From assembly GCA_051294375.1 (NCBI GenBank), contig CM119267.1:19005439-19069438 (forward strand): a stretch of 64,000 bases of DNA. The letters run 5' to 3'. The translations under genes were made by a program, and so were the position numbers. Below are positions 1-64,000 of this stretch, one piece after another (the first letter of the stretch is position 1; each line of letters starts with the position of its first letter). This stretch comes from Paraspadella gotoi (Eukaryota > Animalia > Chaetognatha). A model generated the notes under the pieces. It was not told the DNA's origin, searched no databases, and saw only the letters and a list, made by a program, of their open reading frames with translations.

Positions 1-386
1 ATCCATCAAACATAAGAACATACGACTAAGTCTGAGCAAACGAAAACATAAATAAATAGAGAAAAGAAAAAAACCAGTTAATTAAATAAAATTAATTAAT
101 TAAAGGTAAACATTAAAAATTGTTCTTTGTTGTTAAAAAACGGAACAAAGTTTGCTTGAAGAAACCGTATTTTCATTTTGTATAAATCTTTGAGGAAAGG
201 TTTTCTTACGATTATTAAAAATTGTAGATAGGTCGTGGTATATAAAGGGAAGTAATAAAAAAATATTACTGGAAAGAAAAGAAACGTAGGGACATACTGG
301 GTGCCCTAAAATGAACTTAGATTTATAATATTTTAAAATAATCGATTGGAATAATTCAATGAACAACCTGCAATAAATAAAATTAC

Positions 387-487
387 CAACCTCTGACATC
401 CGCTTCTTTCTCCTCCCAGTTCTCGCTCCAAGAATTTGACTTTCTCCGTGACTTGTCTGGTTGTCAAGGATTCGATGTTTCCGCCGC
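387..487 (-). CDS. Candidate internal exon of an unidentified minus-strand gene
   Basis: On the minus strand a pyrimidine-rich acceptor (ctctctcgttcag) precedes an open reading GGNIESLTTRQVTEKVKFLEREL..., with GT donors near 386-390. It is a GC-richer island in AT-rich DNA. No family recognised. Confidence 0.3.
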
Positions 488-1219
488 CTGAACGAGAGAG
501 GGCGGGATTGTGAAAGAAAAAGCGGTGAAAGGTCCCGGGTGAGAATTCACCGCTCTTCCTGTCTAAATAAAAGGGGAAAACAACACAGAAGAATCGAAAC
601 GCTTTTTTTTTCACTCATTAATCTTTTTTTCTCCTCTTGGTCTTCCCGGGGTTGGGTTCTAGTTAGCGAGAAGGGAAGTACAAAAACATATATACTACGA
701 GAGTACGACGCAGGCAGCAAGAGACAGGAAACGAAGCTTATAAAGAAATTTGGGGGGAATTGGGCTCACCATGAGAGCGCGACAAATATGTGGTAGCTTA
801 TTGTTTTTAAAAGGACAGGTAGTAGTATATGGTCGCTATCGAGGAAGAGTGTTTTTTTGCTTAAACCTACGCGAGTTTTTCGTTACTGTGAAGAAAAAAA
901 AAAATGGAAGATCGTGAATGAGGGTGTAGACTGTAAAAATATATGGAATGATAATGTATAGAAATAAAGGGATAAGACAAATACGTTAACATTCATTATA
1001 TAAAATTATATATGAAATTCCTGCTCATAGGCGTCTTACAGGTCATCGCACAACAAAGGCTTTCTCTCAGTTTGGTTAATAACTCTGCAATTAAAGACTA
1101 AGTTTCTTCGCTGAACCCAAAAATGCTAAAAACTTATTCTAACGTTAGAGAGAACGTCTTATATTAAAATATATTTATTGGATACTCCCCCACTATCATT
1201 CCTGTCTTTCACAACTTAC

Positions 1220-1510
1220 TTTTCTGCACTCCTTAGAAGAACTTAACCAGTCGGCCCCTTCCTTTCCCCGCCGTTCTATGCCCCAGGCTATCTTGCTTGA
1301 AGGTCTCTCCATTCGGCCGGTTCTGGTGCGGTCTTCGACTCTTGGGAGCCCTCGTAGTATTTCTGCAATCGTGGTCCTGATGCGCTCTTTCTGCTTCCGG
1401 CCGCCCAGAGCGCCGTCCAGCCGCGGTGAATCTCGTTTCTGCAGCGCCGCTCGATGCGGAATCGGGGTGAAGGGGAGTGGCGGTAGGTTTGTACGTCCAC
1501 AGTTGGAACA
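1220..1510 (-). CDS. Candidate frameshifted exon of an unidentified minus-strand gene
   Basis: GC-rich island with a minus-strand gtaagt donor (acttac at ~1214-1219). Protein-like pieces fall in different frames (TYKPTATPLHPDS, LQKYYEGSQE, PEPAEWRDL), consistent with an error-rich read. Confidence 0.2.
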
Positions 1511-2019
1511 TTAAAATAGTTGTAATATAGGGTCGCGCTGTTGCCTAAACGATTCGTAGTCGTACCCCATTCAATACCAGTTTAAGGAAGAAAAGCTGTG
1601 AGGACAAAATATTTATAGTCCGTCATTAATGAGCCGTGTATGACATTTCTAACACTATTTTAATTCTTCTAAATTTCTTAAACGATTATATGCATTAATA
1701 TAATGTAGATATGAATGTCATAGTTACCAATTATTACGATACTTGTTATAATTTAGTACGGGTGAAGTCAGGGGATCTGCCATGCTTCCTCTCATACAAA
1801 TTGGGCAATCCACCGAAGTGTCGCGCTGTTTATATGCATATTTACATGGACATTAGGGTCATGGTGTAGTGTGACGCTACTGGAACAGATGACCTATATG
1901 CGCCGTTAAGGAGATAGGTAGGAGACACTCAATTAGGATTGAGGTTTGTTTTGTTTTTTTCTTGTTCCTTATACATTAAGATAATCACCTAGGGCAAGAA
2001 AACCTTAAAAATGATGCAT

Positions 2020-2879
2020 TTTTAAACCGTAAGTGGGGAACAGGACCGCGGACGGGACGGAACCTGGACCGACCGGGAAAAGTGACTTATAGAGTTTGCT
2101 TTTGCTTCCGCGAGTCTTTTGCCGGCGGCACCTAAAAATGGATAATAGAGGAGGAAAGAGAAGGGGAGAAAAGAAGGGTTGAAGAAATGAATAATCCAAG
2201 GGAAGACGAATGCCGTCCAGGAGGGAATAGAGGATTCGGTGGGGATATAAAATTTTGAAAAAAAAAAAAAAAAAAAAAAACAACACATAAGTAACAATAG
2301 AGTTAGAGATCAACAAATCAAACCGAAACACATCAAGGAACGACCGACGTCAAGAAAAGCAAGCGGGAAGAAATAAAAAATTGGTTTTCTTCTCTGTGAT
2401 TAGGTTCAGGAATCCGGAGAACCGGAAATTTTTCTGCCAAAAAAAAAACGCAAAAAAGACGAAAAACAAGCAAAGACAAAAGCCAAAACAAAAAAACCAA
2501 AACCAAAAGCAGAAAGAACCACCAAAAAAAAAAAAAAAGAAATATCTGGAAAATGATTTAAGTTTCATTTGGAAAAAGCCCATCCAACAACCGGCCTTAT
2601 ATCTCATTTATTTCTGCCACAATTGCTTTCTTCCTCGACTCCGTCATTTCTCTCAACTCCGTCATTTTCTTCACCCTTCTTACCTGTTCTCTGCATCATT
2701 TTCTCGCAAACGCTTTCTTCTCCCAATCATGTGTTCTTTCTCTCTTCCAACCTCTTCCTCACCTCCATCATTCTGCCAACCTTCTCCATCCACTTTCTCC
2801 CAACCTTCCTCTCCGCCAATCATTCTCAGTCTCCAATTCTTCTCTCCCATCATGTTTCCATTTCCGGCCTCAATGATTT

Positions 2880-2919
<40 letters not shown>

Positions 2920-3004
2920 CTTTTTTTTTTTTTTTTTTTTTTTTTTTATTTTTTTTTTTTTTTTTTTTTTTTTTTTATTTTTTTTTCATTTTTATTTTTT
3001 TTTT

Positions 3005-3050
<46 letters not shown>

Positions 3051-3074
3051 CTTTTTTGTTTTTTTTTTTTTTTT

Positions 3075-3106
<32 letters not shown>

Positions 3107-3109
3107 TTT

Positions 3110-3149
<40 letters not shown>

Positions 3150-6098
3150 CATTTCTCGGCTTTTTTCTCTTCCTTAAACTTCCGGCCGAATCTCGGCTAG
3201 CTCCGATGCGGGAAAGTCGAACGACCCGTGTCTTCGGTTTTAAAATTCCCGGGTTTTTTTCCTTTCCGACGCTAGCCGAGGAAATCGTAAAAAAAAAAGA
3301 AAAAAAAAAAAGAAAAAGAAACAATTCCGTAAAATTGGATCTTCCTTCTTTTCACTTCTCCCTTCTACTTCTCCCTTCCTTGTCGCCGCGCGGATATAAC
3401 CCTTCAACTACTTTTCTTTTACTTGACTTCTTTTTTTCATCTTTTCCTTGTTTTTTTTTTTTTTTTTTTATTTTTTTTTTTTTTTTTTTCTCTTTTTGGG
3501 TGGTTTTGTTTTTTGCCTTTTTGTTTTTTTCCCTCCTTTCTTCCCGAGTTTTTTTCCCCTCGTCATTAATATTTCTTTTCCTCCGGCTCCTACCTTCCTC
3601 ACTCCGTCATCCCTCCCTCATCTCCTTGGCTTCTCCTCAAGATCTCGCTCCAGCACGGAGAGACGTTTCAATTTTCCTGTTTCCTCTTCTCTTCTTCTCC
3701 TCTCTCCTCATACCGGTGGGACCGTCTCACGCCTCTCCTCTCTCTCTCTCTCCTCTCCTCTCTCTCTCTCTTCTCTCTCTCTCCCTCCTCTCTCCTCTCC
3801 TCTCTCTCTCGTCTCATTTCCTCCCTCCGAGATTTTTCCATCAAAGTCCTTTCGAAAGAAGAAAAAAAACATCGAGATCTTCCCTTCCTTATGTCCGAAA
3901 TAGAATTGGGATGTTGCCTGTAAAACCCGGAACCGCGGGCGGCTGGAGTCGATGATGGAAACGGGGGGAACGAATGAATGGGAGAATGGAATTGAAAATG
4001 ATTGCAAATGACCGTCCAAAGACAAAGCAAAGCTTTTAAAAGGCTTTGGAAGGAAGGTTCACATGAATTGATCGGGAAATGGGATAGGAAATTAATACCG
4101 ATGGCCTTATCCCCAATGGAACGGGCGGGTTGGACGTAATCCCACAAGAATTGGCGAGGGGGGGAGGGTGGCACGGCAAATGGCAATGCCATCGACGAGA
4201 TGATATGGCACGGATAAAAAAAAAATAAACGATGAAAAGAGAGGACAAAGAGGGGGTGGGCGGTTAACTTCTATACATTTGAACGACAACGCAACGGACC
4301 AACGGACAACGACAACGAAGACAACGGCGACAATCGCATGGATACCAGAAAGAACAACGACGGAGTTTGTGGGAATCTTTAATGGTTTAAAAAAAAAAAA
4401 ATGAGGGCGGTGTGAATGACGCCTGTAAGGAGAAATAGATGAGGGAAAGAATTATGTGTTCGAGGAGAAAGTCGAGCGGGAAATGATTTTTTTTTTTTTT
4501 GGCAACGGAAACTTAATTCGAAATTTTTAACGTAAATAGTTACTGACTCAAAATATATATAGGACGAAAAGTGTCCGCATCAAGAAGAATGTCCTTTTGT
4601 GATCCTTCCTTCCTCCCGGAAGGTCCGTCGTCGTCGTCGTCGTCAATCTTCTCGCCGGTCCGTCGTCAATCCTTCGGTCGCGCGTCGTCGGTCATCCGTC
4701 CGTCCCGTTGTTGTTGGTAGTCACTTTCCGTTGGATTCGGTTCTCTAAAGGCTGACATGGTTGGAAGAAGGAGATCGGGGAAAAAGAAGGACCGGGGGGG
4801 AAGGGGGGCGAGAGGTCTTTATTCTCGAAAACATCAATGGTCGGTCTTAGTCTGGTCCGTGTCGTCTTTTGGTCGTTCGTCGTCTTTTGGTTCGTCGTCA
4901 ATGATCGTGGGTGGTCCCTCTCGTCCTTCCAAAATCGTCCTCCAAACCCACTTTCCGGCGGTTCCATTTTATCTCCGCGTCTCTAAAAAACATCCGGAAG
5001 TGAGTTCCCGACGGAAGCGAAAATTTTTCCCTCGGGCTTTAAAATCAGGCGCGCCATTTTTTTTTTTAGGATGGAAGCGCCATCTGGGTTTTGTGGCGGA
5101 ATTTCGATACGAAAAAAAATAGGGAAGCGAAAGACAGATGGCGTTTGAGTGAGGGGAGGAGGGGAGAGGGAAGAGATGAGAAGAAGAAGAGAGAGAAGGT
5201 GAAAACGTAATATTGGGATATTGGGATTGAAGAGAGGAAAGAGAGAAAGAGAGAGGAGGGAGAGCAAGAAGAGAGAGAAGGAGAGAGAGAGAGAGAGAGA
5301 GAGGAAGAGAAGAGAGGAGAGAAGAGGTAGAGAGGGAGAGAGGAGAGAGAAGAAAAAACTTTAGTGAAGAGAGGAAAAAAAAATATGAGAAGAGAGAGTG
5401 TCTGAGCCAGGAATGGCATTGACAGAGAGATCGGGAGACAAGACAGAAACGCGAGAATGGAGAGAGAGGAGAGGAGAGGATGAGAGAGAGTAGAGATGAG
5501 AAAGGAGAGAAGAAGCGATGGCTCCAGTCGTCGCTTGGGGTGCCAACACAAACGCAGCTACAATGAAGAATTGAGTGAATAATTTGAAGTCGAAGTTTTC
5601 GGAAGCATATTCGGATTGAAAATTATTTTCAAAGGAGAAATCCAGGAGGAAAAAAAAAAAGAAAAAAAAAAAGGTTGGCAAAAGAGACAGGAGGGGGGAA
5701 ACTGGCGTGGCCTGCCTGGCGGTCGCATCGCCCCGCGGGGGGGGGGGGTCGAAATGGGCGTCGGGAGTTTTTTCTTCCTTTTGACGAAGGAGCGCCATTC
5801 ACGGAACCTAAATGTTTGCAAAGCAATAACAATTTTTAACGCAGCTGATTTTTTGTTTAAAGTGGCACACATTTCCGATCAAGGGATTTTTTAACCTGGA
5901 AGAAACTTTGCACTTTGTATAAGATATATAATATCTAATAAAATGTAATAGCATCTATCTATCCTATATTCTTTCTATCCTTTATCTGTCAATTTCTATC
6001 TCTATCTGATCTGTCAATGCTTACCTTCTAGATGTGTCAATCTTTCTCTGATTCTATCTATTATCTATCTACTATCTTCTATTCTATTGCTATCTATC

Positions 6099-6132
<34 letters not shown>

Positions 6133-6186
6133 CTATCTAATTTATTTCTAGGATCTATTTTTTCTATTTATTTTTTTTATCTCTGT
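2020..6186 (+). repeat. Segment A, copy 1 (direct copy at ~17140-19960, inverted copy at ~13680-16830)
   Basis: Colinear matches, e.g. taaaaatggataata..gaaagagaaggggagaaa at 2132 and 17180, gtgtctgagccaggaatg at 5398 and 18844, and the (TATC)n end at ~6100 and ~19850. Differences are mostly single-base indels. Confidence 0.9.
2881..3150. repeat. Poly-T low-complexity tract
   Basis: About 270 nt of almost pure T; source of the spurious poly-F and poly-K ORFs. Confidence 0.9.
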
Positions 6187-6211
6187 NNNNNNNNNNNNNN
6201 NNNNNNNNNNN
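6187..6211. other. 25-N assembly gap (others at 9723, 11255, 13655, 21666, 43778, 44737, 49123, 58062)
   Basis: Each of these N runs is about 25 long and several sit at the edges of duplicated segments. Confidence 0.85.
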
Positions 6212-6576
6212 GAGTCTTTCCAACAGCAATCGGGCCTCGTGCCATAATTGCTTTCCTTTACGTTCTCTCGTGCCGAGCGTGCGGAAGTTGAGANNNNNNN
6301 NNNNNNNNNNNNNNNNNNNNNNNNNNNNNNNNNNNNNNNNNNNNNNNNNNNNNNNNNNNNNNNNNNNNNNNNNNNNNNNNNNNNNNNNNNNNNNNNNNNN
6401 NNNNNNNNNNNNNNNNNNNNNNNNNNNNNNNNNNNNNNNNNNNNNNNNNNNNNNNNNNNNNNNNNNNNNNNNNNNNNNNNNNNNNNNNNNNNNNNNNNNN
6501 NNNNNNNNNNNNNNNNNNNNNNNNNNNNNNNNNNNNNNNNNNNNNNNNNNNNNNNNNNNNNNNNNNNNNNNNNNNN

Positions 6577-6612
<36 letters not shown>

Positions 6613-9230
6613 CCTTTTAAAAAAGGTTTATTGTTTACTTCAATCATTGTTGTGCTGCCTAAGCTACGCTTTTCTGACTTCGAAAAAACAAAACAACCAA
6701 AACCACTTGAAAAACAAACAAAAGAACAAAAAACTATAAAAAACAACAAAAAACAAGAGCTCTACAAAGTGACTAAAAAAAATAGAAATACAACTATTCT
6801 GCAAAAGCCAAAAGAAAAAAAAGATCATACTACGAATATCTTTACTCTCCTTCTTTCGTTCGAACTAGGAAGACGACGACGCCAACGACGACGACAACGA
6901 CGACGACGCCAACGACGACGACGACGACGACGACGACGCCTCGTTCGGTGTCAAAGGGCAGAGAGGAATGAAGACCAAATCCCCGGTCGTTAATCAGTTC
7001 TCATATACATGTTTACATCGTCGTTATCTTCCTTGTTTACCTCTTCCTTCNNNNNNNNNNNNNNNNNNNNNNNNNNNNNNNNNNNNNNNNNNNNNNNNNN
7101 NNNNNNNNNNNNNNNNNNNNNNNNNNNNNNNNNNNNNNNNNNNNNNNNNNNNNNNNNNNNNNNNNNNNNNNNNNNNNNNNNNNNNNNNNNNNNNNNNNNN
7201 NNNNNNNNNNNNNNNNNNNNNNNNNNNNNNNNNNNNNNNNNNNNNNNNNNNNNNNNNNNNNNNNNNNNNNNNNNNNNNNNNNNNNNNNNNNNNNNNNNNN
7301 NNNNNNNNNNNNNNNNNNNNNNNNNNNNNNNNNNNNNNNNNNNNNNNNNNNNNNNNNNNNNNNNNNNNNNNNNNNNNNNNNNNNNNNNNNNNNNNNNNNN
7401 NNNNNNNNTTTTTCTTTTAGGATATTCGTTTACTTCGTTGCGGATAAAAATCAACGATGAAAAATGACGAACGATTAAACAAATAACAAACGGATGAATA
7501 ATAATGAACGATTGAAAAAAATTGATGTATAACCAATCGCCTTTTACTGGCGATTTTATAAAACAAAACAATTTTTTTTCGCTGAGAAGTGACAGAAATT
7601 CCTTTTCGAAAAAAACAAATTTTTTTAGCGTTTTATACTTACGTTTTCGTTTTTACGTTTTGTTTAATGATATTAAATCTGATCTTTTCATACATTAAAA
7701 ATATGTAAATGAAATGTTACGTCTTTATCTTTATCAGTGTAGTTTTTTTTACTTTTTTATTTTTATTTTATTTTAAACTTTATTTATTATAGCGATTACT
7801 TCCGGTTTTTTAAGTAGTTGTTGATACCGTTACTGTTAATGTATTGTGATTAAATCGTTTTTATTTATTTTATTTTTTTATTTATTATTCTTTTATTGCT
7901 TGTTACAATTTCATAACAATATATGAACTGTAATTTCTGTCTGATAAATACCTAAGAGTAATCTTAACCTTAGGCTTTAGGTATTCCCTCTATTGTCCAA
8001 GATCAACCTAACTTCCCCATATCGATTATATTAAATATTTAAACACTAAATATTTAACATAAATAAAATTAAACCTAAAATAGTTATTTTGAAATTAAAA
8101 AAAAATTAGAGAACAATTATTTTCACTATTTCATCACTAACAAACTTTGTTAACATAGTTCATTTTGATAGAAATTTGGAAAAAAAATCTTTCGAATTTA
8201 TAACGGTTTCTCAAATCACGGGCTTGGTTTGTCTTGCCTCAGCTGTCATCCTTTTGTCTCTTTTCTTTTTCTTTTTTCAGAAAACAATATTAACGGAAGT
8301 TTTCAATAACATCAATCGGCTTGCCATTAATGCTTTCCTTTAGTTTTCTCGTGCCGATGTGTGCGAAGTTGATGAGAGAATGAGAGAAAGGAAGAAGAGA
8401 TGAGAGAGATGAGAGAGAGATAGAGAGAAGAGAGAGAGGAGGATTAAGATAGAGCGGAGTGAGAGAAGATATGAATAAAAATTTATCATATACTGAAGCA
8501 TAATTACACAATACAATACGGGAGCGATAAATAATCATGGCATATTTACACAGCATGGAAAGGAAAATGGAGAGAAGGGAGAGAGAGCGAGAGAGAGATT
8601 ATGTAGGAGAGAAGGAGATAGAGAAGTTTGTATTAGATGAGAGAAATGAGAGAGGAGAGAGAGAGAGAGAGAGAGAGGAGAGGCCTTTTTTAAAGAAAGT
8701 TATTGTTACTTTAATCATTGTTGGATGCTCTAGCTACGCTTTTCTGACTTCGAAAAAACAAAACAACAAAGCACTTGTAAAACAACAAAAGAACAAACTA
8801 AAAAAGACACAAAAAACAAGAGTATCTCACAATTGTGACTAAAAAAATATGAAATACAACTCGTTAAACTATTTCAAGACCAAAAGAAAAAAAAATATTA
8901 CTCGTTAATATCTTACTCTCCTGTCTTTCGTTTTCGAACTAGAAGACGACTCTTTTTTCTATTACGCGTGTATTTGTGTTTCTTTGTCTAACTTATCCTA
9001 TTCCTTTTTACAACTTTGGACGACGCCAACGACGATCGACTGACGGAGACGACGTGGCTCGTTCGGGTGTCAAGGAGAAGGTATGAAGACAGAATTCCCG
9101 TCGTAGCATCAGTTCTATATAATGTTTTCGTCGTTTATCTTCCTTGTTTACCTCTTCCCCTCTTCTCATCTCTCGACGCGCTCTTAGCCGACTGCGCTGC
9201 TCTGAATCTCGTGCGCGCGTTTCATTGCTC

Positions 9231-9265
<35 letters not shown>

Positions 9266-9590
9266 CTCTTCTCTCTCTATCTCTCTCTCTCCTCTCCTTC
9301 TTTGCATTCGTAGAGAGTAACGAATAATCTCAACCATTATTTCTTCCTTCCGTACTGAAATAATAATTACTTAACAATTATTTCATTTTCATTTTTTCTT
9401 TTGGATATTCGTGGTATCTTGCGGATATAAATAGCACGATGAAAATGCGCATTAAAAAATACAAGTATATGATAATATATGAACGATTGCAAAATTGATG
9501 GTTGAACCAACGCCTTTTACTGCGATTTATAATGAAGAATCAACAGATTTTTTTCGCTGGAAGTGACAGAAATCCTTTTCAAAATAACTA
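6212..9590 (+). repeat. Tandem duplication, ~6212-7615 versus ~8298-9590
   Basis: Shared anchors: ctacgcttttctgacttcgaaaaaacaaaacaac (6664/8733) and gaagtgacagaaat (7586/9560). Confidence 0.85.
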
Positions 9591-9828
9591 AAAAAAACTA
9601 ACAAAGAAAAAAAAAAACTTCATTAACGAAAATACACGTCTTTGGTCCGCTTATTTCGTTGCTAATTTTGTCGAACCTTTTTTTAGAGATTCGCTAAAAA
9701 TTAAACTCTCCATAGAAAATAGNNNNNNNNNNNNNNNNNNNNNNNNNAAAAAAAAAGTTTTGAAATTTTTCTCGAATAAAAATCGAAATTCATAATTTCC
9801 GAAAGAATTACGTGAATGTATCCTTGGG

Positions 9829-10128
9829 ACTGACGTCAGTTTTTAGTGTAAAACCAACAATAAATCATCGTCAAAAGAAGATGATCCAAGGAGCAACCGG
9901 CGCCATCTTCGATCCTCCTCCTGGACTCAGATTCTGGAGGAAACTCCTTCCTTCCGCAAAATCAAATCATATCCGGGTTCCGTGAACCAAGTCCGACATC
10001 CGGTTCCGGCTTCCAGGCTTTACTCGCTTCTCCTTCAACGAGGGCGACATCGACGGGCGAGAAGAAAAACGAACGCGGGAGAGGAAACTGGGTCGATATA
10101 AACAAAAGACGTCGACGAACCGGGGACA
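9829..10128 (+). promoter_or_regulatory. Putative promoter and 5' UTR of the rhomboid gene
   Basis: Perfect CRE-type palindrome acTGACGTCAgt at 9829-9840 and YY1-like cgccatct at 9901. A CpG-rich stretch leads to a strong-context ATG (acaATGg) at 10129. Confidence 0.35.
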
Positions 10129-10180
10129 ATGGCTTCCATGGAACCGAGTCTCATGATGTCGCAACCTCAAAACGTCGCCG
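10129..10180 (+). CDS. Probable first coding exon of the rhomboid gene (MASMEPSLMMSQPQNVA)
   Basis: Kozak-like ATG, 52 nt, ending at the phase-1 donor G|GTGAGG, compatible with the phase-1 acceptors at 13284 and 26538. Confidence 0.5.
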
Positions 10181-10610
10181 GTGAGGCTTTCAGCGAAATG
10201 CCGTGAGAGGCTTCGTGAAATTTTAAAGGATTTAAAAAGAAAAATAGAAAGAAATGGCTGTGAGAGAAGGACGTGCGAGTCGAGAGGGAAGANNNNNNNN
10301 NNNNNNNNNNNNNNNNNNNNNNNNNNNNNNNNNNNNNNNNNNNNNNNNNNNNNNNNNNNNNNNNNNNNNNNNNNNNNNNNNNNNNNNNNNNNNNNNNNNN
10401 NNNNNNNNNNNNNNNNNNNNNNNNNNNNNNNNNNNNNNNNNNNNNNNNNNNNNNCTTTTCGCAGCCTCTTTTAAAATTTAATCTTTTCTTTTTTTCCTTT
10501 TTTTAAAAACTTTTATTTCAAGGTTTTTATTTCGTTCTTTACGACAAGGAACGAGCGAAGAAGAGAGAGACGCGGAGGAGGAAGAGAGAGAAAGAGAGAA
10601 GAGAGAGAGA

Positions 10611-10725
<115 letters not shown>

Positions 10726-11026
10726 GTGAAAGACTGAAAAGAAGTGGCGGGGGAGTGTCACTCGTTTCGTTTGCCTTCTTTAAATCTTTTTTTTTCTGGC
10801 TTTCTTCACGACATACAAAGAGATATAGAATTGAGATAAAGGAAAAACGATGGAAATCCGATAGAGAGAGAGAACGAAAGAAAGAGAAATGCATTGATTA
10901 AACATGAGCCTTGTAGTATTTTTCAGTGAATTCGATTTCAAAAAGAGAAATAGAAAGAAGGCGAAATATATCTTGAGCGTGATGTGACACAAAAGAAAAT
11001 GAGAGAAAAAGAGAGAGAGAGAGAGG

Positions 11027-11090
<64 letters not shown>

Positions 11091-11195
11091 TTTCTCCGGA
11101 AAAAGGTGAAAAGAAGAATCGTGGAGAACGTGATGTTAAAAGCGAGGAACTTGGAAACTCCGGCAATCGAGGCGATGAAGAGGATTGTGGGGCTT

Positions 11196-11253
<58 letters not shown>

Positions 11254-11279
11254 ANNNNNNNNNNNNNNNNNNNNNNNNN

Positions 11280-11314
<35 letters not shown>

Positions 11315-11650
11315 GGAAAGGAAGCGTTGAAAGGGAGAAAATGAAATTGGATTAATCCTCTCTCTTCGTCTCACGACAAAATGAAGATTGAAAATCCGAT
11401 CTGGATTCTTGTTTACCGCGAGCGATGTACTAAAGATGGAATATGTTTTTTTTTGTGTCTTTTTATAAATTTAAAGTAACTTAGTAGGTTAAATAAAATA
11501 TATATATAATTTCACACTATCCAAAAAAGATTTGATACGAACGTTCCAAATTCTATGCTTCACATTCATGATTCTACTCACACGCGTCCCAATTTCGCAA
11601 GGAGGCGATATTAAAAATTGATAGCAGCAATTTCTCAAGGTTTCATTTTT

Positions 11651-11738
<88 letters not shown>

Positions 11739-11849
11739 ATCTCAATGGATATATTACGAAATCAGACGTTTTATCTACTCGAATTCCCGCGCTCCACCGA
11801 AAAACCAGGATCCAAGATGGAGGCTCCCGGGTTTCATTTCATTTCTCAG

Positions 11850-11927
11850 GGGCGACGATGACGGACGACGTCTCCCGAGATCCGTTCGACGCCGAAGATT
11901 TGATTCTGCGCCGCGAAATTGATTTGG
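11850..11927 (+). CDS. Candidate cassette or alternative-start exon (ATMTDDVSRDPFDAEDLILRREIDL)
   Basis: Acceptor atttctcag|, 78 nt, open, donor G|GTGGGA. Phase 1-1, so it preserves frame within the rhomboid model. Confidence 0.3.
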
Positions 11928-13283
11928 GTGGGATTTTCTCGCGCCGAGTTTGAATTAGATTGTCGCGGAGGGTTGGTTCCGTTGTTTTCGACGCTGCTTG
12001 GTGATTTGCTGTAATAAGACTGAAGGGCAGTAGTTTCATGAGAACCTTTTTTTCAGAGATGGTATTTCATTTTAGCATTGTGTTCGGATGTCATCATTGC
12101 AATACCGGTTAAATAATATAGGAAAAAATATTGTCGTCTTTTAAGTGGAGTCATGAATTCTGCCACAAACTTACGGTGTTTATATTAACTTGACGATAGT
12201 GCATAGTTGCTACCTATTAACTGGCATGTCACGCCATTCTGTTCATTAAAACGCCGCTGACAAGTTCGAGCTCTAAATGTGTCTCTTTTTTCCAGCAACT
12301 AGTATCTGTTACAAAGCCATGGCAGATGCGATGCTTTTCAGTTCAATAGGACTCCTCTGTCACGCAATTCAGTTCGATAAGACGCCGCTGTCACGCAATT
12401 CAGGTCACTGAGACGCCGCTGTCACGTTCGCACTCTAAAAGCGTTTCTTTTTTTCCCAACGACTCGTATCTGTCACGTCGTCGCTCGAATGCGACTCGAC
12501 GGATCTTTATCACTGCATTCGGTGGAAGAAACGGCTTTCGTGGCCAAAGGGTTAATCTCTGTAGAGAAGAAGAAGAAGCGAGAGAAGGAAAAAGAAAAGA
12601 AGGAAAAAAAGGAGAAAAAAGAAGGAAATAAAAGGGGAAAAAAAATAAGGAAAAAAATGGTAAGGAGGGCGCCAGAGGTGAAAGAGCGCGAAACGCGGGA
12701 GAAGAAATAAACGGACGTTGAGGGGAAAAGAAAAATAATTTAAAAAAAAAACCAAGATTTACCGCCGGATCCTTTCGGTCGGGTATCGATGTTTCCTTTT
12801 TTGAATGTTTTAAATTCAATTGGCTTCGTGAAGCGAGAGTGAAAAACGTACTTGACGTATTTTGCGAAATTGTAGTCGGATTTATTTCTTCGCGGCTTGG
12901 GTTTGGTTTCTTGCTGGTTTTCTGAGAATTCGTAAGGATGAAAAATCTTAGCGAAATAGAAATTATGATTTTTTTTTGGCTTGGGATTTGGTGCAAACGT
13001 TTAAATTCCGCTCGCAATATTTTTTTAAGCGCAATCACGCATTGTCAAAATAATCAAGTATGTTCACTAGGAGTTATATAATAAGATAATTCTACACAAA
13101 TAATTGTTATTCAATTATCTTTCTATAAACGAAAAAGACTAATCGTAAGACCTCGTCGTAATAAATTCATTATTAAAAAAAAAAATCAACTTTATATATT
13201 TTTTATATACATGACTCCTATTCTACTAAGTACTAACTACTTACAATTTTTTTATACAACTTCTACCCAACCCCGATTCGCAG

Positions 13284-13493
13284 AAATCCCACCGCTTCAT
13301 TTCCACACTCAGTCGTCCCATCCTTCGACGGGCACCCTGCCCCGGGCCGGCACCCTCCCGCGACACCCCCAGACCCCCGGGGGCTTCTCCCGCGGAGGCA
13401 CGCTGCCCCGAGCCACGTCCTTCAATCGGCCGCCTTCGCGAGCCGCCGAGGCTCCCCCGGCGCTGGGGGTCATGCAGACGAGCGCCCCTCCCG
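13284..13493 (+). CDS. Probable rhomboid N-terminal exon with three GTLPR repeats
   Basis: Acceptor ttcgcag|, very GC-rich 210-nt open frame (IPPLHFHTQSSHPSTGTLPRAGTLPR...QTSAPP), donor G|GTGAGA, phase 1-1. Confidence 0.55.
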
Positions 13494-13679
13494 GTGAGAA
13501 AGGGAATTGCGGGGAAAGGGAGAGGGAATTTGAGAAATGGAGGAATGGAAGAATGGAAAAAGAGAGAAAGTAATGGAAACGTGGATGTGGTGGAAAAAGA
13601 GATTTAACGGAAGAATGGAAAAAGTGAGAAAGTAATGGAAACATGGATGTGGTGNNNNNNNNNNNNNNNNNNNNNNNNN

Positions 13680-14730
13680 TCCTGGCTCCAGACACTCTCT
13701 CTTCATATTTTTTTTTCTCATTCTTTTTGTTTTCATATTATCTCTCTCTTTTCTCTCTTCTCTTCTCTCTCTTCCTTTCTATTCTTTCTCCTATTCGTCT
13801 CTTTTCAGACGTTATTTTTTTCTCTTTTTTACATCTCTCATGCTATATCTCTCCATATTACGTATTTTTCTTCCCGTATCTATCTCCCCTTCTCTCAATT
13901 TCTCGCTCTTTCTTCTCTCCCCGCTCCTTCCTGCACTTCAACGCCAATCTGGTCTTTCGGCTTCCCTGTTTTTTTCGTTTCGATCCGCCAAACAGATGGC
14001 GCTTCCATTCTAAAAAATGGCCGCTGAATTTTATTGCCGCGAGGGATCGCTTCGCGTCCCGAATCGTTCTATCTGGGAATCTTGTTCAGGTGGGAGTTTT
14101 CTTTGAGAGACGATAGTCGGCCGGAGATACACGTGGGAGAGCGCCGCGAAGTGGTGAGGAACGATGCAATACTCGGAACGAAACGTCACGAGATGAGTTC
14201 CAGGACGCGACGAGTCATGACGACGAAAAAGACGACGGACGACAAAAAAGAGACGACGACAGACAGCTAAAGAGCGACAGTGATGGTTTTCGAGAAATAA
14301 AGAAACTCTCCGCCCCCTCCCGTCCCTCTTTTCCCCGATCTCATCTCTTCAGCATGGTCCGCCTTAAGAGAACCCGGAAAATCAAGAAAGTGACCAAACA
14401 CAACGACGACGATGACGAACGACGACGACGGCGACGAAGGATGGAGCGACGACGACGACGCTCGTGAGGAAAAGGACATCACAATAGTACACTCCATTCT
14501 TTGAATGCGACACTTATTCGTCCTAATATATATTTGGAGTTCAGTAACATTTAGTTTAAAAATCTCGCAAGTTTAAAGTTGTGCCAAAAAAAAATTTCTA
14601 CTCTTGTGGGCGCCGTCGACTTTTCTCGAACATATATCTTCCCTCATCTTTAAGATCATCACACGCCCTCATTTTTTTAAACATTAAAAGATTCACAAAC
14701 TCCATCGTTGTTCTTTCTGGTCTCCATGAT

Positions 14731-14762
<32 letters not shown>

Positions 14763-15343
14763 CAAAAGTAACCGCCCCTCCGCACGCCCTTTTGTCTTCT
14801 CTTTCAATCGTCCTTTTTTTTCTCTTTCTAGGTACGTCGCGCATTATCGTGCGATGGTCATTGCTCTTGCCGATGCCCACCTCCCTCAGCTCATGTCTTT
14901 GTGGATCTTTACGTCAACGCCGTCCATGGAAAGGCAGCTCTTGTTATTATTTCCCGAAATCATTTCCCGATGCGCGGGAACTGTTTGACCCTATTTCCCG
15001 TGGCAAGCCTTTAAAACTTGCTCTTTGGTCATGACGGTCAAATTGCAAATCATGTCCCAATTCCATTCTCCATCAATCGTTCTCTTAGACCGCGAATTTT
15101 GATCGGGCGGTTCGCATCAATCGACTACCAGACTGCCCAGCGAGTTCTTCGGTTTTTAGATCAGCAACATTCATCGACATAGAAGGAAGGAATGAGTATT
15201 TTTTTCTTCGAAAGACATGTAATGGAAATACTCGGAGGGGAGGAAGATTTTTGTTGGAGAGTGGATAGTGTAGGAAATGAGTAATATAAATTATGATGTA
15301 TGATTGAGAGATAAGTAGTAGACGAGAGAAGAGAAGAGAAGAG

Positions 15344-15375
<32 letters not shown>

Positions 15376-16830
15376 TGAAGAGAGAGAGGAGAGAGTTAGA
15401 TGACGAGAGAGTAAAGAGAAGACAGGAGGAAAACAGGAAAATGAAACGTGTTTGGCCCATTTCGTGTCCTGGAAGGAGAATTGAGGAGGAGCGGAAATGA
15501 CGAGGAAAAACTTCTGGAAACAAAGCACGCAAATTTTACTTATAAAAAAAGCATAAAAAAAAAAAACAAAGAAAAAAGAAGAGTAAATGTGATGGTGAGT
15601 TTCTTATCTATTTCCCATGAGATACGGCGAAGTAATTCCACTTTACGTTTTATAGGGGAGGACTTTTTTTTTACGATTGCGTCGGAAACACACCCGGGAA
15701 TTAATACGTAAAGACACGAGGTCGTATATGAATTCGCCGCATCCGAGCGAGATCGGAAGTATAAAGAAAAAGCGAAAGAAAAAAAAATTCAATTGAGCGA
15801 AATTTGGAAATGATGGAGAAAAGGTTGTGAGAAATGAATGGAGAAGGTTGGGATGAAATGATGTGATGAAAAGGTTGTTAAGAGAATGGACTGATGGAGA
15901 AAGAGTTGGATGATTTTTATAAGTTCGCATTTGAATGGAGAGAGGTTGGAGAAATGAGCGTATTTGTAGGAAGTGATATATGGAGAAATGAGGCATGGAG
16001 AAGGTTGGACGAAGGGATGACTTGGGACAAAGTTGGAGAATAATGGATAGGGTTTTTTTTTTGAAAAAGGGGTTTTCCAAAAAGGCCTTGTTACGAGCGC
16101 TTAATTCAGCTTTTCGCATGAATATTTTTTTTGCTGGTGGGTCTTGCTTTTGGTTATTTGTTTTTTGTTTTGCTTTTGAATATCATTGGGTTGTAGATTG
16201 GGGTTGGTGTTGGTTTTTGGCAGGCGGCGAAATCGTCTGCGCATTCTGAATCACAGAGAAACAATTTCGTTCGTGGCGTCGCTTGGGTTTATGTTACGGT
16301 GTTTTCTCTTTCGGGGTCGGTGTTCTCTGGTGATGATCGTGGTTCTATGGTGTTCTTATGTTGTGTTTTTTTTTTTTTCATTATCATGGCCAGTTGGGCG
16401 GCTATAATCCACGGATCTCTAGTTCCTCTTTAGAACCGCGTACTTCGTCTCCTTGATTATCATTTCTTCACCGCGGGAATCAATCATTTTCTATCCCCAT
16501 TTCTGCTTTCATCCTTCCGCTATTATGCAGCATTTTTAGTTTGCGCCGCAAGTACTGCGGAGCAAACTCTATAGTACTAGTTTTCGGTCGGGTCAGTCCG
16601 GTCGTCTGTCCACTTACGTTAAAAATGCATAAATAGTTTGCCTATGGTTGATGATTGCTTATTTGTTAAGACAGAAAAACCTCAAATCTAAGTGTCTGCT
16701 AGCGCATGTCAAAATGTCAGGTAGCGTCCAATGTCATGTAATGTCAATATCATAGTCACGAAGAAAATACTCTTGATAAAGGCAGTCACTGCGGCGCAGC
16801 AACAATTTTGAATTATGTTCTTGTTCTAAC
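13680..16830 (-). repeat. Segment A, inverted noisy copy
   Basis: cctggctccagacact at 13681 is the near reverse complement of agtgtctgagccagg (5397/18843). gtcgttgtcgttgtcg at ~14730 mirrors 18520-18545. It starts right after a 25-N gap. Confidence 0.85.
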
Positions 16831-17139
16831 AACTTTTAATTTTCCGTTATCAACTCTTTTTTCCAATTAATAACATTATCTCATCTTTCCTTTTCACCCC
16901 TATCTCTCGTCTCAATCCATTATCTCACTCTTTTTCCACCCCCTACTCACATTATCTTTATCTAGTCACCCTTTCCGGCGATTAATTAACCTTATTTTTT
17001 TTTCCACCAATTCCATTGTTTCCTTTACTTTCTGTCAACTTTTTCCATTCTTATCCTTCATTAAATCTCTTTTTCCACCACATCCATTAGTTTTCATTAC
17101 TTGTTCTCACACTTTTTCCATACTTACCATTAAATCTAT

Positions 17140-18513
17140 TTTTCTTATAGAGTTGCTCCGCGAGTACTTGCGGCGCAACTAAAAATGGATAATACGAAGG
17201 AGAAAGAGAAGGGGAGAAAAGAAGGGTTGAAGAAATGATAATCAAGGGAAGACGAATCCGTCCAAGAGGAAATAGAGATCGTGGGATGATAATTGAAAAA
17301 AAAAAACACAACATAAAACACCAAAACAACATCAAGAACGACGACGAAAGAAAACAACGACGAAAGAAATTGTTTCTCTGTGATTCAGAATCGAGACGAT
17401 TTCCTGCCAAAAAAACACAAAAACAAAAGCAAGACAAAAGCAAAACAAAAACAAAACAAAAGCAAGACCCACCACAAAAAAANNNNNNNNNNNNNNNNNN
17501 NNNNNNNNNNNNNNNNNNNNNNNNNNNNNNNNNNNNNNNNNNNNNNNNNNNNNNNNNNNNNNNNNNNNNNNNNNNNNNNNNNNNNNNNNNNNNNNNNNNN
17601 NNNNNNNNNNNNNNNNNNNNNNNNNNNNNNNNNNNNNNNNNNNNNNNNNNNNNNNNNNNNNNNNNNNNNNNNNNNNNNNNNNNNNNNNNNNNNNNNNCTT
17701 CTCCATCATTTCTCCAATCTTCTCCATCATTTCCATTTCGCTCAATGAATTTTTTTTTCTCGCTTTTTCTACTTCCGATCTCGCTCGATGCGGGATCAAC
17801 GACCCGTGGTCTTCGTTAATCCCGGGTTTTCCGACGCAATCGTAAAAAAAAATCCCGTAAATGGATTCTCGCGCGGAATAAACCTTCACTACTTCTTTTT
17901 CTTGTTTTTTTTTNNNNNNNNNNNNNNNNNNNNNNNNNNNNNNNNNNNNNNNNNNNNNNNNNNNNNNNNNNNNNNNNNNNNNNNNNNNNNNNNNNNNNNN
18001 NNNNNNNNNNNNNNNNNNNNNNNNNNNNNNNNNNNNNNNNNNNNNNNNNNNNNNNNNNNNNNNNNNNNNNNNNNNNNNNNNNNNNNNNNNNNNNNNNNNN
18101 NNNNNNNNNCTCTCTCTCTCTCTCATCTTCCTCCCCTCCGAGATTTCCATCAAGTCTTTCGAAGAAAAAAAAACTCATCTTCCTTCTATGTCGATGATGT
18201 TGCTGTAAAACCGGAACCGCGGGCGCTGGAGTCGATGATGGAACCGGGGGAACGATGATGGAGAATGGAATTGAATGATTGCAATGACCGTCAAAGACAA
18301 AGCAAGTTTTAAAGGCTTGAAGGAAATGGTCACATTGATCGGGAAATGATCGGGAAAATAATACAGATGGCCTTTCCATGGACGGCGTTGACGTAATCCA
18401 CAAGAATGGCGAGGGAGGTGGCAACGGCAATGGCAATGCCATCGACGATAATGGCGACGATAAAAAAAAATACGATGAAAGAGAAGACAAAGAGGGCGTG
18501 GGCGGTTACTTTG

Positions 18514-18545
<32 letters not shown>

Positions 18546-18732
18546 ATCCATGGAGACCAGAAAGAACAACGATGGAGTTTGTGAATCTTTAATGTTTAAA
18601 AAAATGAGGGCGTGTGAATGACCTTAAAGATGAGGGAAGATATATGTTCGAGAAAAGTCGAGCGAAAATGAAATTTTTTTTTTGGCATCAACTTAAATCG
18701 AGATTTTTAACTAAATGATATTTGATTGAGAG

Positions 18733-18766
<34 letters not shown>

Positions 18767-18769
18767 GAG

Positions 18770-18804
<35 letters not shown>

Positions 18805-19837
18805 CGTTTTTAGTGAAAGAGAGAAAAAAAATATGAAGAGAAAGTGTCTGAGCCAGGAATGCATTGACAGAGAGATCGAGAGACAAAAAGCAAACAGAAT
18901 ATCGAAGAGAGACGAGAGAGAGAAGAGAGAGAGGAAGAGCGAGAGAGAGAAGAGAGGAACGATGCCCATCGTCTGGGGTGCCAACACAAAACGCCAGCTA
19001 CAAATAGAAGAAATTGAGTGAATAATTAAAAGTCGAGTTTTCGGGTTCGATTATCCAAGATCCAGGAGGAAAAAAAAAGGTTGGCGGAGAACGGAACTGG
19101 CGCCGCCTGGCCGGTCGCATCGCCCCGCGGGGGGGGGGAGTGAAATGGCGTCGGGNNNNNNNNNNNNNNNNNNNNNNNNNNNNNNNNNNNNNNNNNNNNN
19201 NNNNNNNNNNNNNNNNNNNNNNNNNNNNNNNNNNNNNNNNNNNNNNNNNNNNNNNNNNNNNNNNNNNNNNNNNNNNNNNNNNNNNNNNNNNNNNNNNNNN
19301 NNNNNNNNNNNNNNNNNNNNNNNNNNNNNNNNNNNNNNNNNNNNNNNNNNNNNNNNNNNNNNNNNNNNNNNNNNNNNNNNNNNNNNNNNNNNNNNNNNNN
19401 NNNNNNNNNNNNNNNNNNNNNNNNNNNNNNNNNNNNNNNNNNNNNNNNNNNNNNNNNNNNNNNNNNNNNNNNNNNNNNNNNNNNNNNNNNNNNNNNNNNN
19501 NNNNNNNNNNNNNNNNNNNNNNNNNNNNNNNNNNNNNNNNNNNNNNNNNNNNNNNNNNNNNNNNNNNNNNNNNNNNNNNNNNNNNNNNNNNNNNNNNNNN
19601 NNNNNNNNNNNNNNNNNNNNNNNNNGGAGTTTTTTCTTTGACGAAGGAGCGCCATTCCACGCTAAATGTTGCACATTTTTAACCTATTTTTGTTTAAGTG
19701 CAATTCCAAGGATTTTTTTAACTGGAAACTTTGCACGATAATATATAAATATCTATAAATGTAATATGCATCTATCTATCCATATATCTATCTATCTGTC
19801 AATCTATCTATCTATCTGTCAATCTACCTATCTGTCA

Positions 19838-19919
<82 letters not shown>

Positions 19920-19960
19920 TTATCTAGATCTATTTTTTCTATTTATTTTTATCTCTGTTT
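17140..19960 (+). repeat. Segment A, copy 3 (gapped; lacks the ~4545-5230 block)
   Basis: Colinear with 2085-6186 except for a ~700-bp deletion at ~18720; ends in a (TATC)n microsatellite at 19770-19920. Confidence 0.85.
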
Positions 19961-21269
19961 CTTTCTGCCATTGTAAAAAGCTTTCTTTTAATTTTTACAT
20001 ATTTTTTCATCCTTAAAATTTCCTCTCTTCTCTGCCATTGCCACCCCCCCCCAAACGTTTTTCCCGCTGGCAATTCGCCCTTTTGCCATTCGCCTCTTTG
20101 CTATTGGATTGCCGATCACCAGCTCCCCTAGAGGTTCGGATGAAAGACGATCCAGGCTTTGAAGGGGAAAAAATGGGAAAAGGAATTGAAAGAGAAAGGA
20201 AAAGGAAAAAGGGACGAAAAAATTAAGGGAAAAGGGAGAAAGTAGAGGAAAGAAAAGAAAAGGGAGGAAAGGAATTGAAAGAGAAAGAAAAAGGGGAAAA
20301 AGGGATGAGAAAATTAAGGAAAAGGGAGAAAGTAAAGGAAAGAAGAGAAAAGGGAGGAAAGGAATTGAAAGAGAAAGAAAAAGGGNNNNNNNNNNNNNNN
20401 NNNNNNNNNNNNNNNNNNNNNNNNNNNNNNNNNNNNNNNNNNNNNNNNNNNNNNNNNNNNNNNNNNNNNNNNNNNNNNNNNNNNNNNNNNNNNNNNNNNN
20501 NNNNNNNNNNNNNNNNNNNNNNNNNNNNNNNNNNNNNNNNNNNNNNNNNNNNNNNNNNNNNNNNNNNNNNNAGAAAAAGAAAAAGGGAAAAAATGGACGA
20601 GAAAATTATAGAAAAGGGAGAAAGTAGAGGAAAGAAAAGAAAAGCGAGGAGAGGGAGTTTTACTCTTGAAAACAAACAAAAAAATGATGGGTATATAAGG
20701 AAGGATGGAAGGAAGGGAGGATGAAGTAATAAAAAAGATAAGTAAGAAATAAGTTGATTATTAAAAATGAAAAGAAAGAAATGAAAGGAAAGGAAGGAAA
20801 GTAAAAGAATGAATGGAAAGGAAAAGGAAGGGTGAAAAAAAAAACATGTATAAAAAGAGAGGGAATAAAATTCGTTGAGAAAAGAAAAAGAGGTTGAAAA
20901 AACTTTCCTCACCCTGATTTTTTACGATCGTCTTGAGAACGAATATCCCGACGAACGTGGTAAAGAATCCGGACGATGAAAGACGACGAATGATGAAGAT
21001 GACGTCGGCACCGACGCATACGACGAATAAGTGACAAATTTACCGCAACAGGGGTCGTTGCTTTTTCCCCTCCCAACGAGCTTTAATGTTTGAACCAGAA
21101 GTCACCTGCGATTTAAATTTTTCCTCTTTCCAGTACAATCTAGATCAGCGGAGAACGGGTGTTCCGTAAGTTTAATTAAGAAGCATTTAAGATTGGCAGG
21201 GAAACAACGGAAAGCACTAGATAACAAGTTGGACAATTTTTGTTTTAGATACCAAAGAAGCTTCTTTAC

Positions 21270-21540
21270 AATGTGATTGAAATTGGTACAACCAATATAT
21301 GTGAGTCTCACCGAGAAGAATATCCATAGCATACCACATCGAATTTAAAGTAAAATACGGGTAACTCAAGCTCGAAACCGCCGTGAACTGTCGAACTAGG
21401 CTTTGGTGGTTTAAGGCTTCCATCACTCTTACAGAGGATAATGACTAGCGGTGGTCCTGAGAGCTTTCTATCAAGACATCTCCACAGTCTTGTTTATTCA
21501 ACGTCAGAGTACTTGCCTTCTCTATCAATGTAATGTGGTA
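21270..21540 (-). repeat. Dispersed repeat fragment shared with 62480-63010
   Basis: The reverse complement reads tgaataaacaagactgtg...gtaagagtgatggaagccttaaaccaccaaagcct, matching 62840-62940 on the + strand. Confidence 0.75.
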
Positions 21541-21789
21541 AAATGTTTCAAAAGGAATGTTTGCAATTGTATGAAAAGACCACTCCCAATCATATTTTAG
21601 AAGAAACCGTTACCTTCTACTGAAAAAGTTTTCGTCAAGCGAAGAAAAGTGGTTTCAATCGTCCANNNNNNNNNNNNNNNNNNNNNNNNNTTAAAGAAAC
21701 CGTTACCTTTCCTACTGAGAAAGTTCGTGCGAAGAAAATGTTTTAAATCGTCAAAGACGTGAAGAGGTCTTTTTCAAAAGAGACCTTTT

Positions 21790-22832
21790 GAGTTTCGACG
21801 CGAGTACTCGCGGAGCAACTCTCTAAGTCACTTTTCGGTCGGTCTATCAGTCAGTCCGTTGGTCGATCGGTCGATTGATATGTCTGTCTGTCGGTTGTCC
21901 CACTTACGTTAAAATGCATATAATTTGCCCTTAGTTGGTTGCTCTTTTGTTCAGACAGAAAAAAAAGTCAAATCTAAGGGACTGCAAGCGCCGCCTTCAG
22001 GAAATCCTAAAACTAAAAAGAAATAAAAAATGGAATTTTGATGCAGTGCACCTCATAAATATATGGGCTAAGAAAGTTATTGTAGTCATATAGTCATGTT
22101 ATGTTACGTCATTTTATGTCATGCCATGTCATGTCATGTAATGAGAAATATACGTGATAAGTAGAGCGTAGTGAAAGTTACATCTGAAAATTATAAATAT
22201 CAATTATGAACAACATAACAAAAGTGAACATTAATTTGTAAAAAAAAATAATTTTATGTTCTTCAAATTTTGCAGTAGGCTATATTTATATATAGTATTA
22301 TTCTTATAAAATCGAAAAATTTCAAAATAGGCTTTTCTTAATTTTAATTGCAGATTTACATTTTTCGTCAAAAGTTGATAAAAGAAAATAGAAATCATTT
22401 TTAAAAATTCTCTCATTAATTGGGTTAAAAATTTAAAAAACTATATTTAATATATAAAATTTTAAATTTTAGCTTAAAATATAGATTTTTTTATATTTGA
22501 TAAACATAATGAAAGAATTTGTAAAAAAGAGTTATATTTTTTTATATCAACTTTTCATGACGAATCCAAATATAAAAAAAAAACTTAAAAAAAACTATTT
22601 TGAAATTTTAACATTTATTGGATTAGTATTAGTATAAATATGGTCTACTGCGTAAATTGTAAAATTGATTTTACAATTTTTTTAAACAAAAATGCTCATT
22701 AAAAAAAGAACAATGTTGTTAGTTCCTCACTTTTAGAGTTTCAATTAAAGTTAAATTTAAAATTTTTAATACGCTTTAGTGATAAGGCAGTCACTGCGGC
22801 GCAACACATTTGAATTACCGTTCTTGTTTTTT
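21790..22832 (+). mobile_element. DINE-1/HINE-like non-autonomous element interrupted by a nested insertion
   Basis: Same 5' palindrome (cgcgagtactcgcg), GTCG/GTCT microsatellite and 3' end (cagtcactgcggcgcaacaca..ttaccgttcttgtttt) as the intact copy at 26212-26485. Confidence 0.65.
22162..22778. mobile_element. hAT-like MITE, 617 bp, AT-rich
   Basis: Flanked by a perfect 8-bp direct repeat GTGATAAG (22154-22161 and 22779-22786). Imperfect terminal inverted repeats TAGAGCGTAgtgaaagtt / aatttttaaTACGCTTTA match at 14 of 18. The uninterrupted host copy has a single GTGATAAG at ~26434. Confidence 0.8.
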
Positions 22833-22894
22833 CACAAAAGAATTCTCGCTCTTACGATGTCGAGAGTAACCGTAACAAATTGACGACCGGAAAA

Positions 22895-23112
22895 AGGGGG
22901 GGCGTGTTTTAACAAAGAAGCGAACGACGATGAATGTCGCGTTGCTAGTGGCAACAGAGAGACGCTTCGGCTGTGGCTGCTTAGCTGACAAAGTCAGTGA
23001 CAAAGTTACTTTACAATCGAGGTTAATACAACGAAGTTTACTCGGAGGCAGCGGGATGACGAAAACGATTTGGATGAAATAAAAATCGTTACATTCTCGC
23101 GTAAGGAAGAGG
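22895..23112 (+). promoter_or_regulatory. Candidate alternative promoter and first exon of the rhomboid gene
   Basis: GC box gggggcgtg at ~22898, palindromic RFX X-box-like GTTGCTAGTGGCAAC at 22941-22955, and donor G|GTAAGG at 23113. Confidence 0.3.
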
Positions 23113-24141
23113 GTAAGGGATATTATGTACGAATATAGCCAAAGTACCTATGCAATATCACTATTGTAAAGCAAAAAAATTGTTGCCAGAAAAAAAGTAC
23201 ATCCACAATATTGGGGAGGACTATTAAAAGGTCAAGACGACAATTGCATTTGAGGCAACAAAGTCGAAGCGACAAGGACGACGACGACGATGACGACGAC
23301 GCTTTCAAAGACGTCAATAACCGCGACAACGACGACAAAAACACGGAAAGCGTCTCTCTCTCTCTCATCCTCTCCTCGCGTCTCTCTCTTTTGCTCATCT
23401 CTATCTCTCTCTCGTCTCTCTCCTCTCCTCTCTCTATCTCTCGTCCATCTCTCTCTCTCTCTCGCCGAAACAAAATCACCCGCAATCTCCTTTTTTTTTT
23501 CTCCCATCGGATTTTTTTTTCTCTGACGAGAGAATATTTGACGGAGTAGGGGAAGAGGGAGAAGGGGAAGGGAAGGGAGGGGAGAGGGAGAGGGAAGGGA
23601 GAGGGAGAGGGAGAAGAGAAAAGGAAGGGGGAGAGGGAGAGAGAAAGGAAGGGGGAGAAGGGAGAGAGAAAGGAAGGGGGAGAAGCGGAGTTGGTGGATT
23701 TCCGACAAGAATGGAAAGAATGATTGGGTTTGTGAAAAAAAAAGGTTGGGTAAAAGAGACCAGAAGAATTGAAAATCAATTGGTGCGCTGAAAGGATCAC
23801 CTGTCAATATGGAATCTTTAGGTTCAAATTTAAATTCAAATTTTCAATGATGTACTGTGAAACAGTTCACAGACCAGTCACAGGGACTGTTCTTTGACTT
23901 TTGTTCCTAGATAATTTACAATACACAGACACTCACGCATACAAACTCACACACTCAAACACATAAAAAAAACCCATTAGTTTCTATTCGCATGTCGCAG
24001 ACTTCAACGATTTCGGTTGTTTTCTTCCTTTTTTCCTTTTTTTCTTTCCTTTTTTTCCCCTTTTTCTTATTTTCTTTCCTCCAAATTCAGCCGAAATCAT
24101 AAAATATTCACCCGCGGTGGAGGCAAAGTAACCGACGAGGC

Positions 24142-24254
<113 letters not shown>

Positions 24255-24585
24255 ATAACGGCAAGAATTTGTCGTCTCTGTCACTTTCTGTCGTCGATCT
24301 TGCCGCGGCCGTCGTCATCATCATCGTCGTCGTCGTCATCGTCATCATTGACGCGTCTTCCGGTCGTTGACTTTATCACAGACGGCGATGTCATCGCTTC
24401 TCCTTTTTTTGACGTCGTCTCCACTTCTTTCCTGTCACCGGCTGGTCGCTGTTGTAGTTGTTGTTGTTTCCTTTATAGTGCTGTCGTTATTTGTCTCGTC
24501 GCTCACGCGTATTGTTTATTTCTCAAGTCCTTCTTCATCTTCTCACCTAAATTCGTCTTTGTTTTCATTGTTGTCATCATTCGAC

Positions 24586-24667
<82 letters not shown>

Positions 24668-25036
24668 AATCCCAAAACGATTTAATTTCCAAAGGTCATT
24701 TTTTAACTCCATTCCTCAAGAATCTAATTCAACCATTCAACTTTAGTCTTCCATTTTCTCTTACTTTCCCTTACCTCGATCTATTCAAGTTTCGTCTTCT
24801 TTATTCTCTTCCTCATTCGTTGTTGTCGTTGTCGTCGTCATCCTCGTCTTCGTCATCAACCTCCCTCAACCCCGCGTCTTTTGCAGCGGCGGCGGCGGGG
24901 GGCGACTGCGGCAACTGCGGCGGTGACTGCGGCGACTTGACGTCCGCGCCGCAGAAAAGGTCGCGCGCGTCGGGTCGACTCAATCCGCGTCGAGAGCGAA
25001 ACCCATCACAGACGCACCGATTCCGGGCGACGGTGA

Positions 25037-25069
<33 letters not shown>

Positions 25070-25407
25070 CGACGAAAACAAAGAAGAAGACGATGAAAAT
25101 TTTAAAAAACGATGACGACGACGAAGATGACTCTAAAAACATTCAATGCATACAAATGTTATACCCTCGATGCTGATAAAAATGACATGGACGATCAAGA
25201 CGGCGAAAGAACGTCTTTAAATATGACAGCGACAAGGACAACGTCGACGAAAACGACAAAGATAACAACGACGACAAATAAATAATGACAATGACGATGA
25301 CGACCGAGACGACGCCGACCACAGTTATGACAGGCAAGATGACGACGACGACGACGACGACTTAGAGTCGGTCTTTCAATGCGCGTCAAGTGTGGGGAGG
25401 AAGTAGA

Positions 25408-25482
25408 GGTGATCACAGTCGAGGAGATCACAGTAGATTTGATCACAGTAGAGGTGAACACAGTAGAGGTGATCACAGTAGC
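25408..25482. repeat. ~15-bp minisatellite (gatcacagtagaggt), about 5 units
   Basis: Direct reading; also present in the duplicate at ~36240-36310. Confidence 0.8.
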
Positions 25483-25998
25483 TCTCGTTGTGACAGGTTC
25501 ACCGACAGGTTGAGAAATGATGGCTGAAGAGGAAAGGACGTTGGAGAATGTGAGAAAAGTGAGATAATCTCGTGTGAAATTTTGGGAAAACAACAAAATT
25601 TTATGAGAAAAATTTTTTTTATCGAGAATGGGAAAATGTTCAAATAACCTTAAAAAACCAAGTTGAAAAAAATTGAAAAAAAAAAGGATCAGAAAAAACA
25701 TTTTTTAATAGAAAAAACCCAAAATATTATAAAATAATGAAGCGGAATAATGATAGAAAAATATGGACTGTGACTTGAGTAAAGTGAATGTGACACTAGA
25801 TGATAAAGATGATTACGAATATGATAAGGACTGTCATGATGATGATGATGATGACAATACCGATAAAGAGATGGCGCCACCCCTGGAATAAAAAAGAGAC
25901 ACGACGACGACGACGACGACGACACGGAAGGACGAGGACGAAAACAACCGTGAAAATCGTTTGTAATCCTTTGACCCGACCAGACAAAGATGTCCGCC

Positions 25999-26051
<53 letters not shown>

Positions 26052-26211
26052 AAGAGAGAGAGAAGAGAGAGAAGAGAGAGAGAGAGAGAGAAGAGCAGAG
26101 AAAGACACCCCACCCACACCCTCCCAGGCCACAACAGAACCCAACTCATCTCACAAACCGGAGAGACGATTGCGAGAGAAAGAGAGAAACGATCGTCAAC
26201 AAAACCTCTTT

Positions 26212-26485
26212 TTAAGTTGCGCCGCGAGTACTCGCGCATCAATTCTATAAGTCACTTTTCGGTCGGTCTGTCGATCGATTCGTCGGTCGGTCGGTATGTC
26301 TGTCCATCGGTCTGTCACACTTACGTTAAAAATGAATATAATTGGCCTATCGTTGATTATTGCTCATGCTAGCGCATGTAATGTTATATAGCGTCAGGTC
26401 ATGTAATGTCATGTCACGTCATGAGAAATACTCGTGATAAGACAGTCACTGCGGCGCAACACAATTGAAATTACCGTTCTTGTTT
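26212..26485 (+). mobile_element. DINE-1/HINE-like element, intact copy (others at ~16535-16830, ~32860-33855, ~37045-37315; inverted remnants at ~1810-2135 and 17145-17185)
   Basis: Subterminal inverted repeat GTTGCGCCGC (26216) / GCGGCGCAAC (26451-26460), a 5' palindrome, a GTCG/GTCT microsatellite core, T-rich flanks and no ORF. Confidence 0.65.
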
Positions 26486-26537
26486 TTTTTTCTTTTTTTT
26501 TCTTTTCTCTCATTTTCGTTTTCTCTTCTCCTTTCAG

Positions 26538-27616
26538 GTTCGGAACTCCTGGCCTTTTCTCCCTCCTCGGCGCCGCAACACGGACCCGGGACCATCGTCG
26601 CCCCGGTCCCGCAGATGCCCCAAATCCAGCACCCCATCCCCATCAATCCGCTGACGAACTCCATCAATCTTTCCTTAGCCAACAACCCCATATCCATCAA
26701 TCCTCCTCTCGCCATCCCCAGCTCCATCAACATCTCTCTCCCCAACAACCCCATCTCCATAAATCCATCCCTAGTTGGGAACCCCGTCAACTCTCCTTCC
26801 ATCTCCAACCCGCTGGGGAACCCGCTCGCCCTGGGTCACTCCATCGTCAACTCCATGGGTCACTCCATCAAAAATCCCATCGTAAACCCGATGCAGATGT
26901 CGGAGGCGGGTCTGTCGACGCCGCTTTCCCGCGGCGTCCTCAGTCATCCTCACCACTCTTCCTTGACGAGCCCGATCAATCACCCCGTCAACGCCAACAA
27001 CCCCGTCCTCCACCACAACCCCGGAGTCCAACTCCCCGGCCACAATCCCCTCGGCCACAATCCCACCCTCCATTGCCCCATCCCCATCAACCCCAGCCTC
27101 CACGGGGCGGCGCCGCCTTCCGTCCACGGTCCATCGCCGTGGCATTCGACGCAGCCGACGACGCTGGATCAAATGGGTTGTCAGCCGCCGCCGCCTCCGC
27201 AGCAACAACAGCCGTTGTCACAGCACCAACAGCAGCTTTCGCAGCAACATCTTCCGCCGCTTCAACCGCAACATCAACATCATCATCCGTCGCTACAGCC
27301 GCTACATCAGCAGCATCAACCGCAACAACAACCTCCTCCGCCTCAGGAAGGCGCGGCGTCGACGTCGGCGGCGACGGCGGCGTCAGCAGCGGCGGCGGGG
27401 TCGCCGGATCAGAAACTGGTGGTGCCGCCGGAACTCCGCGAGTTGACGAACCACTTGGCGTCGACGATGACGGTGGATCTCCTGGCGGCCGACGCGTGGA
27501 AGCATCTCTTCGACGAGTACGACCCCGACGGATTCGGGGAAATCTCCGCGGAGAACTTTGCTCTCATCTTGAGGGATCCCAAGTTCCGGGAGGAAGTGGA
27601 TCCGCACAAGTTGGAG
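26538..27616 (+). CDS. RHBDL3: Rhomboid protease exon: low-complexity N-terminus plus first EF-hand-like motif
   Basis: Acceptor ctttcag|, 1079-nt open frame ending WKHLFDEYDPDGFGEISAENF...DPHKLE, donor GAG|GTGGGT (phase 0). The symbol is the best recalled match; RHBDL1 versus RHBDL3 orthology cannot be resolved here. Confidence 0.88.
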
Positions 27617-28184
27617 GTGGGTCAGGGGGCAATGGGGGCAATGTGGTCGGGTGGAGCAGGAGGGGACAATGGGGGCAATGGGGTCGGGTGGATCAGGAGG
27701 AAAAAGGGTTGATGGGTTGAATGAACGAATTGAACATTTGGGAACCCAAATTTCGATTTAACTTTAGATCTCAGATCGTTAAAAAATTTTGTCAGTAAAT
27801 TAAAGTAAATTTATTCCAAAACTTATTCCAATACTTATTTTGATTTTTTTTAGATTCGTTGCGTTGAAAAAATACGAAAACGAAAATGACATAAAATAAA
27901 CTAAAACTAAAACAACATTGCCGCTATTGTCAAGTAAAAACTGCATTTTCGTTTTTTCGACTCCATAAACTTTCTTTCACTCAATTTTTTTTCTTTTCAC
28001 AATTAATTGATATAAACCTTGTCATGTCTCGTAATACATTTCACCCCAATTACTTCCCCGCCTCAATTTTAATCTCCATCTCATTCAACTTACCCTTTTA
28101 TCTCACCATCATTCATTGTTTATTTTTGTTTTTCTCTTTCCTTCATCGTTTCCTTACCTCCTTCGTCCCCCACCTTCTCACCAG

Positions 28185-29129
28185 GTGCTGGAGGCCCGAG
28201 CGACGGACGGCTCCCCGACGATCACCTACCAAGAGTTCGTCAACATCATGTCCAACAAACGCTCGCACTCCTTCAAGATCGCCGTCCAGAACCGCGACCA
28301 GAAACTGTGGAGTGAGCACGAGTTTCGCATCCGACGGAAGCCGTCGTCGTGCCTCCACGCCGTCGCCAAGCGGATCGCCAAGGAGTACCTCACCGACGAG
28401 CACGATCGAAAGTATTACGCGGACAAATACACTTGCGTTCCGCCGCCCGTCTTCATGTTGGTCGTGGCATGCCTGGAGATCGGCTTCTTCGCCTATCACG
28501 CAGCGCAGGCTCGTGGGGTCACGCCCACCGGCCCGTTGCCCAAAGACTCTCTCTTCGTCTACGATCCTCGAAAGCGGCTGCAGATCTGGCGCTTCGTCTT
28601 CTACACCCTCGTCCACGGCGGATGGGTCCACATGGTCTTCAACGTGGGCGTCCAGCTTCTCGTCGGCGTCCCGCTGGAGATGGTGCACGGGTCTTTGCGC
28701 ATTGGGGCCGTCTTCCTGGCCGGAGTGTTGGCCGGCTCGCTCGGGACTTCCTGCTTCGATCCGGGGGCTTACCTCGTCGGAGCCTCGGGCGGAGTCTACG
28801 CTTTGCTAGCGGCGCACCTCGCCAACGTCCTCCTCAACTTTTCCGAGCAGCAGTTGTCGGTGGCGCGGTTGGCGTTCGTCTTCGTCCTCGCGTCGGCCGA
28901 CGTCGGCTTCGCCATTTGGGATCGATACTCGGAGGAGGACGGACTTCCGCCCGTGGCCTACGTCGGGCATTTGACGGGCGCCGTGGCCGGACTAACCATC
29001 GGACTCGTCGTCCTTAAGAACTTCGAGCAGCGCCTGCACAAGCAGCCCGTCTGGTGGGTGGCGCTGGCGGTCTACTTGGCGTTAGTCGTCGCCGCCGTCT
29101 GTTGGAACGTCTTCTACGTCAAGATTTGA
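28185..29129 (+). CDS. RHBDL3: Rhomboid protease terminal exon: second EF-hand-like motif and the complete multi-pass rhomboid (peptidase S54) domain
   Basis: Acceptor ctcaccag|GTG (phase 0). Motifs YQEFVNIMSNKRS, DRKYYADKYTCVPPP, WRF, HxxxxHxxFN, GVPLEMVHG, catalytic GASGG, catalytic His in VGHLTG, and LKNFEQRL. TGA at 29127-29129. Confidence 0.96.
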   Translation: MLEARATDGSPTITYQEFVNIMSNKRSHSFKIAVQNRDQKLWSEHEFRIRRKPSSCLHAVAKRIAKEYLTDEHDRKYYADKYTCVPPPVFMLVVACLEIGFFAYHAAQARGVTPTGPLPKDSLFVYDPRKRLQIWRFVFYTLVHGGWVHMVFNVGVQLLVGVPLEMVHGSLRIGAVFLAGVLAGSLGTSCFDPGAYLVGASGGVYALLAAHLANVLLNFSEQQLSVARLAFVFVLASADVGFAIWDRYSEEDGLPPVAYVGHLTGAVAGLTIGLVVLKNFEQRLHKQPVWWVALAVYLALVVAAVCWNVFYVKI

Positions 29130-29877
29130 TACGCGGCGCGAAGGGGGGGTGGGTGGGTGGGAGGGTTCGGGGTGATAGTGGGGATTTGGATTGATTGCAT
29201 TAGAGGTCTCTAGTGATTTGTTGTTTTTTTTTGTTTTTTTGTTTGTTTTTTTAATTTTTTTTCACGAGTTCTGAAGCGCGGGAAATCGTTAGTTTATTTA
29301 TTCGACATGCATTTTTGGACATAGGCTTTATGATTATCAATTTTTCTAATTTTTCTAGTAAGACAACGATTTTTTATTTAATTTTTAGAAATCTATATAA
29401 CATCTTGTTTTTAACGTCTTAATTTCCATTTTTTTCCTCCGGTTTCCATCATTAACGCCATCTTTGGTTCGATGGGAAAATTAAAAGGAAACATGGAGTA
29501 AATTAAAGTTTTTTTCTAACATTTTTTACACTAAAAAAAACCAAAAAATTGATGGAAAAGTGATGTAAAAAATTCTCAACTATCTTTCGTTCGAAGATAT
29601 TTTTGTTTTTATGAAAGATTTGGTTTTAAAAGAATTCCTTCCGCGTTTTCTTAACATCATTTTATTTTTCACCTGCGGTTTTCTTTATCTCCCTCGCCGA
29701 AATCCCAAAACGCTTTCAGAATCCGTTTCCATTCGCCAAATCTTTTGTTTGTCTTTGAAGAAGAAAAAAAATAGTTCCTCGCGGATTACTTTTTTTAAAC
29801 GCTCGTACAAATCGTTCGCGCGCGTAAAATTAGAAAGAAAAAAAAACCTCGCTAGTCATCGTCGTTGTTCGAAGTCG

Positions 29878-29917
<40 letters not shown>

Positions 29918-30266
29918 TCGTTGTCGTCGTCGTCGACGTCGACTCATTTTTATCGCTCCGTGACTTTTGTAAATTAGGAAGTGAAAATACGAGTGTTTTT
30001 TTCTTTAAGGAGAGTGGAGACGGCCTAGAAAAGCTAGTTTACAGTTTTAGTTTTTTAACATTTTGGAAAAAAAAACATTTAAAACTCGCGTCGCCGAGGG
30101 TGCGACGGCGCGCCGAAATTCGACGCCGCTTTTGGAGAGGCGCCCCGGCGCGGTTTCTCTGTTTTTCTTCGCCAGGGAATAGATAGGAAGGAAAGAGAAG
30201 GGAAAAAAAGGGGAGAAAAAACTGTTCAAAATTCATGGAACAGGGACGAGAGAGAGAGGAGAGAGA

Positions 30267-30298
<32 letters not shown>

Positions 30299-30359
30299 GA
30301 GAGAGAGAGAGAGTGAGAGAGAGAGAGAGAGAGGAGAGAGAAGAGAGAGAGGGAGAGAG

Positions 30360-30400
<41 letters not shown>

Positions 30401-30685
30401 CAGAGAAGACAGCGGGTCGGGCAAATAGAATTAAGAGAATGAGAAAGGGAAAAAAAAAAAAAGAAAAGAGAGAAAAAAAGAAATCCTTCATTCTTTTTCC
30501 CGGAGGAAAGTTTTCTCTTTCTTTTTTGAGGCAAGAGAGATTATTTTCTCTTTTCATTTTCTTTTTTTTTCTATTTCCTTTTTTTTTCGCTTTTTTTACT
30601 TTCACTTTACTTATCTTCCATCTTCCGCATTTTCTTTCTTTTTTTCCTGCTCCTTCGTCCATTTTCATAAAATTCAATTACTGTT

Positions 30686-30719
<34 letters not shown>

Positions 30720-32565
30720 NNNNNNNNNNNNNNNNNNNNNNNNNNNNNNNNNNNNNNNNNNNNNNNNNNNNNNNNNNNNNNNNNNNNNNNNNNNNNNNNN
30801 NNNNNNNNNNNNNNNNNNNNNNNNNNNNNNNNNNNNNNNNNNNNNNNNNNNNNNNNNNNNNNNNNNNNNNNNNNNNNNNNNNNNNNNNNNNNNNNNNNNN
30901 NNNNNNNNNNNNNNNNNNNNNNNNNNNNNNNNNNNNNNNNNNNNNNNNNNNNNNNNNNNNNNNNNNTCTCGTTCTCTCATGCATTTATGCCTCCTCGAAT
31001 GGGAGAAGGAGAAAGATTTATCCTGCAGCAAATTTCGTTCCACAAATTGCTTTTCCAGTTTTAGATTTCAGAGTCAAGGGCGGGAAGAAAGGCCGTTGTC
31101 TCTCGACCCACTCATTACTTATGGGCGTTTAATATTTGTTGAACAAATTTTTAGTATCATTGTTCTTTTTTTTTGACTAATTTCTTTCAATATTCCTTTT
31201 TATTCAATAGCGACGAAAACCTAATAAAATATTTTCTGTTTTTTTTTGTTTTTTTTTTTTTGTGAAAAAAACTAGAGACTTTTTATTTGTTGATCGATCG
31301 GGGAATTATTTATATTTTGATTGTGTGTTGCTCTTTTACTTATTAATGTTTATCTCTGTGTGTTTTTTTTATTTTGAAAAAAAAAGAAAACGAATACAAA
31401 ATACTAGAAATGTTTTTTTGTGTTAGATTCGAGACAAAAAAGTGTTCCTTTTTTTTTAAAATGCGAAAGTAAGAATTATTTTCCAATTTGCGCAGAAATG
31501 TATCGATTATTTCAAAACATAGAAAAGCTCCTGTGCCGTTGACTGTTCCATTCTATCGCTATAAACACAAAACAAAACACCATCTACTGTTTAAATTTTT
31601 AGTTCCTTAGATACAAACAAAAAAACCAAACAAAAAATTATAAAACATTCCAACCGAAACAACGACGACAACAACAAACAAGACGAATACAAAAACGAAA
31701 AAAACAAACAAACAGAATTCATTGAAAGAGAAAGAAATTGCGATTGAAAGTCGCCCGTCCCGCGTTTTTCCTCACCCTCTTCCCAGTACTTACCCGCTAC
31801 CCCTTTTCTTAGCTTCTCCACTCTCTTCCCCCCACCTCGCCACCCAATTCTTTATGCNNNNNNNNNNNNNNNNNNNNNNNNNNNNNNNNNNNNNNNNNNN
31901 NNNNNNNNNNNNNNNNNNNNNNNNNNNNNNNNNNNNNNNNNNNNNNNNNNNNNNNNNNNNNNNNNNNNNNNNNNNNNNNNNNNNNNNNNNNNNNNNNNNN
32001 NNNNNNNNNNNNNNNNNNNNNNNNNNNNNNNNNNNNNNNNNNNGACATTTTTTTTGTTCGAAGGCATTCAAATGCGCGGGAATTCGTTGGACGGGCGGCT
32101 TTTAATCTTTCGCGTTTTACGTGCTGTGTTTTTAGAATGACTTTACGGAGAAAGTTGTCCATCCTTAATGTTTGTTGCTCTTCGCAATAAATGAAATTTG
32201 TTATCACTTTTGGCGCCAAGAATTATCTTCATTTTTTTTTTAGCGAAAGCGAAAGAAGGGAAGTTTTGATAACAGTTTTTGAGGTAGATAGTCTGTGTCG
32301 TTGATAGCAACGTTATAACAAAATTAGTAATATAGATGAAAGTTAAAAAAACATTTGTACTTGGTAATTAGAATTACTTACGTTTAGAAGTTATAATTAG
32401 AATTGGAATTAGAATTAGAATTAAAAAATAAAATTAAAAATGAATTTAATTAAATGGTAAACTGTAAATACTAAATAGGATGTAAAATAACTCGATCTAG
32501 GTAGTAGGTACATCTATTTTTCTTTCATTCTGTCTTTCTTTATTTTTCTTTATTGGATGTTGTTT

Positions 32566-32633
<68 letters not shown>

Positions 32634-32789
32634 TTTTTCTATCTTTTTTTCTTTTGTTTTCCCCTTTGTTTTTTTCCTTTTTTCTAGATTGACTCTTCTG
32701 GTCAGTCGTCGATTTGTTACTGATATCCACCCCTCATTCGTATGTTCGTCTTCAAAGAGAACCGCGTGTACTCGGCATTTCCTTACGAG

Positions 32790-34351
32790 AGTTCGTGCAA
32801 AGAAATGTTTCAAATCGTCAAAGACGTGAAGAGGTCTTTTTCAAAGAGACATTTGGACTTTTCGACGCGAGACTCGCGAGCAACTCTCTAAGTCACTTTT
32901 CGTCGGCTATCATTCTCCGTTGGTCGACTCGTTCGATTGATATGTCTGTCTGTGGTGTCCACTACGTTTAAAATGCATAATTGCCTTAGTTTGGTTGCTC
33001 TTTGTACAAGAAAAAAAAGTCAATCTAAGGATGCAAGCGCCGCCTTCGGAAATCCTAAAACTAAAAAGAAATAAATAATGGAATTTTGATGCAGTGCCCC
33101 CATAAAGTTATGGGATAAGGAAAGTTATTTAGTAATATAGTCATGTTATGTTACGTTATGTCATGCCATGTCATGTCATGTAATGAGAAATATACGATAA
33201 GTAGACATGAGTGAAGTTACATCTGAAATTATAAAGTAATCCAATTCAGAAAACATAACAATGAACATTAATTTTAAAAAATAATTTAGTGTTCTTTCAA
33301 ATTTTTGCAGTAGCCTATATTTTATAAAGTATTTCTTATAAAATCGAAAAATTTCAAAATAGGCTTTTCTAATTTTAAATTGCAGATTTAATTTTTCGTC
33401 AAAAAGTTGATAAAAGAAAATAGAAATCATTTTTAAAAATTCTCTCATTAATTGGGTTAAAAATTTTTAAAAAACTATATTTAATATATAAATTTTAAAT
33501 TTTAGCTTAAAATATAGATTTTTTTATATTTGATAAACAAATGAAAGAATTTGTAAAAAAGTTTATTTTTTTATAACTTTTCATGACGAACAAAATCTGC
33601 AAAAAAACTTACAAAAAACTATTGAATTTTTAACATTTATTGGAATTAGGTAGTTAGTATAAATATGGTCTACTGCGTAAAATTGTAAATTGATTTTTAC
33701 AATTTTTTTTAAACAAATGGCTCCATTAAAAAAAGAACAATGTTTGTTCGTTTCCTCACTTTTAGAGTTCAATTAAAGTTAATTCTAAAAGTTTTTAATA
33801 CGCTTTAGTATAAAGGCATCACTGCGGCGCAACACATTGGATTAACCGTTCTTTTTTTTCACAAAGATTCGTTGTGACGATGTCGGAGTAACGTAACAAC
33901 TTGTGACGACCGGAAAAAGGGGGGGCGTGTTTAACAAAGGCGAACGACGATGAATGTCGGTTGTAGTGGCAACAGAGAGACGCTTCGCTGTGGCGCTTTA
34001 GTGAAAGTCAGTGACAAGTTACTTTACAATCGAGGTAATACAACAATTACTCGGAGCAGCGGATGACGAAAACGATTTGATGAATAAAAATCGTTACACC
34101 TTCTCGCGTAAGGAAGAGGGTAAGGATATTATGTTACGAATATAGCCAAAGTACCTATGCAATATCATATTGTAAAGCAAAAAATTGTGCCAGAAAAAAG
34201 TACATCCACAATATTGGGGAGGATATTAAAAGGTCAGACGACAATTGCATTTGAGGCAACAAAGTCGAAGGACAAGGACGGACGACGATGACGACGACGC
34301 TTTCAAGACGTCAATTAACCCCGACAACGACGGACAAAAACACGGAAAGCG

Positions 34352-34448
<97 letters not shown>

Positions 34449-35045
34449 GCCGAACAAAATCACCCGCAATCTCCTTTTTTTTTCTCCATCGGATTTTTTT
34501 TCTTACAGAGAATATTTGACGGAAGGGAAGGGAAAGGAGAGAGAAAAGAAAGGGGAGACGGATTGGTGATCCGGAAAAGAATGGAAGAATGATGGGTTAT
34601 GAAAAAAAAAAGGTGGGTAAAAGGACCAAAGAATTAAAATCATGGTCGCTGAAGGATCACCTGTCAATATGGGAATCTTTAGTTCAAATTAATCAAATTT
34701 TCAATGATGTACTGTGAAACAGTTCACAGACCAGTCACAGGGACTGTTCTTTGACTTTGTTCCTAGATAATTTACAATAACAGACACTACACGTATACAA
34801 CTCACAACCCAAACACATAAAAAAAAACCCATTAGTTTCTATTCGCATGTGCAGACTTCAACGATTTTCGGTTTTTCTTCCTTTTTTCCTTTTTCTTTCC
34901 TTTTTTTTCCCTTGTTTCTTATTTTCTTTCCTCCAAATTCACGCCGAATCATAAACTATTCACCCGCGGTGGAGGCAAAGTAACCGACGAGCTTTTCCCT
35001 CTCTCCTTCTCTCTCCTCTCTCTACTCCTCATCTCTACTCCTCTC

Positions 35046-35085
<40 letters not shown>

Positions 35086-35429
35086 TCTCTCTCTCTTCTC
35101 TCTCAAAATAACGCAGAATTTGTCGTCCCTCTTCACTTTCTTCCGGTCGACTTGCCGCGGCCGTCGTCATCGACATCGTCGTCGTCGTCATCGTCATCAT
35201 TGACGCGTCTTCCGGTCGTTGACTTTATCACAGACGGCGATGTCATCGCTTCCCTTTTTTTGACGTCGTCTCCACTTCTTTCCTGTCACCGGCTGGTCGC
35301 TGTTGTAGTGTTGTTGTTTCCTTTATAGTGCTGTCGTTATTTTCTCGTCGCTCACGCGTATTGTTTATTCTCAAGTCTTCTTCATCTTCTCACCTAAATT
35401 CGTCTTTGTTGTCATTGTTGTCATCATCG

Positions 35430-35511
<82 letters not shown>

Positions 35512-36819
35512 AATCCCAAAACGATTATTTCCAAGGTCATTTTTTAACTCCATTCCTCAAGAATTAATTCAACCATCAACTTAGTCTTCCCAATTTTCTC
35601 TTACTTTCCTACCTCGATCTTTCAGTTTCGTCTTCTTTATTCTCTCTCATTCGTTGTTGTCGGTTGTCGTCGTCATCCTCGCGTCTTCGTCATCAACCTC
35701 CCTCAACCCCGCGTCTTTTCCAGCGGCGGCGGCGGGAGGGCGACTGCGGCAACTGCGGCGGTGACTGCGGCGACTTGACGTCCCGCGCCGAGAAACGGTC
35801 GCGCGCGTCGGGTCGACTAATCCGCGTCGGAGAGCGAAACCCATCCAGACGCACGGATTCCGGGGCGACGGTATGACGACGACGACACGACGACGCGAGA
35901 ACGCGGCAGAAAACAAAGAAGAGACGATGAAATTTTAAAAACCGATGACGCGACGAAGATGACTCTAAAAACATTCAAATGCATACAAATGTTTTACCCT
36001 CGATGCTGGATAAAAAAGTGACATGGACGATCAAGACGGCGAAAAGACGTCATTAATATACAGCGACAAGGACAACGTCGACGAAACGACAAAGATAACC
36101 ACGACACAAATAAATAATGACATGCGATGACGACCGCGAGACGACGCCGAACCACAGTATTGACAGCAAGATAGGACGACGACGACGACGCTTAGAGTCG
36201 GTCTCAATGCGCGTCAAGTGTGGGGAGGAAGTAGAGAGTGATCACAGTCGAGTGAGTCACAGTAGATTTGATCACAGTAGAGGTGAACACAGTAGAGGTT
36301 GATCACGTAGCTCTCGTTGTGAAGGTTCACCGACAGGTTGAGAAAATGATGGACTGAAGAGAAAGGACTTGAGAGAATGAGAAAAGTGAGATAATCTGTG
36401 TGAAATTTGGGAAAACAACAAAATTTTATGAGAAAATTTTTTTTTATCAGAGAATGGGAAAAAATGTTCAATAACCCTTAAAAAACAAGTTGAAACAAAA
36501 TTGAAAAAAAAAGGATCAGAAAAAACATTTTTTAATAGAAAAACCCAAAATATTATAAATATGAAGCGGAATAATGATAGGAAAAATAGGACTGTGACTG
36601 AGTAAAGTGAATGTGACACTAGATGATAAAGATGATTACGAATATGATAAGGACTGTCATAGTGATGATGATGATGACAATACCGATAAAGAGATGGCGC
36701 CACCCCTGGAATAAAAAAAGAGACACGACGACGACGACGACGACGACAACGGAAGGACGAGACGAAAACAACGTGATCGTTTTGTAACCTTGGACCCGAC
36801 AGACAAAGATGTCCGCCAA

Positions 36820-36858
<39 letters not shown>

Positions 36859-39800
36859 AGGAGAGAGAGAGAGAGAGAGGAGAAGAAGAGAGAGAAGAGA
36901 GGAACGAGAGAGAGAGTAGAGAAGAGAAAATGAGGAAAAAAGACTACCCCACCACACCACTCCAGCAACAACAGAACCCAACCATCTACACAAAACCGGA
37001 GAGAAATTAGAGAGAAAAGAAGAACGATCGTCAACAAAACCCTTTTTAGTTTGTCGCCGCTCGAGTACTGCGCATCAATTTTATCACTTTTGGTCGGTCT
37101 GTCGAATCGATCCGTCGTCGGTCGGTATGTCTGTCCATCGTTCTGTCCCACTTACGATTAAAAATGACCTATAATTAAGTATGCGTTGCACGATTGCTCA
37201 CTGTGACGTCAGTAATGTTAGCGTCAGGTCTGTAAATGTCCATGTCACGTCCATGAGAAACTACTCGTGATAGACAGTCACTGGCGCGCGCAACACAATT
37301 GAAACTTTACCGTTCGTTTTTTTTTTCTTTTTTTTCTTTTCTCTTCATTTTCGTTTACCTCATTCTCCTTTCGAGGTTCCGGAACTCCTGGCCCTTTTCT
37401 CCCTCTCGCGGCGCCCACAGGACCCGGACCATCGCGCCCCGGTCCCGCGATGGCCCCAAATCCAGCACCCCATCCCCATCAACCGCTGACGAACTCTCCA
37501 TCAATCTTTCCTCTTAGCCACAACAACCCATATCCATCAAATCCTCCTCCCTCGCCATCCCCTCAGCTCCTCACATTTTCTCCCTACTCATACCACATCT
37601 GGCAACCCCTCACTCTCTTCATAACTCCATACCCACTGGGACCGCCGGTCACCCCTTGGCTCACTCCAGCTGGGCAACCTCATGGGCCTCCACGTACCTG
37701 TACTCCAAAATCCCATCGTAACCCGATGCAGAATTTGTCGGAGGCGGTCTGTCGACGCCGCTTCTCGCCGGCGTCCTCAGTCATCCTCACCACTCCTTCC
37801 TTGACGAACCCCGATCAATCACCCCTCAACGCCAACAACCCCGTTCCTCCACCACAACCCGGAGCTCCAACTCACCGGCCACAATCCCCTCGGCCACAAT
37901 CCACCCCTCCATTTGCCCCATCCCCATCAAACCCCAGCCTCCACGGGCGGCGCCGCCTTCGTCCACGGTCCATCGCCCGTGGCATTCGACGCAGCCGACG
38001 ATCGTGGAATCAAATGGGTTGTCAGCCGCGCCGCTCCCGCAACAACAGCCGTTGTCCAGCACCAACAGGCAGCTTTCGCAGCAACATTCTTCCGCCGCTT
38101 CAACCGGCAAACATCAACATCATCATCCGTCGCTTACGCCGCTACATCAGCAGCATCAACCGAACAACAACCTCCTCCGCCTCAGGAAGGCCGCGCGTCG
38201 ACTCGAGCGGCGACGGGGGCGTCAGCAGCGGCGGCGGGGTTGCCACCGGATCAGAAACTGGTGGTGCCGCCGGAACTCCGCGAGTTGACGAACCATTGGC
38301 GTCGACGATGACGCGTGGATCTCCTGGCGGCCGACGCGTGAAGCATCTCTTCGACGAGTACGACCCGACGGATTCGGGAAATCTCCGCGCGAGAACTTTG
38401 CTCTCATTCTTGAGGGAATCCAAGTTCCGGGAGGAAGTGGATCCGCACAAGTTGTGAGGTGGTCAGGGGGCAATGGGGGCAATGTGTCGGGTGAGCAGGA
38501 GGGGCAATGGGTGGCAATGGGTCGGTGGATCAGGAGAAAAAGGGTTGATGGGTTGAATGAACGAATGAACATTTGGGAACCCAAATTATTCCAAAACTTG
38601 TTTCCACAACTTTTTGATTTTTTTTAGATTCGTTGCGTTTAAAATACAAAACGAAAATGACATAAAAATAAAAGAAACTAAAACAAAATTGCGCTATTGT
38701 CAAGTAAAACTGCATTTTCGTTTTTCGACTCCATAACTTTCTGAAAAGATCCTGGGGGTTTCTCATTTCAATGAGAACATTGTTTGAGCAGTGCTTAATC
38801 TCGACTTAATATTATTATTTTACTCAATTTTTTTTTCATTTCACAATTCATGATATAAACCTTGTCATGTCTAGTAATACATTTCACCCCAATACTTTCC
38901 GCCTCAATTTTAATCTCCATCTCATTCAACTTACCCTTTACTCTACCATCATCATTGTTATATTTTTGTTTTCTCTTTCCTTCATCGTTTCCTTACCTCT
39001 TCGTCCCCCCACCTTCTCACCAGGTGCTGGAGGCCCGAGCGACGGACGGCTCCCGACGATCACCTACCAAGAGTTCGTCAACATCACTGTCCAACAAACG
39101 TCGCACTCCTTCAAGATCGCCGTCCAGAACCGCGAACCAGAAAACTGTGGAGTGAGCACGAGTTTCGCCTCCGACGGAGCCGTCGTCGTGCCTCCACGCC
39201 GTCGCCTAAGCGGATCGCCAAGGATACCTCACCGACGAGCACGATCGAAAGATTACGCGGACAATACACTTGCGTTCCGCCGCCCGTCTTCATGTTGGTC
39301 CGTGGCATGCCTGGAATCGGCTTCTTCGCCTATCACGCAGCGCAGGCTCGTGGGTCACGCCCACCGCCCGTTGCCCAAAGACTCTCTCTTTCGTCTACGA
39401 TCCTCGAAAGCGCTGCAGATCTGCGCTTCGTCTTTACCACCCTCGTCCACGGCGGACTGGGTCCACATGGTCTTCAACTGGGCGTCCAGCTTCTCGTCGC
39501 GTCCCGCTGGAGATGGTGCACGGGTCTTTGCGCGCTTGGGCCCGTCTTCCTGGCCGGAGTGTTGGCCGGCTCGCTCAGGACTTCCTGCTTCGATCCGGGG
39601 GCTTACCTCGTCGGAGCCTCGGGCGGAGTCTACGCTGCTTAGCGGCGCACCTCGCCAACGTCTCCTCAACTTTGCCGAGCAGCAGTTTGTCGGTGGCGCG
39701 GTTGGCGTTCGTCTTCGTCCTCGCGTCGGCCGACGTCGGCTTCGCCATTTGGATCGGATACTCGGAGAGACGGACTTCCGCCCGTGGCCTTCGTCGGGCA

Positions 39801-41095
39801 TTGACGGCGCACGTGGCCGGACTACCATCGGACTCGTCGTCCTTAAGAACTTCGAGCAGCGCTGACAAGCAGCCCGTCTGGTGGGTGGCGCTGGCGTCTA
39901 CTTGGCGTTAGTCGTCGCCGCGTCTGTTGGAAGTCTTCTACGTCAAGATTGATAGCCGGGCCGAAGGGGGGTGGGTGGTGGAGGGTCGGGGTGTATTGGA
40001 TTTGGATTATTGGCATTTAGAGTCTCTAGTGATTTGTTGTGTTTGTTGTTTTTTTGTTTGTTTTTTTTTTTTTAATTTTTTCACGAGTTCTGAAGCGCGG
40101 GAAATCGTTAGTTATTTTATTTATTCGACATGTCATTTTGGACATAGGCTTTATGATTATCAATTTTTTCTAATTTTCTAGTATAAACAACGATTTTTTT
40201 TATTTTTAGAATCTATTAAATCTTGTTTTTAACGTCTTAATTCCCATTCTTTCCTCCGGTTCCACTCATTAACGCCATCTTTGGTTTCGATGGGAAAATT
40301 AAAAGGAAAATGGAGTAAATTAAAGTTTTTTTTCTAACATTTTTTACAGCTAAAAAAACCAAAATTTGATGGAAAAGAGATGTAAAAAATTCTCAACTAT
40401 CTTCGTTCGAAGATATTTTTGTTTTTATGAAAGATTTGGTTTTAAAAGGATTCCTTCCCGTTTTCTTAACATCATTTTTTTTTCACCTGCGTTTCTTTAG
40501 TCTCCCTCGCCGAAATCCCAAAACGCTTTCAGAATCCGTTTTCCATTCGCCAAATCTTTTTTTGTCTTGGAAGAGAAAAAAAAATAGTTCCTCGCGGATT
40601 ACTTTTTTTTAAACGCTCGTACAAATCCGTTCGCGCGCGTAAAATTAGAAAGAAAAAAAAACCTCGCTAGTCATCGTCGTTGTTCGAAGGCGTCGCGCGT
40701 CGTCGTCGTCGTCGTCTCCGTCGTCGTCGTTCGTTGTCGTCGTCGTCGACGTCGACTCTTTTTATCGCCCGTGACTTTTTAAATTAGAAGAATGAAAACA
40801 AGTGTTTTTTTCTTAGGGAGAGTGGAGAACGGCCTAGAAAGCTAGTTTACAGTTTTTAGTTTTTTAACATTTTGGAAAAAAAAACATTTAAAACTCGCGT
40901 CGCCGAGGGTGCGACGGCGCGCCGAAATTCGACGCCTGCTTCTTTGGAGAGGCGCCCCGGCGGCGGTTTTTTCCTGTTTTTTACTTCCGCCAGGGAATAG
41001 TTAGGAAGGAAAGAGAAGGGAAAAAAGGGGAGAAAAAAACTGTTCAAAATTCATGGACAAGGGACGGAAGAGGAGGAGAGAGAGTAGAGACGAGA

Positions 41096-41157
<62 letters not shown>

Positions 41158-41486
41158 AGACAGCGGGTCGGGCAAATAGAATTAAGAGAATGAGAAAGGG
41201 AAAAAAAAAGAAAAGAGAGAAAAAAGAAATCCTTCATTTTTTTCCCGGAGAAAGTTTTCTCTTTCTTTTTTGAGGCCAAGAGAGATTATTTTCTCTTTTC
41301 ATTTTCTTTTTTTTTTCTATTTCCTTTTTTTTTTTTCGTTTTTACTTTCACTTTACTTACTTCCATCTTCCGCATTTTTTTCTTTTTTCTGCTCCTACGT
41401 CCATTTTCATAAAATTCAATTACTGTCGAACTCTCCCTTCTTTTCTTTCTTCTACTCTCTCTCTCTCTCTTCTCTCTCCGTCTCTC

Positions 41487-41517
<31 letters not shown>

Positions 41518-43580
41518 TCTCTGTCTCTCTCTGACTCCTCTCCTTAGACAAGAAATGATCCGCAAAATGATTAAAATGAAGATCTAATTCGAACATATAC
41601 AATAACTTCGTATCGAAAAAGAAATCATTTCCTTCAAACCAACGAATATGTCGGAACCAAAGGAAGGTAGCACAATCGCCCTCCTCGTCTCTCTTCCTCT
41701 CTTCATTCTGCCCCCTCTCTCTCTCTCTTCTCTCTCTGCTCTCTCTCTTCTCGTTCTCTTCTCATGCATTTATGCCTCTCCGAATGGGAGAAGGAGAGAA
41801 GAATTGTATCCTGCAGCAAATTTCGTTCCACAAGATTGCTTTTCCAGTTTCAGAATTCAGAGTCAAGGCGGGAAGAAAGCGTTGTCTCTCGACCCACCAT
41901 TACTTAGGGCGTTTAAATCATTGATGAACAATATCCTTTAGTGATCCATTGTTACTTTCTTTTTTGACTAATTTCATTCATCAATATTCCTTATTTATTC
42001 CATAGCGACGAAAACCTAATAAAAATATATATCCTGTTTTTTTTTTTTTTTTTTTTTTCTCTGTGAGAAAATAAACTTTTAGAATCTGTTGATCGATCGA
42101 GGGGAATTATTCTATATTCTTGATTGTGTGTTGCTCTTCTTACTTATTTAATGTTTATCTCTGGTGTGTTTTTTTTATTTTGAAAAAAAAAAGAAACGAC
42201 AACAAAATACTAAATCGTTATTTTTGTGTTAGATTGAAGACAAAAAAGGTGTTCCTTTTTTTTATAATTGCGAAAGTAAGAATGTATTTCCAATTTGCGC
42301 GAGAAAGTGTATAGATTATATAACTAAGAAAAGCTCCTGTGCCGTTTGCTGTTCCATTCTATCGCTATAACAAAACAAAAACACCATACTGTTTAAATTT
42401 TTAGTTCCTTAGATACAAACAAAAACCAAACAAAAATTATAAACATTCAAACCCGAAACAACGCACGAAACAACATAAAAGACGAATAAAAAACGAAAAA
42501 AACAACACAAACAGAATTCATTGAAAGAGAAGAAATCTGCGATTGAAAGTCCCGTCCGCTCGCGTATTTTCCTCACCCTCTTCCCACAAATAGTACCTTA
42601 CCCGCTACCATTTTGATTTACTCTGCTTCCTCACACACTCTAAAAACTTGTCCACCCCAATCCTTTATGCAGTAGCAAATAACTTATGAGGAAATGAAAT
42701 TAATGTTCGTACTCCATGTTTTGTTGTTTTTTTTTTTTCTAAGAAGAGAGAGAAGGAGAGAGAGAGAAGAGCGAGACGAGAGAGACGAGAGGAGAACAAA
42801 GAAGGTAGAGATGAGAGAGAGCCAACAAAGAACAGCAAGAGGAGAGAGGAGTGGAGAGAGACAAGACAGTATTTTTATCTTCATGTTCGTAAGGCATTCA
42901 AATGCGCCGGGAATTCCGGCATTGGACGGGCGGCTATTATAATCTTGTCGCGTTTACGTGCTCACGAGCAAAGTGTTTTTAGAAGTGACTTTTACGGGCC
43001 GAAAGTTGTCTACCTTTAATGTTTGTTGCTCATTATCGCAATAAATGAAAATTTGTTATCATTTGGCGCCAAGAATTATCGTTACATTTTTTCTTTTAGG
43101 CGTAAAGCGAAAAGAAGGGAAGTTTGAATAACAGTTTTGAGGTAATAGCTGTGTCAGGTTGATAGCAACGTATACTATAACAAAATTTAGTTATAGATTG
43201 AAAAGTTAAAAAACATTTGTACTTGTAATGTAGAATTACTTACGTTGTAGAAGTTTAATATAGAATTGGAATAGAATTAGAATAAAAAATAAAATTAAAT
43301 CGAATTTAATTAAAATTGGATAAAGCTGTTAACATCTAAATAGGATCGTAAAAATAACTCGATACCTATAAGGTAGTAGGTACATCATAATATTTCTCTC
43401 TTCAATTCTCGTCTTATCTTTATTTATTCTATTATGTGTATTCGTTTATTTCTTTCTTCTTTCTCTTTTCTTTCTTTCTTTCTTATCTTTCTTTCTCTTA
43501 TCTTTTTTTCCCTTTGTTTTCCCCTCTTGTTTTTTTTCCTTTTTTCTAATTGACTCTTCTGGCTCAGCTCCGTCGATCTG
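32790..43580 (+). repeat. Tandem second copy of ~21720-32715 (~11 kb)
   Basis: Colinear from aaatcgtcaaagacgtgaagaggtc (21745/32812) to ttgactcttctgg (32689/43550), with dense 1-bp indels. Confidence 0.92.
37376..39952 (+). pseudogene. Frameshifted second copy of the rhomboid core exons (more likely an uncorrected long-read or haplotype copy than a true pseudogene)
   Basis: The same two exons and intron recur with many single-base indels; fragments such as KFREEVDPHKL and CFDPGAYLVGASGGVYA survive in shifting frames. Confidence 0.75.
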
Positions 43581-43869
43581 TTTCTCGAGTCCTCGTGGTT
43601 GAGATCTTATGGCCCCCGCGGTGAGGAAAACGGAATGCGGTGTTAGAGAAAGAGAGAGAGAGAGAGAGACACGACACGAGCCGACGAGCGAGCGAGAGAG
43701 ACGAGATAGTAGAGCGCGAGAGCGAGAGAGAGATCCCGACGAGGAAGAGAGAGGCCGACTTGTTGAGTTGAAGGAAGNNNNNNNNNNNNNNNNNNNNNNN
43801 NNGTTCTCTCGATCCCTCGTGGTTGAGATCTTTAATCGGGTGAGGAAAAGGAATGGTGGTATAGAGGAA

Positions 43870-43900
<31 letters not shown>

Positions 43901-43921
43901 GGAGAGAGGAGAGAGAGAGAG

Positions 43922-43967
<46 letters not shown>

Positions 43968-44290
43968 GATTGGTGAGGCTAAAGGAAGAGATTTATTCGA
44001 TGAATATGTATCTTTTATAAATCACTTTTTATGTTCGCAACGAGAAAGCCGAAGGAAAAAAAATGAGGCGAAGGAGGAGAAGGAGATAAGATGAAAATAA
44101 GGTCAGAAGAAAAGGAGGAAGATAAGGTAGGTAAGATTTTAGGGGGAAAAAAAAGGAAAGGAAGAAAGGTAAGGAAGGAGGAAGATAGGTTAAAGGATAA
44201 CGGAAAGAAAAACTGTAAAAGATAAAACAAATGGCATCGAGGAGGCCTCGGTCCGTGGAAACTAAAAAATTCCGTGGAGGCCGGAAGGGG

Positions 44291-44364
<74 letters not shown>

Positions 44365-44834
44365 GAGAGAAAGTGTAGTTAATGATCAAAGGGAACTCCC
44401 TCCTTCTTTGTTTGCCAAAAGAGTCGAATTGAATTGAATGTTTTAGGAAGAGATTTATCGATGAATATGTATCTTTTATAAATCACTTTTTATGTTCGCA
44501 ACGAGAAAAGCCGAAGGAAAAAAAATGAGGCGAAGGAGGAGAAAGGAGATAAGATGAAAAATAAGGTCAGAAGAAAAGGAGGAAGATAAGGTAAGTAAGA
44601 TTTTAGGGGGAAAAAAAAGGAAAGGAAGAAAGGTAAGGAAGGAGGAAGATAGGTTAAAGGATAACGGGAAAGAAAAACTGTAAAGATAAAACAAATGGCA
44701 TCGAGGAGGCCTCGGTCCGTGGAAACTAAAAATCCGNNNNNNNNNNNNNNNNNNNNNNNNNAAAACATTCAATTCAATTCGACTCTTTTGGCAAACAAAG
44801 AAGGAGGGAGTTCCCTTTGATCATTAACTACACT

Positions 44835-44916
<82 letters not shown>

Positions 44917-45040
44917 CCCCTTCCGGCCTCCACGGAATGAGAGAGAGAGAGAGAGAGAGAGAAAGTGTAGTTAATGATCAAAGAGGAACTCCCTTCCTTC
45001 TTTGTTTGCCAAAAGAGTCGAATTGAATTGAATGTTTTAC
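43580..45040. repeat. Cluster of short direct and inverted duplications around two 25-N gaps
   Basis: 43985-44275 is repeated at 44445-44736. 44270-44445 appears inverted at 44762-44940 and partly again direct at 44940-45040. Confidence 0.8.
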
Positions 45041-47399
45041 TAATGTCCTTTAAACTCCAAGTATTTGACCATCATTCTTTGTATAAAGTGACCCAACGTT
45101 TGAAGCAGACCCACACGAAAAAAAGGACAAAATGACCCGAAGATCGAAATCGATAAATACGATCGTTTTATATAATAAACTTAAAAATGACCCGCATGAC
45201 AATGAAACAGATGAACTAGATCGAAAAATGAAACCTAAAATACGTGTAAAGTTAGTGAGTTAGTGTAACGNNNNNNNNNNNNNNNNNNNNNNNNNNNNNN
45301 NNNNNNNNNNNNNNNNNNNNNNNNNNNNNNNNNNNNNNNNNNNNNNNNNNNNNNNNNNNNNNNNNNNNNNNNNNNNNNNNNNNNNNNNNNNNNNNNNNNN
45401 NNNNNNNNNNNNNNNNNNNNNNNNNNNNNNNNNNNNNNNNNNNNNNNNNNNNNNNNNNNNNNNNNNNNNNNNNNNNNNNNNNNNNNNNNNNNNNNNNNNN
45501 NNNNNNNNNNNNNNNNNNNNNNNNNNNNNNNNNNNNNNNNNNNNNNNNNNNNNNNNNNNNNNNNNNNNNNNTTTTAGACGTGGGGTTCGTCGTTGTTATT
45601 ATTGATAAAACGATTATTTCTTACTTATCGAGGAAAGTTTAAGATGTATTAAATGAGATTAAACAGTTAGATATCTTTTTTTTTCAGTAATTTCTTTGTT
45701 TTTCTCAGTGGCGAGCGTAGTTCACCATGGCAACGAACCTCTAAAGCCCCAAACAAGCTAACTCCTTCGCCTCTTCTCTCTAATCCGATTTCTCTTCCTT
45801 CGCGTTATTTCATTCCGAGATTTTTTTTCTCTTTTTTACCCAGAGGATCAACGACAGAGACAGAGACAAAAATAACGACAACGACGACAACGACTGGAAA
45901 AGGCAAAATGGAGACCCTTCTCTTTGCCCTTGACAGGCATCTGCCTNNNNNNNNNNNNNNNNNNNNNNNNNNNNNNNNNNNNNNNNNNNNNNNNNNNNNN
46001 NNNNNNNNNNNNNNNNNNNNNNNNNNNNNNNNNNNNNNNNNNNNNNNNNNNNNNNNNNNNNNNNNNNNNNNNNNNNNNNNNNNNNNNNNNNNNNNNNNNN
46101 NNNNNNNNNNTCTCTCTCTCTCTCTCTCTGACTTTTCTTCTTTGGAATCCAGTGAAAGTTGAGGTCAAGTTCTGATCGACTGCGACCTCTGGAGTTTCTG
46201 TTTCCGAGAGGCCACGAGTTCCGAATTGGGGGGGGCGATGGAAAGAGAGAGAGAGAGAGGTTTTATATGGGTCCTGCGACTTGAGGGAGGGTTAATGATT
46301 CTGAAGGGGTCAGGCTAAGAAAAAGTGACCATCGATAACATTAGGGAGAGAGAGAGCGAGAGGGTCAATTATACGGGTTTCGCTCGGGTCGCTGAATGTT
46401 CAATTCGGGAAGGATTTATATCTTCTTTTTTTTTCGTTTTCTTTGTTGACTTTTATTAAGTTTCTTCAGGGATTTGAAATATATGTCGTTTAATTTTTGT
46501 AGGGCTGTGCATCGTTCGAATCGAAGTTCCGATCAAGANNNNNNNNNNNNNNNNNNNNNNNNNNNNNNNNNNNNNNNNNNNNNNNNNNNNNNNNNNNNNN
46601 NNNNNNNNNNNNNNNNNNNNNNNNNNNNNNNNNNNNNNNNNNNNNNNNNNNNNNNNNNNNNNNNNNNNNNNNNNNNNNNNNNNNNNNNNNNNNNNNNNNN
46701 NNNNNNNNNNNNNNNNNNNNNNNNNNNNNNNNNNNNNNNNNNNNNNNNNNNNNNNNNNNNNNNNNNNNNNNNNNNNNNNNNNNNNNNNNNNNNNNNNNNN
46801 NNNNNNNNNNNNNNNNNNNNNNNNNNNNNNNNNNNNNATAGCGATAACAGCGAAATGAGTAATACAAGCTCGTATAATTAACAAGGCGTTACATATATTT
46901 ATCAAAGGAAAGGTTTCTATTACATTTATCACATCTATCACCAATATGTCGCTTATTTTAGATCTCTTTTGACCTTCGAAAACTTCCATTTTAAGAAAAT
47001 AGAAAAAACAGAGGACATTATAATATATTTTATAAACAAAACAAAAAAAGTAAAATCTAAACTGAGGATTAAAATTCTCCGATGATAAAAGGTTTCTTTC
47101 AATCAAGGGAAAGACTATCAATGACATGAAATTTTTAACTTTTTTTTCATTGTGGTAATAAAAATCTTTTTTGAAATTAATTTAAAACCTCTTCTAACTT
47201 TTTTTTCTAAAAATTTATTTCTGTTTTGTCGAACAGCGTATGACCCGAGGAAGATCAATGAGACAATTAAAATGAAATTTTGGGATCCATAGCGTGTTCA
47301 AGATTATAAATTATAAATCATCAAGACTTAGGTAAGTGGACAATTTTAGGTTGCTCTTGTTCGCAGAAAGCTTTACGAAGTGGCTGATAATTATTATTT

Positions 47400-49122
47400 G
47401 GTTACAATAAATAAAAAATTGTAGAGATTTTTCGATCGTGTCGGTCTGACATCCCACCGCAAAAATGAGTTGAGGAATCCCGGCACGAACACGGATTCCC
47501 ATGAAGACACATTTTTGTCTAATTTCATGCTCGAGGAAAGAGAGAGAGAGAGAGAGAGAGAGAGNNNNNNNNNNNNNNNNNNNNNNNNNNNNNNNNNNNN
47601 NNNNNNNNNNNNNNNNNNNNNNNNNNNNNNNNNNNNNNNNNNNNNNNNNNNNNNNNNNNNNNNNNNNNNNNNNNNNNNNNNNNNNNNNNNNNNNNNNNNN
47701 NNNNNNNNNNNNNNNNNNNNNNNNNNNNNNNNNNNNNNNNNNNNNNNNNNNNNNNNNNNNNNNNNNNNNNNNNNNNNNNNNNNNNNNNNNNNNNNNNNNN
47801 NNNNNNNNNNNNNNNNNNNNNNNNNNNNNNNNATTCCAGAGTCAGTCCTCCTGCCAAGGATTCTCGATCCCGTGTCACGCGACAGAGAGGGAGAGAGAGA
47901 GAGACAGAGAAGAAAAGGAGGAAGACGAAGAGGAAAGGGAGACGCAAGAAGAAGAGGAAGAGGAGGATGCACGGGTGCCGACGGGTGGGCCCTCAACTTT
48001 GACCCATCCCACGGAATTCGACCCAAAAAAAAAAAGTCGACATCGAGGCTCAAAAGACGAAGAAGACTTTTTCGATCCTGAAAGAGATTTTATTTTTTAT
48101 AATCATTTCGATCCGGACGCCGAAAAAGTTAAAGATTTTTGTCCGGAAATGTGGATTTCAATTCGCCGGAAGATTCGCGTCGGGTTTCCTCAACGTAGTT
48201 CGGTAAATGGAATTCGTTTCTAAAAGGTGAGAAGGGGAACTTAATGCGAGGGANNNNNNNNNNNNNNNNNNNNNNNNNNNNNNNNNNNNNNNNNNNNNNN
48301 NNNNNNNNNNNNNNNNNNNNNNNNNNNNNNNNNNNNNNNNNNNNNNNNNNNNNNNNNNNNNNNNNNNNNNNNNNNNNNNNNNNNNNNNNNNNNNNNNNNN
48401 NNNNNNNNNNNNNNNNNNNNNNNNNNNNNNNNNNNNNNNNNNNNNNNNNNNNNNNNNNNNNNNNNNNNNNNNNNNNNNNNNNNNNNNNNNNNNNNNNNNN
48501 NNNNNNNNNNNNNNNNNNNNNNNNNNNNNNNNNNNNNNNNNNNNNNNNNNNNNNNNNNNNNNNNNNNNNNNNNNNNNNNNNNNNNNNNNNNNNNNNNNNN
48601 NNNNNNNNNNNNNNNNNNNNNNNNNNNNNNNNNNNNNNNNNNNNNNNNNNNNNNNNNNNNNNNNNNNNNNNNNNNNNNNNNNNNNNNNNNNNNNNNNNNN
48701 NNNNNNNNNNNNNNNNNNNNNNNNNNNNNNNNNNNNNNNNNNNNNNNNNNNNNNNNNNNNNNNNNNNNNNNNNNNNNNNNNNNNNNNNNNNNNNNNNNNN
48801 NNNNNNNNNNNNNNNNNNNNNNNNNNNNNNNNNNNNNNNNNNAAAGTATCGAGTGAGTGTTTTTTACATTTTTCTCCATCCATGTTTCTAACCCGCGGGT
48901 GTGGTGCATAATAAGTCGTGACATAAACAAATAAAACAAAACTTACTTTAACAAACAAAAAAAAAACAATAAACCTAAGTTAAACGCCTGAAGTGCATAA
49001 TAAGTCGTGATATAAACAAATAAAACAAAACTTACTTTAACAAACAAACCAAAAAAAACAATAAACCTAAGTTAAACGCCTAAAGTTTCTCCCTTTTCGA
49101 GTTTTCGCCCGATTTTTTAAGC
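47400..49122 (+). repeat. Gapped copy of ~55180-57803
   Basis: Shared anchors: aaataaaaaattgtagagatttt, attccagagtca, aacctaagttaaacgcc and gattttttaagc. Confidence 0.85.
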
Positions 49123-49148
49123 NNNNNNNNNNNNNNNNNNNNNNNNNT

Positions 49149-52140
49149 TGTTTGAATAAATGCCGCTGTTTCTCTGCCAGCAAAAAAATCATTCCTGCCA
49201 TTGAAAATCCCCTTTAATATTTTTAGTAAAATAGTCCTGCCAACAGAAATTAATCCTGCTGTAGAAAAAAATCGTGCTAATAAGATTTTCCTTGGAATTT
49301 TGTTTAAAAAATGTACTGTTTGCCTTGCCAGCAAAAAGTCATTTCCTGCATGAAAAATCCCCTTTAATATTTTTAGTAAAAATTGTCCTGCCAACAGGAA
49401 TTATTCCTTGCTGTGAGAACCAAAATCCTGCCAAAAAGATTTCCTAAGATTTTAGTTGAAAAATGACTGTTCCTCCGGCCAGCAAAAAATCATATCCCTG
49501 CCCATTGAAAATTCGCCCTTTAATATTTTAGTTTAAAATTAGAGTCCCTTACAACAGGAATATTCCTGCTCGTTGTGATTGAGAAAAAAATCCTGGCCAA
49601 AAAGATTTCCTAAGATGTTTTTGAAAAATGAGCACGTCCTGTTCCTGCCAGCACAACAATTTTCAGTTCCTCTCCTCTAATGTTGAAAATCCCCATTCAT
49701 TTTAATATTTTTAGTCGTGTTTAAAATAGTTCTAGCACCCAAAGGAATTATTTTCCGTGTCTGCTGTGATGAAAATAAAATTCTACCTGCCAAAAATAGA
49801 TTTTCCTAAAGATTTTTGTATTTTATTTTGAAAATATAGGCACCACTGTTCCTGGCAACGCAAAAATATTTCTTTCCTGCCATGAAAAATCACCCCCTTT
49901 AAATATAATTTAGTTATCTTAAAAATATCCTGCCAACAGGAATTATTCCTGGCTGTGTGAGAACAAATATCTGCCAAAAAGAGATTTTCCTAAGATTTGG
50001 AGAGTGGTTGAAATAGCATGACCTCTTGTATTTCCTTTTTAGCCAGCAAAAAATCATTCCTAGCCTTTGATTAAAAATCCCCTTTAATTATTTTTTAGTA
50101 AATAGTCTACAACAGGGAATTATTCGTAGCTGTGAGAAAAATAATTCTGTCCAAAAAGATTTCCTAAGATTTTGTTTGTAAAAATGACTGTTCCTGCCAG
50201 CAAAAAATCATTCCCTTGCCATAAAAATCCACCCTTAATATTTTTAGTAGCTAAAATACGCTCCTGCAACACGGAATATATTCCTGCTTGTGGACGTAAA
50301 AAAAATCCTGCCAAAAAAGATATCCTAAGATTTTGTTTGAAAATATGACTGTTCCTGCCAACAAAAAATCATTCCTGCCTTTATGAAAAATTCCCTTTAT
50401 ATTTTTAGTGTAAAATAGTTCCTTGCACCAGAAATTAATCCTGCTGTGATGAAAAATAATCCTGCTAATTAAAGATTTCCTTGGATTTTTGTATTTGAAA
50501 AAATGACTGTTCCTGCCAGCAAACAAGTCATTCTGCCCATGAAAATTTTCCCTTTAATATTGTTGTAAAATAGTCCTGCAAACAGGAATATATTCCTGCT
50601 GTGATGAAACAAAATCCTGCCAAAAAGATTCCTAAAGATATATGTTTGAAAAAATGGACTGTTCCTGCCAGCAAAAAATCATTTTTTCCTGCCTCATGAA
50701 AAAATTCCCTATTAATATTTTTAGTAAATAGTCCTGCCAACAGGAAATTATTCTGCTCTGTGAGAAAAAAATCCTGCCAAAAAGATTTTCCTAAGGTTTG
50801 TTTGAAAAATGACTGTTCCTGGCCAGCTAAAAATCAATTACCTGCTATGAAAAATCCCCTTTAATATTTAGTGTAAATAGTCCTGCTCAACAAGAAATAT
50901 ATTTCGGGTGCTGTGAGAAAAAATCCTGCCAAAATAGATTTTTTCCTCAGATTTTGTTTGAATAAATATGACTGTTTCCTTCGCCAACAATAAAAATCAT
51001 TCCTGCCAGAAAAATCCCCTTTAATATTTTTAGTAAAAATAGTCCTGCCAACAGAAATTAATTTCATGCTGTGAGAAAAAATCCTACTAATATAAGATTT
51101 CCTTGGATTTTTGTTTGGAAAAATGACTGTTCCTGCACAGCAAAAAGTCATTCCTGCCATGGAAAAATCTCCCTTTAAATATTTTTTTAGTTAAAATAGT
51201 CCTGCCAACAGGAATTATTCCTGCTGTTGGAGAATAAATAATTCCCTGCCAAGAAAATAGATTTCCTAAGATTTTGTTGAAAAATGACTGTTCCTGCCTC
51301 AGCAAATCATTCTTCTGCCATTGTACCATCCCCTTTAAATTTTTAGTTTAATAGTCCTGCCAACAGAAAATATTCCTGCTGTTTGGAGGAAAAAAATCCT
51401 TGCCAAAGATTTCCTAAGGATTTCTTGTGTGTGAAAAATGACTGTTTTGCCAAGCCAAAAAGATCATTCTCTTGCCATGAATAATCCCCTTATATTTTAG
51501 AAAAAGTCCGCAACAGAGAAATTAATCCTGCTGTGAGAATAAAACCGCTAAAGTATTTCATTGGATTTTGTTTGAAAATGACTGTTTCCTGCCAGCAAAA
51601 AATCATTCTCTGCATGAAAAATCCCCTTTAACTATGTTTAGTAAATAGGTCCTGCAACTGGAATTAATTAATCCTTTTTCTGTGTAGATAAAAAATCCAT
51701 GCTAATAAGATTTTCCTTGGAATTTTTTTTTGTAAAAATGACGTGTTTCCTGCCAGCAAAAAAGTTATTCCTGCATTGAAAAAATTCCCCTTTAATATTT
51801 TTAGTAAAATAGTCCTTGCCAACTTGAAAATTAAATCCTGCTTGTAAGAAAAGAAATCCTGACTAATAAGACTTCCAATTCTTTTTTTGTTTTCAATCCT
51901 TGCCAAGAGTCTCAATCCTGCTGTAAAAATAGTCCCTTGTTAGTACCAATCAAAAAAAAAGACGGTTCCTGCCATTTTATATATTCAATCCTGCTTAGTG
52001 GTGAATAATATATTCCCCGTGAATTTACCAATCAGAGTGATCCTGCCAGTTCCTGCTATTCATTTTTTCCGAGAAATTCGTAGGTTTTTTTTTTTACTCC
52101 TAATCCTTGCCCAATTCTTGACCCATAATATTTCCTGCCA
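49149..52140. repeat. Satellite array, unit ~147-150 bp, about 19 copies
   Basis: Recurrent unit aaaatgactgttcctgccagcaaaaaatcattcctgccatgaaaaatcccctttaatatttttagtaaaatagtcctgccaacaggaattattcctgctgtgagaaaaaaatcctgccaaaaagatttcctaagattttgtttg. The aaatcccc anchors at ~49205 and ~49355 are 150 bp apart. Confidence 0.92.
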
Positions 52141-54710
52141 CCTCGAGGCAGAAAACCCGAAAGACCTTAACCTTTTCAAAAACTGTTCTTGCCTGATTTA
52201 TTCGTCTTTTGGGCGAAAATCAGCGACGTCGAAGTTCGTAGAAGAGTTGCGGCATGAGGAAAAAGGCGAGCCAGTTTCCCTCGGCCAGAAAGGGGCTGCA
52301 TTTGACGGGAGGATTCTTATTGGCATCTGCGGATGAATAGCGAGATGGAAATCGATGGGGAATTTGGATGAGACGTGTGGAAGGTATTAGGAACGTGACC
52401 ATATTGTTTTAATTATTTAAATTACAAAATCAGCATTTTTTCGTGTAACGTCCGAACAGCGATTGATATGCCGCAAGTTTATAATAAAGTCTGACTTGTG
52501 TCTCACCGGCACATGATAGAGAGGAAAAAAAAAAGCGTTATCTGAGTCAAGTCCCCGTGGAAGTCGCCTCAATTACCTTTAAAAATGAGCATTTAAACTA
52601 ACCTTTTAAAACGTACATTTTATAAATCTTATTTTCTCCCATTACAATCGAGGCTCTTTTGTTCGTAAACTGGAGTCTTATCTCGCGTCCCCACCTACAT
52701 CCGACTGGCGTATTGGCACTTCCTTCTTCGCAATTGGCGCTCCTCGGGTAATCTTTACGCTGAACGACGACGACGACGCGTCCGATGATTCACGGCTTCC
52801 CTCCATCTTGGTCGACATGTCTCCTCCTCATCTGCTCCTTGTTGTCGATTCCAAACGTCGTTAGTTATTAGCACTGTGAACGAAAGAACAGTCGACATAT
52901 GTTGTTTGACAGAAGAACAGTTGGTCATTCGACGAAAAGATTAAGATAAAAAAAAACAAAGTTAAAAAAAGTTGATAAAAAAACATACAAACATAATGGT
53001 TAAAAATCGTGACATTTTTGATCAAGTTTTAAAAACGATCGCTCGGAGACTAATGCGAGTCAGAAAGGCTTCCCGTGAATTTTTAATAAATATAGAAATA
53101 AAAATAAAACTCGTTATAACTGCACACTCACTCCTCTCCTCTCTCCGAGACTAGATGAAATTCGAAGTCTGCGCCCCGCCGGACCGAAAATCGGCTTGGT
53201 GCCGAGTTAGCATCCGGGGCCCCTTAGTTCCGGCTACCGTCGAGAAAAACCACCGACTCTTCCCTGTCGATCGAGGGAGGAAAACATCGCGGTCGTAGAT
53301 TGATAGAACAGAGAAGGCGACTCTGATGTTAAGAGAGACCACGGTTGTGTCTGCTTTTTTTGACTTTTTTATTATAAGATTTAAAGATTAAAAGTTTCTG
53401 TTTTTTTTTTGTGTGTTTCTGCTGTTTTTTGCGCTGATAAAAGACTTGATTATATGTTCATGTATTATTTTCTTAAGTTGTGTGTTTGTTTGTTGTTTGT
53501 AATAACAAAAACTTTTCCTTCGTTTAAGTTATTTATAATGTTACTTTCTTCGTATCTGTTATGTTAATATTATTTTTTTAATGTGTGATATATTTTTACC
53601 TTTCAAAATTAAACTAATTATATGATGAACCAAAACTATTGACTCCATTCACAAAACGCTCTCGTTTTCGGTTCCATAGTCAATTGACACGTGTAATGAG
53701 TGAAATACGTTCATTATTTAGGTTTCAATGACATACAAATAATATTTAAAACAAAATCCCGTCCCCTATATTTTTGTCTATATTGCGCAACCCCTTTGTC
53801 CAGCCCGCCTTGGACCCCCCGCTTCCAGACTATTCCTCGCACATAACGAATTCCACTTTTCATTCTGATTTCCAAGTAATCATTCTTATCTTCCTTCTTT
53901 TCTTATCTGTATGGAGGACTAACAAAGAAAAAGTTGACTTTTGTTGGCCTCAAATCAGAAAAAAGAAGGCTCTGTTGTATGGTCCGCTTTAAGAGAGAGT
54001 CGGGGTCCGGCCGCCAGGGATGAATAATAGATAACGGAAAATCGACGCTTGATCCTGCACGCGGCAACCGGATGTACTGAGGTTAAACGTTCATTTAAAG
54101 AGGTACTTATTGCGCAATATACGGCCGCTTATGGAATGGTTTATCGAGTGCATGAGGCGGCTTTTCATAAAAAGAAGGAAATTGCCCGAAGATTTACGAT
54201 AGAGAGTCGTTTGTCGTTTTTATAATTTCTTCATTCAAAACAATATGACTTACCTTACTCAAAAGTTAAGTGAATTACTTCGGCGACTTTGGAACGAACA
54301 TTCCGGCTTCCACGAAGTAAGCTGATCATCATACTCTGGCCGTTGGATCTGAGATCCCAGCATTAGTGAAAATTCAGGAAAAGCTTTTCTCTGGGTCTCT
54401 ACGAATGACCTGCGAAATCGGTTTAACGTAGTCTCTTTTTAATACTATCATTTTTTCTATTATTTTAAATCAACATATTCTTTAACGTAGTCGGATTTAC
54501 ACTTATCAGGCTTAGGGTTTCCAAACGCAATCTCGGCAATACACAAAACACAATACCCGCGCGCGTCCTAGAAAAATAAATAACAAAAAAAAAACTTGGG
54601 TAAGAAAAAAAAGAAGAAAAAAATCCAGGGCAAAGTTAACCTACGAAATTTTTATCAACTTTTTTTTTTTTGTTCTCGTGACGCTCACCTCGGCGCTTCC
54701 GCTCCATTTT
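52140..54710 (-). pseudogene. Inverted, error-rich copy of the 5' part of the TIR gene (~57985-60330)
   Basis: Reverse complements of the TIR exons lie at ~54250-54365, ~52690-52880 and ~52165-52330 (translates ..EGNWLAF..), with the introns also copied. Confidence 0.8.
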
Positions 54711-57700
54711 CCTTGCGCGCGCTTCCTCTTCTTTTCTCCATATCTTTCCCTCCTCTCTCTTCGTCTCTTGCTCGTCAATACTGATTGGCTCGCCTTTTGG
54801 TGTATGGGTCCGCTCGGCTCCCTGGCTCGGATCGACCATTTTGCACCAATATTTAGTGACCGAAAAAGCAGTGGACAAAACGGTGAAATAATAATAGTTA
54901 ATCTAACGCAGATCTTTATTTTTGATATACAGAAATTTTGTATCAAAGGGAAGTTTACCTTTTGTGTAAAATTTAGAGACAGAAAAAAAAATATAAAAGA
55001 AATGAGAGTCCCAGTAAAAAAAAAGAGAAATTAAGAAATAGTGGTAGAGAGAACATAGGAGATTTTCGCAAAAATTAAAAAAGAAACCCAAAAAAAGCCG
55101 TTTTTTTTTCCTTTTGCGCCCTAAAATGGCGTCGCCGGCGGAAAATACAAAGGCGGATGAATCGGCACCGGAAATGAATTTGGTTACAAAATAAATAAAA
55201 AATTGTAGAGATTTTTCGATTCGTGTTCGGTCTGACATTCCCCACCGCCAACAAAATGAGTTTGAGGACTCTCAAACTAAGGCTCCGTGTAAGTCTGACT
55301 GAAATCTAGGTAAGTAAGACGGGGTGAAATGGTTGGGAAAGGAAAATATAATGCTAAGCGGCCTAAATCGCGCGGTAAAAAAAATTGGTCAACAGAGACG
55401 ATACAGGAGAGGCCCGGACGGTAGCGAGAAAGAGGAGGAAAAAGCGTGAATGAAAAAACCTAAACCCGCTGGACCTCGAGCCTGGGATCTCGGGAGGCAG
55501 GCGGGAGCCGCAGAGGCTATGAGAGAAATGATGAGGGACAAACGCGTTCGCATGATGGCGAAACCCTATTTCGGTTCTTTTCTGCGAGGAATCCCGCGCA
55601 CGGAACACGGATTCCCATGGAACACACATTTCTGTCTAATTTCATGCGCGAGCGAAAGAGAGAGAGAGAGACCGACGAGATTGAGCCAGAGAGAGACAGA
55701 GCGAGACTGAAGAGAAGAGAGAGTGACGAAGAGACGACTGACCCTGAGCAGAGAGAGAGAGAGAGAGGAGAAAGTAAAATAAGTAAGGAAAAACAGGAAA
55801 GAGAAGGAAGTGATACTGTAGTTCTGATTGCCTTTAAGACATGACTCTTAAACGTACTTTTTTAACCACACGATTCTCAACATTGACCTAAAACACATCA
55901 TCTATAAAATAATGCAATCCGCTTTTATTTTGCCGCTGCTACCGACCTCCATTCCAGAGTCACGTCCTTCATCCTGCCAATGGATGTCTCCGGATCCGGG
56001 TCACCGCAGACACAGAGGCGACGAGACGATAGAGAGACAGAGGACGTGGAAAACTATCAAGAAGGAAGACGAAGAGGAAAGGGAGACGGCAAGAAGAAGC
56101 AGCGGCAGAGGCAGGAGCATGCACGCACTGCGTGCCGCACGGTGGCGCCCTCAACTTTGACCCACATCCCACGAAATCCGACCCAAATAATAAGAACAGT
56201 CGACCATCGAGGCCCTCAAAAGACGAGAGAAGCACTTTTTACGATCCTGAAAGAGATTTTATTTTTCTATAATTCATTTCGATCCGGACGCCCGAGGAAA
56301 GTTAAAGCATTTTTGTCCGGAAATGTGGAAATTTTAAATTCTCCTGGAAGATCTCCCGCGTCGGTGTTTCCTCAACCGGCTCCAGTCGCGTAAATGGGAG
56401 ATTCGTCTAAAAGGTTGAGCAAGGGGAACTTAATGTCGAGGTGCATTTTTTAGTTAAGAGTTGTCTGAGATTGCATTATTTATGTTTATGTCAATAAAAA
56501 TAGTTGGTCGTTGTCCGGTCTCGTCGATTGTTGCTCGCATCCTCGTTAGAAGTTTACAATGCAGAAAAACCAAGCGAAAATAAGAGAAACAAATTGATAA
56601 TTATTGTTGCGAGACGCTTAATACACAAACGAACGACGACGAAACGACAAGACTAGGAAAGAGAGAAAGGATAAAGAGGACGACGCATGTCTATGTAAAA
56701 ATGTAACGATTAATTGGCATCATAAATGAAAATGAAACTCAAAATAATCGATTAAAAAGAGAGCATACAATAGATATGTCAAATACCCTAAACATTAAAC
56801 ATTCCCCGAACAGTAAAACGCCGGAGAAAAGAAGGTCGACAGCGAAAACGACATCCGAGCGCTCCGTTGACGACAACAACGACGAGAAAAACGCACGACG
56901 ACGACGTCGGACGACAAACAAACGACGACGAATTCCTCAAAGCAATCGATACTGACCCGAAACTTAAGCGCCAAATCGAGTGCCGAGTTATACGAAATGA
57001 AAAGAGCGGACAAGAAAATGGTGCTGAGAGAAAGAAAAGCCAATAGAGTACGAGGAGCAATACCTTTGATAATAACATAGATATTAGAAATAATAAAAAC
57101 ACTTGAAGGACATAAGAATCATTAAGGACATAAATATAGAAATAATAAAAACCTTGAAGACATAAGGTACAAGATATACAATATACTCACGTATACATAC
57201 GGTAAAACAGAGAGTTAAAATAAAATGAATTAAATCTTATACAGAGATTAAACTATAAAATTATATAATAGAACGTTTTAAGTTTTCATGGATGTTAGAA
57301 AACTAAAGAACTATAAATGACGGTGGTCGTCAAGTTCAAATATTGTTATAAACATTCCTAATTAGTGGCCTACTAGGAGGTAAAAATGTGAACACAAGTT
57401 TATACAAAAAAAAATGACGTAAATGTAAATACAACGTTAAACTGTCGTTCCGTCATCTCGATCTTTGCCCCGCAGAATCCGTTTTCCTACTACTAAAATT
57501 TGAAACAAGCTTTTTTTTCCCTTTCGGATATGTTTTTCCCATTCGCGTGACTCTATCTCTGATTTAGGCTCTTGATCGAGTAAAAGTATCGAGCTGAGTT
57601 GTTTTTACCATTTTTCTTCATTCCATCGAGTTGCAACAAGTGTCGTTTCTAACCCGGCGGTTGGTGCGCATAATAAGTCCTGAATATAAACAAATAAAAC

Positions 57701-57914
57701 CAAAAACTGACTTTAACAAACCAAAAAAAAAAAAACAATAAAACCTAAGTTAAACGCCCTGAAGTTTCTCCCTTTTCGCAGTTTTCGCCACGATTTTTTA
57801 AGCCGAAAATCTCCAGCCACCATTTTCTTTTTTTTTTTCCTGGACCCATGTTAATTTTCTGCAAAAATAAAAAAGAAACCCAAAAAAAGCCGTTTTTTTT
57901 CTCTTGCGCCTAAA

Positions 57915-57998
57915 ATGGCGTCGCCGCCGCGAAAATACAAAGCGGATGAAATCGGCACCGCGAAATGAAAAAAGAAGCCGCATGAATGCGGAGCCGAG
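57915..57998 (+). other. Probable first exon of the TIR gene (coding status unclear)
   Basis: YY1-like AAAATGGCG containing an ATG at 57915 and donor GAG|GTGAGC at 57999. This copy has an in-frame stop, but the duplicate at ~55126 reads MASPAENTKADESAPEM open. Confidence 0.4.
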
Positions 57999-58289
57999 GT
58001 GAGCGTCACGAGAACAAACAAAAAAAAAAAGTTGATAAAAAATTCGGTTAACTTTGCCTGTNNNNNNNNNNNNNNNNNNNNNNNNNCCTGGATTTTTTTC
58101 TTCTTTTTTTTACCCAAGTTTTTTTTGTTATTTATTTTTCTAGACGCGCGCGGGTATGTGTTTGTTGTTTGCAAGGTTTCGCGTTTAGTAAAATCCAACT
58201 AAAAACCTAAAATATGTTGTATTTTAAAATATAAAAATAGAAAAAATAGTATTAAAAAGAGACTCGTTAACCGATTCGCGTCATTTCAG

Positions 58290-58400
58290 GACCCAACATC
58301 TAATGCAGGATCCAGATCCAACGGCCGAGTGATGATCAGCTACTCGTGGAAGCCGGAATGTTCGTCCAAAGTCGCCGAAGTAATTCACTTACTTTTGAAG
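58290..58400 (+). CDS. TIR/fascin-like gene exon: TIR box 1
   Basis: Acceptor tcatttcag|, reads DPTSNAGSRSNGRVMISYSWKPECSSKVAEVIHLLLK, donor AAG|GTAAGT (phase 0). VMISYSW is the TIR beta-A motif. Confidence 0.82.
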
Positions 58401-59662
58401 GTAAGTCATATTGTTTTGGAAGAAGTAAATAAAAACGACAAACGCTCTCCTCGTAAAATCTTCGGGCAATTTCCCTTCTTTTTATGAAAGCCCCTCAGCA
58501 CCATAACCAATTCCATAAGCGCCGTATATTGCGCAATAAGACCTCTTTAAATGAACGTTTAATTCCACTACATCCGGTTGCCGCGCGGACAAGCGTCGAT
58601 TTCCGTATCATATTCAATCCCTGGCGCCGACCCCGCTCTCTCTTAAGCGGGACCCATAAAAACAGAGCCTCTTTTTCTGATTTGAGGCCAACAAAAGTCA
58701 GACTTTTTCTTTTTCGTCCATCAGATAAGAAAGAAGGAAGAAAGAATGATTCTTGGAGGAAAAGTGGAATTCGTTATGGCCGAGGAAAGTCTGGAAAGCG
58801 TGGGGCCAAGGCGGGGCTGGGACAAAGGGTCGAATATAGACAAAATAAGGGGGACGGTATTTTGTTTTTAAATAATTATTTGTATGTTCATTGAAACCTA
58901 AATAATGACATCGTATTTCCCATTAACACGTTCAATGACTATGGAACCGAAACGAGAGCGTTTGTGATGGAGTCAATAGTTTTGTTGTCATCATATAATT
59001 AGTTAATTTTGAAAAAGAAAAAAAAATATCAGAACATAAAAAAAATTATATTACAAACAGATACGAAAGAAAAGTAAACCTTTTTGTTTACAAACAACAA
59101 CAAACAACACAACGTTAAGAAAATAAACATGAACATAAACAAGTCTTTATCAGCGCAAAAAACACAGAAACACAACAAAAAAAAACAGAAACTTTTAATC
59201 TTTTAAATCTTTAAATAAAAAGTAAAAAAAGAGACACAACCGGGTCTCTTAACATCGTCGCCCTCATCTTTCATCAATTCGACCCGCATGTTTTCCTCCC
59301 TCGATCGAAGGGAAAGTCGGTTTTTCGACGGTAGCCGGAACTAGGGGCCCCGGATGTAACTAGCCCAGCCGATTTTCGGTCCGGCGGCGAGACTTCGTTT
59401 TCATCTGTCTCGGAGGAGGAGGAGGAGGAGGGCAGTTAATCGAGTTTTATTTTTATTTATAATTTTTAAGAATTTCAGGAGCTTTCTGACTCGATAGTCT
59501 CCGAGCGTCGTTTTAAAACTTGATCAAAATGTCACGTTTTTAACCATTATGTTTGTATTTTTTTTTATCAACTTTTCTTTAACTTTGTTTTTTTTATTTA
59601 ATCTTTCGTCGAATGACACTGTTCTTCTGTTCAAAACAATGTCCGACTGTTCTTTCGTTCAG

Positions 59663-59828
59663 GCTAATAACTACGACGTTTGGATCGACAAGGAGCAGAT
59701 GAGAGGAGACATGTCGGACAAGATGGAGGAAGCCGTGAGAACATCGGACGTCGTCGTCGTCGTCGTCAGCGAAAGATATCCCGAGAGCGCCAATTGCAAG
59801 AAGGAGTGCCAATACGCCAGTCAGATAG
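59663..59828 (+). CDS. TIR/fascin-like gene exon: TIR core
   Basis: Acceptor ttcgttcag|, reads ANNYDVWIDKEQMRGDMSDKMEEAVRTSDVVVVVVSERYPESANCKKECQYASQI, donor G|GTGGGG (phase 1). Typical TIR_2 pattern VWID...M..AV..S.VV..VS..Y..S.NC..E..YA. Confidence 0.88.
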
Positions 59829-60181
59829 GTGGGGACGCGAGATAAATCGTTTACGAAACAAAAGAGCCTCGATTGTAATGGGGAGAAATAAAAGATTATT
59901 TAAAATGTACGTTTTTAAAAGGTAGTTGAAATGCTCATTTTTTAAAGTAATTGAGGCGACTTACCACGGGCTTGACTCAGTAACGCTTTTTTTCCCTCTC
60001 TATCATAGTGCCGGTGAGACCAAATTCAAACTTTTATTTAACTTGCGGCATCAATCGCTGTCGACTTACACGAAAAAAATGTGATTTTGTTTTAATATTA
60101 AAAACAAATGGTCACGTTCCTAATACCTTCCACACGTCTCATCCAAATTCCCCATATTTCCATCTCGCCTTTCCATCCCAG

Positions 60182-60328
60182 ATGCCAATAAGATCCTCCC
60201 CGTCAAATGCAGCCCCTTCTGGCCCGAGGGAAACTGGCTCGCCTTCCTCCTTGCCGGAAAACTCTTCTACGACTTCGACGTCGCTGATTTCGCCCAAAAA
60301 GACGAAATCGGAAGAAAGTTTTTGAAAG
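60182..60328 (+). CDS. TIR/fascin-like gene exon: TIR C-terminal half
   Basis: Acceptor ccatcccag| (phase 1), reads (D)ANKILPVKCSPFWPEGNWLAFLLAGKLFYDFDVADFAQKDEIGRKFLK, donor G|GTAAGG (phase 1). It fits the ILPV...P.GWL..L..KLYYDF pattern. Confidence 0.88.
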
Positions 60329-60886
60329 GTAAGGTTTCGAGGTTTCGCCACTCTTTCGTGAGAAATTTCGATTGGTGTCTCTTGAAATTATTATTTTTAT
60401 GGTATTTAAGTTTTTTTTTTTTTTTTTTTTTTTTTTTGCATGTTGATCAAGATTTTCAGCCTCGTTTTTAAAACTTTGCGAATTTAAACTTCCCGCTCGA
60501 ACGACTAACCTAATGAGAAACCGATAATTTTTTTTTTGAGAAAATTCCGTCCATGCCTAGAAAAACCGTTAATCTCATTTACATATTGCGGCGAAAGCCT
60601 TCGAAGAGTTTGCGTTATTTTTTATGGTTGAGTCGGTCGGCGCTTTCATCCGCAAGAAATTTTTTTTTCTGGAAAAATCGTCAAGATAAAAAAAATAATT
60701 CCTAAAAATTTTTAGAATTAATTTTTACGAACTGTAAATTTATTAGATTCTTTCCTTGACGATAGTTTTCTGCATAAAAACTGAAATATTTTGTTTTCAA
60801 TTTGATCGTTCTCATTAAAATAGTTAAATTAAATTGAATTGTTGAATAAATAAATACACTATTTCAGTTTATTTATTTTCCCTCAG

Positions 60887-61771
60887 GCGTGGCCGAAATC
60901 ATCTCCAAAAAACAACAGACGAATTCCTTCGGCAAACCGTTCGCCGCCGTCGCGCCTCTTTTACAACCCACCACGCCCACCGCTCCAACGGCTCCCACCT
61001 CCGCTCCATCCGCTCCCCCTCTCTCCGACCCACAAAAGCCCACGGCCCGCTCCACCGCCGCTTCCCTCATGGACCTCGTCCCCTTCGCAATCGACCCAGT
61101 CGCCTACACATTCAAGGAATCCAACTTACCGGACGGCTGGTGGTTCTCGGCGCCGGAACCGTCGTCTCTCTCCATGACCTCGTCGCTCACGGTGGCGCTG
61201 CGTTCGACAACGTCGCGCGGCTGGTTCGTCGCGGAGCGTCGCAAGTTGTCCGCGGACCGCGATACGTCGGGACCGTGGGAAAAGTGGAAGCTGCAGATGA
61301 GAACCTCCGGCGGGGAGATTCTGACCGAGTCTGAGCGAATGGATGCCCTGAAGCTGCGGAAACAGCAGCTGGAAGCGGGGCATGTCAGCCAGCAGCTGTT
61401 TTCCCTGCAGTCGGCGCATGGCTCCTTCTTGGTGTGGGACGATCACGATCGACGCCCAAAGCTCGTGGAGACATCGCCGACGTCGCCCCTGCCGTCCAAC
61501 TGTCTCTTCGTCGTGAGACCGCGCCGTCCGCGGCGAAGGCGTTGGCGCTGAGGGACGATAGAGGTCGCTCTGCGCGTCCCCTCGTCGACGGTGACGCTGA
61601 AGACGGACTTGGCGGGACGCTGACGTTCGGGAAACTGACGGCGTGGTAGTGGTTTGTCGGCGGCGGCGAGTGGTTCTCCTCCGTGGCAGCACCCGGAATT
61701 CCATCTTGCAAAAGCCTAACGGCGGTGACTTTGCCGACGAGATTCAGGAATTCTTCCTCAAATCCTGGCAG
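60887..61771 (+). CDS. TIR/fascin-like gene exon: Pro/Thr/Ala linker plus fascin-like beta-trefoil repeats (frameshifted near 61520-61660)
   Basis: Acceptor ttccctcag| (phase 1). Motifs VALRSTTSRGWFVAERRKLSADRDTSGPWEKW and FSLQSAHGSFLV, then in shifted frames ALALRDDRGR and VVLLRGST...EFFLKSWQ up to donor CAG|GTGAAG. Confidence 0.72.
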
Positions 61772-61796
61772 GTGAAGAGAGAGAGAGAGGAGAGGG

Positions 61797-61831
<35 letters not shown>

Positions 61832-62479
61832 GAGAAGAGAGAGAGAGAGAGAGAGAGAAGGGTCACAATCCTGAATTCTTTATTTTTTTATCTTTTTAAT
61901 CTTTTTATTCGCCTTGCTTTCTTTTTTTTATTTTTACTTCTTTTTCTCTCCTTTTCTTTTTCTCTCTCTTTCAAATATCGTTTTAAAATCTCATTTTAAT
62001 TACAATTACAATTAGAGAGTCCGTAAAATTTTTCGCCTTTTCTCTCTGAGAATTTCGCTTTTTTCTTTTTTCTTCTTTTTTCCCTGTTTTTCTTAATATA
62101 CTTTGACACTTGACTTGAGAAAATAGACGACATGGATTTTCCATTAGTTGATAAAAATATCTTTACTCTTTACAAGCATTCTCTCAAATTATTTTCGAAA
62201 ATACCTTGCTACGTTATTTTTTTTTAATAATACCAAAAACAGTATTTACATAATCATACTGTTTATTTCAGTGCCGCTTGAAGTATAAATCGGTAAGAAA
62301 TGTCAACAGCATAATAGATTTTGTTTGTTAGATGCCACAAGTTAACTTTTTTCAGTTTGTTCAGGTTTCGATAATATAATGAATTTTATTAGGTCAGAAC
62401 TTCATAAGACGGTTAATCATCTTTTACAGCTAAAGATAAAACTAAAATAATTTAAATATACTTTATATATCGGTAAACA

Positions 62480-63010
62480 TTATTGAATAGGAAGCCAGGT
62501 ACTCTGGGAGTGAATACAAAGACTGTGAGAGAGTCTTGATTGAAAGCTTGCAGGGACCTGCTATTCATTATCTTGTAAGAGTGATGGAGCCTTAAACACC
62601 AAAGCCTGTCCAAAGTCAGGGGCAAGATAGCTTATTTATTAAATGAATGGATAATTTTATATATGGTTGTACCAATTTCATAAAAATTCAGCTCCTTTGC
62701 TATTCTTGATGCTAGTGCGAGCATACACATAAGTATTCCCGCGATCTAATACTTAAGGGAGTGGTCTTTTCATACAATTGAAACTATTCTTTGAAATAAT
62801 TTTTCCCACTTCATTGATAGGAAGCCAGGTACTCTGGAGTGAATAAACAAGACTGTGAGAGAGTTTGATTGAAAGCTCGCAGGGACCTGCTATGTCATTA
62901 TCTTGTAAGAGTGATGGAGGCCTTAAACCACCAAAGCCTGTCAAAGTCAGGGGCAGATAGCTTATTTATTAAATGAATGGATAAATTTTTTTTATTGGTT
63001 GTACAATTTC
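62480..63010 (+). repeat. Two tandem copies (~330-bp period) of a dispersed repeat also found at 21270-21540
   Basis: ataggaagccaggtactctgg occurs at 62487 and 62817; cttatttattaaatgaatggataa occurs at 62631 and 62961. Confidence 0.8.
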
Positions 63011-63465
63011 ATACAACACATACAACAAAATATATTTAGAAACCGGAGGCGACCTTTTTTTTATCTAATCGAGTTGGAATCTTTTTTAGCCAAAATATTT
63101 TATTTTCCGAATCGATTTCGATGGTCGGGACAAAATCCAAACAAAAACTTTGCCGAGTTTCGCCGCCGCGACGTGAAACAAAAAAGTTTATGTTCCGCGT
63201 GTAGTTCTTTAAGCGAATTCGTTTGTGATATAAAAAGAGTGAAGAGAGATTCAGAATTCATGAAAAAGAGTTAAAACAACTGATTGAATTATATAAACAT
63301 TCACTAAAAGCATCGATAGATTTATTTTTGTTAATATTCTACCGGTGTTTTGACTCCAAACTTTACAATTCACGGAATTGAAATATCTTTGGTATTTCAA
63401 ATAAATCTACAGCTGAATAGACAGAATAATTGTTACGAATAAGTGATAATACCTTTTAATATTAG

Positions 63466-63616
63466 CAGTCCCTGAGCTTCGGATCAGGCTGTAACACCGT
63501 GTAACAGGCGGGTTAAGCGCCAGTGCCTGTTAACTCTTATTCGGCCACCTTAGGGTTGGGAGGCGGATGAGTTGCCTCCTGAACCAATGGCCTCTGAAGT
63601 CCACCAGACAGCTTTT
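63466..63616. other. GC-rich intronic element with three predicted hairpins (candidate structured RNA or TE end)
   Basis: Stems read by eye: CCTGA/TCAGG around a cTTCGg loop, TAACAGGC/GCCTGTTA, and GGCCA..GGTT..GGAGGC/GCCTCC..AACC..TGGCC. Confidence 0.3.
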
Positions 63617-63667
63617 ATTAGGGGAACTCAATCGATCACATCCTTTCTTTTTCTCCCAAAATCACAG

Positions 63668-63840
63668 AAACACCCGGTGACTGTGAAGAGTCCTTTTCTC
63701 TTCGGACGATCCTACCTCGTCGCAGATTCTAACCAAGCGGAACCTCTCGTCCTATGCGCCTTTTTTACGGGATTTGAAAACGAAGCCATGTTGAGGACGA
63801 GGAAAGGAGCGATACTTATCTGCGATAAGGATAAAAACGG
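63668..63840 (+). CDS. Probable further exon of the TIR/fascin-like gene; the gene continues beyond the window
   Basis: Acceptor atcacag| (phase 0, matching the 61771 donor), reads KHPVTVKSPFLFGRSYLVAD...AMLRTRKGAILICDKDKN, donor GG|GTAAGT. The motifs resemble further fascin-type strands. Confidence 0.62.
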
Positions 63841-64000
63841 GTAAGTCTCTCTTCTCTCTCTCTCTCTCTCCTTCTCTCTCTCCCTTTATTGTCTTCTTTC
63901 CTCGCTTCTCCTCCCTTTCATTCTCTCCGTTTTCTGCCACACAAGCACTAGCTCCTTTATTTTCTTCCCTTCCCCGCTTCATAGTTTTTATTTCACTTTT

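Follow-up and report, generated by a model that had tools for sequence, protein, structure and literature searches.

To our knowledge, neither input nor output is known for most invertebrate TIR proteins that fall outside TLR/MyD88 and SARM1. According to the part of PMC13455253 used here, SARM1 is the only known NAD-consuming animal TIR, and the corresponding part of PMC13142454 states that TIR activity requires oligomerisation. In CBM92, glucose is held by a stacking Trp, with contacts from a Glu to O3/O4 and from an Arg close by to O2 (PMC11039641). CBM92 sites take free glucose end-on with an affinity that is only millimolar, one-site domains being the weakest binders and binding improving with the number of sites. 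Membership of CBM92 is defined by three recognisable subdomains, a trefoil of 125–150 aa and at least 37% identity to members, and the only animal case found in the CBM92 paper is a termite. In Hydra PPOD, the WEXF Trp is used likewise, and an Arg precedes it by six residues (PMC3531485).

Gene structure and splicing

A gene combining a TIR domain with a predicted trefoil region is present on the + strand of the window, i.e. the whole 64-kb stretch of DNA that was analysed, within which all coordinates are given. The window contains six exons or more. The 3' end of a probable exon 1 is located at 57969–57998, followed by a donor GT at 57999; its joint to exon 2 is absent among the listed joints. 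Exon 2 (58290–58400) has AG/GT ends and starts the TIR domain, with VMISYSW from 58329. The TIR core, including the CxxE motif with its Glu codon at 59804–59806, is encoded by exon 3 (59663–59828) and the TIR end by exon 4 (60182–60328). Exon 5 (60887–61771, with X9 contigs on 60885–61643 and 61658–61771) contains the Pro/Thr linker, a DLxxFAIDP motif and repeats R1 to R3, the predicted first trefoil. Exon 6 (63668–63840, donor GT at 63841) is matched by an X9 contig with 0 differences and encodes a degenerate R4 and the start of R5, belonging to the predicted second trefoil.

GT/AG ends and one open frame are found across exons 58290–58400, 59663–59828, 60182–60328 and from 60887 onward. Intron-skipping contigs of X9 cover the joints 58400/59663 (one contig), 59828/60182 (two) and 60328/60887 (one), while none of the three DNA runs shows any of these joints. 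X9 is a single run from one study, classed as RNA by an automated guess, none of the listed runs being on record as RNA. Since one X9 contig of 1302 nt matches both flanks (letters 17–131 on 61658–61771 and letters 129–304 on 63665–63840, depth 47.2 in both matches), a further splice is placed at 61771/63668. This contig extends 998 nt beyond 63840; the transcript thus reaches about 1 kb past the window end, and a full protein of about 600 residues is predicted. Roughly 80 more codons, with the rest of R5 and an FRG1-like R6, would be expected there. The sequence-only reading had proposed five exons from 57915 and a splice from 60328 to 60887. The latter joint was recovered, as were the exon ends and the frame, but the exon count has to be raised and the start at 57915 is doubtful.

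Assembly errors and the 5' end

As written, exon 5 has an in-frame stop at 61549–61551 and several frameshifts. Over 60885–61643, contigs differ from the window by five substitutions and 11 gap letters in X9, X1 and X5, and X2 shows most of these differences where it covers this region. Substituting the X1 letters opens the exon 5 frame, and the stop and frameshifts at 61376–61710 are assembly errors.

The sequence 5' of about 57969, including the ATG at 57915, is probably misjoined, because a stop is reached 17 codons on from this ATG, 57854–57969 duplicates 55062–55178, the X1 contig alignment begins only at 57969 with 232 letters left over, and agreement between the main copy and the inverted one begins only at 57967. 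In an X9 contig, 260 letters lie 5' of 58288. The inverted copy, at 52151–54694 on the − strand, comprises exons 2 to 4 with their introns (81.5% identity, thin contig cover). Its exons differ from the main ones by 33 gap events and only 10 mismatches; a paralogue was therefore rejected, the differences being dominated by insertions, and the copy probably arose as an assembly artefact from uncorrected long reads. The true first exon may lie in the stretch that continues from it to about 54950.

In an assembly as error-rich as this one, where raw-read segments are duplicated and a stop and frameshifts interrupt the frame, the fusion itself could have arisen in assembly or annotation, or the locus could be a pseudogene, the more so as no contig covers the entire gene among the assembled contigs examined and the RNA evidence is one run of guessed status. 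This explanation is extremely improbable and is largely refuted by the splice contigs and by the homologue P0005, which has the same part order in one frame. A 920-nt X9 contig bridges the 558-nt intron and joins the TIR end to R1–R3, and the short-read contigs remove the stop.

TIR domain

The 59642–59827 piece alone matches Pfam TIR_2 (PF13676) at 6.6e-12 with 46.4 bits, against a curated cut-off of 28 bits, and P0005 reaches 65.6 bits over 118 of 122 profile positions. As the motifs quoted in the sequence-only reading also lie in one open frame, the TIR domain that it reported is confirmed. Its placement in a 'TIR_2 class' says no more than that the domain is unlike a typical TLR/MyD88 TIR, since the Pfam model TIR_2 is broad in scope and does not define a clade (PMC13142454). 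Pfam identified no TLR, IL-1R or MyD88 features (LRR, Ig or death domain) in full-length P0005. In the ESM Atlas, the TIR lies closest (0.96) to a cluster of eukaryotic TIR_2 proteins of 229 aa that is most frequent in chordates. The anti-phage profiles ThcB4, bSEFIR and ThsB were set aside, as they match the TIR only, the NCBIfam ones far under their cut-offs.

Both the window protein and P0005 have a CKKE motif, the Glu of which aligns with the Glu of WCVRE in RPS4, a residue with an established catalytic role. By this alignment, the Glu is at the catalytic position of enzymatic, NAD-cleaving TIRs, and NAD cleavage is predicted, even if a conserved Glu is no guarantee of NADase activity.

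Conservation in a second organism

P0005 (542 aa) aligns collinearly with the gene model from end to end (34% identity, E 8e-65), its parts following each other in unchanged order within a single reading frame. The fusion is therefore conserved in a second organism, every conservation argument being a comparison of these two sequences. Identity amounts to 52% in the TIR (61/117), 48% in R1 (19/40) and 26–32% in R2–R5. Exon 2 is 55% identical to P0005, and the similarity of exon 6 exceeds that of 1000/1000 shuffles. Besides P0005, no homologues were retrieved in the word-index searches: none of 1977 candidates, all of them longer proteins, matched the window piece 60889–61374, and P0005 185–542 and 1–270 each returned P0005 itself (1/1981 and 1/1181, candidates of 298–949 residues), all three being weak negatives. 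In metagenome contigs, none of 28 pattern matches was confirmed, and the two loci retrieved with a degenerate TIR motif are chance hits within a bacterial aminotransferase-like ORF.

Repeats and trefoil prediction

The repeat profile detects one canonical repeat in the window model, R1 at 61189–61296, scoring 27.8 bits against 3.6 for the highest of 500 shuffled sequences. Its Arg (61258–61260) is six residues ahead of the Trp-Glu pair (61276–61281), in a motif reading WEKW in the window and WEKF in P0005, so that Arg, Trp and Glu are kept in both. The Trp-Glu motif occurs in only one of six repeats, the remaining ones being degenerate, and R3–R5 have no sequence-profile support and a pLDDT below 50. 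Of 30 representative search hits, 24 carry Fascin, FRG1, DUF7910 or DUF569; the other six, which have no trefoil families, were set aside as repeat-driven or unexplained. The fascin-like repeats reported earlier thus hold for R1, but only this one is canonical in the window model, and the window pieces give no match to the Pfam Fascin family. The last repeat of P0005 stays below the cut-offs of both FRG1 (PF06229; 6.6e-5, 23.2 bits, cut-off 27) and Fascin (PF06268; 1.1e-4, 22.7 bits, cut-off 23.1). For the repeat-free middle of P0005 (275–500), ESM Atlas returned Fascin, FRG1 and DUF7910 clusters at 0.92–0.94, animal fascin and FRG1 clusters among them.

Two fascin-clan beta-trefoil domains with six four-strand repeats are predicted, in line with these Atlas features. 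A single-sequence AlphaFold model has a pLDDT of 38 and an alignment-based one 47; the latter is confident only for R1, R6, a section of R2 and the final strand of R5, and is compatible with tandem as well as nested trefoils. Because this model was built from a trefoil alignment, its fold matches are partly circular: the top 24 Foldseek matches (E ≤ 0.001) are fascin entries, and the fold comparison ends in a tie between CBM92-B (Z 9.1) and fascin (Z 9.0). A PDB sequence search with the trefoil region gave angiopoietin only, at E 0.66 or worse, and a second one nothing. Of the architecture first proposed, a TIR_2-type TIR, a linker and a predicted fascin-clan trefoil region stand, all kept in P0005, with the trefoil model at a pLDDT of 47.

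Putative ligand

The sequence-only reading proposed a cytosolic sensor-effector in which a ligand- or actin-binding trefoil module would control the TIR, such trefoils being known to bind actin or glycans. R1 resembles the WExF type of CBM92 and PPOD more than fascin or hisactophilin, and a glycan is therefore favoured over actin. HHalign matches R1 and the start of R2 at 97.6% over 53 columns, while R2–R3 alone give 8%. Identity to 7ZOH/7ZOI in fold alignments of the alignment-shaped model is 16–19%, and the Asn of PPOD is not kept in the window protein.

An actin-linked guard is quite unlikely. Here the trefoil pair would bind F-actin, as do fascin, FRG1 and hisactophilin, and the TIR would fire once a pathogen disturbs actin or once filaments template its assembly. 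The predicted cytosolic location would suit it, as would the Foldseek fascin entries, the FRG1/Fascin-like last repeat of P0005 and the animal fascin and FRG1 clusters in the Atlas. Fascin has four trefoils, however, against two predicted here, the fold matches stem from an alignment-shaped model with 10–19% fascin identity, and the nearest sequence hits are WExF-type repeats, both of the two with an organism name (nine were looked up) being bacterial.

The lack of Trp-Glu in five of the six repeats is also what would be expected if the sugar motif were vestigial and the trefoils structural or engaged in protein interaction. The TIR would then be a non-enzymatic adaptor that scaffolds TIR proteins, or act in non-immune signalling in neurons or development, like SARM1 and Raw. 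Invertebrate ecTIR-DC proteins have been hypothesised to be adaptors or regulators (PMC6321704, in part). In the parts of the literature consulted, some Glu-bearing TIRs do not cleave NAD, and for amoeba TirD no NAD cleavage is shown and its action is independent of its Glu. R1, by contrast, is conserved near the TIR level with all three sugar-contact residue types kept, needless for a vestigial site, and this non-enzymatic or non-immune role is regarded as somewhat unlikely.

Linker and cellular location

The Pro/Thr linker is of low complexity, about 40 residues long and poorly conserved in its middle. The PTAP richness noted earlier is real, with three P[ST]AP motifs, a number reached in 6 of 20000 shuffles. 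P[ST]AP is an ESCRT-linked motif; such a link was set aside, as the copies lie within a tandem micro-repeat and are absent from P0005. Between linker and R1 lies the conserved DLxxFAIDP motif. This motif, a single conserved site suiting a small ligand, and the end-on binding of free glucose by CBM92 sites would agree with a gate in which the trefoils fold back and keep the TIR inactive as long as no host metabolite (a sugar, free or phosphorylated, or a ribosyl nucleotide) occupies R1. Such a gate is very unlikely, given the low-complexity linker parting the domains and the merely millimolar glucose affinity of CBM92.

The protein is predicted to be cytosolic. In agreement with the lack of a membrane segment seen earlier, the top 19-residue hydrophobicity is ≤1.17 in the window model without exon 1 and ≤1.41 in P0005, a crude check other than SignalP. 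Exon 1 of the window gene could carry a signal peptide; the start of P0005, five residues ahead of the TIR match, speaks against this.

Proposed function

The best explanation, with a probability of roughly 0.35, is that the protein works as a cytosolic receptor whose TIRs are clustered by a polymeric glycan into an NAD-cleaving assembly. The glycan would bind the R1 site on many protein copies, and clustering of their TIRs would switch on the predicted NAD cleavage. R1 might bind a glucosyl end, e.g. of beta-1,6-glucan from a fungus-like invader inside the cell, or glycans that become accessible when endomembranes break. Against this, glucans are rare in the cytosol. One-site CBM92 domains being the weakest binders fits this need for clustering, and avidity from TIR self-association may offset the single weak R1 site. 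The output would be NADase activity or a nucleotide signal, with a putative immune role.

Distinctly unlikely is the more specific version of an animal-lineage lectin-gated TIR enzyme, whose CBM92-type trefoil, possibly acquired from bacteria, reads intracellular microbial beta-glucan and templates an NAD-cleaving TIR assembly. If true, glycan sensing in the cytosol would be coupled directly to an enzymatic output within one receptor, adding a second route to animal TIR NADase immunity next to SARM1, convergent with the TIR-lectins of plants.

A candidate input (the Arg/Trp/Glu site) and a candidate output (the Glu) are present on one soluble chain, and both are therefore open to point changes and standard assays. 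Since Pfam misses the trefoils of the window gene, automatic annotation would label it as TIR-only, and further 'TIR-only' invertebrate proteins may conceal such sensor domains.

Comparison with known systems

The Chitinophaga pinensis CBM92 domains (CpCBM92A/B, PDB 7ZOH, 7ZOI) share the Arg, the WExF repeat type and the predicted beta-trefoil, and tie for first place when folds are compared with the first repeats (Z 9.1, rmsd 2.1, 72 aligned; alignment-shaped model). They occur on secreted, mostly bacterial glycoside hydrolases, usually with three sites, whereas here one site in six repeats is combined with a TIR. Hydra PPOD is likewise an animal protein, with two tandem fascin-annotated trefoils, WEXF repeats and the same Arg spacing, but is secreted, has six intact sites and no TIR, and its Asn is missing here. 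Fascin, FRG1 and hisactophilin belong to the same trefoil clan; no Pfam match exceeds the cut-off, fold-alignment identity is 10–19% and two trefoils are predicted here.

SARM1/TIR-1 is a cytosolic animal TIR sharing the catalytic-position Glu, with a weak sequence match (E 0.08). Unlike its ARM-SAM-SAM-TIR order, the TIR here is N-terminal and Pfam finds no ARM or SAM in P0005; the protein is not an orthologue. Invertebrate TIR_2/ecTIR-DC proteins are likewise non-TLR TIRs scoring higher with TIR_2 than with TIR, with no trefoil partner in the portions of the literature consulted. The best functional analogy is with Arabidopsis AtPP2-A5 and AtPP2-A8, which combine an N-terminal TIR with a lectin, without signal peptide or membrane segment, and have a role in defence (PMC10329053, in part). 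Their lectin is Nictaba/PP2 and not a trefoil and their TIR belongs to a plant clade, homology being evident at the TIR fold. Literature searches found no publications on a fusion of a TIR with a fascin-clan trefoil. The gene thus likely encodes an undescribed intracellular receptor, in which the TIR-plus-sensor design is known and the fusion to a trefoil is probably new.

Gene structure and splicing

Exons 2 to 6 of the gene lie on the plus strand between 58290 and 63840, beyond which it continues; it encodes an N-terminal TIR domain, a Pro/Thr linker and, inside the window, repeats R1 to R4 and the beginning of R5. Its exons are GC-rich (0.48–0.63) compared with the AT-rich introns (0.29–0.38), which have GT..AG ends. 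When 58290-58400, 59663-59828, 60182-60328 and 60887 onward are joined by coordinates, a single open frame runs through the whole TIR domain, in agreement with the complete TIR that the sequence-only reading obtained from spliced exons. For splicing, contigs rather than reads were compared from four of the nine public runs containing the stretch, one guessed to be RNA (X9) and three DNA. Introns 58401-59662, 59829-60181 and 60329-60886 are skipped in X9 and in none of the three DNA runs; this includes the 60328/60887 junction, which had been put forward for an RNA check. A 920-nt X9 contig extends from the TIR end across intron 60329-60886 to 61643. A second X9 contig (1302 nt, depth 47.2) lies on 61658-61771 and 63665-63840, with abutting contig coordinates. 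Taken as one contig, the two placements imply that 61771 is spliced to 63668 and that another 998 nt lie outside the window. The evidence for splicing thus comes from contigs of one run in one study. The window gene is a real gene. Its intron 5 contains very high-copy interspersed repeats (62300-63520; further copies near 21398-21587), on which thousands of DNA contigs are stacked and which are also present in the RNA-like run.

Assembly errors and gene start

As written, the window has an in-frame stop at 61549-61551. In exon 5 (60887-61771), contigs from X9 and the DNA runs X1 and X5 differ from the window by 5–6 substitutions and 11 gap letters, and those of a third DNA run, X2, show most of the same differences where they cover the exon. 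With the X1 letters substituted, the frame is open to 61643; beyond, the lengths are compatible with the phase of the next exon, with one gap letter unlisted and a short Gly-rich stretch bridged by inference. An inverted copy of exons 2–4 (52151-54694) shows 33 gap events and 10 mismatches against the exons, and the duplicate of a neighbouring rhomboid exon 46 and 6, respectively; from this error pattern, both are read as uncorrected long reads. The rhomboid gene itself (26441-29129, plus strand; Pfam Rhomboid 2e-31, EF-hand E 0.008) has a long His/Pro/Asn-rich repetitive stretch preceding the EF-hand. Its copy at 37303-39911, differing almost entirely by single-base gaps, is probably a raw-read duplicate. 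Direct partial duplicates (55062-57803 and 47396-49122, 78–92% identity) adjoin the inverted TIR copy, and the window holds 23 N gaps, nine of exactly 25 bases, which point to a gap-filled, error-rich assembly. An AT-rich 155-bp unit is repeated in tandem at 49176-51816 (~16 copies, 69% matches).

The start previously placed at 57915 is probably on a misjoined segment: it falls within a piece duplicating 55062-55178, and a stop is reached after 17 codons. The X1 contig alignment ends at 57969 with 232 letters left over, and the inverted copy matches the main copy only from 57967. The true first exon may be preserved in this inverted copy.

TIR domain and homologue

Of the Pfam families anticipated by the sequence-only reading, TIR_2 was found (6.6e-12) but fascin was not, the trefoil pieces of the window gene matching no Pfam family. 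A search with 61054-61374 against 1.84 billion representatives (E<=0.001) yielded 30 matches, 24 of them with Fascin, FRG1, DUF7910 or DUF569, aligned through the very repeat quoted in that reading. The homologue P0005 (542 aa, a single-member cluster encoded on a 1872-nt contig) has an N-terminal TIR_2 and aligns end to end with the window model (E 8e-65, with identical residues in 164 of 489 columns); the fusion is therefore common to two organisms. The two proteins share 52% of residues in the TIR, 48% in R1 and 26–32% in later repeats, and both for the region after R1 and for the last exon by itself the similarity to P0005 exceeds all 1000 shuffles. Judged by this alignment, the domain combination is conserved. 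Further homologue searches, weak for distant eukaryotic proteins, found no third family member. The introns, the EF-hand rhomboid gene nearby and the kind of TIR suggest that the DNA comes from an invertebrate animal. Both TIRs contain CKKE, with its Glu aligned to the RPS4 Glu. This Glu and the Arg..Trp-Glu of R1 are, by sequence comparison, the features selectively kept.

Trefoil assignment

In a profile built on 41 repeats from 18 of the 30 matches, R1 (61189-61296) scored 27.8 and 35.3 bits in the window model and P0005, and the last P0005 repeat, beyond the window, 9.2 bits (background <=3.9 bits in 1000 shuffles). With HHalign the match carries on into the beginning of R2 and also takes in the final strand of R5; R2-R3 alone and R4-R5 alone gave none. 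In the ESM Atlas, P0005 275-500, which excludes both clear repeats, reached Fascin, FRG1 and DUF7910 clusters at 0.92–0.94, as well as unannotated bacterial glycoside-hydrolase fragments, with 125–154 shared features against 170 typical of the same family in a calibration excluding protein parts. Single-sequence AlphaFold gave no usable trefoil model. With a 15-row six-repeat alignment, confidence (pLDDT ~70–84) was confined to R1 and R6, together with part of R2 and the final strand of R5. This model matched CBM92-B (Z 9.1) and fascin (Z 9.0), and the matches of a wide fold search were nearly all trefoils (best Z 8.6), both comparisons being partly circular. We estimate a probability of roughly 0.7 that the region forms two trefoils, tandem or nested. 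Proteins P0009, P0012 and P0021, some of them metagenomic, join WExF-type trefoils to a DM9 repeat, a VWC domain and a lipase, showing that this module is shuffled among many partners.

Possible mechanism and comparison with known systems

R1 has an Arg six residues ahead of Trp-Glu. The CBM92 Trp stacks on glucose, Glu contacts O3 and O4 and Arg contacts O2, and one-site domains are the weakest binders (PMC11039641). A single candidate weak site in R1 with a self-associating TIR would suit sensing of a polymer, and bound polymer could cluster the TIRs; beyond the presence of the residues, all of this is what we infer. Sites degenerate in five of six repeats count against this reading, as do a last repeat that looks closer to FRG1/fascin and the fact that a TIR Glu alone is no proof of NADase activity (PMC13142454). 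Somewhat less favoured alternatives are a TIR acting as adaptor, an actin guard and a metabolite-gated TIR.

No paper on a TIR fused to fascin, fascin-like, trefoil, actin-crosslinking, FRG1 or CBM92 domains was found in full-text literature covering few subscription titles. "Fascin" and "trefoil" are absent from the main texts of the TIR surveys PMC8662601, PMC13142454 and PMC11797021, and "fascin" from that of PMC6321704. The combination thus appears, provisionally, to be undescribed, in line with the earlier remark that it was unrecognised among characterised animal proteins. Clades of uncharacterised TIRs are frequent among non-model animals (PMC13142454), fusions of TIR with sensor domains are a known class (PMC9153377) and Arabidopsis has TIR-lectin proteins (PMC10329053). 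Hydra PPODs bind sulfated glycans and employ the same Arg..Trp-Glu-type motif as R1 (PMC3531485).
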